This document shows positions 1-64,000 of a stretch of DNA of 64,000 nt, in pieces. Location of the stretch: positions 26,724,001-26,788,000 of the forward strand of contig CM075987.1 of NCBI GenBank assembly GCA_038087875.1, in the 5' to 3' direction. The DNA comes from Malacoraja senta. Taxonomy: Eukaryota. Numbering within the stretch: position 1 is the first letter of the stretch; each line of letters starts with the position of its first letter. The notes beneath the pieces were generated by a model. That model was not told the origin of the DNA. It saw nothing but the letters and a program-made list of their open reading frames with translations, and made no database searches. The translations under genes and the position numbers were made by a program.

Positions 1-287
1 GCTGCCTTACAGCGCTTGCAGGGCCAGAGACCCGGGTTCGATCCCGATTACAGGTGCTGTCTGTACTGAGTTTGTACGTTCTCCCCGTGACTGCGTGGGC
101 TTTATCCGAGATCTTCGGTTTCCTCCCACACTCCAAAGACACACAGATGTTAGGCTAATTGGCTTGGTACAAATGTCAAATTGTCCCTAGCGTGGAAAGG
201 ATAGCGTTAATGAAAGGGGAATCACTGGTCGGTGCGGACTCGTGGGCTGCAGGGCCTGTTTCCGCGCTGTATCTCTAAACTAAACTA
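1..287 (+). mobile_element. tRNA-derived V-SINE (HE1-like), 5' end cut by window edge
   Basis: B-box GGTTCGATCC, central domain GTTCTCCCCGTG..TTTCCTCCCACACTCCAAAGAC, tail GGGCCTGTTTCCGCGCTGTATCTC-(TAAAC)n. Confidence 0.85.
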
Positions 288-568
288 TCTTTACATTTCA
301 GTGCCCATATACAGTACATCCCTTGCACAGTTGGGAATCCAACATCTCGAAGAAAAACCCGATTCTCAATTAATTGTCAACAGTAGTTAAAACAAAAGAT
401 GGTCATACAAGAAGATAGATAAATAATGCTAGCGTAACTCAGCGGGACAGGCAGCATCTCTGGAGAGAAGGAATGGGTGACGTTTCGGGTCGAGACCCTT
501 TTTCTGACAGGTTTCATATAGGTGTAGGAAGGAACTGCAGATGCAGGCTAATTCTCCTCAGTGTGCAG

Positions 569-930
569 TATAATAATACTAATAATGGATGGGATTTATA
601 TAGCGCCTTTCTAATACTCAAGGCGCTTTACATCGCATTATTCATTCACTCCTCAGTCACACTCGGTGGTGGTGAGCTACTTCTGTAGCCACAGCTGCCC
701 TGGGGCAGACTGACGGAAGCGTGGCTGCTAATCTGCGCCTACGGCCCCTCCGACCACCACCAATCACTCACACACACTCACACACATTCACACACATTCA
801 CACGCAGGCAAAGGTGGGTGAAGTGTCTTGCCCAAGGACACAACGACAGTATGCACTCCAAGCGGGATTCGAACCGGCTACCTTCCGGTTGCCAGCCGAA
901 CACTTAGCCCATTGCGCCATCTGTCGTCCG
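569..930 (-). mobile_element. tRNA-derived SINE with CORE-like centre and L2-type 3' tail
   Basis: Minus strand: A-box TGGCGCAATGG, B-box GGTTCGAATCC, GTGTCCTTGGGCAAGACACTTCACC, tail TGTAAAGCGCCTTGAG..AAAGGCGCTATATAAA then (ATT)n. Confidence 0.75.
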
Positions 931-2176
931 TGTGCGGGGATCGCTGGTCGGCGCGGACTCGGTGGGCCGAAGGGCCTGTTTCCGCGCAAGTAAACCAAAC
1001 ATATGCCGGTTCTGATTTGTTTTGAACATTTGCATATCTCTCGTTCCCCTCTCCCCTGACGCTCAGTCTGAAGAAGGGTCTCGACCCAAAACGTCACCTG
1101 TTCCTTCTCTCCAGAGATGCTGCCTGACCCGCTGAATTACTCCAGCGTTTTGTAATCCCTCATTATCGTTAACTAAACTAAAGGAATACGGGCTAACTTA
1201 TCGGAATGCTCGACGCAGTGTGCACTATTTTCCAGCAGCTGAGGATATGTTCACAGATGTGATTAAAATGCAAGATTAATCTTTGCATTAAATTTTCAAA
1301 AGAACATCTCATAAAAGGATAACACTTGACTTTGCCTTCTCCATGAAAACATAATAAAACCACAACGAACGGTTGATTGACCGACTTTCAATTATTCCAA
1401 TCATTACACCTTCTAATGGTTGTTTTGTCCCTTGAATAAATGAACCCTTTAATTACTCGAGTCCCTCTAGCTCGATTAGCCAGCTTGATATGTTGCCTCC
1501 GAAACTATCGGAAAATCCACGGCGTCCTTTCAACTTCCACAACTGCCTGAGCAGCAACAGCAACTTCCACAACTCAGTGCCGCACCGCTTTGATCTCTCA
1601 TTTTCACACCTTACCCTGGCCTCTCAGTTCAGTTTAGTTTATTGTCATGTGTACCGAGGTACAGTGAAAAGCTTTTGTTGCGTGCTAACCGGTGAGCAGA
1701 AGGGGGACCTGGTCACGGGGGAGCCGCCATGAGTGGGGGGGGGGGGGGGGTGGGGGAAGACAAGAACAATGAGGGACCTGTTGCAGGATACTTTGTCAAT
1801 GCCCTTTACATGGCCACTATTTGCATACCTTGGATATGCAAGCTAAGAATTTCACTGTGACCTGTGACATTAAAGTAATCAATTCAGTTCACAACAAGTG
1901 AATATTGATTTCTCAAACTTCAAGTAGCCTCTGCATCCCGTCTCTCCGTCCCTCTCCCCACCCTAGCCGTTTTTACTAGCGTCCTGCTGAGTTCCATTAT
2001 CTATAGACCTAATTTTCACAGCCCACAGCTAACACTGGACTGCTTCCGTGATCATCATTACTTTTTTTGTATCTCATTCATTTCTTTGTTCACAGTTCGT
2101 GGAAGGTGGATTCACAGGCAGATAGGATGGTCAAGGACTTTTGGCAAAAGGGCCTTCATAAGTCAAGCCAAAAGAA

Positions 2177-2217
2177 GAGTGTGAGTGAGTGTGAGTGAGT
2201 GTGAGTGTGAGTGTGAG

Positions 2218-2249
<32 letters not shown>

Positions 2250-2741
2250 TGTGAGAGTGAGTGTGAGAGTGAGTGAGTGTGTGTGTGTGTGTGTGTGAGA
2301 GTGAGTGTGTGTGTGTGTGTGTGTGTGAGAGTGAGTGTGTGTGTGTGAGAGTGAGTGAGTGTGTGTGAGTGTGTGTGTGAGTGAGTGTGTGTGTGAGAGT
2401 GAGTGTGTGTGTGAGAGTGAGTGTGTGTGAGAGTGAGTGTGTGTGTGAGTGTGTGTCTGTGTGTGTGAGAGTGTGTGAGTGTGTGAGAGTGAGTGTGTGT
2501 GTGTGTGTGAGAGTGTGTGAGTGTGAGAGTGAGTGAGTGTGTGTGTGTGTGTGTGTGAGAGTGAGTGTGTGTGTGAGAGTGAGTGTGTGTGTGAGAGTGA
2601 GTGTGTGTGTGTGTGTGAGAGTGTGTGAGTGTGAGAGTGAGTGAGTGTGTGTGTGTGTGTGTGTGAGAGTGAGTGTGTGTGTGAGAGTGAGTGTGTGTGT
2701 GTGTGAGTGTGTGTGTGTGTGTGAGAGTGAGTGTGTGTGTG

Positions 2742-2775
<34 letters not shown>

Positions 2776-2808
2776 AGTGAGTGTGTGTGTGAGAGTGAGT
2801 GTGTGTGT

Positions 2809-2851
<43 letters not shown>

Positions 2852-3110
2852 AGTGAGTGTGTGTGTGAGAGTGAGTGTGTGTGTGTGTGTGTGTGAGTGT
2901 GTGTGTGTGAGAGTGAGTGTGTGTGTGTGTGAGTGTGTGTGTGTGTGTGTGTGAGTGTGTGTGTGTGTGTGTGTGTGAGTGTGTGTGTGTGTGAGTGTGT
3001 GTGTGTGAGAGTGAGTGTGTGTGTGTGTGAGTGTGTGTGTGTGTGTGTGTGAGTGTGTGTGTGTGTGTGACAATGCGTGAGTGCATGTGTGTGCGTGTGA
3101 GTGCGTGTGA
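2177..3110. repeat. Compound (GT)n/(GA)n/(GAGT)n microsatellite, about 930 bp
   Basis: Directly visible; source of the His/Thr and Val/Cys ORF artefacts. Confidence 0.97.
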
Positions 3111-3510
3111 GTGCGTGTTAGCGTGCAGGGATCGCTGGTCAGCATGGACACAGTGGGTCAAAGAGCCTGTCTCTGCACTGTATCTCCAAACTAAATTAAA
3201 CTTTGTAAAATGGAAAGCAAAACAAACCGATTAAAGTTCCTTATGAATAATTCCTCGCAGCAGTGTTAAAAATATTTTTTTATTACAAATGGATATTTAA
3301 AAGCTTCATTTTATCACTTTTTCTACTAATTCAGAGTGTTGGATTTGCACTGTCGTCCTTTGTAGCTCTGCTGTATAATATTAATTAATTGACAGATTAA
3401 CTCCAGCCGCATATGCCAAAATCATATGGTTGTCTCCATTTTCCTGCTCAGTTTATCAAATTAGGATTCATGGTCCAATTACTCATTCACCTCAGCAAGT
3501 GGGTAATTTG

Positions 3511-3610
3511 TGGGGACAATCAGCCATGATCACAATGAATGGCGGTGCTGGCTCGAAGGGTCGAATGGCCTCCTCCTGCACCTATTTTCTATGTTTCTAT
3601 GTTTCTATGT
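3511..3610 (+). mobile_element. CR1 LINE 3' UTR fragment
   Basis: CAGCCATGATC..TCGAAGGGTCGAATGGCC..(TATGTTTC)n tail, same as the 7921 element. Confidence 0.75.
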
Positions 3611-3613
3611 CCC

Positions 3614-3616
<3 letters not shown>

Positions 3617-3699
<83 letters not shown>
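3617..3699. repeat. (GT)n microsatellite inside a V-SINE 3' fragment
   Basis: Flanked by TGTCCCT and CGGATAG..GGGGATCGCAGGTC, the SINE context of the short GTGTGT motif. Confidence 0.9.
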
Positions 3700-3700
<1 letters not shown>

Positions 3701-4072
3701 GGATAGAGCTAGTGTAGGGGGGATCGCAGGTCAGCGCGGACTCAGTGGGCTGAAGGGCCTGTATCCCTCAAGAACCAATCTAAACTTTCCCAAGCATGGA
3801 GAGAGAAAAATACCCGAGTCAGACAGTTAATGATGGAGAAAAAAAAATCCAACAGGCTGGATCATGCAAACACAAATTACAACCCGTTTGCACTTTAACC
3901 CTGGGTAATGTTAGTCTGGAAGAAATAGGCACTGCAAAGCACATTAGTGGAATAAATAACCTTTAGATGAGCAGCCATGGTACACATTGTTTCTGCTTCT
4001 AATAGGGGTTACACAATAGAGCCAGGCAATGGAACATTAAGGCAAAAGATTCGGAACATCAACAAATCAGCT

Positions 4073-4413
4073 GTGTTTAAGAAGGAACTGCAGGTGCTGG
4101 AAAATCGAAGGTAGACAAAAATGCTGGAGAAACTCAGCGGGTGCAGCAGCATCTATGGAGCGAAGGAAATAGGCAACGTTTCAGGCCGAAACCCTTCAGG
4201 GTTTCGGCCCGAAACGTTGCCTATTTCCTTCAGGGTTTCAAACGTTGCCAAACCCTTCAGGGTTTCGACCCGAAACGTTGCCTATTTCCTTCAGGGTTTC
4301 AAACGTTGCCAAACCCTTCCGGGTTTTTTTCGGCCCAAAACGTTGCCTATTTCCTTCGCTCCATAGATGCTGCTGGGCCCGCTGAGTTTCTCCAGCATTT
4401 TTGTCTACCAGCA
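4073..4413. mobile_element. Penelope-derived fold-back element with central 61-bp tandem units
   Basis: Inverted arms (GGTAGACAAAAATGCTGGAG... / ...CTCCAGCATTTTTGTCTACC) match the 3' end of the PLE at 41901; TSD AAATCAGCT at 4064-4072 and 4414-4422. Confidence 0.8.
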
Positions 4414-4974
4414 AAATCAGCTTTGCTATTTTTGGTTGTTTGAAAACCACAAAACATTTACACAGCTAAAGTTTCATTAAAAATTTCTCGAGGCAATGCA
4501 AACGTGGTAGCCCGCTCCGGTTCCCAGTGTTTGAGAATTGGAATGGCACATAGAATTGGGGGAGGTTTGAAATTTAGGTTTACCATTTTGCAACGGAAGA
4601 TAGACACAGCAAGCTGTTGCAACCGATGCGTTCCAGGCCCCCGCCATTAATTGTGAAAATTCCTTGCCCTCAACATCTCCAGTAAACTCCAGCAAATCTC
4701 CCCTCAACCTCTGCTGTTCCTGAGAAAATAATCCAGTTCTATCCAACCTCTTTGGAGCTGAAGCCCTCTAATGCAGGCAGCATACTGATAAAGCTCGTCT
4801 AACCCCTCTCCAAAGTCTCCACATCCTCCCTGTATTAGAAACATAGAAAACAGGTGCAGGAGTAGGCCATTCGACCCTTCGAGCCGGCACCGCCATTCAA
4901 TAAGATCATGGCTGATCATCCACAATCAGTACCCCGTTCCTGCTTTCTCCCCATATCGCTTGATTCCGTTAGCC

Positions 4975-5281
4975 CCAAGAGCTCTCCCGAGTTAAAAAAA
5001 AATCAAACTCGTGGTAAGCACGGAGAATGAACGTAGCGGGTACGTCGGAGCTCGGGGACGTCTCTTAGCGGCTCGTAACGCTAACGGCAGGTACTCGGGA
5101 AGACTCGCTAATGGCATGTAAGCACGGGAAGACTCCTGAAGATTTTTTTTATCAACATGTTGAAAAATGTCCATGAGAGCCTCGAGTACCGACGAGCGCC
5201 CATTTCCGTAAATCTCCAAGTTTGAATCAGGGCAAACTCGGGAGAGCTCTTGGAATGAACTCGTACCGTGGGACAGGGCTA
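4975..5281. mobile_element. PIF/Harbinger-type MITE, left TIR truncated
   Basis: Same family as 11012, 16421 and 18449; right TIR ..GAACTCGTACCGTGGGACAGGGCTA. Confidence 0.8.
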
Positions 5282-6202
5282 TAACTCTCTAACAGGGCGA
5301 CCAGAACTGCAAGCAATATTCTCCAAAGTTTACAAATAAAGCGCAGTATAGACTTGGGTGGCTGTACAAAAAGCTATTGTAATCTTTGGAGGAAATAAAA
5401 TCACACCAAATTCAAGACAATGCTCCAATAAAATAAAACAGCGTGAGGCATTAAATATTAAACGTTGCTGAAGCCATGAAATAAGTGCAAGATATTTATC
5501 TACCTTTCCTTTGTTAGGTTTTGAATAAGAGCAATCATCCCTTTGAAATAAATATGTTAATATTGTACATCCATTAACTTAAAACAGCAGAAAACAGGGT
5601 ATTAAATAAATACATTTTAACTGTAATTCTATGGTTGAAAGTTGTAAATTATTCCATTAGCGGATTCCTATAATGTAGATAATCAGCATAAAAGTTCTTA
5701 TTCTGGGTAAATGGGATATTTTACTCTTATTATCACAGTGCGTGGAAAGAAGTCATTTGCACCATTGTGTTCATGCAATCTTTCAAAGTGCCAACCAATT
5801 AATTCTGTTCCCTTGTTTGCAAACCCGGAGACATGTTCATCCATGTAAAGTGTACTTAAAACATCAAAATCGTTTTTTTTGAATGGTTAAGATCCAAAGT
5901 CAACTGTGCATGCAGATAGAAGCATACACAAGCCAAACTACGCAGAGAAAGAAGAGGGCCTCGACCCAAAACGTCACCCGTTCCTTCTCTCCAGGGACGC
6001 TGCCTGTCCCGCTGAGTTACTCCAGCATTTTGTGTCTATCTTCAGACAAAGAAAAAAGCTGCATTCTAACGTTAACAACCCATCATCTGCTATCTATGTT
6101 GTTTTGTTTGTTTTACTCTCTCTCTCTCTCTTTCTCTCTCTGTCTCTCTGCTCATCCATGGAGACAGTAGACAATGCACCTTGTGTCAAGGCCTATTTAG
6201 AA

Positions 6203-6460
6203 GGTAGACAAAAGTGTTGGAGAAACTCAGCGGGTAACGGCCCGAAACTCAGGCAACGTTTCGGGCCGAAACCCTGAAGGGTTTGGCAACGTTTGAAACC
6301 CTGAAGGAAATAGGCAACGTTTCGGGCCAAAACCCTTCGGGTTTCGGCCCGAAACGTTGCCTATTTCCTTCGCTCCATAGATGCTGCTGCACCCGCTGAG
6401 TTTCTCCAGCACTTTTGTCTACCTACGATTTTCCAGCATCTGCAGTTCCTTCTTAAACAC
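6203..6460. mobile_element. Penelope-derived fold-back element, opposite orientation to the 4073 copy
   Basis: Inverted arms and the same internal unit; TSD AAGG(CC/TT)TATTTAGAA at 6188-6202 and 6461-6475. Confidence 0.8.
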
Positions 6461-6486
6461 AAGGTTTATTTAGAACCCGGGTGAAG

Positions 6487-6715
6487 AGCGCCAAGATGGC
6501 GCAGCGGTAAAGTTGCTGCCTTATAGCGCCAGAGACCCGGGTTCAATCCTGACTCCAGGCGCTGTCTATCTGTTGAAACCAAAGCTCCCGGAGAAAACCC
6601 ACGCAGGTCACGGGGAGAACGTACAAACTCCGTACAGACAGCACCCGTAGTCAGGATCGAACCCGGGTCTCTGGCGCTGTGAGGCAGCAACTCTACCGCT
6701 GCGCCACCCTGCCGC
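6487..6715. mobile_element. Two V-SINE 5' heads in inverted orientation
   Basis: + head at 6487-6570 (TGGCGCAGCGG..GGTTCAATCC) and - head at about 6585-6715. Confidence 0.8.
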
Positions 6716-7169
6716 TCCAAAACTTCAACAGGGAAATTCACTTAATTCATCCAAAGGAAAACAGACAGGACTTAAGCAAATCCGGGCACTTACACGCCTT
6801 CTGTAGTTCTAGATTACTGGTTACAGCAGATTTAAGCATACCGTTTATTTCCATTCTGGCCCTTGTCCACCATTCACACTCCAACCCAAAGATGGCAATC
6901 TCACCATCTGTAAAGGATCTTCTTTTATACACATGATCCAAACTTCCTGTCACCCGACAAGGCCGTCCTGTCACGTGAAAAACCATTGGAGAGAACCAGC
7001 TTTGATTAAACTTTAACACATTAATCAATACCATACTTGATTTTATTAAACAATGTGAGTTGCACACACAGACCACAATGTTTACATGCCCCAAGTGGAA
7101 TGTACAATATGTGTCGGAAGGAACTGCAGATGCCGGCTTACACCGAAGATAGACACAAAATGCTGGAGT

Positions 7170-7540
7170 AACGTTTCGCTGAACACCTTCGCTCAGTCCG
7201 CCTGGACCTAACGGATCTCCCGGTTGCCAAACACTTTAATTCCCCTTCCCATTCCCACACTGACCTTTCTGTCCTGGGCCTCCTCCATTGTCAGCGTGAG
7301 GCCCAGCGCAAATTGGAGGAACAGTGCCTCATATTTCGCTTGGGCAGCTCACACCCCAGCGGTATGGATATTGATTTCTCTAACTTCAAGTAGCCCCGGC
7401 ATTCCCTCTCTCTCCATCACCGCCCCTACTTTTTGGCATATCTTTCATTCATTTGTTCTATATCTCTCTGCATCTATATCTCTCATTTCCCTTTGCCCTG
7501 AGTAGTCTGAAGAAGGGTTCTCGACTGAAAACGTCGCCCA
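7170..7540 (+). mobile_element. Penelope-like 3' fragment (end of GIY-YIG region plus 3' repeat)
   Basis: Matches the endonuclease end of the 42113 ORF (TTGGAGGAACAG..CATATTTCGCTTGGGCAG) and ends in a degenerate CTGAAGAAGGG motif. Confidence 0.7.
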
Positions 7541-7589
7541 TGATTTTGTACACCTTTATAAGATGCTACTGCGCTCCAAGGAATAGTCA

Positions 7590-10345
7590 CACAATGCTGG
7601 AGTAACTCAGCGGGACAGGCAGCATCGCTGGAGAGAAGGAACGGGTGACGTTTCAGGTCGAGACATCTTCTTCAGACTGAGAGTTAAGGGAGGGGGAGGA
7701 GGAGACACAGAGATAAGGAAGCATAAGGTGTGAGAATGAGACATCAAACGGGGTGGAGATCAAGGAAGTCGTACAGATCATTGTTAGCTGGGAGAAGGTA
7801 ACAACAAAGCAAACAGAGAAAATATGTAATCAGGAAGTCAGACGGGTCGGAGGACTGGGAAGGGGAAGGGATGGAGAGAGAAGGAAAGCAAGGGTTACTT
7901 GAAATTAGAGGTCAATGTTCATAGAAACATAGAAACATAGAAAATAGGTGCAGGAGTAGGCCAGTCGGCCCTTCGAGCCTGCACCGCCATTCAATATGAT
8001 CATGGCTGATCATCCAACTCAGTATCCTGTACCTGCCTTCTCTCCATACCCCCTGATCCCTTTAGCCACAAGGGCCACATCTAACTCTCTCTTAAATATA
8101 GCCAATGAACTGGCCTCAACTACCCTCTGTGGCAGAGAATTCCAGAGATTCACCACTCTCTGTGTGAAAAATGTTTTTCTCATCTCCGTCCTAAAAGTTG
8201 TCCCCTTTATCCTTAAACTGTGACCCCTTGTTCTGGACTTCCCCAACATCGGGAACAAACTTCCTGCATCTAGCCTGTCCAACCCCTTAAGAATTTTGTA
8301 CGTTTCTGTAAGATCCCCCCTCAGTCTTCTAAATTCCAGCGAGTACAAGCCGAGTCTATCCAGTCTTTCCTCATATGAAAGTCCTGACATCCCAGGAATC
8401 AGTCTGGTGAACCTTCTCTGTACTCCCTCTATGGCAAGAATGTCCTTCCTCAGATTAGGAGACCAAAACTGTACGCAATACTCCAGTGTACCAAGACCCT
8501 GTACAACTGCAGTAGAACCTCCCTGCTCCTATACTCAAATCCTTTTGCTATGAATGCTAACATACCATTCGCTTTCTTCACTGCCTGCTGCACCTGCATG
8601 CCCACTTTCAATGACTGGTGTACCATGACACCCAGGTCTCGTTGCATCTCCCATTTTCCTAATCGGCCTTTATCCACATTTATCCACATTATACTGCATC
8701 TGCCATGCATTTGCCCACTCACCCAGCCTATCCAAGTCATCTTGCAGCCTCCTAGCACCCTCCTCACAGCTAACACTGCACCCCAGCTTTGTGTCATCCG
8801 CAAACTTGGAGATGTTGCATTCAATTCCCTCGTCCAGATCATTAATATATATTGTAAATAGCTGGGGTCCCAGCACTGAGCCTTGCGGTACCCCACTAGT
8901 CACTGCCTGCCATTCTGAAAAGGACCCGTTTACTCCTACTCTTTGCTTCCTGTCTGCCAGCCAGTTCTCTACCCATATCAATACTAAACCCCCAATGCCA
9001 TGTGCTTTAAGTTTGTATATTAATCTCTTATGTGGGACCTTGTCGAATGCCTTCTGAAAGTCCAGATATAACACATCCACTGGTTCTCCCTTATCCACTC
9101 TACTAGTTACATGCTCGAAAAATTCTATAAGATTCGTCAGACATGATTTACCTTTCGTAAATCCATGCTGACTTTGTCCAATGATTTCACCACTTTCCAA
9201 ATGTGCTGCTATCCCATCTTTAATAACTGACTCTAGCAGTTTCCCCACTACCGGTGTTAGACTAACTGGTCTGTAATTCCCCATTTTCTCTCTCCCTCCC
9301 TTTTTAAAAAGTGGGGTTACGTTAGCTACCCTCCAATCCTCAGGAACTACTCCAGAATCTAAAGAGTTTTGAAAGATTATCACTAATGCATTCACTATTT
9401 CTGGGGCCACTTCCTTAAGTACTCAGAGATGCAGCCTATCTGGCCCTGGGGATTTATCGACCATTAATCCATTCAATTTACCTAACACCACTTCCCGGCT
9501 AACCTGGATTTCCCTCAGTTTCTCCATATCATTTGACCCCCGGTCCCCCGCTATTTCCGGTAGATTAATTAAGTCTTCCTTAGTGAAGACAGAACCAAAG
9601 TAGTTATTCAATTAGTCTGCCATTTCCTTGTTCCCCATGATCAGTTCACCTGTTTCTAACTGCAAGGGACCTACATTTGTTTTAACTAATCTTTTTCTCT
9701 TGACATTTCTATAAAAACCTTTGCAGTCAGTCTCTATGTTCCCTGCCAATTTTCTTTCATACTCTATTTTCCCTTTCCTAATTAAACTCTTTGTCCTCCT
9801 CTGCTGGACTCTGAATTTCTCCTAGTCCTCCGGTAGGCTGCTTTTTCTGGCTAATTTGTACGCTTCATCTTTTGTTTTGATACTATCCCCGATTTCCCTT
9901 GTTATCCACGGATACACTACCTTCCCTGATTCATTCTTTTGCCAAACTGGGATGAGCAATTGTTGTAGTTCATCCATGCAGCCTTTAGATGCCTTCCATT
10001 GCATATCCACCGTCAACCCTTTAAGAATCAATTGCCAGTCTATCTTGGCCAATTCACGTCTCATACCCTCAAAGTTACCTTTCTTTAAGTTCAGAACCCT
10101 TGTTTCTGAATTAATTATGTCACTCTCCATCCTAATGAAGAACTCAACCATATTATGGTTCATACCACTGGGTGTGAGATGCCCAAGCGAAATATGAGAT
10201 GCTGTTCCTCCAATTTGCGCTGGGCCTCACTCTGACAATGGAGGAGGCCCTGGACAGAAAGGTCTGTGTGGGAATGGGAGGGGGAGTTAAAGTGTTTGGC
10301 AACCGGGAGATCAGGTAGGTTCAGGCGGGCTGAGCGGAGGTGTTC
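7590..10345 (-). mobile_element. Penelope-like 3' fragment split by a CR1 insertion (pieces 7590-7920 and 10157-10345)
   Basis: Sequence resumes across the CR1 at GTTCATA; ORF 10160..10450 has EHLRS..PVAKHFNSPSHS..KLEEQHLIFRLG. Confidence 0.7.
7921..10156 (-). mobile_element. 5'-truncated CR1 LINE, ORF2 reverse transcriptase remnant with frameshifts and stops
   Basis: ORFs 8670..9410 ([45 protein letters not shown]), 8019..8390, 9423..9611 and 9822..10163; (TATGTTTC)n tail; GTTCATA duplicated at both ends. Confidence 0.95.
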
Positions 10346-11011
10346 AGAGAAACTCCAGCATTTTGTGTCTATCTTCGGTGCAAACCAGCATCTGCATTTC
10401 CTTACGACACATATTGTACATATTGGAGGGGGAGTTAAAGTGTTTGGCAAACGGGTGATCAGGTAGGTTTAGGCGGACAGAGAGGAGGTGTATCCAAGGA
10501 ATAGAGTCCCCGCTTGCTCCCCCTCTTCCTTGTAGTCTAATCCCAGCTGACATGCGGCCCCTCAGCCTAATGCACTGAATGGAAGATGGACTGAGTAGAG
10601 GATTCTACTTGTGACACTTTTGTTTTGTTCTGTCTCCTCACTGTCAGGCTCTTCGCCGGACAGTACCATTCATCAGAGCGTGTGAGGAAGTGCATGCGAG
10701 ATCAATTGTAGTCTGGGCCTCCGTGGCATTCAGAAGAATTACAATCAGTTCCGCTCAAGCGGACAGCTGATAACTGACTGTCTCCCTGTGAAGACTACAA
10801 ATTGAAAACCTTCAACTATGTTCCGTCCATGCATTGTAAAATGTCTCCACTGTAATGGAGTAGGCCTTTATTTCCACTCTGACTGGCCCTTTGTCTATTC
10901 CATGTCAGTTTCATACCATCAAAATCAACTGCTCACTGATTTTTTCCCCACAGCTGAACCACTGCGTTGTACACGCATGCCTAAACTACTCTAGGATCAG
11001 CCTCCCTCTAA

Positions 11012-11331
11012 TAGCCCTGTCCCACAGTGCGAGTTCATTCCAAGAGCTCTCCCGAGTTTTTTTTTTAAATCACTCATGGTAAGCACGGAGAATGAACGTA
11101 GCGGGTACGTCGGAGCTCGGGGACATCTCTTAGCGCTAACGGCAGGTACTCAGGAAGACTCGCTAAAGGCAGGTAAGCACGGGAAGACTCGTGAAGATTT
11201 TTCAACATGATGAAAAATGTCCATGAGAGCCCCGAGTACCGACGAGCGGCCATTACCGTAAATCTCCAAGTTTGAATCAGGGCAAACTCGGGAGAGCTCT
11301 TGGAATGAACTCGTACTGTGGGACAGGGGTT
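11012..11331. mobile_element. PIF/Harbinger-type MITE
   Basis: About 45-bp TIRs (TAGCCCTGTCCCAC..AAGAGCTCTCCCGAGTTT); TAA/TGA flanks; non-coding. Confidence 0.85.
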
Positions 11332-11356
11332 TGAGAAAAACTAGATAACATTCTTA

Positions 11357-11667
11357 GGGCGGCACGGTGGCGCAGCGGTGGAGTTGCTGCCTCACAGCGC
11401 CAGAGACCCGGGTTCGATCCTGACTACCGGTGCCATCTGTACGGAGATTGTACGTTCTCCCTGTAACCCGCGTGGGTTTTCTCCGGGTACTCCTGTTTCC
11501 TCCCTCATTCCAAAGACCTACAAGTTTGTAGGTTAATTGGCTTGGTATAAATGTCTAGTTGTCCCTAGTGTGTGTAGGATAGTGTTAGTGCGCGGGGATC
11601 GCTGGTCGGCGCCGACTCGGTGGGCCAAAGGGCCTGTTTCCGTGATGTTTCTCTAAACTAAACTAAA
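11357..11667 (+). mobile_element. Full-length V-SINE (HE1-like)
   Basis: GGGCGGCACGGTGGCGCAGCGG head, B-box, central domain, (TAAAC)n tail. Confidence 0.9.
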
Positions 11668-12234
11668 ATTTAAATGGAAGCTGGCAGATTGATGGAACCA
11701 CAATGCTAAATCGCGAGGATTTTACAAACGGTAGAGTCAATGTGTGCAGAACAATATACAAACCAATCCTTTGAAAAATGCAATCTATTTCTAAAGAGTT
11801 TGAAGTAAGGTCCTGACCCAAAACATCACCCATCCACATAATCCAGAGATGCTGCCTGACCCACTGAGTTACTCCAGCACTTTGTGTCCTTTACTGTAAA
11901 CCAGCATCTGCAGTTCCTTGTTTCCTCAAAGAGTTCTTATTTTTTTGCTCTGTTCAAGTTAAATAAGAGAGATACTGTATCTTGACTAAACAGGAAGGTT
12001 GCAGATAGACACAAAGTGCTGGAGTAACTCAACGGATCGGGCAGTATCTCTGGAGAAAATGAATAGGTGACGTTTCTGGTCGAGACCCTTCTTCGGACCT
12101 CTGAAGGGAGTTCTTTGAAACACTCTCTCACTCTAAACCCTATCCATTTACTCCAGAGTTGCTGCCTGACCCGTTGGGTTATTCAAGCATTTGGTGTCTA
12201 TCTTCGGTGTAAACCAACATCAGAGTTCCTTGTT

Positions 12235-12545
12235 GGGCGGTGGGGCCTGGGCGATGATGGGAACCTCGCAGGTCGGTGGGAGCCTCGCGGGTCGTTGGGA
12301 GCCTTGATGAGGGTGTGGGGAACCTCAGTGAGGGGGGGAGGGAGAAGAACAATGGAGGACCCGGCGTGTGCGGACTGCCATGAGGGAGGGGGGGAGGAGA
12401 GAATAAAGGAGCAGCCGGCATGGGGGGTACTTTGTAACTTTGTCGCTGCCCTTTACATGGCCACTATTTGCATACCTTGGGTACGCAAGCAAAGAGTTTT
12501 CCTGTGACTTGTCACATGTGGCAATAAAGTGTTCCATTCCATTGT
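12235..12545 (+). mobile_element. GC-rich non-autonomous retroposon with Rex1-like tail
   Basis: Ends TGCATACCTTGGGTACGCA..CTGTGACTTGTCACATGTGGCAATAAA; related copies at 1700, 41365 and 63350. Confidence 0.55.
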
Positions 12546-12594
12546 TATTACAGGTAGGTTGGAGATCATGACACCTTATCTCTGGTGAGCATAT

Positions 12595-12798
12595 ACATTT
12601 ATAATCTTATCGAAGCCAATAAAACCTATAAACCTGTACGTCTTTCGAGTGTGGGAGGAAACCGGAGCACCCGGGGAAAACCCACGTGGGTCACGGGGAG
12701 AACGTACAAACTCCTTGCAGACAGCACCCATAGTCAGGATCGAACCTAGGTCTCTGCCGCTGTGAGGCAGTAACTCTACCATTGCGCCACCGTGCCCC
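12595..12798 (-). mobile_element. V-SINE 5' portion
   Basis: Reverse complement of the SINE head and central domain. Confidence 0.85.
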
Positions 12799-13043
12799 CT
12801 GACTTGAAATTGTCCTGATCTGACCATTCTGTAACTTCACACTTATCAATGCAATTGACCCTTAAGAACTTAAGTGCAATCCACTCAGGTAATTTGTTAA
12901 ATTTATTGTGCTTATTATTTAGATGAACACTAAATATCAGTCTTGCCAGTAAAATCTACATCCTGCAAATGCATGCTTTTTTTAAAGTGGAAATGTCATG
13001 ACTATTCAGGCAAAACTCTTGAGCACATATCTAGGCAAATACT

Positions 13044-13233
13044 AGGTACACAAAAATGCTGGAGAAACTCAGCGGGTGCAGCAGCATCTATGGAGCGAAG
13101 GAAATAGGCAACGTTTCGGGCCAAAACCCTTCTTCAGACTGATAGGGGTGGGGAGAAGAAAGGAAAAAAGGAAAAAGGCGGAGGAGGAGCCCGAGGGCTG
13201 GGGGAGGGGAGGAGACAACCAGAGGGCTGATGA
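13044..13233 (-). mobile_element. Short 5'-truncated Penelope-like 3' end
   Basis: Near-identical to 41901-42095; 11-bp TSD AGGCAAATACT at 13033-13043 and 13234-13244. Confidence 0.85.
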
Positions 13234-13500
13234 AGGCAAATACTGTTGTGGAAATCACATAATGTTGTGGAAATCTTCCCCTTGCTAGTGATGGCATTTT
13301 TGAAATAAGATCTTAAACTGTGCCTCTATCAACTTTCTAAAATAACCTGCAAACACATAGACAGACACAAAATGGAGAGGCAGCATCACTGGAGAGAAGG
13401 AATAGGTGACGTTTCGGGTCAAGACCCTCCTTCAGACTGAGAGTCAGAGGACAGGGAAACGTGAGTTATGGAAGGGTCAAGTGTGAAAACGAGAGATCAA

Positions 13501-13689
13501 AGCCAATTAAGCTACAAACCTGCACATCTTTGGAGTGTGGGAGGAAACCGAAGATCTCGGAGAAAACCCACGCAGGTCACGGGGAGAACGTACAAACAAG
13601 GCACAGACAGCGCCCATAGTCGGGATCAAACCCGGGTCTCTGGCGCTACGAGCGCTGTAAGGCAGCAACTCTACCGCTGTGCCACCGTG
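13501..13689 (-). mobile_element. V-SINE 5' portion nested in a PLE-derived fold-back
   Basis: Reverse SINE head between PLE arms at about 13360-13500 and 13715-13850. Confidence 0.75.
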
Positions 13690-14689
13690 ACAGACGCTTC
13701 TTCAGACACTTTGAAGTCTGAAGGGAGTTTGAAGAAAGACCCGAAACGTCACCCATTCCTTCACTCCAGAGATGCTGCCTGTCCCGCTGAGTTACTCCAG
13801 CATCTTGTGTCTATCTTCAGTGTAAACCAGCATCTGCGGTCCCTTCCTACACGTTCTAAAATCATATTTCAACGTAACATCGAATTTCTCTTGACAGTGC
13901 AGCCAAGAAATATATTTGTCTGAAAAGCCATCTTCATTCATAACTATCATTTGTAATTCTCAAGGTGTCGTCTGTGTTGTTGAGGATGCTACTTTGCACT
14001 TGACAGCCGCAGCTATGACAAGCACATACAGTAGATTGGAAAGTTAGAGTGGAAAGTACATTCAATTCTTAAAGGGTTATTATTCACACTGGCGGCCTTG
14101 AACATTAGGTCATGCTTGGCCACTCTGCAACATTCATCAGTATTATGTTTCACCATTAGCAATAGTTGGTTACCAAACTGCATGTGTTTGAAATTCCAGA
14201 TAAGATCCGTACTATTGTGGCGTAGGAAGGAACTGCAGATGCTGGTTTAAATCTAAGATAGACACAAAATGCTGGAGTAACTCAGCGGGACAGGCAGCTT
14301 CGGTGGAGTGAAGGGATGGGTGACGTTTCAGTTCGAGACCCCTCTTGACTCTTTATTTCATTAAAGAAAAAAAGAGTGCAGAGTTGCCGGTGACATGAGG
14401 ATCCCGAGTGTAAAATCATTTTAATAAACAAATGAACTGCTGAAATTAAAGGGGAAAAAAAATCAATGCTTTGTAAGACGGGACAGGCAGCATCTCTGGA
14501 GAGAAGGAATGGGTGACGTTTCAGGTCGAGACCCTTCTTCAGACTGAGAGTCAGGGGAAAGGGAAAAGAGAGATATAGACGGTGATATAGATTGATATAG
14601 AACAAATGAATGAAAGATATTATATGTAAAAAAAGTAACGCTGATAAAGGAAGGTGATTGTTAGCTGTGGGCTAGGTGAAGGCCAGGCT

Positions 14690-15215
14690 GCATTTAGAGT
14701 CTGGACACCATGTTGTAGAAAATATGTTGTCAAGGGTACAGAGAAGATTTACAAGGATGTTGCCAGGACTAGAGGGCCTAAGATGTAGGGAGAGGTTGAG
14801 CAGGCTGGGACTGTATTCCTTGGAGCGCAGGAGGATGAGGGGTGATCTTATAGAGGTGTATAGAACCATGAAAGGAATGGATCGGGTAGATGCACAGAGT
14901 CTCTTGCCCAGAGTAGGTGAATCGAGGTCCAGAGGACATAGGTTCAAGGTGAAGGAGGAAAGATTTAATAGGAACCCGAGGGGAAACTTTTTCACACAAA
15001 GGGTGGTGGGTGTATGGAACGAGCTGCCAGAGGAGGTAGTTGAGGCTGGGACTATCCCAACATATAGGATAAAGTGAGACAGGTACATGGATAGGACAGG
15101 TTTGGAGGGATATGGGCCAAACGCGGGAAGGTGGGACTAGTGTAGCTGGGACATGTTGGCTGGTGTTGGCAAGTTGGGCCGAAGGGCCTGTTTCCACCAT
15201 GCATCACTCTATGAC
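14690..15215 (+). mobile_element. CR1 LINE 3' end (HER1-like; tail shared with V-SINE), nested in a PLE remnant at about 14478-15372
   Basis: ORF 14676..15077 (RVQRRFTRMLPGL..LGLYSLERRRMRGDLIEVY..TQRVVGVWNELP); 3' end GGGCCGAAGGGCCTGTTTCC. Confidence 0.9.
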
Positions 15216-16420
15216 CCCAAGACTCTAAAATGAGTTACAGACAATGAAACTCACCAGGACGACATTGAAACTCGTCCAACGACCAGAGGTTGGGGAGGGA
15301 CAGAGATAGAGTGGGGATGCAAGGATTACTTGAAGTTTGAGAAATCAATATTCATACCACTGGGTTGTAAGTAATATCTCATCTTCATTTCTCTTAACCA
15401 TCATTCACAACTGTCCCTGTGATTGCCTCGTGAGAAATTAATGTTTCAGCTTAAAAGCCATTTTCCCAAAGGCTTTTTTCTTGCGTTGTCTGCTTCACGA
15501 TCCTTCTTTTATAAAGAACACATGAAGGAAGCTGGTATCTGCAGATGATATTATTTATATATTACTTAAATGTTATTCATTTAGTCTTGAATCATTCAAC
15601 CAAATTATTATGCCAAACTTCCAACATCAAACAGGAAATGTTGCATTTGTAGTCTTTTTATATTAAATTTAATGGAATGAAGAATCACATCAATCTAAAA
15701 TGGCCACCAGGAGTTATCAGAAGTAATAACAAACTTTTAATTAATTATGCTGTGCCCCAATTCTATAAAATAATGTTGATAGTCACCGGAGGTGATGTTG
15801 CAATGACTAGGCTTCATTAGAAGTAAATTAGAATGTGGAAGCATCAAGGAACAGCATGAGAGCCTTCATTAAAATGCCTCGAACACCACTGCTGACCATC
15901 AGTAAAACTTGCACAAAGAACCTCAGCTTTTCCTTGATGAATACGCCTGGCAATTATTTTTCGCAAAATCTTTCATCGTTCTTTGAGATGCAAACGTCTA
16001 GAAATGAAGCTGTGTAGGAAGGGAGGAACTGCAGATGCTGGTTTAAACCGAAGGTAGACACAAAATGCTGGAGCAACTCAACTCAGCGGGACAGGCAGCA
16101 TCTCTGGGGAGAAGGAATAGGTGACGTCTCGGGTCGAGACCAGAGTCTGAAGAAGGGTCTCGACCCCGAACGTCATTCATTCCTTCTCTCCAGAGATGCT
16201 GCCTGCCCCGCTGAGTTACTCCAGCTTCAAGGTCCTTCATGCCAGCTTTTCCTCATTTTCTATCTGTTAGGCAGGAGCGTTTTGCCAGCATCTTCAAGTA
16301 ATTACTCATACCTTACAAATGATTCTGCGCTTTGTACAGGTAGTTTGAAGTTTAGCAAACAGTACAGCTCATGCATGTGTGACTTACACAGTTGAGAATA
16401 GACCCAAACTGCTGAAGTTA

Positions 16421-16750
16421 TAGCCCAGTCCCACGGTACGAGTTCATTCCAAGAGCTTTCCCGAGTTTAAAAAAAATCAAACTCGTGGTAAGCACGGAGA
16501 ATGAACGTAGCGGGTACGTCGGAGCTCGGGGACGTCTCTTAGCGGCTCGTAACGCTAACGGCAGGTACTCGGGAAGACTCGCTAACGGCAGGTAAACACG
16601 GGAAGACTCGTGAAGATTTTTCAAAATGATGAAAAATGTCCACGAGAGCCCCGAGTACCGACGAGCGGCCATTACCGTAAATCTCCGAGTTCGAATCAGG
16701 GCAAACTCGGGAGAGCTCTTGGAATGAACTCGTACCGTGGGACAGGGGTT
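16421..16750. mobile_element. PIF/Harbinger-type MITE, full length (330 bp)
   Basis: TIRs; TTA/TAA flanks; interrupts the PLE-end motif GCTGGAGTAACTCAGCGGG. Confidence 0.88.
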
Positions 16751-17023
16751 TAACTCAGCGGGTTAGGCAGATCTGAAGAAAAGGAATGGGTGATGTTTTG
16801 GGTCGAGACCCTTCATCAGACTGCGTGGAGATTGACAGATTGTTGATGAGTAGAGTTATGGGGAGAAGGCAGGAGAATGTGGTTGAGAGGGAAAGATAGA
16901 TCAGCCATGATTGAATGGCGGAGTAGTCTTGATGGGCCGAATGGCCTAATTCTGCTCCTATAACCTGTAAGCTTATGAGCAGATGAAGTTTATTGTCACA
17001 TGTACCGAGGTAGAGTGAAAAGC

Positions 17024-17277
17024 AGTCCGCGCCGACCAGCGATCCCCGCACACTAACACCATCCTACACACACGCGGGACAATTTACATTTATACCAAGC
17101 CAGTTAATCTACAAAACTGTACGTCTTTGGAGTGTGGGAGGAAACTGAAGATCTCGGAGAAAACCCACGCAGGTCACAGGGAGAACGTGCAAACTCCGTA
17201 CAGGCAGCACCCGTAGTCAGGATGGAACCCGGGTCTCTGGCGCTGTGAGGCAGCAACTCTACTGCTGTGCCACCGTC
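17024..17277 (-). mobile_element. V-SINE
   Basis: Reverse complement of the SINE consensus. Confidence 0.85.
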
Positions 17278-17394
17278 CTATAATTCAAAATAATGACTTG
17301 GCTTTTTGTATTTTGTTCTCCTCTCTGTTAATGACAGGAGGAGAGGTCACTCAACATAATTAGATTGGGGCAGATAATTAGATTGGGGCAGCTT

Positions 17395-17710
17395 CTTGTG
17401 CAACTAGTGGAGTTGCTGATGCACTGTTCCCCGTGACCTCGGTTCGATCCTGACCTCCCACGCCGTTAGCGGGCTGCCTGCGTGTTCTCTCGGTGACCGC
17501 GTGGTTTTCCCTTGGGCGCTTCGGATTCCTCCCACACGCCAAAGACGTGAATGGTGTTGCATTAACTGGCCACTGGTGGAGACGTGAGATACACACGGGG
17601 AGATGTTAATGGCAATGTCAGGAGTATAAAATCAGTTAGAGAAGCATTAATGTCAATGGTCGATGCAGACAATGTATCCAAGAACCTATTTCTGTTTCAC
17701 TCTATATGAG
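17395..17710 (+). mobile_element. Old, diverged V-SINE
   Basis: GGTTCGATCC B-box and degenerate central domain TTCCTCCCACACGCCAAAGACGTG. Confidence 0.6.
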
Positions 17711-17729
17711 GTCAACTTATACTTACCCG

Positions 17730-18420
17730 TATAAGGGATGTAATACTGAGGCTCTATAAGGCGCTGGTCATGCTGCATTTGGAATATTGTGAGCAAATTT
17801 GGGCATCATATCTGAGGAAGGATGTGCTGGCTCTGGAGAGGGTCCAGAGGAGATTTACAAGAATGATCCCAGGATCAAGTGGGTTAGCTTATAATGAGCG
17901 TTTGACGACACTGGGCCTGTACTCGCTGGAGTTTAGAAGAATGAGGGGGGGGACCTCAATGATACATACAGAATAGTGAAAGGCTTGGATAGAGTGAATG
18001 TGGAGAGGATGTTTCCACTAGTGGGAGAGTCTAGGACCAGAGGTCACAGCCTCAGAATTAAAGGACGGCCTTTTAGGAAGGAGATGAGGAGGAATTTTGT
18101 TAGACAGAGGGTTGTGAATCTGTGGAATTCGTTGCCACAGACGGCTGTGGAGGCCAAGTCAGTGGATATAATTAAGGCAGAGACAGACAGATTCTTGATT
18201 AGTACGGGTGTCAGAGGTTATGGGGAGAAGGCAGGAGAATGGGGTTGGGAGGGAGAGGTAGATCAGGTAGACACAAAATGCTGGAGTAGCTCGGCAGCAC
18301 AGGCAGCATCTCCGGTGATGTTTCGGGTCGAGACCCTTCTTGAGAATCAGCCGTGATTGAATGACGGAGTAGACCTGATGGCCTAATTCTATTCTTATCA
18401 CTCATTCATGATCATGACCT
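17730..18420 (+). mobile_element. CR1 LINE 3' end interrupted by a PLE fragment (about 18266-18343)
   Basis: ORFs 17770..17976 and 17976..18356 (HLEYC..ALERVQRRFTRMIPG; SRTRGHSLRIKG..RVVNLWNSLP). Confidence 0.9.
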
Positions 18421-18448
18421 TGTGGAAGTTCTTCATTGCACACAGATA

Positions 18449-18742
18449 AACCCCTGTCCCACGGTACGAGTTCATTCCAAGAGCTCTCCCGAGTTTGCCC
18501 TGATTCGAACTCGGAGATTTACGGTAATGGCCACTCGTCGGCACTCGGGGCTCTCGTGGACATTTTTCATCATGTTGAAAAATCTTCACGAGTCTTCCCG
18601 TGCTTACCTGCCGTTAGCAAGTCTTCCCCAGTACCTGCCGTTAGCGCTAAGAGACGTCCCCGAGCTCCGACGTCCCATGAGTTTGATTTTTTTAAAACTC
18701 GGGAGAGCTCTTGGAATGAACTCGTACCGTGGGACAGGGCTA
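18449..18742. mobile_element. PIF/Harbinger-type MITE, reverse orientation, internal deletions
   Basis: Same TIRs as the 16421 copy. Confidence 0.85.
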
Positions 18743-18841
18743 TTGGAGTATCGATTTGGACGCTTAGAAACTAATATTTTTCAGCATTCACTATTTCATC
18801 TCCTCTTTCATCCGTCATTGCTATCATTGACTAAAACACAA

Positions 18842-19080
18842 GGGGGCGGCACGGTGGCGCAGTGGTCGACTAGCTGCCTCACAGCGCCAGACAGTCGGGT
18901 TCGATCCTGAACTCGGGTGCTCTCTGTATGGAGTTTGCACATTCTCCCTGTGACCTGCGTGAGTTTTCTCCGGGTGCTCCGGTTGGCTCCTACACTCCAA
19001 AGACGTACAGGCTGTAGGTTAATTGGCTAGGTATAAGTGCAAATTGTCCCTAGTGTGTGCAGGAAAGTGTTAGTGTGCGG
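18842..19080 (+). mobile_element. V-SINE, 3' truncated
   Basis: SINE head and central domain. Confidence 0.85.
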
Positions 19081-19399
19081 TCAGAATTGCAATGTACAGT
19101 TCTGCACTTTGGCTCAAGGTATGTTCCGCATTGTATGGAAATATCCTTCAGTGTAATTTTTTTGACCAAATCCTACATTTACGTAGTTAAACATCATCAC
19201 CCTTCTTCATATGATTCAAAATGATGAATTCTGATGTGCTTTTGTTTGAGATTTAATGTCTCGTGTCTTCTGGTGCTCAGGAGTGCTCTCACACCTCTCC
19301 ACTGTAATGTTTCCAAGGCTTGAATATCACTCAGGCCACAGTGTCAAAGGGTCAATGCAGTAGCGTGGGTATAATCCACCCAGACCACTTCACAAAATG

Positions 19400-19620
19400 A
19401 CACAAAGTGCTGGAATAACTCTGCGGGTCAGGCAGCATCTCTGGACAACATGGATAAGGTGACGTTTCGTGTCGAGACCCTTGCACAGTCTGAAAAAGGG
19501 TCTCGACCTGAAACATCACCTACCAATGTTCTCCAGAGATGCTGCCTGACCTGTTGTGTTACTCCAGCACTTTGTGTACTTTTCTACATCAACATGCATC
19601 TTCAGTTCTTTGTTTCTGAA
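19400..19620. mobile_element. Penelope-derived fold-back element
   Basis: Inverted arms meeting at GAGACCCTTGCACAGTCTGAAAAAGGGTCTC. Confidence 0.7.
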
Positions 19621-19667
19621 TGTTTGTGTTATTTTCATTCCTTCTAACTTACTGTGTCTTTATTCTG

Positions 19668-19960
19668 GTTTCGTTTAGATATACAGCGCAGAATCAGGCC
19701 CTTCAGCCCACCTAGTCCGTACCAACCAGCGATCCCCGCACACTAACACTATTCTACACACACCAGGGACAATTTACCTTTATACCTCGCCAATTAGCAT
19801 ACAAACCTGTACGTCTTTGGAGTGTGGGAGGAAACCGGAGCACCCGGAGAAAACCCACGCAGGTCACGGGGAGAACGTACAAACTCCGTACAGACAGCAC
19901 CCGTAGTCAGGATCGAACCTGGCGCTGTGAGGCAGCATCTCTACCGCTGCGCCACCGTGC
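19668..19960 (-). mobile_element. V-SINE
   Basis: Near full-length reverse copy. Confidence 0.85.
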
Positions 19961-20097
19961 CTCACCATTTAGTTTCATATTTTATTTGCTTTTGTTCATA
20001 ACTAATCACAGATTGGAGACATCAAATGGCAAGTTTAATATTTCCGCATCTCTATTAAATATGCCCTCACCAGAGTCCACTGTGTTTGGTCCACTGT

Positions 20098-20545
20098 CAG
20101 ATTGAGGCCCAGCGCAAACTGGAGGAACAGCACCTCATATTTCGCTTGGGCAGCTTACACCCCAGCGGTATGAACATTGACTTCTTTAACTTCAAGTAAC
20201 CCTTGCTTGCCCTCTCTCTCTCCATCCCCTCCCCCACCTTAGTCATCGTTCTAGTTTCATTGTCGTCCTGCTGAGTTTCACTGTTTGTGTCACTCGTTAC
20301 CACCTTCCCCACAGCAAACATTGGACCATTGTGGGCTCCGTCTTCCCTTGACCGTCATTGCTGGCTTTGATCTGTCAGTTTGCACACCTTTCATTCATTT
20401 GTTCTGTGTAACTTTTAATATCTCTCGGTTCCCTCTCCGCTGACTCTCAGTCTGAAGAAGGGTCTCGACCCGAAACGTCACCCATTCCTTTTCTCCAGAG
20501 ATGCTGCCTGACCCGCTGAGTTACTCCAGCATTTTGTGCCGTCTT
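20098..20545 (+). mobile_element. Penelope-like 3' fragment
   Basis: End of GIY-YIG region (AAACTGGAGGAACAGCACCTCATATTTCGCTTGGG) followed by the 3' repeat. Confidence 0.8.
20452..20479 (+). ncRNA. Putative minimal type I hammerhead ribozyme core (PLE-associated)
   Basis: CUGAAGA-A-GGGU(CUCG)ACCC-GAAA-CG-UC: both catalytic boxes, stem II, palindromic ACGU and a GUC triplet; stem I is weak. Confidence 0.6.
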
Positions 20546-20634
20546 CAAAATTGGCTCATCCTCCACCATCCCCCCCACCCCTGCCCTCCCCCCCTAATGT
20601 GCAACGTTTAATAATTTTCACCTGTCTATTGTTA

Positions 20635-21267
20635 TAACAAGAGGAATCGAATATAGGAGCAAAGAGGTCCTTCTGCAGTTGTACAGAGCCCTAGTGAGAT
20701 AACACCTGGAGTATTGTGTGCAGTTTTGGTCCCCTAATTTGAGGAGAGACATTCTTGCTATTGAGGGAGTGCAGCGTAGGTTTACAAGGTTAATTCCCGG
20801 GATGGCAGGACTGTCATATGCTGAGAGAATGGAGCAGCTGGGCTTGTACACTCTGGAGTTTAGAAGGATGAGAGGGTATCCCATTGAAACATATAAGATT
20901 GTTAAGGGTTTGAACACGCTAGAGGCAGGAAACATGTTCCCGATGTTGGGGGAGTCCAGAACCAGGGGCCACCGTTTAAGAATAAGGAGTAAGCCATTTA
21001 GAACGGAGACGAGGAAACACTTTTTCTCACAGAGAGTGGTGAGTCTGTGGAATTCTCTGCCTCAGAGGGCGGTGGAGGCCGGTTCTCTGGATGCTTTCAA
21101 GAGAGAGCTAGATAGGGCTCTTAAAAATAGCGGAGTCAGGGGATATGGGGAGAAGGCAGGAACGGGGTACTGATTGGGGATGATCAGCCATGATCACATT
21201 GAATGACGGTGCTGGCTCGAAGGGCCGAATGGCCTACACCTGCACCTATTGTCTATTGTCTATTGTC
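20635..21267 (+). mobile_element. CR1 LINE 3' end, (TATTGTC)n tail subfamily
   Basis: ORF 20718..21173 (QFWSPNLRRDILAIEGVQRRFTRLIPG..SQRVVSLWNSLP). Confidence 0.92.
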
Positions 21268-21663
21268 ACATTTTAACACACCTTGTAACCCATTTTCTAT
21301 ATGTTAGGCTGCCAGTTCATGTGCAAGTGCCTCTCTCTCTTTCTCTTGCTGCCAGGTTTGTTCTACTGTAAGCTCCGTAGAACAAGTTGTTCAACAATAC
21401 CAGGTCCTCTGGGACACTAGTCAGAGCACTGGGTCATTTATGAAGGCTGTTCTTCATGGCCGCTGGGTATTGTGCTCAGAATTGCCAAGCTTGTCTCACT
21501 TGGAGTCCCTGCAGGCAATGTTCAGCATCTACAATGTACACATAGAATGTACAGGGTCTACAGTGTACAATGTACAGGTACATCTGACACGAGTCGCTGC
21601 CTCAAAAAGGCAGCCAGCATCATCAGAGACACACACCACCCTGGCCACACACTCATCTCACCT

Positions 21664-21803
<140 letters not shown>

Positions 21804-22566
21804 TGAACATGTATAGGAAGGATTGCAGATCTGGTTTAAACTGAAGATTGACACAAGCAGCTGGAGTAACAGGTGACATTTCAGGTCGAGACCCTTCGTC
21901 AGATGAAGGGTCTCAAGCCGGAACATCACCTATTCCTTTGCTCCGAAGTTGTTGTCAGACCCACTGAGTTACTCCAGCTGTTTGCATCTATCTTCATTGT
22001 ATGTATATGTATACATACACACACATTTTGTTCTCGTTTATTCTATTGTTTACAGTGTACCATGTTAACATATTCTGTCGTGCTGCTGCAAGTAAGAATT
22101 TCATAGTGTAGGAAGGAACTGCAGATGCTGGTTTACGCCAAAGAAAGACACAAAATGCTGGAGTAACTCAGTGGGACAGGCCGCAACTCTGTAGAGAAGG
22201 AATGGGTGACGTTTTGGTTCGGTATAGAACCTTCTTCAGACTCAATATAACACCCTTGACTCTCGACTTTTGACTCCCTTGAGCCCCAACAGGCAATGAG
22301 CAGACCTCCTCTGGGCCCCTTGAGAACTCAAACAGAGAGGTGAAGGATTGCGCGCTGACCTACTTTGGCAGCCTGAGCTCTCAAAGCAATTAAGTTTGAT
22401 GCAGGGAGGGTATTTTACTTCACTTCTCCTCCCATTCCCACCCTCACTACATCAAAACGTATTAACAGTCTAACGCATGAATCAAAACCCAATAGATGTT
22501 TGGAATATTTAAACAGAATCAAGGGAATTTGGGTTTTATAGCTCTGGATTAACATTATTAATACAG

Positions 22567-23047
22567 GGGGCGGCAAGGTGGCGCAGCGGTAGAGTTGCTG
22601 CCTTACAGCGCCAGAGACCCGGGTTCAATCCTGACTACGAGTGCTGTCTGTACGGTGTTTATACATTCTCCCCCTGTGACCGCGTGGGTTTACTCCAGGT
22701 GCTCCGGTTTCCTCCCACACTCCAAAAATGTGCAGGTGCAGTTTAGTTTGGAGATACAGCGCGGAAACAGGCCCTTCGGCCCACCGAGGCTGCGCCAATC
22801 AGCCGTCACCCCGCACACCAGCACTATCCTGCACACACTAGGGACAATTTTACAATTTTACAGAAGCCAATTAACCAACAAACCTGTACGTCTTTCGAGT
22901 GTGGAAGGAAACCGGAGCACCCGGAGGAAAACCACATGGTCACAGGGAGAACGTACAAACTCCGTACAGACAGCCCCCATAGTCAGGATTGAACCGGGGT
23001 CTCTGGCGCTTTAAGGCAGCAACTCTACCGCTGCGCCACCTTGCCAC
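22567..23047. mobile_element. V-SINE 5' half (+, 22567-22738) joined to a full reverse V-SINE (-, 22741-23047)
   Basis: Both match the SINE consensus in opposite orientations. Confidence 0.85.
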
Positions 23048-23049
23048 GG

Positions 23050-23320
23050 AAGGTGAAGGGGAAAAGATTTAATTGAATCTGAGGGGTAACTTTTTCACAC
23101 AGAGAGTGGTGGGTGAATGGAATGAGCTGCCGAAGGAGGAAGTTGAGGTTGGGACTATCCCAACATATAAGAAACAGTTAGACAGGTACATGGATAGGAC
23201 AGGTTTGGAGGGATATGGGGCCAAACGCAGGCAGATGGGACTAGTGTAGCTGGGACATGTTGGTCGGTGTGGGCAAGTTGGGCAGAAAGGTCTGTTTCCA
23301 CGCTGTATCTCTCTATTACT
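23050..23320 (+). mobile_element. CR1 (HER1-like) 3' end
   Basis: Matches 14950-15215. Confidence 0.85.
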
Positions 23321-24118
23321 TTGTCAATAACACCAAGCATCGTCTGCTTTCATCTGTCCTTTTCACACCTTACATTCAATAGGGAGGGGAAAAAAACGTG
23401 AAGCTTTTTCAGAACCAAGGTGGAAAACAAATTTCAGATGCAGATGTAAAGATACGGATGATTCATGATACTGTGCAGCGAGCAGCGAACAGCGAACAAC
23501 AAGATACATATTTCTCTGCATTAATCAATCAAAGATATGTTCACTGATACATAAATACACAAGCATCGTTTCAGCACTGAGCAATTTAAAACAAGGAATT
23601 AACATTAAACCAACAGGGAAATGTGCGAGCGTGGAGGATCGCTGGTCAGTGCGGACTTCTCTAAACTAAACTAAACTGAAGGGTCTCGACCCGGAACGTC
23701 ACCTATTCCTTCGCTCCAGAGATGCTGCCTCACCCGCTGACTTACTCCAGCTTTTTGTGTCTGCAGTATCTTGCCTTATTTACTGTAAAGCCCATTTCTT
23801 CCACACCCCTTGTGTAATCAATGATGGCTGAATATTGCTTGGACAGAACTCAGTTGGCCTAGATTTTAAGCCAGGAGTAACCCTTGTTTCTCACTCAAAA
23901 ATCAAAAGGTTTATTTGTCACAAGTGCCAACAACTGAAGAATGAAATTCTTTCACCTCCATCCTGTACAACTGTGGCTAAACCCTATTCTATAACTCCAA
24001 CTAATTGTACGGTATGTATGCCTCATTGTCACCTTCTCCTCAGCTGTCAGTGAACCATTCCACATTTGAATGAATAATACTTGATTGCCACATGTGACAA
24101 GTCACAGTGATATTCTTA

Positions 24119-24458
24119 TGGGCCTGTCCCACTTACGCGACTTTTTCGGCCACTGCCGGCACCCGTCATAGGTCGTTGCAGGTCGGAGAAAATGTTCAAC
24201 ATGTTGAAAATCCAGCGGTGACCAGAAAGACGCCACGACTCTTTGGACGACTAGGAGACGACTCACGACCGTACGGGCGATACCCAGGCGACATGTCGCG
24301 GGGTGAAGCCTGTATGGTCGTGAGTAGTCGCCCAAAGAGTCGTACCTTGTCCTGATCGCCGCTGGATTTTCAACATGTTGAACATTTTCGGCGACCTGCA
24401 ACGACCCATGACGGGTGTCGGCAGTCGCTGAAAAAGTTGCGTAAGTGGGACAGGCCCA
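24119..24458. mobile_element. PIF/Harbinger-type MITE, second family, nearly palindromic
   Basis: TIR TGGGCCTGTCCCACTTACGC; perfect TTA TSD at 24116-24118 and 24459-24461; internal inverted repeats. Confidence 0.88.
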
Positions 24459-25463
24459 TTAGGCAGCATCTCTGTGGAAAAGGAATAGGTCACTGAAGAT
24501 AGACACAAAATGCTGGAGTAACTCAGCGGGACAGGCAGCATCTCTGGAGAGAAGGAATGGGTGACGTTTCGGGTCTAGTTTGGTTTAGTTTATTGTCACG
24601 TGTACAGAGGTACAGTGAAAAGCTTTTTGTTGCGTGCCAACCAGCCAGCGGAAAGACAATACATGATAACATGGGTAAGTGGGACGGGCCCGTTAGTTCT
24701 CGGTGGTCCCCCCACGCCGGGTCCTCCTTTGCTCTTGGCGGCATATCCGCCCTCCGGCCCCCCGCGTGGCCAGCCCTCGATCGCCTTCCCTCATCTTGAG
24801 CATCGTCTGCTTTCATCTGTCCTTTTCACACCTTACATTCTTTTAATTCCCTTCCACATCGCTAGCTTCCCTCTCCCCTGACTCTCTGTCTGAAGAAGGG
24901 TCTCGACCCGAAACGCCACCCTATCCTTCTCTCCAGAGACGCTGCCTGTCCCGCTGAGTTACTCCAGCATCTTGTGTCTACCTTCGTAAGTAAAATCTTG
25001 TTTAAACGATGACTAGAATGTGCAAATCACCAAACATCTGCAGATATCCCACACTCATGTGTCGTCCAAATTGCAACTACAGAGGCCGTCATTTAGCAAA
25101 TGCGCCCCGTAAGTTTAGTTATAAAAATGATTTTTACTGGAGTACGTCCAACATGTGCCTTTTGTATCCTTCAGCCATGCCCAGCTTTGTGTCGTATAAT
25201 GTTCCAATTAAACCTGAAGATGGATAAGAGAAAGATGAGCATTATGCTAATGCACGCAGTGAACCTCAGGATTTTAACGGCACAATATGCTAATCTGTGG
25301 AATAATTACAATGCCTGGCATAGGGGTGTAAGAGAAATGCTTTGATTAGCTAAACTGTTCGTGCAACATTTGAGTGCAGTAATTTTGAAACTGCCGCATC
25401 GGTCAGCAAAATCTTGCACAAAGCATGTTAGTCTCATCATGTTTGGACTGGTGTTGTTGATCA

Positions 25464-25900
25464 CCATCGAGTCACAGAGTGATACAGCGTGGAAACAGGT
25501 CCTTCGGCCCAACTTGCCCACACCGGCCAACGTGTCCCATCTACACTAGTCACACCTGACTGCATTTGGCCCATATCCCTCGAAACCTCTTCTATCCATG
25601 TACCTGTCGATAGAAGGTAGCAGCTCGTTCCATACACCCACCACCTTTTGAGTGAAAAAGTCACCCCTCAGCCCTAAACCAACACTATGCTACACACACC
25701 AGGGACAATTTACAATTGTGCCAAAGCCAATTAACCCACAAACCTGTACTTCTTTGGAGTGTGGGAGGAAACCGGATCACCCGGAGGAAACCCACGCAGG
25801 TCGCGGGGAGAACGTGCAAACAGCACCCGTAGTCAGGATCGAACCCGTATGTCGGGCGCTGGAAGGCAGCAACTCTACCGCTGCGCCACCGTGCCGCCCC
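25464..25900 (-). mobile_element. CR1 3' end (25464-25670) followed by V-SINE (25672-25900)
   Basis: Reverse matches to both consensus sequences seen elsewhere in the window. Confidence 0.8.
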
Positions 25901-25914
25901 TATGTGAATCTTTT

Positions 25915-26495
25915 AAAAATATTAATATAATATATACAGCACAGTAAAAACCAAAACAGAACCCAACACCATAATGCACGACATACGATGAACTGCTATA
26001 CAACTATGTTACACGCCTTGTCAAGGATGTATTCAACCCGACGCGATGCCCAGCGGTCCCGTACGTCCCCCAGAGTGCCCGTGGACAGCTCGTAGTCCCT
26101 CTCTAACACCACCCGGGCGCGGACGTAACCCCAGAAAAAGGGCAGGCAGCCGGCTCGGGCAACGCCCTCTTCCGCCTGGCACCGTGACTCGTGGATGGCC
26201 AGCTTGGCCAGCAGCAACCCACCCAGGACATCCTCGGCCCTACCCTCCCCCCCCCCCCCCCATGCACAGGGTGTCCAAAGATGAGGGCGGTGGGTGTGAA
26301 ATGCAGCCACAAGGCAAGGAGCAGCCTCTTTAGATAATGGAACAGGGGCTGCAGCCTCACACACTCCATACACACGTGGAACATAGACTCTTCCAGCCCG
26401 CAACAGTGGCAGGAGGCTGGTGAGTCTGTGAACTGCGAGAGAAACTGGTTGCAAGGGATTCCTCGGTGCAGTCCCCTCCACCCCAGGTCCCCGAC
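25915..26495 (-). mobile_element. Tx1/L1-clade LINE 3' fragment (C-terminal zinc knuckle)
   Basis: DLGWRGLH..CHCCGLEESMFHVCMECVRL in ORF 26103..26540; LAKLAIHESR in ORF 25996..26481. Confidence 0.7.
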
Positions 26496-27301
26496 GCCTC
26501 TGTGACCCTTTGGTTGTCTCAATAATCTATCATTCCCCAAGATTTACTCCTGGTTTGACTAACGTCCGTTCTCCAGATGGTGTGTAGACTGTGCTGGACA
26601 AAGTCTGGACGGAACAGCTCGATGAGATCAAATAACACAAAGTGCTTCCTTGGTCAAACATTCATCATATGATCTCACTAAAGTGCCCCAAAAGAATAAT
26701 TTGTTTCCTTTAAGGAACGGTGTGTTATTTGATGGTTCATTGGTCTCAAGAATCAAAAAAATGTCTCTAAGTGATTGATGTCAATTGGGAGAAAATGAGT
26801 TGTTCCCAGAGCGAGAAAAAAATTAAAATTGGATAATAAAGCAATGAGTCAGAGATTGTCTGTGTCGCTGATGGAGTGAAGAAAGATCATTACTTGGTTG
26901 AAGTAAGTTCACAGACTGTTCTGATAGCTTTGCTGTTTGCCTTTGTGCCTGCCAGACTCTCCGCCAGACTAATGGATTTCGTTGATCAAAAAGAAATGAC
27001 CTGGAATTTTAAATATTCAGTCTTTCTTTCTGAAATGTTAATGGTTTGGGAGCATTGTACTAAACGTTATTCCCTTACCATGGATCTATGCACTGTGAAT
27101 GGCCCGATTGTAATCACGTATTGTCTTTCCGCTGACTGGACAGCAGGCAACAAAAGATTTTTCACTCTGCCTCGGTACACGTGACAATAAACTAAACTGA
27201 ACTCCACCCAAGATCCGCAAGAAATGGCAGAGAATTGTGGACGTAGACACAAGTGTTGACCGTCACACAAACCAACCTTCCTTACAAACGATTCCATTTA
27301 A

Positions 27302-27642
27302 GGGCGGCACGATGGCGCAGCGGTAGAGTTGCTGCCTTACAGCACCAGAGTCCCGGGTTCAATCCCGACCACGGGTGCTGTCTGTATGGAGTTTGTACGT
27401 TCTCCCCAGAACCTGCACGGATTTTCTCCGGGTGCTCCGGTTTCTTCCAACACTCCAAAGACGTACAGGGTTGTAGGTTAATTGGCTTTGGTTAAATTGT
27501 ACATTTTTCTTGGCGTGTAGGGGGATTGTGTTATTGCGCGGGAAATGGTCGGCGCGGACTCGGTGGGCTGAAGGGCCTGTTTCCGCGCTGTATCTCTACA
27601 CTAAACCAAACCAAACCAAACTAAACTAAACTAAACTAAACT
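27302..27642 (+). mobile_element. Full-length V-SINE
   Basis: Head, central domain and (CCAAA/CTAAA)n tail. Confidence 0.9.
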
Positions 27643-27654
27643 ATGTCAAAACAT

Positions 27655-27918
27655 GGACTGCCTAAGAAAGAACTGCAGATGCTGGAAAAATCGAAGGTAG
27701 ACAAAAATGCTGGAGAAACTCAGCGGGTGAGGCAGCTGTCTCCGCCTCTTCCTTTCTTCCCCCCCCCCCCCCCCCGCCGACATCAGTCTGAAGAAGGGTC
27801 TCAACCCGAAACGTCACCCATTCCTTCTCTCCAGAGATGCTGTCTGACCCGCCGAGTTACTCCAGCAATTTTTGTCTATCTTCGGTGTAAACCGACATCT
27901 GTAGTTCCTTCCTACACT
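27655..27918. mobile_element. PLE-derived fold-back with hammerhead core at 27788-27815 (+)
   Basis: Inverted PLE-end arms; CTGAAGAAGGGTCTCAACCCGAAACGTC. Confidence 0.7.
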
Positions 27919-28180
27919 GATGCCCTAGTGCTGGAAGTCATTGCCTGCGCACACAGAGTACTTGAAACATTCTTCACACATAGCGGGTAGCTGATTGTAT
28001 TTTACACAATCCAGTGCGTTGCTTACAAAGCATGGCCCTAAAGGACAGGGCTCCTCTGCGTCTCAATCTCTTTGTATTTGCCTTTAATCTTCACAAAATG
28101 AAATGGTCCTTTTCCTTTGCTCAGTCCCCGGCACAGAATATGCAGCAAATATGTTTTTTTAAATCATATCATAACCTCTT

Positions 28181-28540
28181 GTGTTTAAAGAAGAACTGCA
28201 GATGCTGGAAAAATCAAAGGTAGACAAAAATGCTGGAGAAACTCAGCGGGTGAGGCAGCATCTATGGAGCGAAGGAAATAGGCAACGTTTCGGGCCGAAA
28301 CCCGAGGGTTTCGGCCCAAAACGTTGCCTATTTCCTAACCCTAACCCTAACCCAAGGGTTTCTGCCCAAAACGTTGCCTGTTTCCTAACCCTAACCCTAA
28401 CCCAAGGGTTTCTGCCCAAAACGTTGCCTATTTCCTAACCCTAACCCTAACCCAAGGGTTTCGGCCCAAAACGTTGCCTATTTCCTTCGCTCCATAGATG
28501 CTGCCTCACCCGCTGAGTTTCTCCAGCATTTTCGTCTACC
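28181..28540. mobile_element. PLE-derived fold-back with three 50-bp units containing (CCCTAA)n
   Basis: Inverted arms; the unit TTTCCTAACCCTAACCCTAACCCAAGGGTTTC..AAAACGTTGCCT starts at 28331, 28381 and 28431. Confidence 0.8.
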
Positions 28541-29474
28541 ACAGCTAACAACAGCCTGTTTCCTTCATCATCATTACCTTTTTTGCATATCTTTCATTCA
28601 TTGTTCTATGTCTCTCGTTTCCCTTTCCCCTGACTCTCCGTCTGAAGAGGGGTCTCGACCCGAAACTTCACCTATTCCTTCTCTCCTGAGAAGCCCTCTG
28701 ACCCGCTGGGTTACTCCAGCGTTTTGTGTCTATCAACTGAAATTATGAACTTTGTACGTGGCTTCCAGATATTTCAAGACGGATTGTCTTTGATCATTGT
28801 ATGTGGCTGTGTTGACTTGACACTCTTTTAGGAATGCAGATAAATGGGAGAAGCAATGTGTTTTCTCCATTGCAATGGTATAATGACACTGTACAAGCAA
28901 GGATCTGGCTATGTATTTCATTCCAGATTTACAATCTCACCTTCATAACCTCTTAAATGTGGTACCAATTGCACCGTACCATGAGTGAATTTCTAGTGGA
29001 TTACTGCTAAACTGAGCTGTAAGTTGCACTTGTGGTAACGCATGTCAAACGTCTAACAATTATTTGAGGTTCCATCGCAAGATTGCAAAGTGTTCAGATT
29101 GGTACTGGTCCATGTAAACCAACACTTGTCGGCACATACATGTAGCCTTAACCTACACCGTGAAATGCCACCCTACTACTTACATCATCTCATCGAGCTT
29201 CAAGCTGACAGTTCAGTGTAAAAGCAGCTGTTCTGAACCCTAAATACTTTATAATTATTTTATTTATGTAATTCTTTATTTCGAACAGAAAAAAAGAATA
29301 AAAAGCAAGTGTGAAACAGCATTCAAAAAAACAAAACAAGAATATTTATAAAGTGTCATAAACAATATCTGTAAATAAATGAAATCGTATGTGTCCGAAA
29401 AGGAGCAGGAAGAAGCCAAAGCTTATTAATTCCCACCCCTTATTCAACCGCTTATAATTATCTTATACAAATTT

Positions 29475-29550
29475 AGCAGCTACATGTACACCATATGTAC
29501 ACCAGCAGCTATATGTACACCATATGTACACCAGCAGCTATATGTACACC
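29475..29550. repeat. 29-bp minisatellite (about 2.6 copies) in an AT-rich stretch
   Basis: AGCAGCTA(C/T)ATGTACACCATATGTACACC at 29475 and 29504, partial third copy at 29533. Confidence 0.85.
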
Positions 29551-29984
29551 AAATTATTTACATTTATACACTAATCAAATATTTACAAAGCCATACAAAA
29601 AAAAGAGAGAAAAAAATAAAAAATAAAATAAAAATAAAAAACTTTGTTCAAAAGGACAAAGGTTACTGTAGTGGGAATGTGATTTGCAAACGCACACCTC
29701 CAGATTCAGGGACAGTTTCTTCCCAGCTGTTATCAGGCAACTGAACCATCCTACCACAACCAGAGAGCAGTGCTGAACTACTATCTACCTCATTGGTGAC
29801 CCTTGAACCCATCCCTTCGCTCCATAGATGCTGCCTCGCCCGCTGAGTTTCTCCAGCATTTTCGTCAACCTTCGATTTTTCCAGTATCTGCAGTTCTGTC
29901 TTAAACACTTTCAGTTCCTCCCCAATCTACTTTCAGTCTGAAAAAGGGTTCCGACCCAAAACGTCACCCATCCATTTTCCCCAG

Positions 29985-30361
29985 AGTGGACGTGGATAAG
30001 CTTTTCCCATTGAGAGTAGGGAAGATTCAAACAAGGGGACATGACTTGAGAATTAAGGGACAGAAGTTTAGGGGGAACATTAGGGGGAACTTCTTTACTC
30101 AGAGAGTGGTAGCTGTGTGGAATGAGCTTCCAGTGGAAGTGGTGGAGGCAGGTTCGATGTTATCCTTTAAAAATAGATTGGATGGGTATATGGACGGGAA
30201 AGGAATGGAGGGTTATGGTCTGAGTGCAGGTAGATGGGACTAGGGGGAGGTGTTTATTTTTAATTAAAAAAAAAAAATTAAAAAAATGTTCGGCACGGAC
30301 TTGAAGGGCCGAGATGGCCTGTTTCCGTGCTGTTATGGTTATATGGTTATATGGTTATATG
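29985..30361 (+). mobile_element. CR1 3' end, (TATGGTTA)n tail subfamily, inserted in a PLE end
   Basis: ORF 29986..30243 (TRGHDLRIKG..FFTQRVVAVWNELP); the PLE motif CCAGAG|ATGCTGCCTGAC is split around it. Confidence 0.85.
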
Positions 30362-30647
30362 CTGCCTGACCCTGTGACTTACTCCAGTACTTTGTGTCTA
30401 TCTAAAAAAATATTCAGCTAAACTATAGTAGCCAGCAGTCCGAAGAAGGATCCTGATCTGAAATGTCATCTAGGCTCATCCTCCCCACCCCCCCCACACC
30501 GCCCCCCCCCCCCCACCTCCCCTGCCCCCCCCCCCCCCCCGCCCCACCACCTCCCCTGCTCTCCACCTAACGTGCAACACTTAATCATTTTCACCTACAA
30601 CACTTTTTCATCGTTGGCTCACACTTAGCCTGGCATTTAACACCATT

Positions 30648-30952
30648 TGGGCGGCACGGTGGTGCAGCGGTAGAGTGGCTGCCTCACAGCGCCAGAGACC
30701 CGGGTTCGGTCCTGACTACGGGTGCTGTCTGTACGGAGTTTGTACGCTCTCCCAGTGAACGTTGCCCCTGGTGCTCCAGGTTCCCTCCCACACTCCAAAG
30801 AGGCACAGGTTTGTAGGTTAATTGGCTTGGTATCAATGTAAAATTGTCCCCAGTGTGTGTAGGGCAATGTTGATGTATGGGAATGGCAGGTCGGCGCGGA
30901 CTCGGTGGCCCGAAGGGCCGGCTTCCGCGCTGTATCTCTGAACTAAACTAAA
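30648..30952 (+). mobile_element. V-SINE
   Basis: Consensus match from head to tail. Confidence 0.88.
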
Positions 30953-31334
30953 TTTAACAACCTACAAAAACAGTGCATCTTCAATAACAATGTGTGCGAG
31001 AATAGCAAAAGTAGCGTCATACATCACTGCTGCACATTACCAAGGTTTATCTGAAGTAGTTAGGACTGATGTCTAAGGCTGTAACAGCTTTCCTGATCAA
31101 TTATCAGTAGGTTGATCGGTAGGTTTACGAAACGTGCCACTATTGCACCTTTTCTACTGACATTTTCAATGTAAACTTTACCGCTTTTCCAAATGTTCCA
31201 AACGTCAAGAGCAAAATCAATGCCAAGATGCATTGTGCCCTTCAACTGTGTTTTAGGAAGATTGGTTTTCCGCACAGATTATTGATCCCAAGTTTTAAAT
31301 TGTAACTAGAAGATATTCGCATTGTTCTTACAAG

Positions 31335-31700
31335 TTCATAACTTTTAAGTGATAGGAGCAGAATTAGGCCATTCGGCCCATCAAGTCTACTCCGCCATTC
31401 AATCATGGCTGATCTATCTCACCCTCTCAACCCCAACCTCCTACCTTCTCCCCATTATTCCTGATACCCGTGCTAATCAAGAATCTATTCATCTCTGCCT
31501 TACAAACGTCCTTGACTTGGCCTCCACAGGCAATGAATCTCACAGATTCACCACCATCTGACTGAAGAAATTCCTCCTCATTTCCCGAAAGACGACCTTT
31601 TATTCTGAGGCTATGGCCTCTGGTCCTAGACTCTCCCACTAGTGGCCTTTCACTATTCGGTAAGATTCAATGAGGTTCCCCTCGTCCTTCTAAATTCTTG
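31335..31700 (-). mobile_element. CR1 3' end
   Basis: ORF 31427..31639 begins GESRTRGHSLRIKG. Confidence 0.8.
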
Positions 31701-31799
31701 TACATTGGTTTATCTTTCTTAATATCAACTTAGTATTTTTCACTGGGGTTTGCAAAACCTTCTGTTGTTGCAACAGGACAAGGAAAAACATATGAGTCA

Positions 31800-32278
31800 G
31801 TCATAGTCATAGAGTGATACTGCGTGGAAACAGGCCCTTCGGCCCAACTTGGCCACACCTACCATCATGCCCCATCTACACTGGTTCCACCTGCCTATAT
31901 TTGACCCACATCGCTCTAAACATGTCCTACCTTCATCGGCGCCCCTTATATTGTGACACTTTGCATACCTTGTGTATGGTTTGCAAATTAAAGAATTTCA
32001 CTGTGACATCTCACATGTGACAATAAAGTACTGATCCATCAATCTATCTGTCCATGTACCTGTCTAACTGTTTCTTAAACGTTGCGATAGTCCCAGCCTC
32101 AACAACCTCCTCTGGCAGCTCCTTCCATACACCCACCACCCTTTGTGTGAAAAAGTTACCCCTCGGATTCCTATAAAATCTTTCCCCCTTCACCTTAAAC
32201 CCATGTCCTCTGGTTCTCGATTACCCTACTCTGGGCAAGAGAACCTGTGCGTCCACCCGATCTATTCCTCTCATGATT
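31800..32278 (-). mobile_element. CR1 (HER1-like) 3' end with a short Rex1-tail insertion (about 31935-32045)
   Basis: Reverse match to 14880-15215. Confidence 0.8.
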
Positions 32279-33048
32279 TAGTTTAGTTTAGAGATACAGC
32301 ACGGAAACAGGCCCTTCGGCCCATCAAGTCCACGCCAACCAGTGATCACCCCGTACACTAACACTATTCCACACATTTGGGGCTATTTACAATTTTATTG
32401 TAGCCAATTACCGTAACTTATAAACCTGCACATCTTTGGAGTGTGGGAAGAAACCGGAGCACCCAGAGAAAACCTACACGTCACAGGGAGAATGGGTTAG
32501 TGCGGGTTATGGGGTTATGGGGAGAAGGCAAGAGAATGGGGTTGGGAGGGAAAGATACATCAGCCATGATCGAATGGCGGAGTAGACTTGATGGGCCGAA
32601 TGGCCTAATTCTGCTCCTATCATTTATGAACTTATGGTCGTCCAAACTCCGTACAGACAAGCACCCTTGGTAAGGATCTAACGCGGGTCTCTGGTGCTGT
32701 AATGCAGCAAATCACCGTGGGCCAGAGGTAGAGTTGCTGCCTTACAGCCCTTGCAGCGCCTGAGACCCGGGTTCGATCCCGACTATGGGTGCCGTCTGTA
32801 CAGAGTTTGTAAATTCTCACCGTGACCTGTGTGGGTTTCCTCCAAGATCTTTGGTTTCCTCCCACACTCCAAAGAATCACAGGTTTGTAGGTTAATTGGC
32901 TTGGTCTGTGTGTAAGTTGTCCCTAGTGTGTGTGGGACGGCGTTAATGTGCGGGGATCGCTGGTCGGCGTGGACTCGGTGGGCCGAAGGGCCTGTTTCCG
33001 CGCTGTATCTCTAAACTAAACTAAACTAGACTCGACCGCCGTGCCACT
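32277..33048. mobile_element. Nested cluster: reverse V-SINE interrupted by a CR1 tail (about 32500-32637) and by a forward V-SINE (32716-33030)
   Basis: The reverse SINE resumes after each insertion (..GCAGCAA | CTCGACCGCCGTGCCAC). Confidence 0.75.
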
Positions 33049-33735
33049 TGGCTTGGCACAGATTCTCTTCCTTGAACGATGAGAAGCGTCAAGGATGCCT
33101 GAAGCATGCCAGTGCATCATAGTCAACCAAGCTTATGCTCCCCGCAGCACTTCCATAAATAACCAGTGCAAAAGATGACAGCTGATTAGCAGAGAGCAGT
33201 TTCCCTCGGAGAAAAATAGCAAGCAAAGTTGACTTCATGGTCAATGCAATTGATTTGATCTTGTCATGGGTGGAATCTATACCTCGGTCACATTCGACGA
33301 TTGTCCTACAGTCATCATGTGAATGCTTGCTATTGACTTTCATTCTCCCTGGTGTCAAATCAACAAACTAAAAAAATGATTAGCCGTTGAAAAAATTGTC
33401 TCCTTGGATCTATCACTTTATCATATGAGCGGTGTACTGGTGATGTGAATATTAAGTGGCGCGGGGTAGAGTTGCTGCCTTACAGCGCAAGAGACCCGGG
33501 TTCGATCCTGACTACGGGTGCTGTCTGTACATACTAGTTCATACAATTCATGAACTTATCCTGTTTCTGTACACTGTGGACGCCTCGATTGTAATCATTT
33601 ATAGTCTTTGCACTGACTAATTAGCACTCAACAAAAGCGTTTCACTGTGATAATAAACCAAAATAAACTAAAGATGAAAAAAACAAATCAGTGTAGGAAG
33701 GAACTGCAGATGCTGGTTTAAATCAGAGATAGATC

Positions 33736-33871
33736 TGGGGTGGGAGATTGCAACCTTCACGTGGCCCGCCCTGTTTCGACGGATGCAATCAACCCGGCGT
33801 AGACAATCAAACAAGATCAATAGAACAAGTTGTCCTACAACTTTAGGCTGTGCACGCCATACGCAAGAAGA
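33736..33871 (+). mobile_element. About 135-bp short retroposon with (AAG)n tail
   Basis: Near-identical to 60772-60914. Confidence 0.7.
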
Positions 33872-34212
33872 AACATAGAAACATAGAAAATAGGTGCAAG
33901 AGGAGGCCATTCGGCCCTTCGAGCCAGCACCGCCATTCATTGTGATCATGGCTGATCATCCCCTATCAATAACCCATGCCTGCCTTCTCCCCATATCCCT
34001 TGATTCCACTAGCCCCTAGAGCTCTATCTAACTCTCTCTTAAATCCATCCAGTGATTTGTCCTCCACTGCCCTCTGTGGCAGGGAATTCCATAAATTCAC
34101 AACTCTCTGGGTGAAAACCTTTTTTCTCACCTCAGTCTTAAATGACCTCCCCTTTATTCTAAGACTGTGGCCCCTGGTTCTGGACTCGCCCAACATTGGG
34201 AACATTTTTCCT
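33869..34212 (-). mobile_element. CR1 3' end
   Basis: ORF 33966..34271 (SRTRGHSLRIKG..TQRVVNLWNSLP); (TATGTTTC)n tail. Confidence 0.88.
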
Positions 34213-35039
34213 GAAGAAGAAAAGATAGATATAAAATGGTGGAATAACTCAGTGGGACAGACGGCAGGCATCTCTGGAGAAAAGGAATGGGTGACATTTC
34301 GGGTCGAGACCCTTCTTGAGTCTGAAGAATGAATGAATTAATAGGTTTATAGGCCAAGTATTCACATACAAGGAATTTGCCTTGGTGCTCCGCCCGCAAA
34401 TAGCAACATGACATACAGTAACAGTTAGGAATGACACATAAAACATTAATGACCCACAAGAAGGGTCTCGACCCATTCCTCCTCTCCACAGGGATGCATC
34501 CTGTCCAGCTGAGTTATGCCAGCATTTTGTGTTTAACTTTGAACCCAGGTCAAAGGAATCGTGACATCAATGGGTTGAAGCCACAATGAGATCTGGAGCC
34601 CAGTTGTCTTGGCAGAACCCAGATGTGAGATGTGAGTAAGTATCACACACTGACACTGTTGCCAACCTCGTCTATCACGTTGATGAAGCTGAAAGGCAGG
34701 ATGAACGGAGATAATTAGTTGTGTCGGATGGGCCTGTTTATTTCCTCTCTGGACAATTTTCCAATGGTGGGCAATCTTTCATGTTCTTTAATAGGAGCCA
34801 GACGTGTGACATTAATGGCCCAGCTTGTCTAGAGTTGTGGCCGGCTCCACAACATGCTTCTTCACAACTACAGCTCAGTTCAGTTCAGTTTATTGTCACA
34901 TGTACCGAGGTACAGTGAGAGGCTTTTGTTGCGTGCTAGACAGTCAGCGGGAAGACAACACATCATTTAGTTGGCTCCAACCCAAAGCTTCCTTTGACTC
35001 CTGCAATGGAATTCTGGGGTACAGTTGACAGGCCGAATG

Positions 35040-35617
35040 TTCATAAGTTATAGGAGCAGAATTAGGCCATTCGGCCCCATCAAGTCTACTCCACCATTCA
35101 TTCATGGCTGATCTATCTCTCCCTCTCAATACATTCTCCTGCCTTCTCCCCATAATCCCTGACACCCGCACTAATCAAGAATCTATCTATCTCTGCCTTA
35201 AAAATCTCCTTTTGTTTGTTTCTTCTCTTTTTCTCTTTCTTTCCTTATTTCATCTATCTTTTTAGTTCTATTTAGTTTTAAAATATTTTTTTTAAAGTAT
35301 TGGAGACATTGTAATAATAATGGACGATATTAGTAATTTAAAAATGTAAGACTGGTATCGATTTTAATATGATATGTATTTACCTCCAATAAAAAATAAT
35401 TTCCAAAAAAAAAAAAAAAAAAAAAAAACCTCCATTGACGGCCTCCAGAGTCTTTTGTGGCAATGAATTCTCCACCCCCTGACTAAAGAAATTCCACCTC
35501 ATCTCCTTCCTAAAAGTACGTCCTTTTATTCTGACCTCTGTTCCTGAACTCTCCCACTAGTGGAAAAATCGTCTCAAAGTCGTCCACCCTATCCAGGCCT
35601 TTCACTATTTGGCAAGT
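35040..35617 (-). mobile_element. CR1 3' end interrupted by a poly(A) retroposon
   Basis: Same subfamily as 31335 and 48070. Confidence 0.75.
35209..35428 (+). mobile_element. AT-rich poly(A)-tailed retroposon 3' end (L1/Tx1-like)
   Basis: AATAAA followed by a long A run; AAAA(T/C)CTCC duplicated at the flanks. Confidence 0.6.
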
Positions 35618-35639
35618 ATAGTTCCGACACTTGACATAC

Positions 35640-35915
35640 AGTGGAGCAGTGGTAGAGTTGCCACTCTACAGCTCCAGTGGCCTTAGTTCAATCCTGACTA
35701 CGGGTGCTGTCTGTATGGAGTTTGTACGTTCTCCCCGTGACCTGCGTGGGTTTTCTCTGAGTTCTTCGGTTTCCTCCCACACTCCAAAGACGTGCAGCTG
35801 TGTAGGTTAATTGGCTTTGGTAAAAATTGTAAATTGTCCCCAGTGTGTGTAGGATAGTGTTAGCTGGTCGGCGCGGACCCGGTGGGCCGAGCGGCCTGTC
35901 TCCGCGCTGTATCTC
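35640..35915 (+). mobile_element. V-SINE
   Basis: Consensus match. Confidence 0.85.
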
Positions 35916-36817
35916 AAGAATGTAACTTTGATTTCCCTGATAACATAACTTTGGTCTTTATTCTTGTGGGGAAGGGTTCTGTTATTATTTTCTCATTGAG
36001 ATAGCATTTGATGAGTGCTGGTTGCCATTAGCCTAATAATATACCATGGGCCTAATGGGATCCCTCAGATATGCAGTAAAGATCTGAATGACGATCAGAA
36101 TAAGTAACATAATCCCCTGTGTCCTAATTATCGTTCAACCAGCATGACAAAATATATTAGCTAGACACAATCATTTTGCTGTTCATTGCAACTAGCTGTC
36201 CTCCTTTTTATATTTATAGCTTCAAGTTTTCAATTGTTACTTTAACTTCAGATGTATTTTTTTAGTTTCATTGAGTCGGGATAGAGTTTTGTAGAGTCAT
36301 CGAGTGACACAGCATGGAAACAGGCCCTTCTGCCCAACTTGTCCACACAGGCCAACATGTCCCAGCTACACAAGTCCCACCTGCCTGCATTTGCCCCATA
36401 TCCCTCTAAACCTGTCCTATCCATGTACCTGTCTAACTGTTTCTTAAAAATTGGGATAGTCCCTGCTTCAACTACATCCTTTGGCAGCTTGTTCCATACA
36501 GCTCCTAGTATGTTTCAATTAGTACTTGGCAATTTCACCTATTTCAAGGGAAACTTCATTGATAAAATCCACCAGGTTTTGGTCTCTTTCCTGGGCAACC
36601 TAAATGGACCTTGGTAAAGATAGCAGACTGCACACGTTCAAAGTCAGATGAATGTATTCAATCTTACCAAGTACAAACAGAAAATGCTCTTGTTGCTCAG
36701 AGGGTCAGGCAGCACCCGTGGAGAAAATATCAGCTTTAATTTTGTAAATGAAAACTCACATCCTCTGTAAGTGGAAAATAATGTTATGCTTTGCAGAGAA
36801 GGAGAATAAGGGAGAAG

Positions 36818-37112
36818 GGCCGCAAGGTGGCGCAGCGGTAGAGTTGCTGCCTCACAACGCCAGAGACCTGGGTTCGATTCTCACTACGGGTTCTGTCTGT
36901 ACGGAATTTGTACTCTCTCACCGTGACTGCGTGGGTTTTCTCCGGGTGTTCCGGTTTCATCCCACACTCCAAAGACGCACAGGTTTGTAGGTTAATTGGC
37001 TTTGGTATAATTCTAAATTGTCCTTGGTGTGTGTAGGATAGCGTTAATGTGCGGGGATCGCTGGTTGGCGCGGACTCGGTGGGACAAAGGGCCTGTTTCT
37101 CTAAACTAAACA
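36818..37112 (+). mobile_element. V-SINE
   Basis: Consensus match from head to tail. Confidence 0.88.
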
Positions 37113-37125
37113 AAACATAAAAAAG

Positions 37126-37302
37126 CTCAGGTAGACAAAAATGCTGGAGAAACTCAGCGGGTGAGGCAGCATCTATGGAGAGAAGGAATAGGCGACGTTT
37201 CGGGTCACCTATTCCTTCTCTCCATAGATGCTGCCTCACCCGCTGAGTTTCTCCAGCATTTTAGTCTACCTTCAATTTTTCCAGCATCAGCAGTTCTTTC
37301 TT
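37126..37302. mobile_element. PLE-derived fold-back element
   Basis: Inverted arms centred near 37200; AAACATAAAAAAG duplicated at 37113-37125 and 37303-37315. Confidence 0.78.
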
Positions 37303-37956
37303 AAACATAAAAAAGTCCAGTGTGTATATATACATACTGTACACGCACGCACACACAGATGCACACACACACACACATATATATCTATACTGAGTCTGAA
37401 GAAGGGTCTCGACACAAAATGTCACCCATTCCTTCTCTCCAGAGATGCCAGCCAGTCATTAGCAGAGGCAACCTACAACTGGTGGATTGCATTATTCTAT
37501 AAATGTCATCTGTAACTTACACTGCCAATTTACAATCTTCTCTAGACAGGGACAATTAAAATCGGCATTGTATTTTCAATTCAAATGTTACAAAAACGAT
37601 TTGTGAATGTAATTATGCAAACATATTTATTTTATTAATTTAATCAAAGTCTGTCCCTATAGATAGGTTTATTCATTTTATTTCTGTTTGCTTTGATTCC
37701 TTTCACTGTGAAATCCTTACATGAGGAATTCCTTCAACACCATGGGTTCAATTAGTAACAGATGCCACAAACGTCTCATCTTTGTGACTGGCTGAAAAGG
37801 CATTTGTGTAAACCATCCACTGACGAGCAATTCTTTCGCTCCAGTACGAGACCTGATATGTTACCTCGTTATTCAAACTGCACTTTGCCACTCCACTGCA
37901 TCGCCCCAGGTGCAGGGAATGCAACAGGCAAACGCAGTGGGATCGTTCAGGCTAAA

Positions 37957-38262
37957 GGGCGGCACGGTGGCGCAGCGGTAGAGTTGCTGCCTCACAGCGC
38001 CAGGGATCCGGGTTCGATCCTGACCACGGGTGCTGTCTGTACGGAGTTTGTACCTTCTCCCCGTGACCGCGTGGGGTTTCATCCGAGATCTCAGTTTCCT
38101 CCCACAATCCAAAGACGTGCAGGTTTGTAGGTTAATTGGCTTCTGTAAAATTGTAAATTGCCCCTAGCGTGTTAATGTGCGGGGTCGCTGGTCGGCACAG
38201 ACTCGGTGGGCCGAAGGGCCTGTTTCTGTGCTGTATCTCTAGACTAAACTAAACGAAACTAA
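37957..38262 (+). mobile_element. V-SINE
   Basis: Consensus match from head to tail. Confidence 0.9.
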
Positions 38263-38858
38263 TCAAAAATTCTAGTGCAGGAAGGAACTGCAGATGCTGG
38301 TTTAAAACCGAAGATAGACACAAAAAGCTGGAGTAACTCAGCGGGACAGGCAGAGTCTCTGGAGAGAAGGAGTGGGTGAAGTTTTGGGTCGAGGTCCTCT
38401 GTCAAACTAAGATTGTCTTCAGCTAGGCGGTAAAACGCAAGCTGAGAGTTTGGTGGTGAAGGCAGCTGATATAAATGGAAGTGATGCTGTCAATCAGTCC
38501 CAATATTCCCCAAAGGGTAACGAGCGTACAACTCTAATACGACCTTGCCTGGCTGTCAGGATCTTATAACCAACGCCATCAGTATTGAGCACCTCGAATG
38601 GACTTCTTATATGCTTGCTCCGTGCCACAGATTGATGGCTTGCATTTAAAGACACTCAGACTAAACTCCCCCCTGTACTCTGCAGTGCGCACTGTGGTAC
38701 AATATACAAGTCTCTCTACAGATTGGGACACCCGTTTGATTTATCACCAATGTTTTGGGAAGATCATTATCAAAGGTAGTGCAGCAGCGTGGTGGCTATT
38801 TCATCGTACAGGTAATCTAGTGAGTTTTTCTCTGATTTTCAAGAGAGAGTTAGATTTA

Positions 38859-39113
38859 TAGTGCATTCAGAACGTATTCAGACCCCTTCACTTTTTCCAC
38901 ATTTTGCTATGTTACAGCCTTAATTTAAAATTGATTAAATTCAATTTTTTTATCATCAATCTACACACAATACCCCAGAAGTGAAAACAGGTGTTTTGAA
39001 ATTTTTGCAATGTAATTAAAAATAAATAACTGAAATATCACATTTACATAAGTATTCAGACCCTTTACTCGGTGCTTTGTTGAGGCACCTTTGGCAGCGA
39101 TTACAACCTCAAG
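38859..39113 (+). mobile_element. Tc1/mariner terminal fragment (IR/DR-type end)
   Basis: TA followed by TAGTGCATTCAGAACGTATTCAGACCCC (CAGTG-type terminus with one change); GTATTCAGACCC repeated at about 39052. Confidence 0.7.
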
Positions 39114-39121
39114 AATTCTCT

Positions 39122-39155
<34 letters not shown>

Positions 39156-39622
39156 CACACACATCAGAGTTCTTTCCCAATAAACTTTTGTGGGATCATA
39201 TAATGCCATTTATTTAGTCACCTTAGAACAGCAACAGTGGTACCTTAGCCTTGCCTTCTGCTTCCATGAAAGGGCATAAACTGCTGGAATAACTCAGCGG
39301 GACAGGCAGCATCTCGGGATTGTACGAATGGTTCTTTCTTTCTATCCATTGTATCTCATTCCTTCTCTCCCGAGATGCTGCCTGTCCCGCTGAGTTACTC
39401 CAGCATGATGTGTCAATCTTGGGTGTAAACCAGCATCTGCAGTTCCTTCTTACACAAGTGCTGGAGTAACTCTGCCGGTCAGGCAGCATCTCTGGAGATC
39501 CTTCCATGGTTTCCATGAGGAGAATCTACTGCTTCCATGAGTGGGTTCCCTTTCTAGTCTCTGAACAGCCCCCACCTCTTCTCTTACAATCACAAAACGT
39601 TATTCCTCTTATCATGTATCTG

Positions 39623-40782
39623 TAATAATAATAATAAGAAGAAGAATATCTTTTATTGTCATTGCACGTCAGTGCAACGAGATTTAGTATGCAGCTCCAC
39701 CAATGTACAAGAAAAGTTAAATAAATAAGCAAGCAAGCTGAGTGACGTGACCATCCGAGGGAGACTGTCCAGGGGGGGTGGGTGGGGGGGCACTCAGCAG
39801 GGCCGGTTCAGAGCCGCTATAGCTCTTGGAATAAAGCTGTTTCTGAGTCTGGAGGTTCGGGCGTAGAAGGCCTTGTAACGTCTGCCGGAGGGAAGTAGTT
39901 CAAACAGTCCGTTACAAGGGTGTGATGAGTCCTTATGGATGCTGACGGCCTTCCTGAGGCACCGCGTGTGGTAGATGCCCTCCAAGGCTGGTAGCTCTGT
40001 CCCAATGATCCTCTGCGCTCTGTGGACGACGCGCTGAAGAGCTCTCCTCTCCGCCTCCGTGCAGCTGAGATACCACACAGAGATGCCATACGTTAATATG
40101 CTCTCTGTGGTACAGCGGTAGAACGTTGTCAGCAGCTGTTGGGGCAGACCGGTCTTTTTTAATGTCCTCGGGAAGAACAGTCGTTGCTGTGCCTTCTTGA
40201 CCAGCGCAGCGGTGTTGGTGGACCATGTGAGGTCCTCTGAAATGTGAGTGCCCAGAAACTTAAAGCTGGACACTCTCTCCACACTTTCCCCGTAAATGGA
40301 GATTGGGGCGTATTCTCCATTATGGGACCTCCTGAAGTCAATAATCAGCTCCTTGGTCTTGGAGGTGGTTTAATGACAAGTTGTTATGAGCGCACCAGTC
40401 CGCCAGGTTCTGCACCTCCGCTCTGTATTTTGTTTCATCACCGTTGGTGATCAGCCCAATCACTGTTGTGTCGTCTGCAAACTTCACGATGGTGTTGGTG
40501 TCGAATGCAGGGACACAGTCGTGAGTGAAGAGGGAGTAGAGCATGGGGCTTAGTACACAGCCCTGTGGTGTGCCGGTGCTCAGGGTGATAGTGGAGGACA
40601 GGTGCGGGCCAGTCTCACTGCCTGCGGTCGCTCCGTCAGAAAGTTCAGGATCCAATCGCATATCGGCGAGCTGAGGCCTAGCTGGTGGAGTTTGGTGGTG
40701 AGCTTGGTGGGGATGACCGTATTGAATGCAGAGCTATAGTCAATGAAGAGCATCCTCACATACGTGCCCTGTCTGTCCAGGT
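39623..40782 (-). mobile_element. Rex1/Babar non-LTR retrotransposon 3' fragment (RT, frameshifted)
   Basis: VRMLFIDYSSAFNTVIP, GTPQGCVLSPMLYSLFTHDC, KFADDTT, FKFLGTHISEDLTW..KKAQQRLFF, LLPSGRRY; (TTC/TTA)n tail. Confidence 0.92.
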
Positions 40783-40811
40783 ACACTAGTACACTGTGGA
40801 TGGCTCGATTG

Positions 40812-40990
40812 TAACTAAAATTAAACTAAACTAAAGTAAATTAAACTAAATTAAACTAAATTAAACTAAACTAAATGTAACTAAACTATAACTAAACTAA
40901 ATTAAACAAAACCAAACTGAACTATTACTAAACTGAATTAAACTAAACTAAACTAATCAAAACTAAACTAAACTCAACTAAACTAAAACT
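40812..40990. repeat. (AAACT/AAATT)n pentanucleotide repeat
   Basis: Directly visible; resembles an expanded retroposon tail. Confidence 0.9.
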
Positions 40991-41965
40991 CTTTTCCTGT
41001 TTACTTGTCTACAGATTATTCTTGTATTCCCTTTTGTTTATTTCCAATCTTTTCTCATGCTCTGACTTTACCTCTTGTATTTACTTTTAATTTCCTCTTT
41101 GAAGTCCCCGTGATGAGTTCAGTGTTCCCTCGGGTTAATCTGTCATCATTCATAGTTCATTTTCTTTCCGGCTCTGTATTCCTTCCTCTATTTTTAATTT
41201 AGTCTGGCTTTAAGCCGTCTATACCACTCCCTTAAGGGACAGTTACTGTAATATTTCCACCTTCATTCAATCGTAGCTTTGCCAAACAATGTGTTGCATT
41301 TACCCAGAGTCATAGAGTGATCCAGCATGGAAACAGGCCCTTCGGTCCAACTTGCCAAGAAAGAATACTTTATTCTCTCATGTTGCAAGTCACAGTCAAA
41401 TTCTTTGCTTGCATAGCCAAGGTATACAAAGAGTCACCACCTAAAGGGCACTGCCAAAGTTACAAAGTACCCGTGTCGGGTCCTGCTTTGATCCACCCCC
41501 CCCCCACTGACGGCGGTCCCACCGCACCAAGTCCACGTGTACCGGTGATCACTGGTCGGCGCTGACTGGGTGGGCCGAAGGGCCTGTTTCCACGCTGTAT
41601 CTCTAAACTAAACTTGCAACTTATGTTGAGAAGGCTGGAAGACTAGAAATATAGCTTATGAATCTTTGTATGGATTATTATTTCAACACTAGAATTATAG
41701 ATCCACTTAAAGCTAATACTAAATCGTTGCTTTGATAGGTAGGCTATTAAATGATGTTCAGTTTCTTGGTAATAGTAGTTACTCAGAGTAAGTAAGTTGT
41801 CCTCAGCCCAGGTTGTTATCAGCCCGACAGTACAACAATGTACTATAGTTTATTCTTCCACAAATTTGTCCTCAATCAGTCTGTAAAGGATAGACTCAAA
41901 GGTACACAAAAATGTTGGAGAAATTCAGCGGGTGCAGCAGCATCTATGGAGCGAAGGAAATAGGC

Positions 41966-41993
41966 AACGTTTCGGGCCGAAACCCTTCTTCAG
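41966..41993 (-). ncRNA. Putative minimal hammerhead ribozyme core in the PLE 3' end
   Basis: Sense to the ORFs: CUGAAGA-A-GGGU(UUCG)GCCC-GAAA-CG-UU. Confidence 0.65.
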
Positions 41994-42112
41994 ACTGATA
42001 GGGGGTGGGGAGAAGAAAGGAAAAAAGGAAAAAAAGGCGGAGGAGGAGCCCGAGGGCTGGGGGATGGGAGGAGACAACCAGAGGGCTGATGAAGGGGAGG
42101 GGACAGCAAGGG

Positions 42113-42673
42113 CTAGCAGAGTTGGGAGAATTCAATGTTCATGCCCCCAGGATGTAGACTGCCCAAGCGGAATATGAGGTGCATTTCCTCCAATTTCCGG
42201 TGTTGCTCGCTGTGGCCATGGAGGAGACCCAGGACAGAGAGGTCAGATACGGAATGGGAGGGGGAATTGAAGTGCTGAGCCACCGGGAGGTCAGGTTGGT
42301 TATTGCGGACCGACCGGAGGTGTTCGGCGAAACGATCGCCAAGCCTCCGCTTGGTCTCACCGATGTAGATCAGCTGACATCTAGAGCAGCGGATGCAATA
42401 GATGAGGTTGGAGGAGATGCAGGTGAACCTCTGTCGCACCCTGAACGACTGCTTGGGTCCTTGAATGGAGTCGAGGGGGGAGGTGAAGGGACAAGTGTTG
42501 CATCTCTTGCGGTTGCAAGGTAAAGTACCCGGGGAGGGGGTGGTATGGGAGGGAAGGGAAGAATTGACAAGGGAGTTGCGGAGGGAGTTGCGGAAGGCAG
42601 ACATGGGGGGAGATGGGAAGATGTGGCGAGTGGTGGGGTCACGTTGGAGGTGGCGAAACTGTCGGAGGATCAC
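42113..42673 (-). pseudogene. Penelope GIY-YIG endonuclease remnant
   Basis: CNRKRCNTC linker, FTCISSNLIYCIRCSRC..YIGETKRRLGDRFAEH. Confidence 0.9.
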
Positions 42674-42711
42674 TTGTTGTATGTGACAGCTGGTGGGGTG
42701 AAAGGTGAGGA

Positions 42712-43233
42712 CTAGGGGGACTCTGCCCTTGTTGTGAGTGGGGGATGGGGAGAGAGAGCAGTGTTGCGGGGTATGGCAGAGACCCTGGTGCGAGCCTCAT
42801 CTATGGTGGAGGAGGGGAACCCCTGTTCCCTGAAGAATGAGGACATTTCGGATGCCCTGGTGTGGAACGCCTCATCCTGGGAGTCCTTACAGGAAGCAGG
42901 GTGGGAAGAAGTGTAGTCCAGATAGCCATGGGAGTCGGTAGGTTTGTAATGGATGTCGGTAAGAAGTCTATCACCTGCGATGGAGATAGTGAGGTCAAGG
43001 AATGGTAGGGAAGTGTCGGAAATGGTCCAGGTGTATTTGAATGCCGGATGGAAGTTGGTGGTGAAGCGGATGAAGTCAGTCAGTTGTGTGTGGGTGCAGG
43101 AGGTGGCACCAAAACAGTCATCGATGTAGCGGAGGTAGAGGTCGGGGATGGGGCCCTGGTACGCATTGAACAAGGATTGTTCTACGTACCCGACAAAGAG
43201 GCAGGCGTAGCTGGGGCCCATGCGTGTGCCCAT
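42712..43233 (-). pseudogene. Penelope reverse transcriptase remnant
   Basis: MGTRMGPSYACLFVG, YLRYIDDCFG, LPFLDLTI, YKPTDSHGYL; 5'-truncated and out of frame with the EN. Confidence 0.9.
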
Positions 43234-43496
43234 AGCTACGCCTTGTATTTGGAGGAAATGGGAGGAGTCAAATGAGAAGTTATTGAGGATAAGGACCAGC
43301 TCCGCTAGGCGGAGGAAGGTGTCAGTGGCTGGGTATACGTTGCTTCTCTGGTCGAGGAAAAACCGGAGGGCTCAAAAAAGGATAGACTCAAAATACTGGA
43401 GATGATGCTCTTTTATTCTGGACCCTCGTGCGGGAAAAAAAAGCAGAGCATTTACCCTGTCTAGTCCGTTAAGTATCTTAGTCATTTTAATAGTTT

Positions 43497-43802
43497 GGGC
43501 GGCACGGTGGCGCAGCGGTAGTGTTGCTGCCTCACAGCGCCAGAGACCCGGGTTCCATCCCGACTACGGGTGCTGTCTGTACGGAGTTTGTACGTTCTCC
43601 CCGTAACCTGCGCGGGTTTTCTCTGAGGTCTTCGGTTTCCTCCAACACTCCAAAGACGTACAGGTTTGTAGGTTAATTGGCTTGGTGTAAATGTAAAATT
43701 GTTCCTAGTATGTGTAGGGTAGTGTTAAAGTGCGGGGATCGCTAGTCGGTGCGGGCTCAGTGGACTGAAGGGCCTGTTTCCACGTTGGATCTCTAAACTA
43801 AA
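43497..43802 (+). mobile_element. V-SINE
   Basis: Consensus match from head to tail. Confidence 0.9.
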
Positions 43803-43816
43803 TTAACTTGGTACAG

Positions 43817-44851
43817 TAGGTATGTTACAAAACTTACCTTCTGCGGCTCTGCAGTTCTGTCACTGGCTGTGTGTGCGCCTTTGAGAGGGGGGCGGGTTTA
43901 AAATGCGGTTATTTACCAGCCTGTTGAAATCGATTTTTGTCAGGCTGTTTAGCTGCTGAAGAATAATCGCTCGGGCATCGGTTTTATTAAGTTTTTTTTT
44001 AACTGCACTGGATATTTTAATAGCAGGAGTAATTTAAAAATCAATTTCTAAAGCCGTCAACACCGACAATGGGGACGGATTTCACGCACGAGACGGGTAA
44101 AGCAAAGCCGTTTAGTTTACATATAAACGTGCTTCTTAGGATGCCTTTAATCAAAATTTTACGTTGCGAAAAGGTGACTTAGGACCCATAAGAACCGGCA
44201 GTGTTTTTCCTGCCGATATGGGGTTTAAATTCAACGCAACCGCAACGTTCCAATCGATCCCGTTCCACAAAATCCCACTCGCAAGATGATTAAAATGGCC
44301 ATTAATTTACGGGAATTAAACACAAAATTCCTTCCATTTGGCCTATAAATTCATGACAATGAGATTTAAAAATCATGTTATATTGTGAATTCTTGTGTGA
44401 ATGTTATTTGGACACTTAGGCTATTTAAAAATGTTAACCTTTTCTTAAGAAATTGATAGATGTTTAGATCTAGTAATTGAATTTTGTAATTAGCTACAAT
44501 TGGGTAACTAACTAATTATATGCTTTAATTTCAGGTCAACCAAGTAACATTGTTCAATATTTGTTTCAGAATGCTTCAATCTATAATAACTGAAAATTTC
44601 ATTCAGTTCTCTTAATTTTTAAGAAGGTTATGGGCTTTTGACTGTCCTTGATCACAGCTTTTGAGTTAAGTCAATGGAAAAGCAATAGGGAACAAGATGC
44701 TAATTTCCGAGTATGTAAATGGCCATAACTTTTTTAATACTGAAGATATGAAAGTGAATTAGGTGTCAAATTAAACTTATTTTTATGCTTTATCTGATGG
44801 GATAAATTGCAGACTTGATTTTTTTAATCTCAAAATGTTGTAATATTGCTA
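43817..44851. mobile_element. Non-autonomous TIR DNA transposon, unclassified, 7-bp TSD
   Basis: Imperfect 14-bp TIR (TAGGTATGTTACAA / TTGTAATATTGCTA); GGTACAG duplicated at 43810-43816 and 44852-44858; no ORF. Confidence 0.65.
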
Positions 44852-45134
44852 GGTACAGTGATTCTCTACTGGACTGTTTGTAAGGAAAATAGTTTCAATA
44901 TGTTTACAATTAACAATAAAAACCACTATTGATTACTACCATTGAAAATTAAAATTTTCATTAAAATTAACATTAAATTTCATTAAATTAAAATTAAAAT
45001 CATATTTTCTGTTGTCGATTAGTTTGTTAGTGTTTTCTTACCACCAGTAAATGAACACAAACGTACATATCTCTGACCCACTATCATACATAGGAATTAT
45101 ACCTAGCCTTGTCTTATTGTTTGATCAGTCTTTA

Positions 45135-45446
45135 ATTCAGTTTCGAGATACGGCGCAGAAATAGGACCTTCAGCCAACCGAGTCCGCACCGACCAGCAAT
45201 CCCTGCACACTAACGCTATCCTACACACACTCGGCACAATTTACATTTATACCATGCTGATTAAACTACAATCTTTTACGTCTTTGGAGTGTGGTAGTAA
45301 ACCGAAGATCTCGGAGAAAACCCTCGCAGGTCACGGGGAGAAGGTACAAACTCCGTACAGACAGCGCCCGTGGTCAGGATCGAACCCGGGTCTCCGGCGC
45401 TGCAAACGCTGTAAGACAGCGACTCTACCGCTGCGCCACCGTGCCG
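45135..45446 (-). mobile_element. V-SINE, head variant with a duplicated CAGCG motif
   Basis: Full reverse copy. Confidence 0.88.
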
Positions 45447-46139
45447 TTTATCTTTTCATGGATGTCAGTTGTTTCTCTTAAGTCACGCTGATGCTTATAT
45501 TTGAGACTGGAAGTGAAATCTCTGGGTTTATGATGGATGGAGGAACTGAACGGAAATGCAAGAGCCAATCCACAAAACAGCAGTCAAACTTGTCGCGTCC
45601 CGAGAAATCAAATAGAGGGGGAGATTGATGCAATCTCTGAAATGAAGCAGCTCCGTGTTGTGTCAGTGTTCATTTTGAAAGTCCATGTTTCTCGAAGGAA
45701 GAAAATCTCCGACATGATTTGCAGGGACAAGATCAGCTATTGATAGATTGAATTTTTTTTAAAAAAATCTTTTTTTTTTTAAAACTCTGCACAGAACAAC
45801 CTAAAAGAACAAAAAAATAATTCAGAAAGAAATCGGAATTCAATATAAGTTCATTAATTCATAAGTGATAGGAACAGAATTAGACCATTCGGCCCATCAA
45901 GTCTACACTGTCATTCAATCATGGCTGATCTATTTTTCCCTCCTAACCCCATTCTCTTGCCTTCTCCCCATAACCCCTGACACCCGCACTAATCAAGAAT
46001 ATATCTATCTCTGCCTTATTGTCATTTAGATATGATAGGGTTTTTTAATTTTAACTTTATTCCAGCAAAATTAATATATTTATTTCTTTAAAGTAGAGAC
46101 GATAGCAAAGTACATATTGAAAATCATTAGAAAAATACG

Positions 46140-46908
46140 TTTAGTTTAGTTTAGAGATACAGCGTGGAAATAAGCCCATCAGCCCAGCGAGTCTGCGCTG
46201 ACCAGCGATCACCGCACACTCGCACTATCCAACACACTAGGGACATGTTACCGAAGGCAATTCACCTACAAAAATGCACATCTTTTACACTTGTGAGGAA
46301 ACCGAAGCATCCAGAGAAAACCCACACAGGTCACAGGGAGAACGTACAAACTCCGTACAGACAGCACCCATAGTTGGGATCAATAGACAATAGACAATAG
46401 ACTAGGTGCAGCAGTAGGCCATTCGGCCCTTCGAGCCAGCTCCGCCATTCAATATGATCATGGCTGATCATCCCCAATCAGTATCCCGTTCCTGCCTTCT
46501 CCCCATATCTCCTGACTCCGCTATCTTTAAGAGCCCTATCTAGCTCTCTCTTGAAAGCATCCAGAGAACCGGCCTCCACCGCCCTCTGAGGCAGAGAATT
46601 CCACAGACTCACAACTCTCTGTGAAAAAAAGTGTTTCCTCGTCTCCGTTCTAAATGGCTTACCCCTTATTCTTAAACTGTGGCCCCTGGTTCTGGACTCC
46701 CCCAACATCGGGAACATGTTTCCTGCCTCTAGCGTGTCCAAACCACTTCACAATCTTATATGTTTCAATAAGATCCCCTCTCATCTTTCTAAACTCCAGA
46801 GTGTACAAGCCCAGCTGCTCCATTCTCTCAGCATATGACCGTCCCGCCATCCCGGGCATTAACCTAGATGGAACCCGGGTCTCTGGCGCTGTGAGGCAGC
46901 AACTACCT
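46140..46908 (-). mobile_element. V-SINE interrupted by a CR1 3' end (46382-46865, -)
   Basis: SINE resumes at GATGGAACCCGGGTCTCTGG; CR1 ORF 46478..46741 and (TATTGTC)n tail. Confidence 0.85.
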
Positions 46909-47059
46909 ATTTAAGCTATACTGGTATAATTATAATGCTGTAGTGGTCCTTTCAAAAGAGTAAGACAGCTGTAAGCATGCATCGGAAAATAATTACCTTA
47001 AACTCACAGATCACATTCTGCTTCCTAACCTGCTGCACACCTTACAGACTAAAGCCCTT

Positions 47060-47355
47060 AGATAGACACAAAATACTGGAGTAACTCAGCAGGACAGGCA
47101 GCATCTGGGGAGAGAAGGAATGGGTGACGTTTCGGGTCGAGACCTTTCTTCAGGCTGGCTGGGGAAAAGGGAAACAAGATATATAGACGGTGATGTAGAG
47201 AGATAAAGAACAATGAATGAAAGATGCGCAAAAAAGTAGCGATGATAAAGGAAACAGGCCGTTGTTAGCTGTCTGTTGGGTGAAAATGAGAAGCTGGTGC
47301 GACTTGGGTGGGGGAGGGATGGAGAGAGAGGGAATGTCACTTGAAGTGAAAGAAC
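47060..47355 (-). mobile_element. Penelope-like 3' repeat fragment
   Basis: Matches 14478-14670 and 56990-57140. Confidence 0.7.
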
Positions 47356-47368
47356 CCACTGAGTTTTA

Positions 47369-47734
47369 AGCCCCTGTCCCACTTAGGAGAATTAAACAGC
47401 AACCTCTGGAGACCTTGCCCGCCACCCAAAAAAAAAATCAAGGTCAACCTCCTACCACCTCCCGCGCATATGTGGAAAACATTCCTCGACTATGAAGAAA
47501 AACGGCTTCGACTAGACCTGCGACTAAAAAATGATCGATTTTTAAAACGGCAACCTATTTTTAGTCGAGGCCGGTTTTAAACATGATGAAAAAATAGCAG
47601 CAAACTAGATGAAGCCTCGACCATGCGGAAACCACTTTTGACCATTAGGGAGAGTGACCAAAACCTCCGGTGACCTCATGGAAACCTTGGGTGGCGGGCA
47701 ATGTCTGTTTAGGTCTCCTAAGTGGGACAGTGGT
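47369..47734. mobile_element. PIF/Harbinger-type MITE, third family
   Basis: TIR CTGTCCCACTTAGGAGA / TCTCCTAAGTGGGACAG; TTA flanks; interrupts CTGAGTTACTCCAGC. Confidence 0.75.
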
Positions 47735-48069
47735 TTACTCCAGCATTTTGTGTCTATCTTTGAATTGAACCAGCATCTGCAGTTTGAATTGAACCAGCAT
47801 ACTGCATTTCATTGTGTCTGTACTGTACACTGCACAATGACAATAAAGTTGAATCTGATCTGAATCTGAGTTCCTTTCTACACATTTAGTCTGAAGCTGG
47901 TGAGAGACTGCCTGCTTTGTTGTGTTCAGGCAGACAACATGCTTTTCTCGTACAGCCCGTGAGTTTTATTCTTTTACAATGAACATTCTTCAGACAAGGA
48001 AGAAGCTGCAGAGGGCTGTTTGAGACCAAAGTTTTGAAATGGTGATTAATGAGCAATCCAAAGCTGCAA

Positions 48070-48752
48070 CTCATAAACGATAGGAGCAGAATTAGGCCAT
48101 TTGGCCCAGCAAGTCTACTCCACCATTCAATCATGGCCGATCTATCTCCCCCTCCTAACCCCATTCTCCTGCCTTCTCCCCGTAACCTTTGACACCCGTA
48201 CTAATCCTAGAACCTGTCAATCTCCACCTTAAAACTGCCCAATGACTTGGCCTCCACAGCGTTTTATTGCAATGAATTCCACAGATTCACCACCCTCTGA
48301 CTAAAGAAATTCCTCCTCATCTCCTTGCTGGGGCGGCACGGTGGTGCAGCGGTAGAGTTGCTGCCTTACAGCGTTTGCAGCGCCAGAGACCCGGGTTCAA
48401 ACCCGACTACGGGTGCTGTCTGTACGAAGTTTGTACGTTCTCCCCGTGATCGCGTGGGTTTTCTCCGAGATCTCCGGTTTCCTCCCACACTCCAAAGACG
48501 TGCAGGTTTGAAGGGTAATTGGCTTGGTCCAAATGAAAAGTGTCCCTAGTGTGCAGGTTGGTGTTAATGTGCGGGGATTGCTGGTCGGTGTGGAGTCGGT
48601 GGGCCGAAAGGCCTGTTTCCGCGCAGTATCTCTCAACTAAACTAAACTAATGGTACGCCCTTTTATTCTGAGGCTATGGCCTCTGATCCTAGACTCTCTC
48701 ACTAGTAGAAACATCCTCTCCACATCCGCTCTATCCAGGCCTTTCATTATTC
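48070..48752 (-). mobile_element. CR1 3' end interrupted by a forward V-SINE (48330-48649)
   Basis: CR1 sequence is continuous across the SINE. Confidence 0.82.
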
Positions 48753-49176
48753 ACTAACTCCATGCATTGTGTTCTTTCTGGCTTTTCATATCAACTAATA
48801 ACAGTTCAGTTCAGTTTAGTTTATTGTCACGTACACCGAGGTACAGTAAAAAGTTTTTGTTGCGTGCTAACCAGTCAGCAGAAAGACGACACATTATAAT
48901 TGAGCCATCCACAGTGTACAGCTATGTGATACAGGGAATAAAATCCAATAAAGTGCAAAATAAAAATGAGTAAAGTCCGATCAAAGATAGTTTGAGGGTC
49001 TCCAATAAGGTCGCCTCCTTTTGCTCTGGTAGTTTATTTAATTCACATGTTTAATCAATAATGTTTTATTATTAATGTTTAATGTTTTATGTGTCATTCC
49101 TAACTGTCACTGTATGTCATGTTGTCACTTGCGGGCAGAGCACCAAGGCAAATTCATTGTATGTGAATACTTGGCC

Positions 49177-50162
49177 AATAAATGATTTGGACGAGGGAAT
49201 AGAATGCAACATCTCCAAGTTTGCGGATGACACGAAGCTGGGGAGCAGTGTTAGCTGTGAGGAGGGTGCTAGGAGGCTGCAAGATGACTTGGATAGGCTG
49301 GGTGAGTGGGCAAATGCATGGGAGATGCAGTATAATGTGGATAAATGTGAGGTTATCCACTTTGGTGGCAAAAACAGGAAAGTAGACTATTACCTGAATG
49401 GTGGCCGATTAGGAAAAGGGGAGATGCAACGAGACCTGGGTGTCATGGTACACCAGTCATTGAAAGTGGGCATGCAGGTGCAGCAGGCAGTGAAGAAAGC
49501 GAATGGTATGTTAGCATTCATAGCAAGAGGATTGAGTATAGGAGCAGGGAGGTTCTACTGCAGTTGTACAGGGTCTTGGTGAGACCACACCTGGAGTATT
49601 GCGTACAGTTTTGGTCTCCTAATCTGAGGAAGGACATTCTTGCCATAGAGGGAGTACAGAGAAGGTTCGCCAGACTGATTCCTGGGATGTCAGGACTTTC
49701 ATATGAGGAAAGACTGGATAGACTCGGCTTGTACTCGCTAGAATTTAGAAAATTGAGGGGGGATCTTATAGAAACTTACAAAATTCTTAAGGGGTTGGAC
49801 AGGCTAGATGCAGGAAGATTGTTCCCGATGTTGGGGAAGTCCAGAACAAGGGGTCACAGTTTAAGGATAAAGGGGAAATCTATTAGGACTGAGATGAGAA
49901 AAACTTTTTTACACAGAGAGTGGTGAATCTCTGGAACTCTCTGCTACAGAGGGTAGTTGAGGCCAGTTCATTGGCTATATTTAAGAGGGAGTTAGATGTG
50001 GCCCTTGTGGCTAAAGGGATCAGGGGGTATGGAGAGAAGGCAGGTACAGGATACTGAGTTGGATAATCAGCCATGATCATATTGAATGGCGGTGCAGGCT
50101 CGAAGGGCCGAATGGCCTACTCCTACTCCTGCACCTATTTTCTATGTTTCTATGTTTCTATA
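49177..50162 (+). mobile_element. 5'-truncated CR1 LINE (RT C-terminal half), same subfamily as 7921-10156
   Basis: [34 protein letters not shown]; (TATGTTTC)n tail; inserted at the AATAAA of a Rex1-like tail. Confidence 0.93.
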
Positions 50163-51364
50163 AACTCATTCATAGTAGTTCAGGACTGCTCACTAGTTGT
50201 GGGTAGGATGGTTCAGTTGCCTGATAACAGCGGGCAATTCTGTTGCACAGAAGTTACGAGCTGACAGTGCAATTATGGCTTTCATGGCCAGCCACAGCAT
50301 GAGTCTACACGGCAATAAAACAAATCAACAATAGGCCATAAAACAAATGGATTTACGTCACTAGAACAGTGGATAGAACAGAGTGAATTGCACAGATGAT
50401 TTTGACATTAATATTCCACGCCATTTCATAGACATGGTTCGTTTGCTCGTGTGTCAGACGACGTATAGCTCGCTGTTGGCTTCCGTCCTCGTCCAACATG
50501 GTGACAGCATTGTTCGCCTGATTGGCGTCACTGAGCGCATCGTGTCGTCGTTTCCGGGGATCGCCACGAAGAAGCTTCTGTCATGATCCCCATAAACATG
50601 GTGAGTTGAGTTTTAGTGTAGTTTAGTCTGGAGATACAGCACGGAAACAGGCCCTCCGGCCAACCGAGCCCGCGCCGACCAGCGACCCACTAACATTATC
50701 CTACACACTAGGGACAATTCAAAACGTGGAATAAAATAAACACTTAAGAAATTAGTTCATTTATGTTTTTTGCTCATGTGACAAAATAAATTATACATAA
50801 AATTATACCCAATGGAGAATAAGATGAAAATGACCAAAAAACAGAAGAAAATGTAGTGGAGGGTGAATGACACTGAATTAGTTTAAGAAGCACTGTACTA
50901 GAGGACGGTTCAGCTACCACGACAATAGACAATAGACAATAGGTGCAGGAGTAGGCCATTCAGCCCTCCAAGCCAGCACCGCCATTCAATGTGATCATGG
51001 CTGATCATCCCCAATCAGTTCCCCGTTCCTGCCTTCTCCCCATATCCCCTGACTCCGCACTGTTTAACAGCCCTATCTAGCTATGCAGTTGATTCCATTT
51101 CAGAGGTATTTAAGAGTCAACTGCAGCGTCTATTGGTAATGGGATTTGAATCACAAAGCCGATTACTAATGGATAATGGCTCTCAATGGTTCAATGGTTC
51201 TTTGTTGTCATCTACGCACAGCACAGAGAATTGCATTTGGGCAACGCTAAATCCAGTCGCCCCAATCTTGCCGCCGTTTTAAAAAGTCAGAGATCAAAAC
51301 CACAGCAGCCCAAATTACAATGTCCAGTCCACGTGTGGGAAGTCCTAAAGTGCCCCCCGGTTCA

Positions 51365-52035
51365 GGTGCGATACGATAAGATATGGTACGATACGGTACG
51401 GTACAATATGGTATGACACGATACAGTACGATACAGTACGGTACGATACAATGAGTTTAGAAGGATGAGAGGGGATCTCATTGAAACATATAAGATTGTT
51501 AAGGGCTTGGACACACTAGAGGCAGGAAACATGTTCCCGATGTTGGGGGAGTCCAGAACCAGGGGCCACACAGTTTAAGAATGAGGAGTAAGCCATTTAG
51601 AACGGAGATGAGGAAACACTTTTTCTCACAGAGAGTGGTGAGTGTGTGGAATTCTCTGCCTCAGAGGGTGGTGGAGGCAGGTTCTCTGGATGCTTTCAAG
51701 AGAGAGCTAGACAGGGCTCTTAAAGATAGCGGAGTCAGGGGATATGGGGAGAAGGCAGGAACGGGGTACTGATTGGGGATGATCAGCCATGATCACATTG
51801 AATGGCGGTGCTGGCTCGAAGGTCCGAATGGCCTACTCCTGCACCTATTGTCAATTGTCTATTGTCTATTGATACGATGGGGTGCGATACGGTATGGTAC
51901 AATACGATACGATAAGATACGATGCAATACAATACGATACTAACAGTACGGTACGATACGATATGGTGTGATACGATACTGTACGATACGGTGCACACGA
52001 TACGATACGATACGGTACAATACAGTACGATACGA
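51365..52035. repeat. (TACGA)n-type repeat split by a CR1 3' end (51453-51870, +)
   Basis: Repeat blocks at 51365-51450 and 51871-52035; this is the tail of a reverse Rex1-like 3' UTR (52035-52195) matching 56520-56695. Confidence 0.8.
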
Positions 52036-52945
52036 ATTCCTCCCAGGAGGGAAATTGATCTGCCAACAGTCATAAAACACAAGATACATGAAACATGAAA
52101 TTAAAGTGACGCGTGGAAAGTTCAGGATTGGGGGTGTGCAAATATTGAGGGGTGGGGGGGGGAGGGGAGTCAGTCTACCCCACGACAGAAGGGGGAAATG
52201 TAAAAATTGTCCCTAGTGGGTGTAGGATAGTGTTAATGTGTGCGGGGATCGCTGGTCGGCGCGGACCCGGTGGGCCGAAGGGCCTGTTTCCACGCTTTAT
52301 CTCTGAGCTAAAGTCCGAGACAGAGTCTGAAAAACGGTCTCTACCCGAAATGTCACCCGTTCCTTCTCTCCAGAGATGCTGCCTGTCCCGCTGAGTTACT
52401 CCAGCATTTTGTGTCGATCATCGCAGATGAATCTTTGTCCATCTCCTAGATTGCTCACAGTGTTTGATGCTCTTCAGTAAAGGCTTGCCCAACCTTTTGT
52501 GGTGTGTTTGAAAGTTTTCTATAACAGATACCAAGGCATCTGTCTTGTTCTGCTTACTGTGTGAAGAATGTGGACTCTTCAAAGCCTTCAGCAGCAATAA
52601 TCAGCAGCTCTATATTCAAGGTGTTGCAACACGGAGCTATGTTGCTGCACTCATTTCAAGAGATCATGACACCATTAGCCAAAAGCACCAGGGAAGTAAC
52701 TCTGAGCCCTCAGTTGTTGGTTAATATATTACTCCATTCCAGCTTGCAAATCCTTCCAGCTTGATGAGTGTGGCATGCATCCTCGCGATCTACTTGAGTC
52801 TGGTCCACAGGGTCAGGCACAATCAGCGGCATCTGCAGCTCCTTCCTTTCCAGTGGGATTTAAATGCAGCTCGACCCTGTTCTTAACAAAATGTGTCGGA
52901 AGGAACTGCAGATGCTGGTTAACACCGAAGATGGGCAGAAAATTA

Positions 52946-53473
52946 CAACGGAGACGAGGAAACACATTTTCTTAGAACGGAGACGAGGAAACACTTTTTT
53001 CTCACAGAGAGTGGTGAGTCTGTGGAATTCTCTGCCTCAGAGGGCGGTGGAGGCGGGTTCATCTGGATGCTTTCAAGAGAGAGCTAGATAGGGCTCTTGA
53101 AAATAGCGGAGTCAGGGGATATGGGGAGAAGGCAGGAACGGGGTACTGATTGGGGATGATCAGCCATTTTACAACGATACCAATCCAATTAACCTACAAA
53201 CCTGTACGTCTTTGGAGTGTGGGAGGAGACCTCCCGGAGAAAAACCGCGCAGGTCACGGGGAGAACGTACAGACAACGCCCGTAGTCAGGATCGAACTCA
53301 GGTCCCTGGCGCTGTGAGGCAGCAACTCTACCGCTGCCCCACCGTGCCGCTGCTAGTGCAAGCCACCTCAATGGGAGACACAGTGGCTCATGTACATTGA
53401 ATGGCGGTGCTGGCTCGAAGGGCCGAATGGCCTACTCCTTCACCTATTGTCTTTTCTCTATTGTCTATTGTCT
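52946..53473 (+). mobile_element. CR1 3' end containing a 236-bp inverted templated insertion (53166-53401)
   Basis: CR1 tail split between CAGCCAT and CATTGAATGGCGG. Confidence 0.8.
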
Positions 53474-53781
53474 AAAATGCAGGAGTAACTCAGCGGGACA
53501 GGCAGCATCTCTGGAGAGAAGGAATGGCTGACGTTTTGAGTCAAGACTCTTCGGACTGAGTCTGGGGAGAGGGAAACTAGTGGTTTGGTTTCTATCACGA
53601 CTGTAGCAGCATTACTGCTAGTGAGGTGCACCCTCCCTCATTCTATTCCTTGGACCAAATCACCACTCTGGAGATGTTTTTGATGAAGTGGCTCCAGCTG
53701 GCGTGGCCATGTTTGGCGATGAAAATGACTTTCATTGTACACGAGCCACTGTGTCTCCCATTGAGGTGGCTTGCACTAACA

Positions 53782-54075
53782 GCGGCACGGTGGCGCAGCG
53801 GGAGAGTTGCTGCATCACAGCGCCAGGGACCTGAGTTCGATCCTGACTACGGGTGCTGTCTGTACGTTCTCCCCGTGACCTGCGCGGTTTTTCTCCGGGA
53901 GGTCTCCTCCCACACTCCAAAGACGTACAGGTTTGTAGGTTAATTGGATTGGTATCATTGTAAAATTGTCCCTAGTGTGTGTAGGATAGTGTTAATGAGC
54001 GGGGATCGCTGGTCAGCGCGGACGCGGTGGGCCGAAGGGACTGTTTCCGCGCTGTATCTCTAAACTAAACTAAAC
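53782..54075 (+). mobile_element. V-SINE
   Basis: Consensus match with private deletions. Confidence 0.88.
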
Positions 54076-54479
54076 TGTGTTTTCCATTGAGGCGGGCTTG
54101 TACTAGCAACTCGGCCAATTATAAGTCATGTAAGGAGAGGAGTCAAATTTCATACATTTCTTAGCTGCTGTTTTGTTATCTATAATTATAGGTTCATCTA
54201 TTCTGCAGGATGAATCATTGTCTGCTTATAATTACATTCCTAATTCTCTTTGATAGCACCAAGTAAATCCGTCCTGTAGGAATTAATCATCTATTCACTG
54301 GCAATGAATGGACAATGGGCTTGGGTGAGACGAGAGACAGTTACATGAATGACATTTGTGATTGTTTCAGATACTTGCTCACCTTGCTGAAAGGGCCTGA
54401 AATAGGCAGAATGCGCAGATCAGTAAGTCGTGACTGAAATAATGAGTCTAATTCCGAGGCAGTAATTGGGGCTGAGTTC

Positions 54480-55115
54480 AGGATGCATCGCAGCATGGTT
54501 TGGGAACAGCTCCGTCCAAGAACGCAAGAAAAATCGCAGCGAATTGTGGACGCAGCCCAGACCATCACACAATCCAACCTCCCTCCCACTGAAGAAGGGG
54601 CGTCCCGAAACGTCGCCCATTCTTTCCATCCAGAGATGCTGCCTCTCCCGCTGAGTTACTCCAGCATTTTGTGTCTATCTCCCTTCCACTGACTCCATCT
54701 ACACCTCACGCTGCCTCGGCAAGGACAGCAGCGCAATCAAGGTCGAGTCGCACCCCGGCCACTCCCTCTTCTCCCCTCTCCCATCGGGCGAAAGGAATAG
54801 AAGTGTGAAAACGCACACTTCCAGATTCAGGGACAGTTTCTTCCCAGCTGTTATCAGGCAACTGAACCATCCTACCACAACCAGAGAGCGGTCCTGAACT
54901 ATTATTTGCCTCATTGGTGACGCCGGACTATCTTTGATTGGACTTTGCTGGCTTTACTTTGCACTAAACATTATTCCCTTATCATGTATCTGTGCACTGT
55001 AGGCAGCTTGACTGTAATCACGTATTGTCTTTCCGCTGACTGGTTAGCACGCAACAAAAGCTTTTCACTGTACCTCAGTACACGTGACAATAAACGAAAC
55101 TGAACGGAACTGAAC
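54480..55115 (+). mobile_element. Rex1-like 3' fragment interrupted by a PLE end (about 54587-54682)
   Basis: Coding remnant CIAAWFGN, CCATCGGG..AGATTCAGGGACAGTTTCTTCCC, tail CTGTACCTCAGTACACGTGACAATAAAC. Confidence 0.7.
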
Positions 55116-55129
55116 TTAATCATCTATTC

Positions 55130-55349
55130 TGAAGATAGACACACAATGCTGGAGTAACTCAGCAGGACAGGCAGCATCTCTGGAGTGACGGAATAGGTGA
55201 TGTTTCGGGTCGAGTCCGTTCTTCAGACTCAAACCAAAACGTCACCCATTACATCTCTCCAGAGATGCTGCCTGTCCCACTGAGTTACTCCAGCATTTTG
55301 TGTCTATCTTCGGTTTAAACCAGCATCTGCAGTTCCTTCCTACACATCC
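55130..55349. mobile_element. PLE-derived fold-back element
   Basis: Inverted arms; perfect 13-bp TSD TAATCATCTATTC at 55117-55129 and 55350-55362. Confidence 0.82.
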
Positions 55350-55380
55350 TAATCATCTATTCATTGGCAATGAATGGACA

Positions 55381-55748
55381 AAGATTGTTAAGGGCTTGGA
55401 CACGCTAGAGGCAGGAAACATGTACCCGATGTTGGGGGAGTCCAGAACCAGGGGCCACAGTTTAAGAATAAGGAGTAAGCCATTAAGAACGAGACGAGGA
55501 AACACTTTTTCTCACAGAGAGTGGTGAGTCTGTGGAATTCTCTGCCTCAGAGGGCGGTGGAGGCCGGTTCTCTGGATGCTTTCAAGAGAGAGCTGGATAG
55601 GGCACTTAAAAATAGCAGAGTCAGGGGATATGGGGAGAAGGCAGGAACGGGGTACTGATTGGGGATGATCAGCCATGAATGGCGGTGCTGGCTCGAAGGG
55701 CCAAATGGCCTACTCCTGCACCTATTGTCTATTGTCTATTGTCTATAG
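55381..55748 (+). mobile_element. CR1 3' end, (TATTGTC)n tail
   Basis: Near-identical to 20895-21267. Confidence 0.88.
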
Positions 55749-55804
55749 TAATGGGCTTGGGCAAGACGGGTGACTTTTACAAGAATTACATTTGTGAATG
55801 TTTG

Positions 55805-56694
55805 GGGGCAGAGTTGGATTCATGGGAGGTGGTCTTGGAGGGGAGGATGCTCCTCAAACTGCAGAGCATCCTGGACAATACAGCTGTAGTGGCCATTTGG
55901 CTTGTTTTGCATGTCGTTTGATGATGGCAAGTGCCTTTAAATTTTTGTCTGCCCGTTCGTTATATTGTGGGTGGGATTTATGACGTATTTTTGGGCCTGT
56001 TTTGGGCTCTGTATTTTGCACGGAAGCTTAATTGTTAGTTTTAGGTTGGAGGATCATGGAGAAGGTTTACCCTTCGACCCTTCGACCACGCGAGGTGTAA
56101 AGGAGATCATGCGAAGTGTAACGGAGACACGAGGAGTTCGATGAGGATTGTAGTCAAGTCGGAAAAAATTTGGATGTATCTTACTGTTTTCTATCAACAA
56201 TAAAGAATTTATTCATCAAAAGACTGTGTTTTGGAAGACTTATCTTTGAAGAAGCTCTGAAGGTCTCTGTGGGTGAGCTCGCAAGCGTTTCGAAGACATT
56301 CCCCTTAACCATGCTCATCCATTTAGCGGCTAGAGGGTTAATTTCTCGAACGATATAAAAATCGGCCGCTACACAACTCACTCCCTCCGTGACACACTGG
56401 TCAACCTGAGGAGCACCTTCAGCAACAGACTGGTTCCACCAAGATGCAGCACAGAACGCCACAGGAGATCCTTCTTCCCTGTGGCTATCAAACTGTACAA
56501 CTCCTCCTCCCCCTTGTCATGGGCTAGACTGACTCCCCCACCCCACCACCTCCCCTCCCCAATCTTTGCACATCCCCAATCCTTTCCACGCGTCACTTTA
56601 ATTTCACGTTTCATGTATCTTGTGTTTTACGACTGTCGGCAGATCAATTTCCCTCCTGGGATAAATAAAGTGTTATCGTATTGTATCGTATCGT
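55805..56694 (+). mobile_element. Rex1-like 3' fragment interrupted by a TG...CA element
   Basis: Pieces at 55805-55884 and 56374-56694; GGGATAAATAAAG followed by a (TATCG)n tail. Confidence 0.6.
55885..56373. mobile_element. Probable solo LTR or small TIR element
   Basis: Termini TGTAGTGGCC / GGCCGCTACA; imperfect 4-bp flanks CAGC/CAAC; internal AATAAA. Confidence 0.5.
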
Positions 56695-57194
56695 ATACTT
56701 TATCACCGTACTGAAAAGGCTTGAAATAGGCAGACTGCGCAGATCAGTAAGTCGTGACTGAAGCGACTGCAGTCCAATTCAGACCCAGTAATTGTAGCCA
56801 AATTGAATTACAATAAATGCTTGATTTTAGCAAAAGCAAATCAGTGAGGTTTGAAACAGAAAACTCGACAATAGTTAATTATTCAGATGAAATGGGTGAC
56901 GTTTCGGATCGAGACCCTTCTTCAGACTAAACAGCATCTCTTATTTTACCTGGGCAGCTCACAGCCTAGTGGTATGAAAATCAAATTCTCTAACTTCAAG
57001 TAACCCCGGCATTCCCTCTCTCTCCACCCCTCCCCCACCCAGGTCGCACCAGCTTCTCGATTTCACCCAACAAACAGCTAACAACAAGCCTGTTGCCTTT
57101 ATCATTTATTTTTCCATTCATTGTTCTTTATCACTCTATACATCATCTGCAGTTCCTTCCTACACAATACTGTAAATGCAGCCTCGCCAATGCA

Positions 57195-57437
57195 CTCTCA
57201 CAGAGAGTGGTGAGTCCGTGGAATTCTCTGCCTCAGAGGGCGGTGGAGGCCGGTTCTCTGGATACTTTCAAGAAAGAGCTAGATAGGGCTCTTAAAAATA
57301 GCAGAGTCAGGGGAAATGGGGAGAAGGCAGGAACGGGGTACTGATTGGGGATGATCAGCCATGATCACATTGAATGGCGGTGCTGGATCGAAGGGCCGAA
57401 TGGACTGCTCCTGCGCCTATTGTCTATTGTCTATTGC
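57195..57437 (+). mobile_element. CR1 3' end
   Basis: SQRVVSPWNSLP; (TATTGTC)n tail. Confidence 0.85.
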
Positions 57438-58389
57438 CAACGTCTTGTACAACTGCATAGCTTGCCTCCCTAGTTTAGAGATACAGCATGAAAACAGACT
57501 CTTTGGCCCACCGAGTCCATGCCGACCAGCGATCACCCCTACACTAGTTCCATCCCACACACCAGGGAAATTCCCAGAAACCAATTAAACTACAAACGTG
57601 TGCAGGAAGGAACTGCAGATGCTGGTTTAACCTGAAGATAGACACAAAAAGCTGAAGTAACTCCACGGGTCAGCCAGGTGTTGTCTGACCTGCTGAGTTA
57701 CTCCAACTTTTAACCTACAAACTTGGCTGGATGCATTTTGTAATAGTTCCACCAGAAGAATAAATGATCCACCTCGGCTTTCTCCCGAGATCCGGATCAT
57801 GACAGAAATCAGTCTTCAAACAATTCGATTCCCTCTGCGTGAAGTCAAGAAAGGTTTGTCACCAATCGATGTAGTAAAATGCCATGGGTCTAGGCAATGA
57901 CCGAGCTGCAGGATTAAAGAGTGGAAACAAGAAACTGCTGATGCTGGCATGTACAAAGGTGCTGTAGTGATTCCGCAGCAACTCGATTCCATAGTAACTC
58001 GACCTAAGTCACCTACTCCTTTTGTCTTGAGATGCTACTTGACCCGCTGAGTTACTCCAGCACTTTGCGTCTACCTTCGGTTACGAGCATCTGCTGTTCC
58101 GTCCTACACAACTATTTTGATCCTTTATAATTACAGGCTGTCTCAGTAAGTGCCTTAGTAACGTGATGTACTCAGAAGAGATCCCAGATAGTCAAGATTG
58201 ATGAGGGACATCAAAGAGGTAGCTAGTAGTTCAGAGAGCAGCCCTGAACTGCCATCTACCTCTTTGATGTCCCTCGGACTATTCTTGACCAGACTTTGTT
58301 GGCTTTACCTTGCACTAAACGTTATCCCCTTATCATGTATCTATACAGTACACTGTAAATGGCTCGATTGTAATCATGTATTGTCTTTC

Positions 58390-59242
58390 TACAGTCTTTC
58401 TAAAGTGGGCGGCGTAACTCATGTTGCAGCAGCCTCTGCAGTCCGTCTGTCTTTTGTTTTTTTTCCGTTTGAGTTTCGTACAGTGTTTTTTTTAACTGGG
58501 TATGTGTGGGGGGGCGGGGGGTGGGGGTGGGGAAACTTTTAAAATCTTTTCCCTGTATGGAGGACCCGACCTTTCTCTGTCGGGTCTCCGTTGTCGTTGG
58601 GGCCTAGCACCGTGGAGCGGCCTCCAACCGGGACGACCTGGGGCTCCAGTCGCGGAGCCTGCAGACTTACTCACCATCGTGGAGCTGGCCGAGTTCGGAG
58701 CGGGAGGAGCTGTGGTGGCGCGCTGCTGCTACCCGACCCCGGAGATTCGGAGGCTTCAGCCGCAGGTCTGGTGGACGGTAACATCGGGAGCTCGCGGGTC
58801 CATGGTGGGAGACCGCTTTTCGGGGCTCCCGCAACGGCAGCTACTCCCGCCCGAGTTGCGGGGTTGAGGATGACCTGGAGCGGGGTCTGGCATCGCCCGG
58901 CGCGGCATTGGTGGCCGTGGGACTTGCTGGCGCTACCGGGGGCTCCAACATCAAGACCCGGAGCGTGGCCTTGCATCGCCCGGCGCGGCTTTAATGGCCG
59001 CGGGACATATCTACAATCGCCCGACGGGGGCTTTGACTTTGACATCGGGAGGAGAATGTGGAGTGCACGGGGAGAAATAAGACTTTGCCTTCCATCACAG
59101 TGAGGAGGAGATTCACTGTGATGGATGTTTGTGTAAATTGTGTTGTGTCTTGGTTCTTCTACTTGTTTGTATGACTGCAGAAACAGAATTTCGTTTGAAC
59201 TTAGGTTCAAATGACAACAAATAAATATCTATCTATCTATCT
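58390..59242 (+). mobile_element. CpG-rich unclassified retroposon inserted in a Rex1-like tail
   Basis: Splits GTATTGTCTTTC|ACTGACTGGTTAGCAC; ends AAATGACAACAAATAAA-(TATC)n. Confidence 0.55.
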
Positions 59243-59452
59243 ACTGACTGGTTAGCACACATCCAAAGCTTTTCGCTGTACCTCGGTACATGTGACAATA
59301 AATTGTACTGAAGTTGCACATTCAGTCATACTATCTCTGGAATTCTTAAAAACTGTTAACTCTTGGAAAATAATTTTTAAAGGTTTCAGAAGTTACCTGT
59401 TCTAGCCCAGCCTCAGCCTCAGCCTCAGCCTCATGGAATAACATTCCAGCTG

Positions 59453-59602
59453 TCAATAGACAATAGACAATAGGTGCAGGAGTAGGCCATTTGGCCCTTC
59501 GAGACAGCACCGCCATTCAATGTGATCATGGCTGATCATCCCCAATCAGTACCCCGTTCCTGCCTTCTCCCCATATCCCCTGACTCCGCTATCTTTAAGA
59601 GA
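59453..59602 (-). mobile_element. CR1 3' end
   Basis: Reverse (TATTGTC)n tail subfamily. Confidence 0.8.
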
Positions 59603-59669
59603 TGAGACATGTCTAATTCAATGAGGCATGCTGGAATGCGACACTGCAAATTCAATTCCCTCCCTTAGG

Positions 59670-59875
59670 TACTCAGTGGGACAGGCAGCATCTCTGGAGA
59701 GAAGGAACGGGTGATGTTTCGGGTTGGGACCCGTTGAAGGAAGTCTGAAGAAAAGTCTCGACCCGAAACGTCACCCATTCCTTCTCTCCAGAGATGCTGC
59801 CTGTCCCTCTGAGTTACTCCAGCTTTTTGTGTCTATCTTCGGTTTAAACCAGCATCTGCAGTTCCTTCCCACACA
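59670..59875. mobile_element. PLE-derived fold-back element
   Basis: Inverted arms; CTGAAGAAAAGTCTCGACCCGAAACGTC. Confidence 0.7.
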
Positions 59876-60771
59876 TACCTGCTGTGTTGCTGCAAGCAAG
59901 TTTTTAATTTTCCCATTTCTTGAATCCAATTTGATTTAGCCAGTATTTATGCTCCACACAAGTTTCCTCCCGCCTCACTTCATCAACATGCTCCATCCAC
60001 CAGGTCTTAAGTTGTACCCCCGAGTGTTATTTTGTGAAAGAAATCTATTTAATTTGCAATTGAATGAATTAAGTCTACTTGCATCCACAGCTTGCCTTGG
60101 GAGGTTATTTCATTGACTAGCCAGTTGTTCACTGAAATAGTGTTTCAGTAGATTAGTTTTTGAATTTATCCCCTTTATTCACTGGTGATGTCCACTGGTT
60201 TATAATTCTGCTCCAGATGAGATTGCTTGTCATGTTTAAGAAGGAACTGCAGATGCTGGAACAATCGAAGGTAGACAAAAATGCTGGAGAAACTCAGCGG
60301 GTGAGGCAGCATCTATGGAGCGAAGGAACAGGTGAGGTTTGGGTTGAGTTCCTCCAGCATTTTGTGTGTAATATCTTTTTGAATTCAATGGCATTTTGCT
60401 TTGTACAGTATTTGCTCTTCATGCAGCTTAATGCAGTTTCTGTCACAGCAAGGCTGATCCTTACTTGAGAAGGCGGCTTAATTAGGATTGAGTCAGGGCA
60501 CTTAGATAGCATCCATAAATATTTCAGCTGGACTCATTCACGGTTCATGCCTGCCACGTCAGATTTCTCCAGCTATTCATTGATCAAGTGTCGTTTCCCA
60601 GGAGAATAAACAAATAAGGAATCCATGGTATCAACGCTGTGAAGGCATTTCCTCATTGTTAATGCTACTTTTGTAGCTCGCAGCAAAAAGCATACTGGAG
60701 TGTAAGCTGCCCAATTTGCCCAAACCGTAGGTATGCAAGCAGAGAATTCCACCGTGACTTGTCACTTGTGG

Positions 60772-60914
60772 GGGGTGGGAGATTGCAACCTTCACGTGGT
60801 CCGCCCTGTTTCGACGAATGCAATCAACCCGGCGTGCACAACCAAGTAAGATAAAATAGAACAAGTTGTCCTACAACTTTAGGCTGCGCACGCCATACGC
60901 AAGAAGACGAAGAA
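60772..60914 (+). mobile_element. About 140-bp short retroposon with (AAG)n tail
   Basis: 11-bp TSD GTCACTTGTGG at 60761-60771 and 60915-60925; second copy at 33736. Confidence 0.8.
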
Positions 60915-61508
60915 GTCACTTGTGGCAATAAAATATTCATTCATATGAATCTGGAATTTTAGAAAACCTTTCGTATGGTATGAAGGATTTGAAAGAGATT
61001 AAATGATTAAGTTGTTTGCCACTCTGAGCTGTAATGTATGACCAACATGTTGAATCTTACATTCAAAGTTCAAACTCGGTTGACTTCAATGGAACTGAAT
61101 TTCAGAAGGAGTGTTGTGTTGCTGTTTCATCGTGCCTTTTGGACTGAATTCTTTTATAATAGCCTTCTGGAAAAATAACCTCGTCTGAAACGGAATAAAA
61201 GAGAAAAGATAAAAGAGTCAAGAGAGAGCTAGATAAGAGCTCTTCAAGATAGCGGAGTCAGGGGATATGGGGAGAAGGCAGGAACGGGGTACTGATTGGG
61301 GATGATCAGCCATGATCACAGTGAATGGCTGTGCTGGCTCGAAGGGCCGAATGGCCTACTCCTGCACCTATTGTCTATTGAGTCGTCGCCCTTCCTCAGA
61401 TAATTGCCAGGGGTTTGTGATGTCCCAACCTGCTATGATTAATCTGCAGATTAATAATTTGTATACAGGGCTAAAATAAGTGATCATACTTGCAAACAGT
61501 ATTTACAC

Positions 61509-61812
61509 AGGGCGGCAGGGTGGTGCAGCGGTAGAGTTGCTGCCTCACAGCACCAGAGACCCGGGTTCAATCCTGACTATGGGTGCTGTCTGTACGGAGT
61601 TTGTACGTTCTCCCCGTGACCTGAGTGGGTTTTCTCCGGGATCTCAGGTTTCCTCCCACACTCCAAAAATGTGCAGGTTTGTAGGTTAATTGGCTTAATA
61701 TAATTGTAAATCATCCCTAGTGTGTGTAGGATAGTGTTAATGTGCGGGGATCGCTGGTCAGCATGGACTCAGTGGGCCGAAGGGCCTGTTTACGCACCCT
61801 GTCTAAATAAAC
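61509..61812 (+). mobile_element. V-SINE
   Basis: Consensus match from head to tail. Confidence 0.88.
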
Positions 61813-61907
61813 CAAACACAGGAACTATTGTTAGAAGCTCCAAAGTCTAGTGTGCTGATAAATGATGGAAGAAGTATTCAAAGTAAATAATGAGAAAACC
61901 AGCAGCA

Positions 61908-62405
61908 TTTTACGAGGATGTTGCCAGGACTAGAGGGTCTGAGCTATAGGTGGAGGTTGAGCAGGCTGGGACTGTATTCCTTGGAGCACACGAGGATATG
62001 GGGTGATCTTATAAAGGTATATAACATTATGAGAGGAATATATCGGGTAGATGCACAGAGTCTCTTGCCCAGAGGAGGTGAATCAAGGTCCAGAGGACAT
62101 AGAAACATAGAAACAAAGGCCATGGCTGATATAGTTTTAAGGTGAAGGGGAAAAGATTTAATAGGAATCTGAGGGGTGACTCTTTCACACATAAGGTGGT
62201 GGGTGAATGGAACAAGCTGCCAGAGGAGGTAGTTGAGGTTGGGACTATCCCAATATTTATGAAGCAGTTAGACAGGTACATGGATAGGACAGGTTTGGAG
62301 GGATATGGACCAAATGGAGGCAGGTGGGACTAGTGTAGCTGGGACATGTTGGCCGATGTGGGCAAGTTGACTCTACGACTCACTCATTGAATCACTCTAT
62401 GACTA
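61908..62405 (+). mobile_element. CR1 (HER1-like) 3' end
   Basis: ORFs 61918..62145 and 62142..62333 match the 14690 element. Confidence 0.88.
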
Positions 62406-62757
62406 TATTTATTACAGTCAGCCAATATAATGCTGTAACCTTTCTTTCCCACACTTGTAGAAAATTAACCTCCATTATCTAAAGCTAACTGCTGGGTTCT
62501 CTGGCAAAGCCCTCCTCCGCCTTAATCCGTTCTCATTTAATCCAAAACTGTGTGAATCAATCTAACGGTCTGGATGACTCAATTAAATCCCTTTGTCCAA
62601 CACAAATTATTGATTCCTACATCTAGGCGAAATAAATGAAACATGGTGCTTCTGTGCAGTTACATTGTTCGTAACTACTTTAACTCAGAAAGTGTGATGG
62701 AAGGAATGTAGATGCAGTTGTTGATGCTGGATGGAACACAGGCCTTTGGATCTGATG

Positions 62758-63130
62758 TAGATGTACAAAATCATGAGGGGAATAGATCGGGTAGATGCAC
62801 AGAGACTCTTGCCCAGAGTTGGGGAATCGAGAACCAGAGGGCATATGGATAGGGGGAAGGGGGAAAGATTTAAAAGGTACCTGAGGGGTAACTTTGTCAC
62901 ACAGAGGGTGGTGGGTGTAAGGAACAAGCTGCCAGAGGAGGTAGTTGAGCCAGGGAATATCGCAACATTAAGAAACAGTTAGACAGGTGCATGGATAGGA
63001 CAGGTTTAGAGGGATATGGACCAAACACAGGCAGGTGGGACTAGTGTAGATGGGACTTGTTGGCCAGTGTGGGCAAGTTGGGCCGAAGGGCCTGTTTCTA
63101 TGCTGTATCACTCTGTGACTCGATGACTGT
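62758..63130 (+). mobile_element. CR1 (HER1-like) 3' end
   Basis: ORF 62761..62982 (YKIMRGIDRV..TQRVVGVRNKLP); tail GGGCCGAAGGGCCTGTTTC. Confidence 0.88.
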
Positions 63131-63786
63131 ATGGCACTGTGGCAGGCTTTGAAAGCCCGACTGTAATTAGCTTAATTATTTTAATTAGTTTAATTCTAAT
63201 TCTAGCCAGCTGGGAACTGAGTTGAAGCGGGTGAAAGGCATGGCACGCTGGTTAATTAGTGGGCGCGTGGAACATTTCAGTCACTGTGGTGTGTGGGGAA
63301 TGAACTTGCGACCTGGAGGAGGAATGGTCGAGGGCACCGGTCGTGGTGGGAGCTGCCGGCAGAGGTCCAGAGCGTGGCACCGGCGGTCAAGAATGGACCC
63401 CGTGTGGGAACCGCAGGACGGGGCCTCCGAGAACAAAGGAGGACCCGGCTGGGGATAAGTCAGACCTTCCTCACCACTCTATACGTGGTGACTCTTTGCA
63501 CCCCTTGAGTGCGCCAGACCAAGAATTTCACTACGACTTGTCAACCGGGACAATAAAGTATTCATTCATTCATTCCAATGGGAAAGAGCAGTCCTTCTCT
63601 CTGTGTAGAAAGCTGGAGTAACTCAGCGGGACAGGCAGCATCTCTGGAGAGAAGGACATTGCAAAGATAGAAACATAGACAATAGGTGCAGGAGTAGTCC
63701 ATTCGGCTGATCATCCCCAATCAGTACCCCGTTCCTGCTTTCTCCCCATATCCCTTGATTCCGTTAGCCCTAAGAGCTATATCTAA

Positions 63787-64000
63787 AGTGCCTGTCCCAC
63801 TATACGAGTTTACCCAAGAGCTCTCCCGAGTTTTAAAAAAAATCAAAATCGTGGTAAGTACGTGGAATGTACGTAGCGGGTACCTCGGAGCTCGGGATGT
63901 CTCTTAGCGGCTCGTAACGCTAACAGCGGGTACTCGGGAAACGCGGTAAGCTCGTGAAGTTTTTTCAACATGTTGAAAAATGTCCACGAGAGCCCCGAGT
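63787..64000. mobile_element. PIF/Harbinger-type MITE subfamily, cut by window edge
   Basis: TAA followed by AGTGCCTGTCCCAC; body similar to the 16421 copy. Confidence 0.8.

Follow-up and report, generated by a model that had tools for sequence, protein, structure and literature searches.

Short fold-backs of a Penelope-like element 3' end in Malacoraja senta mostly look like the shortest form of known head-to-head copies

We analysed a window of 64 kb (64,000 nucleotides) of Malacoraja senta that contains fold-backs made of two inverted copies of the 3' end of a Penelope-like element (PLE). Positions in these copies are given in ref numbering, which runs along the 3' end of the PLE coding copy of the window. 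On this scale CUGAAGA lies at ref 208, the short end at about ref 300 and the tail (~36 nt) at ref 302-337, and the hammerhead cut is predicted after ref 235 from reading of the motif. The fold-back at 4073-4409 comprises the following features.

4064..4072 (+): left target-site duplication (TSD), 9 bp, an exact direct repeat with 4414
4073..4197 (-): long arm, PLE pLTR ref 213-337, with the ~36-nt tail at 4073-4108
4189..4204 (unstranded): centre of the fold-back, located at the 5' margin of hammerhead stem II; the CUGA-N-GA box is lost
4198..4319 (+): a derived 61-nt unit, present twice in tandem and made of ref 215-248 and two short rearranged pieces
4320..4409 (+): short arm, ending at ref 300, without tail
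4414..4422 (+): right TSD; 4 extra bases precede the copy

The two arms meet head-to-head, with inner ends at ref 213 (minus arm) and ref 215 (plus arm), and are 95% complementary across 82 nt. The predicted fold of 4073-4409 had a free energy of -201 kcal/mol (z -18.6), and the arms paired with each other throughout. On the minus strand of 4073-4151, a reading frame starts at an ATG downstream of the hammerhead and, by eye, extends through the tail in young copies; the ORF start of other PLEs lies in the pLTR.

The fold-back arms correspond to the coding copy's 3' end (4073: 95%), so that their source is an element with reverse transcriptase (RT) and GIY-YIG endonuclease. Two plain copies serve as references.

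41885..43392 (-): PLE coding copy, 5'-truncated and broken, including its duplication (element 41896-43376), with RT end, CX4CxxC linker, GIY-YIG and 3' UTR
13033..13244 (-): solo copy, truncated, from the same young subfamily, without tail, duplication of at least 9 bp

The coding copy is flanked by a 16-bp duplication (41885/43377), carries a hammerhead-like core at 41993-41966 and has no tail. Its endonuclease frame (ORF 42113-42796) contains the CX4CxxC linker motif between RT and GIY-YIG, and the best protein matches of this frame were from sharks and rays with 59-67% identity (top five of 19 hits). The C-terminal GIY-YIG scored slightly below the Pfam cut-off. Neptune-type PLEs have the same C-terminal GIY-YIG with a CX2-5CxxC linker ahead of it, and this linker is described as defining Neptune and as common to Nematis (PMC8557442). 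The linker thus points to Neptune or Nematis rather than Poseidon as the parent PLE, an assignment made by the linker in a truncated and broken copy. Poseidon was dropped as a label since the Zn-finger linker is present. Fourteen real matches to a minimal type I hammerhead-like core were found in the window. An Rfam search of the whole 64-kb window gave nothing at the gathering score, and no hammerhead family at E ≤10 over the core, which is uninformative as minimal PLE hammerheads require a descriptor.

We found 79 pieces of the PLE 3' end in the window, which were merged into 69 arms. Among these, 14 head-to-head pairs lay no more than 45 nt apart, compared to a mean of 0.9 and a maximum of 8 in 20,000 shuffles, and tail-to-tail pairs numbered only 2. 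The fold-backs described in the initial annotation therefore do exist, albeit with a wider size range (115-360 bp, against 180-350 bp). The other loci with this layout are as follows, with inner ends given approximately as minus arm/plus arm; the last is the long version, which is counted separately.

6187..6475 (unstranded): fold-back 6201-6460, tail right, ref 213/216, one 61-nt unit, 16-bp duplication with 2 mismatches
11993..12234 (unstranded): decayed fold-back, ref 206/237, tailed on the right, the left tail probably present but partly deleted
16011..16223 (unstranded): older fold-back, tail left, ref 217/205, without duplication
19396..19614 (unstranded): older fold-back, tail right, ~ref 214/204, without duplication
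21810..21998 (unstranded): decayed fold-back, tail left, ~ref 207/206-210, without convincing duplication
27663..27917 (unstranded): a young copy and an older one, head-to-head, ref 260/160, both tailed, without duplication
28181..28540 (unstranded): young fold-back, tail left, ref 216/215, three 50-nt units each with (TAACCC)3, duplication not found
37113..37315 (unstranded): fold-back 37130-37307, tail right, ~ref 225/235, 13-bp exact duplication 37113/37303
39272..39456 (unstranded): older fold-back (39278), tail right, ~ref 242/242, 30-nt spacer
55117..55362 (unstranded): older fold-back 55131-55346, tail right, ~ref 205/217-226, core motif intact, 13-bp exact duplication 55117/55350
57590..57722 (unstranded): 115-bp fold-back 57598-57712, tail left, ~ref 263/256, without hammerhead sequence
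59671..59875 (unstranded): older fold-back, tail right, ref 216/205, 9-nt spacer
60233..60370 (unstranded): fold-back, tail left, ~ref 226/274
7110..7541 (unstranded): long version of the head-to-head layout, tail arm (-) joined to a (+) copy whose start lies in the endonuclease ORF

Two of these (11993-12234 and 57598-57712) had not been listed before. All eight sites that the initial annotation had added to its four duplication-flanked cases were recovered, although the one near 27655 (27663) is probably two insertions; at the other seven, convincing duplications were sought and none was found. As had also been claimed, the fold-backs outnumber coding copies, with 14 in the window against one ORF-bearing remnant of 1.5 kb and four small pieces of the ORF end.

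Direct repeats of at least 8 exact bp flanked five of the 14 fold-backs (4073, 6201, 37130, 55131 and 57598; exact repeats of 8-13 bp), compared to 1 of 182 cross-paired, that is, mismatched flanks. The four repeats noted earlier were all present (4064/4414, 9 bp; 37113/37303 and 55117/55350, 13 bp each; 6187/6460, 16 bp with 2 mismatches), and that at 57590/57715 is 8 bp exact, or 13 bp with 1 mismatch by eye. These data support the insertion of the duplication-bounded fold-backs as single, PLE-derived units, and the earlier claim of unit insertion holds to this extent. In the other nine the duplication was absent or eroded; most of them are old, but 28181 and 60233 are young. By reading, exactly one arm carries the tail in 12 of the 14 fold-backs (p 0.006 against 0.5), the exceptions being 27663 and probably 11993. 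The 3' ends of the 79 pieces fell into two classes, at ref 296-304 (22/79) and ref 328-337 (28/79). In a fold-back, the tailed arm extends to ref 337, whereas its partner stops near ref 300.

The 5' ends were scored in 76 pieces, of which 14 continue into the UTR and 62 are truncated. Nineteen of the truncated pieces start at ref 200-208 and 13 at ref 209-217, several of the latter being repeated units from three loci, as opposed to only 2 at the cleavage site (ref 234-238). Hammerhead cleavage was rejected as the source of the 5' ends on this count. The fold-back junctions likewise crowd at ref 203-217, with varying spacer and tail side; 4073, 6201 and 28181 are all centred on ref 213-216, and none of the 14 junctions lies clearly at the cleavage site. 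The initial annotation had placed the meeting point of the arms at or near the hammerhead core, which is true of about 10 of the 14, whereas the arms of 57598, 39278, 60233 and 27663 join farther off. Its remark that many copies have lost the CUGA box was borne out: the CUGA-N-GA...GAAA..UH core is intact in 4 of the 14 fold-backs (a spurious match in 19400 being excluded) and in none of the young ones. The proposed association with the ribozyme was not upheld, as the 5' ends avoid the cleavage site and 10 of the 14 fold-backs have lost the core.

The vicinity of ref 205 is kept in 20 copies, half of which run into the pyrimidine-rich UTR. Among the ten UTR-less copies, eight begin exactly at ref 205, and six of these are preceded by G; counting one UTR-bearing copy, G precedes ref 205 in 6 of 9 non-C cases (p 0.025, post hoc), which is the pattern expected of a copied cap. 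The sequence TCAGT resembles an initiator. We infer that ref 204-207 is a preferred RNA 5' end, either a start site or a splice boundary, rather than a ribozyme cut. A 5' G in L1 products was interpreted as a copied cap (PMC2912911), the intron end in D. virilis was mapped to the start of hammerhead helix I (PMC4209133), and an intron and a promoter of a PLE are described in PMC2377424.

We compared the contigs of three DNA-type runs (X1, X3 and X7, from three organisms) along the coding copy, considering the best 15 of 471 joints and 24 of 4799 loose ends. Among the loose ends listed, contigs that end at ref 205-206 and continue into unlike sequence numbered at least 163 (X1), at least 287 (X3) and at least 275 + 267 (X7), with an agreement of ~0.34. 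These ends support the ref 205-206 breakpoint in three organisms; the G preceding ref 205 was not confirmed in these contigs, as the plurality letter differs. In X3, at least 85 contigs switch strand at about ref 218/233 (consensus agreement 0.53), at the midpoint of a short hammerhead palindrome, and this junction differs in type from that of 4073. Such a switch is as self-priming would give. No strand-change joint was among the best 15 of 471 joints. Among the best-supported of the joints listed for X1, X3 and X7 was a tandem one in which ref 248 leads back to ref 216 through a variable linking base; it could be inherited or arise repeatedly. Repeated origin would be possible, since with the centre at ref 213 CCTTC would form a direct repeat with ref 244-248. 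The summed contig depth fell 7- to 46-fold just upstream of the hammerhead in the three runs, which is a hint only, as this drop differs from a copy number and older UTRs diverge at that place. Pattern scans of metagenome contigs and of viral contigs gave 0 matches each.

The initial annotation had read the fold-backs as one non-autonomous, ribozyme-associated family. A tree was built from the 48 of 79 pieces of sufficient length (22 fold-back arms and 26 solo copies; 89 columns), and the arms were interspersed with solo copies of several subfamilies. The tree required 14 label changes compared to 16.2 after shuffling, and 91 of 500 shuffles were as low. A single fold-back clade was rejected (p-AU 4.5e-5, 89 columns), which rules out a single master while leaving room for several. 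In the young clade, five of eight loci are pLTR-only fold-backs. The partner arm ranked first or second among all pieces in four young loci that are TSD-bounded or near-perfect (4073, 6201, 28181 and 37130), and also in 39278; in the remaining older loci it ranked 3-30, no closer than other copies.

The one-family reading thus fails, since the junctions mostly differ, the arms lie among solo copies of several subfamilies, and a one-sided tail with a head-to-head layout is the published integration pattern of PLEs. The initial annotation had named a unique junction in every copy as evidence against its reading, and this was true of most loci: 11 of the 14 junctions differ in position or spacer, and the centre loops differ even between the three young loci. 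Two pairs, however, share a junction. The derived 61-nt unit with its three rearrangement joints occurs within the window in 4073 and 6201 alone, and their target duplications differ. Independent formation of this unit is therefore unlikely, and some fold-backs may have been recopied. The additional units of 4073, 6201 and 28181 are on the side that lacks the tail. In addition, 10158-10410 (10403) is a near twin of 7110-7390, ~90% alike, in inverted orientation and with the ORF-containing long arm; the two have in common the junction of tail arm and endonuclease ORF and ~11 nt of flank past the tail. Both pairs are close neighbours (1.8 and 3 kb) and inverted, so that local conversion or duplication is possible. 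At 56889-57166, a short inverted arm (from ref 205) is joined to a copy whose start lies in the final codons of the ORF; this copy finishes in the tail and has no hammerhead region.

In 28181, the three (TAACCC)3 runs (28336-28453) each lie just before hammerhead stem II and are the sole such runs in the window. They could reflect slippage of RT, repeats added by telomerase to the end of a cDNA, or a misassembly; in endonuclease-less PLEs, C-rich telomere repeats adjoin hammerheads (PMC8557442).

Comparison with known systems showed that most fold-backs look like the shortest form of head-to-head copies already known from PLEs rather than a new self-spreading family. Inverted pLTRs with a one-sided tail are described as the typical PLE layout (PMC8557442), and together with 3' extensions they are treated as known peculiarities of single copies (PMC8969392). 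In rotifer PLEs an inverted pLTR lies alongside, one end bears a 31-bp tail, and the TSDs measure 8-10 bp, against 8-16 bp here; palindromes at their head-to-head junctions led the authors to infer self-priming (PMC3846280). Complex insertions of endonuclease-positive PLEs share with the fold-backs the head-to-head 3' ends, the one-sided tail of 30-40 nt, the short TSD, the palindromic or microhomologous junction and the hammerhead-like motif in the pLTR, as described in PMC3846280, PMC8557442 and PMC2377424. In the published figures the inverted ends surround the ORF, whereas the units in our window are mostly pLTR only, with 14 in 64 kb. Paired minimal hammerheads on opposite strands, 100-700 bp apart, were ascribed to truncated PLEs in Schistosoma (PMC4209133). 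With an anole PLE in vitro, both target strands were cut and extended, reverse transcription had two internal start sites, one on either side of the tail, and ribozyme mutants still inserted (PMC11167929). L1 5' inversions formed by twin priming are likewise inverted insertions within one TSD, from a single integration and with variable junctions (PMC2912911). However, the two L1 primings copy different parts of the RNA, while both arms of a fold-back copy the same 3' segment from two fixed starts. Searches of the openly accessible literature listed no description of pLTR-only fold-backs from cartilaginous fish and no paper on PLE twin priming.

We consider it likely that the fold-backs represent minimal outcomes of integration by an elasmobranch Neptune-type PLE, formed anew at each insertion and not derived from one hairpin master. 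Our model takes the observed ends, duplications and junction positions and infers the steps between them. The GIY-YIG endonuclease would make a staggered cut in the target, and reverse transcription would begin within the pLTR at ref 337 or ref 300, merely 100-130 nt from the RNA 5' end. RT would then run off at the preferred RNA 5' end at about ref 204-207, just upstream of the CUGA box. The second arm might arise by self-priming, with the cDNA folding back on the short palindromes of the hammerhead, or by twin priming, with another cDNA primed on the other target strand. The inner ends would be joined imprecisely, with occasional slippage at the centre, and the role of the hammerhead region would be limited to marking the end of the RNA and supplying microhomology. 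The long arms with ORF sequence at 7110 and 10403 and the 115-bp unit without hammerhead at 57598 place the fold-backs at the short end of a continuum. Furthermore, the duplications of the plain coding copy (16 bp) and of the solo copy (at least 9 bp) are like those of the fold-backs (8-16 bp), which favours an origin by PLE integration.

The 61-nt unit of 4073 and 6201, the junction of 7110 and 10403, and the recurring ref 248-to-216 joint weigh against fresh formation in every case. They would suit a subset recopied as units, in which either a fold-back or a source with an inverted pLTR and the junction at its 5' end is mobilised in trans by the PLE enzyme, yielding small non-autonomous hairpin subfamilies much as initially proposed, minus the ribozyme. 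The distinct TSDs of 4073 and 6201, the extra units on the tail-less side and the recurrence of the tandem joint in three organisms favour such recopying; pLTRs are reported to suffice for mobilisation in trans (PMC3846280), and putative non-autonomous PLEs are described (PMC8557442). However, local conversion or duplication could explain both sharing pairs, which are inverted near neighbours, and the remaining 11 of 14 junctions are unlike each other, as are the centre loops of the three young loci. We regard recopying of a subset as rather unlikely.

Separate insertion of the two arms, whether by chance or because the element targets its own pLTR, with some internal repeats being assembly errors at hairpins, is considerably less probable still. 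It suits 27663, where the short arm is 81% identical to its partner and 96-97% to other young copies; differing in subfamily and age, with two tails and no duplication, these arms are probably two insertions. It may also suit 11993, and a PLE endonuclease indeed cuts its own pLTR in vitro (PMC11167929). At five loci, however, a TSD bounds the whole unit, head-to-head pairs outnumber tail-to-tail pairs 14 to 2, and young arms are each other's best or second-best matches. Assembly errors are disfavoured by the like tandem joints in independent runs.

A retrozyme-like cycle, in which the hammerhead excises an RNA unit that is circularised and reinserted, is largely refuted and has hardly any probability left. 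The pLTR does hold the minimal type I hammerhead-like core, and retrozymes are proposed to be PLE pLTR derivatives (bioRxiv 10.64898/2026.07.22.740005) and in their non-LTR form are likewise short, non-coding, PLE-pLTR-related and dispersed (PMC7229834; bioRxiv 10.64898/2026.07.22.740005). However, they are direct head-to-tail tandems with one intact type I hammerhead per unit, expressed as circles (PMC7229834), so that the head-to-head fold-backs, with the core mostly lost and in no young copy intact, ends off the cleavage site and, in the predicted fold of 4073, arm pairing with arm throughout, fall outside them.

A broader reading combines integration and recopying and is tentative, with the balance against it. 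The pLTR-only fold-back would be a main PLE integration product in elasmobranchs, and some of these would then have been re-mobilised as units. These would be hairpin retroelements of 120-360 bp that need neither ORF nor ribozyme, with inherited junctions such as the 61-nt unit, and telomere repeats would have been gained at the junction in one lineage.

The origin of the inverted ends of PLEs is described as open, with a call for mechanistic work (PMC8557442), and the steps after first-strand synthesis as unvalidated (PMC11167929). In the stubs, the PLE structure comes down to a pair of start sites, a single RNA end and a single junction. Since a genome holds many of them, self-priming and twin priming could be told apart by a census of their junctions. 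The stubs also mark the preferred RNA 5' end just upstream of the hammerhead and suggest that the element ends are not set by ribozyme cleavage. In introns they would be a dense source of dsRNA, and in annotation they could be mistaken for MITEs or a new SINE.

Other repeats lie beside the fold-backs. Inverted repeats unrelated to the PLE end, with arms of 45-236 nt, were observed at 11007-11336, 18452-18739, 22572-23045, 24115-24462 and 53166-53966; those at 11007 and 18452 have one arm sequence in common and resemble a MITE-type DNA element, which is partly present also at 4985-5280. Broken LINE-type reverse transcriptase frames occur at 8019-9422, 20703-21173, 39794-40369 and 49076-49926. 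The common SINE of the window is one that we take to be HE1, and two inverted SINE-like pieces with 82-nt arms (6486-6717) adjoin the 6201 fold-back.

Follow-up and report, generated by a model that had tools for sequence, protein, structure and literature searches.

Within a 64-kb stretch of skate DNA (64,000 nt in full, hereafter the window), two inverted copies of a Penelope-like element (PLE) end enclose short telomeric repeats. The question raised by this locus is whether these repeats reflect a regular link between the element and telomeres or a single accident of end joining. A preliminary description, made from the sequence alone, had proposed template switching between PLE RNA and telomeric sequence or telomerase RNA, or telomerase healing of an integration intermediate, and saw in this a possible route to interstitial telomeric sequences (ITSs). 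As detailed below, the locus is real but minor: an insertion of a known inverted PLE type, whose joint contains a very short telomere-type filler that was amplified threefold (Table 1).

Table 1. Features of the fold-back, its surroundings and the sister copy; positions are those of the window.
Feature	Position	Strand	Description	Basis
Left flank	27918..28180	.	single-copy; orthologous contigs in three related genomes	
Long arm	28181..28303	-	inverted copy of pLTR 3' region, including 38-nt tail 28181-28218	BLAST to other copies, tail length
Unit 1	28304..28353	+	30-nt hammerhead half + 20-nt telomeric run 28334-28353	
Unit 2	28354..28403	+	like unit 1; telomeric run 28384-28403	
Unit 3	28404..28453	+	telomeric run 28434-28453; G>T change in common with unit 2	
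Short arm	28454..28540	+	sense pLTR 3' region without tail; end GTCTACC as in other short arms	
Truncated older pLTR	28541..28736	+	5'-truncated, from an older hammerhead-bearing pLTR family; adjoins short arm	BLAST
Broken ORF-bearing sister copy	41900..43371	-	same subfamily, 5'-truncated; RT part, linker Cys motif, GIY-YIG, intact CTGAAGA core	

The element and the anatomy of its insertion

The identity of the element was read from a sister copy whose open reading frame (ORF), comprising the RT part and the GIY-YIG domain, is frameshifted. The GIY-YIG domain of this ORF (42.1-43.4 kb) was matched by Pfam with E=2e-4 and 21.9 bits, below the cut-off of 22.6; the top matches of the ORF in the Atlas were to GIY-YIG clusters at 0.96-0.97, and the Cys and His residues of the CCHH motif are invariant in the alignment. 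For the RT part, Pfam yielded no match and the PDB 0 sequence matches; its RT motifs were assigned by eye. Species-named matches to the protein (7 of 68) all came from skates, rays or sharks, the closest being from Leucoraja erinacea, with a local identity of 88% over 43% of the query, which points to a skate as host. The linker between RT and endonuclease (EN) carries C-x4-C-x2-C, with the CxxC invariant in all six aligned sequences. With an RT followed by a C-terminal GIY-YIG with CCHH, an inverted 5'-truncated pLTR and a 38-nt tail at one end, the element is, judged by its sequence, an EN+ PLE. The linker motif suggests the Neptune/Nematis type; according to Craig et al. (10.1101/2021.04.23.441226), that clade has an additional Zn-finger motif between RT and EN.

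The hammerhead core is intact in the young-subfamily copies at 41900-43371 (-) and 13044-13265 (-). After merging, 61 pLTR-like matches of at least 40 nt were counted in the 64 kb (29 sense, 32 antisense), and these belong to at least two hammerhead-bearing subfamilies. Rfam returned 0 matches at gathering score for the whole window, the minimal hammerheads of its pLTRs included. Further features are an RVT_1 Pfam match at 8673-9422 within a retroelement fragment (8019-9422), an ALKBH8_N Pfam match at 39797-40369 within another (39794-40733), and the fragments 14676-15077, 20703-21173 and 49076-49926, which by eye resemble the same LINE types. At 29475-29551, a 29-bp tandem repeat (2.7 copies, 97% matches) with short palindromic pieces lies in AT-rich DNA.

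The reading of the locus as a Penelope-like fold-back holds: the inverted arms (28219-28310 and 28449-28540) are 96% complementary over 92 nt, and the combination of a tailed long arm and a tailless short arm matches the known inverted-pLTR anatomy, an inverted 5'-truncated pLTR with a tail of 30-40 bp being standard in PLEs (10.1101/2021.04.23.441226, PMC3846280). Read on the plus strand, the long arm is antisense to the element RNA and hence of cDNA polarity, with its terminus in hammerhead stem II; an arm matching it also follows the GIY-YIG ORF at 41.9-42.8 kb. The short arm has cDNA polarity on the minus strand, with the G-rich telomeric strand 3' of its end, and its outer end corresponds to the start of the tail in the long arm. 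We infer that each arm is a cDNA, that the two were primed from opposite sides, and that they met at hammerhead stem II. The arms differ from each other at only 1 of 65 positions, fewer than the divergence of the flank suggests, so that either the arms have been homogenised or the age of the insertion has to be left open. No target-site duplication (TSD) was found at the 28181-28540 fold-back, the longest word common to both flanks being 5 nt, and its ends were therefore not made or not kept cleanly. PLE copies without a TSD are known (PMC3846280).

The 50-bp array and its position at a common jump point

A tandem array with a period of 50 bp (28299-28486, 3.8 copies, 96% matches) was detected by TRF at the joint of the arms. 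The centre of the head-to-head insertion consists of three 50-bp units (28304-28453), each of which ends in the same perfect telomeric run of 20 nt, CCTAACCCTAACCCTAACCC, and a fourth, partial copy extends into the right arm. Both the three units with their tracts and the start of the tract 8 nt after the GTT, with an overlap of CCT, are as the preliminary description stated. Apart from the three tracts, the 64-kb window contains no run of two or more telomeric hexamers; for a 20-nt run, the chance expectation is 7e-7 per window under a mononucleotide null, which ignores the element's own hexamer AACCCT. Each tract amounts to ~3.3 hexamers, and part of this may be element sequence, namely CCT at one end and AACCC at the other; the net sequence not attributable to the junction comes to just some 12 nt. 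In minus-strand orientation, the short-arm cDNA runs ...GAAACCCTT, followed by GGGTTAGGGTTAGGGTTAG and after that by GAAATAGG.

The remainder of each unit is the hammerhead half already described, which in unit 1 comprises stem II, a mutated GAAA, the GTT site and the 3' strand of stem I; unit 2 departs from it by two substitutions: G>T, in the loop region of stem II, and A>G, which lies downstream of GTT. The CTGAnGA hammerhead core is absent from both strands of 28251-28520, and all units have AAAA in place of GAAA. Since the core is missing and GAAA is altered, the units are neither ribozymes nor retrozymes, and an active ribozyme array was rejected. Insertion into an existing telomeric array was rejected as well, the tract lying between element pieces and not in the flanks.

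All four element halves carry CCCAAAACG, against CCCGAAACG retained in the long arm; units 2 and 3 have one further change in common, and unit 2 has an additional private one. Because of this shared difference and the nested changes, the simplest history is that the three tracts are not independent and go back to one filler event followed by tandem triplication, which agrees with the unit amplification envisaged at the outset.

The same layout of a tailed long arm and a tailless short arm is present at 4072-4409, 6201-6461 and 37120-37307, each of these sister fold-backs having an imperfect TSD of 13-15 bp. The centres at 4.2 kb and 6.3 kb are patchworks of element pieces of 8-34 nt in both orientations and include a jump from AAACCCT back to GAAGGAAATAGG. 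In this family, snap-back and microhomology jumps connect the fold-back ends; a frequent one leads from ...AAACCC back to (G)AAGGAAATAGG and duplicates about 32 nt. Contigs from relatives contain the jump without telomeric filler in at least four rows (4 of the 12 listed), at a depth of 250-467; it leads back from 28303 or 28302 to 28271-28272, and 1-6 filler letters lie in between. The telomeric tract thus occupies a jump point that is used elsewhere without telomeric DNA, and its spacing relative to the GUU site is coincidental. The link to the predicted GUU cleavage site, which the first reading had implied, is accordingly given up: at 4.2 kb, at 6.3 kb and in the relatives the same point is used with no telomeric DNA.

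The fold-backs at 4072-4409 (+) and 6201-6461 (-) lie 1.8 kb apart and have different TSDs, and their multi-junction centres are identical at 68 of 69 nt and have the same orientation relative to the long arm. This suggests that fold-backs can transpose as non-autonomous units with a heritable centre, that the jumps are very reproducible, or that gene conversion has taken place. As a contrast case, the fold-back at 37120-37307 (13-bp imperfect TSD) has a clean centre of the deletion type without filler. Over 1,000 distinct left-arm/right-arm joints, many of them with short filler, are found in the relatives' contigs.

Origin of the telomeric filler

The reading that we favour, at a probability of roughly 0.5, is one insertion, one filler made by telomerase on a snapped-back cDNA end, and a tandem triplication. 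The RT/endonuclease of the element would prime two cDNAs from opposite target strands, the long arm from the tail end and the short arm from an internal start 38 nt upstream, and both would stop at hammerhead stem II, so that two 3' ends faced each other. Through a snap-back, the short-arm cDNA would then acquire GGGTT as its end; these 5 nt match the register of the vertebrate telomeric repeat and would serve as a primer, to which telomerase would add about 14 nt. Through AG/AGG the extended end would anneal to the usual re-entry site, where synthesis would resume. The direct repeats of 32 nt around the single tract would finally expand, through slippage or an unequal exchange, into the three units of 50 bp, and the product would be a functionless scar, i.e., a very short ITS inside a retroelement junction. 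Cleavage and extension of both strands by a PLE protein, with RT starts at two sites that delimit the tail, are reported in PMC11167929; self-priming on an antisense template is given as an alternative for PLE palindromes in PMC3846280.

In favour of telomerase, the G-rich strand lies 3' of sequence with cDNA polarity, and the run is perfect in all three units. Vertebrate telomerase releases in a register at which the array run can end, AG/AGG microhomology blurring that end. Since the G-rich strand follows a cDNA 3' end and a 5-nt primer would stand in register after a snap-back, telomerase healing is the slightly better single explanation, and to this extent the original proposal is sustained. 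In-register microhomology at a break's 3' end marks short ITS insertions (PMC2246262, PMC7215372). The proposal loses its exclusiveness with the observation that the whole tract also parses into element words, namely AACCCT, AACCCT and AACCC on the plus strand and GGGTT, AGGGTT and AGGGTT on the minus strand. Without a snap-back, moreover, the cDNA end CCCTT followed by GGG is one base out of register, and the in-register GGGTT primer exists only if the snap-back formed first. The absence of a TSD counts against this account too, and a second locus with telomeric filler is missing from the window.

These element words lead to the main competing account, a serious one that we nevertheless consider the less probable: local templated synthesis without telomerase. 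Either a polymerase-theta-like SD-MMEJ or the element RT together with one untemplated A would have copied AACCCT/AGGGTT two to three times, or, in a variant, a joint of GGGTT and AGGAAATAGG would have given GGGTTAGG, which was expanded by two 6-bp slips; the telomeric look would then be a coincidence of the stem II sequence. Every base of the tract can be accounted for in this way, and nothing but element pieces makes up the patchwork centres of the 4.2 and 6.3 kb fold-backs. Snap-back of a cDNA end is known for R2 insertions (PMC11371274), and SD-MMEJ uses hairpins at most 30 nt from the break (PMC5728401). In the array, however, each AGGGTT restart would take place without templated microhomology, and the other 13 head-to-head pairs of the window contain, by eye and in this small sample, no evident non-telomeric filler of short period.

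How often local copying might spell a telomeric run was simulated for iterative copying without telomerase, a rough model in which step sizes and look-back windows are assumptions. The first simulation gave 77, 2, 4, 0, 2, 3, 0, 0 and 0 telomeric runs of at least 18 nt per 150,000 trials in nine settings, and roughly 1,000-29,000 perfect non-telomeric tandem runs of period 4-8 per 150,000. The second gave 357, 182, 65, 16, 0, 0 and 4 telomeric runs per 400,000, with about even polarities. Overall, the rate without telomerase was 0 to 9 per 10,000 fillers. The highest value, about 9e-4 per filler, was obtained with a short look-back and no microhomology, and in a family as abundant as this one (61 merged matches per 64 kb) a few such runs per genome would be expected. 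When 1 nt of microhomology was required, however, the rate fell to 0 to 5 per 150,000-400,000, and with 2 nt it was 0 per 150,000 in three settings. Two of the results tell against telomerase: with polarity near 50:50 under simulated slippage, one locus provides only twofold support, and the simulated rate (up to 357/400,000) overlaps the upper-bound frequency in the relatives (about 1 in 3,400-15,700). Slippage of the element's own AAACCCT motif, named in the preliminary description as a deflating explanation, keeps an appreciable probability in view of the element words and the simulations. The odds that we give to telomerase, and the lower ones to local copying, are a matter of judgement.

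That the element RT or a repair polymerase jumped to a telomeric template located elsewhere, be it telomeric DNA, telomerase RNA or C-rich telomeric RNA, and returned from it appears improbable. Extra-template capture of U6 RNA at R2 5' junctions (PMC11371274) and telomerase-RNA fragments at rodent ITSs (PMC2246262) offer precedents, but the tract comes without any accompanying non-repeat foreign sequence, and two jumps would be needed for about 12-14 new bases. One pass over the telomerase template is shorter than the array run. The earlier suggestion of telomerase RNA copying finds no support, since the tract lacks RNA sequence from outside the template and exceeds a single pass in length.

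Frequency of the joint in the window and in relatives

Among the 14 head-to-head pairs of the window, some of which are chance neighbours and not true fold-backs, a telomeric run longer than 7 nt occurs in one; the other 13 have at most 7 nt. In the contig sets of three relatives, the single-copy left flank was recovered at a depth of 11-20 and an identity of 92-96%. In organisms A and E, the orthologous flank contig extends by 35-40 nt into long-arm sequence, so that the insertion appears to be older than the splits from both; in organism B, the alignment of the flank contig ends at 28185, with 68 nt unaligned. At 28445, the depth in the relatives was 137, 73 and 99, compared to 0.46-1.6 million in the bin left of the array, and the element/tract depth ratios were about 3,400, 10,900 and 15,700. 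These ratios are a rough upper bound on frequency, as summed contig depth is not copy number, differently joined tracts are possibly clipped, and some differences and loose ends were dropped. With this roughness, they argue against a frequent process and are compatible with telomerase and local copying alike. The idea of a general route to interstitial telomeres thus finds no backing, given one pair in 14 and a tract depth far below that of the element.

The depth at 28445 is 6-7 times that of the single-contig flank, which might speak for a 50-bp unit inherited from a source fold-back that transposed non-autonomously, the filler having arisen elsewhere and sibling copies existing. The common patchwork (68/69 nt) of the 4.2 and 6.3 kb fold-backs, with their different TSDs, would also fit. 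The same depth can, however, be explained by a collapsed three-unit orthologous array plus stray alignments, contig depth not being copy number, and the origin of the first filler would stay unexplained, so that we regard this history as very improbable. Least probable of all is an assembly artefact or collapsed sequence. Among the 23 sequencing runs listed, 20 contain part of the stretch and none at least half of its words (best 0.23). Four of the 23 were aligned to it, of which the raw-read run X21 yielded just 6 reads and was uninformative, and no contig among those listed spans the array. Yet the units bear nested private substitutions, contigs of the orthologous flank continue into the long arm in two of the relatives, and each of the three contig runs covers the tract bin 28368-28403, if only at a small depth (48, 64, 91). 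The junction 22-mer was found 0 times in metagenome contigs and the family 18-mer 0 times in viral contigs; 25 metagenome loci with the family 18-mer, none of which had a BLAST match to the window at 1e-6, were treated as chance.

Comparison with known systems and meaning

With EN+ PLEs (10.1101/2021.04.23.441226, PMC3846280, PMC11167929), the locus has in common the head-to-head pLTR arms, a 38-nt tail on one arm, the pLTR hammerhead motif and, in the sister copy, the C-terminal GIY-YIG. It differs in having only two arms, a centre of three 50-bp units with telomeric filler, and no TSD. Short ITSs at double-strand breaks (PMC2246262, PMC7215372) resemble it in the short perfect TTAGGG run at the junction, the in-register 3' bases that a snap-back would supply, and the flanking duplication. 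The skate tract, however, has only about three hexamers (the survey query in PMC2246262 was four), its break is a retroelement joint at which local sequence can template the run, and it is known without an empty ortholog.

The EN-deficient PLEs Athena and Coprina likewise carry reverse-complement telomeric repeats beside a hammerhead motif on the sense strand; by the account of Craig et al. (10.1101/2021.04.23.441226), these repeats are heritable and serve attachment to chromosome ends in elements without an endonuclease. The skate family, in contrast, has a GIY-YIG, and its ordinary copies lack a telomeric repeat. Attachment of this type was rejected, 13 of 14 pairs having at most 7 telomeric nt and no other two-hexamer run being present. 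Non-LTR retrozymes (10.64898/2026.07.22.740005) are similar in their tandem PLE-derived units with hammerhead sequence, the shortest family consensus being 51 bp. They require that two or more consecutive units each carry a complete type I hammerhead, whereas no skate unit contains a complete hammerhead, and this assignment was rejected too. SD-MMEJ and snap-back insertions (PMC5728401, PMC11371274) comparably contain short pieces, both direct and inverted, copied from sequence at most 30-50 nt away from the junction; the skate pieces differ in spelling a perfect telomeric run. In the titles and abstracts searched, mostly outside subscription papers, no report of telomeric filler at EN+ PLE joints was found.

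The array is most likely one rare repair scar with no regular link between element and telomere; taken by itself, it amounts to a single old scar at a junction. That skate telomerase repeatedly captures free cDNA ends of an endonuclease-bearing PLE, snap-back at stem II exposing the GGGTT primer, is doubtful. If true, the PLE would carry within itself a seed for short interstitial telomeres, and its fold-back joints a natural assay of germline telomerase at retrotransposition intermediates. Should many joints with telomeric filler have one polarity in common, this would be direct evidence of germline telomerase on retrotransposon cDNA ends and of a sequence-encoded source of short ITSs. The very many skate fold-back centres also constitute a large natural record of how inverted PLE ends are joined, a step that stands unvalidated in PMC11167929.
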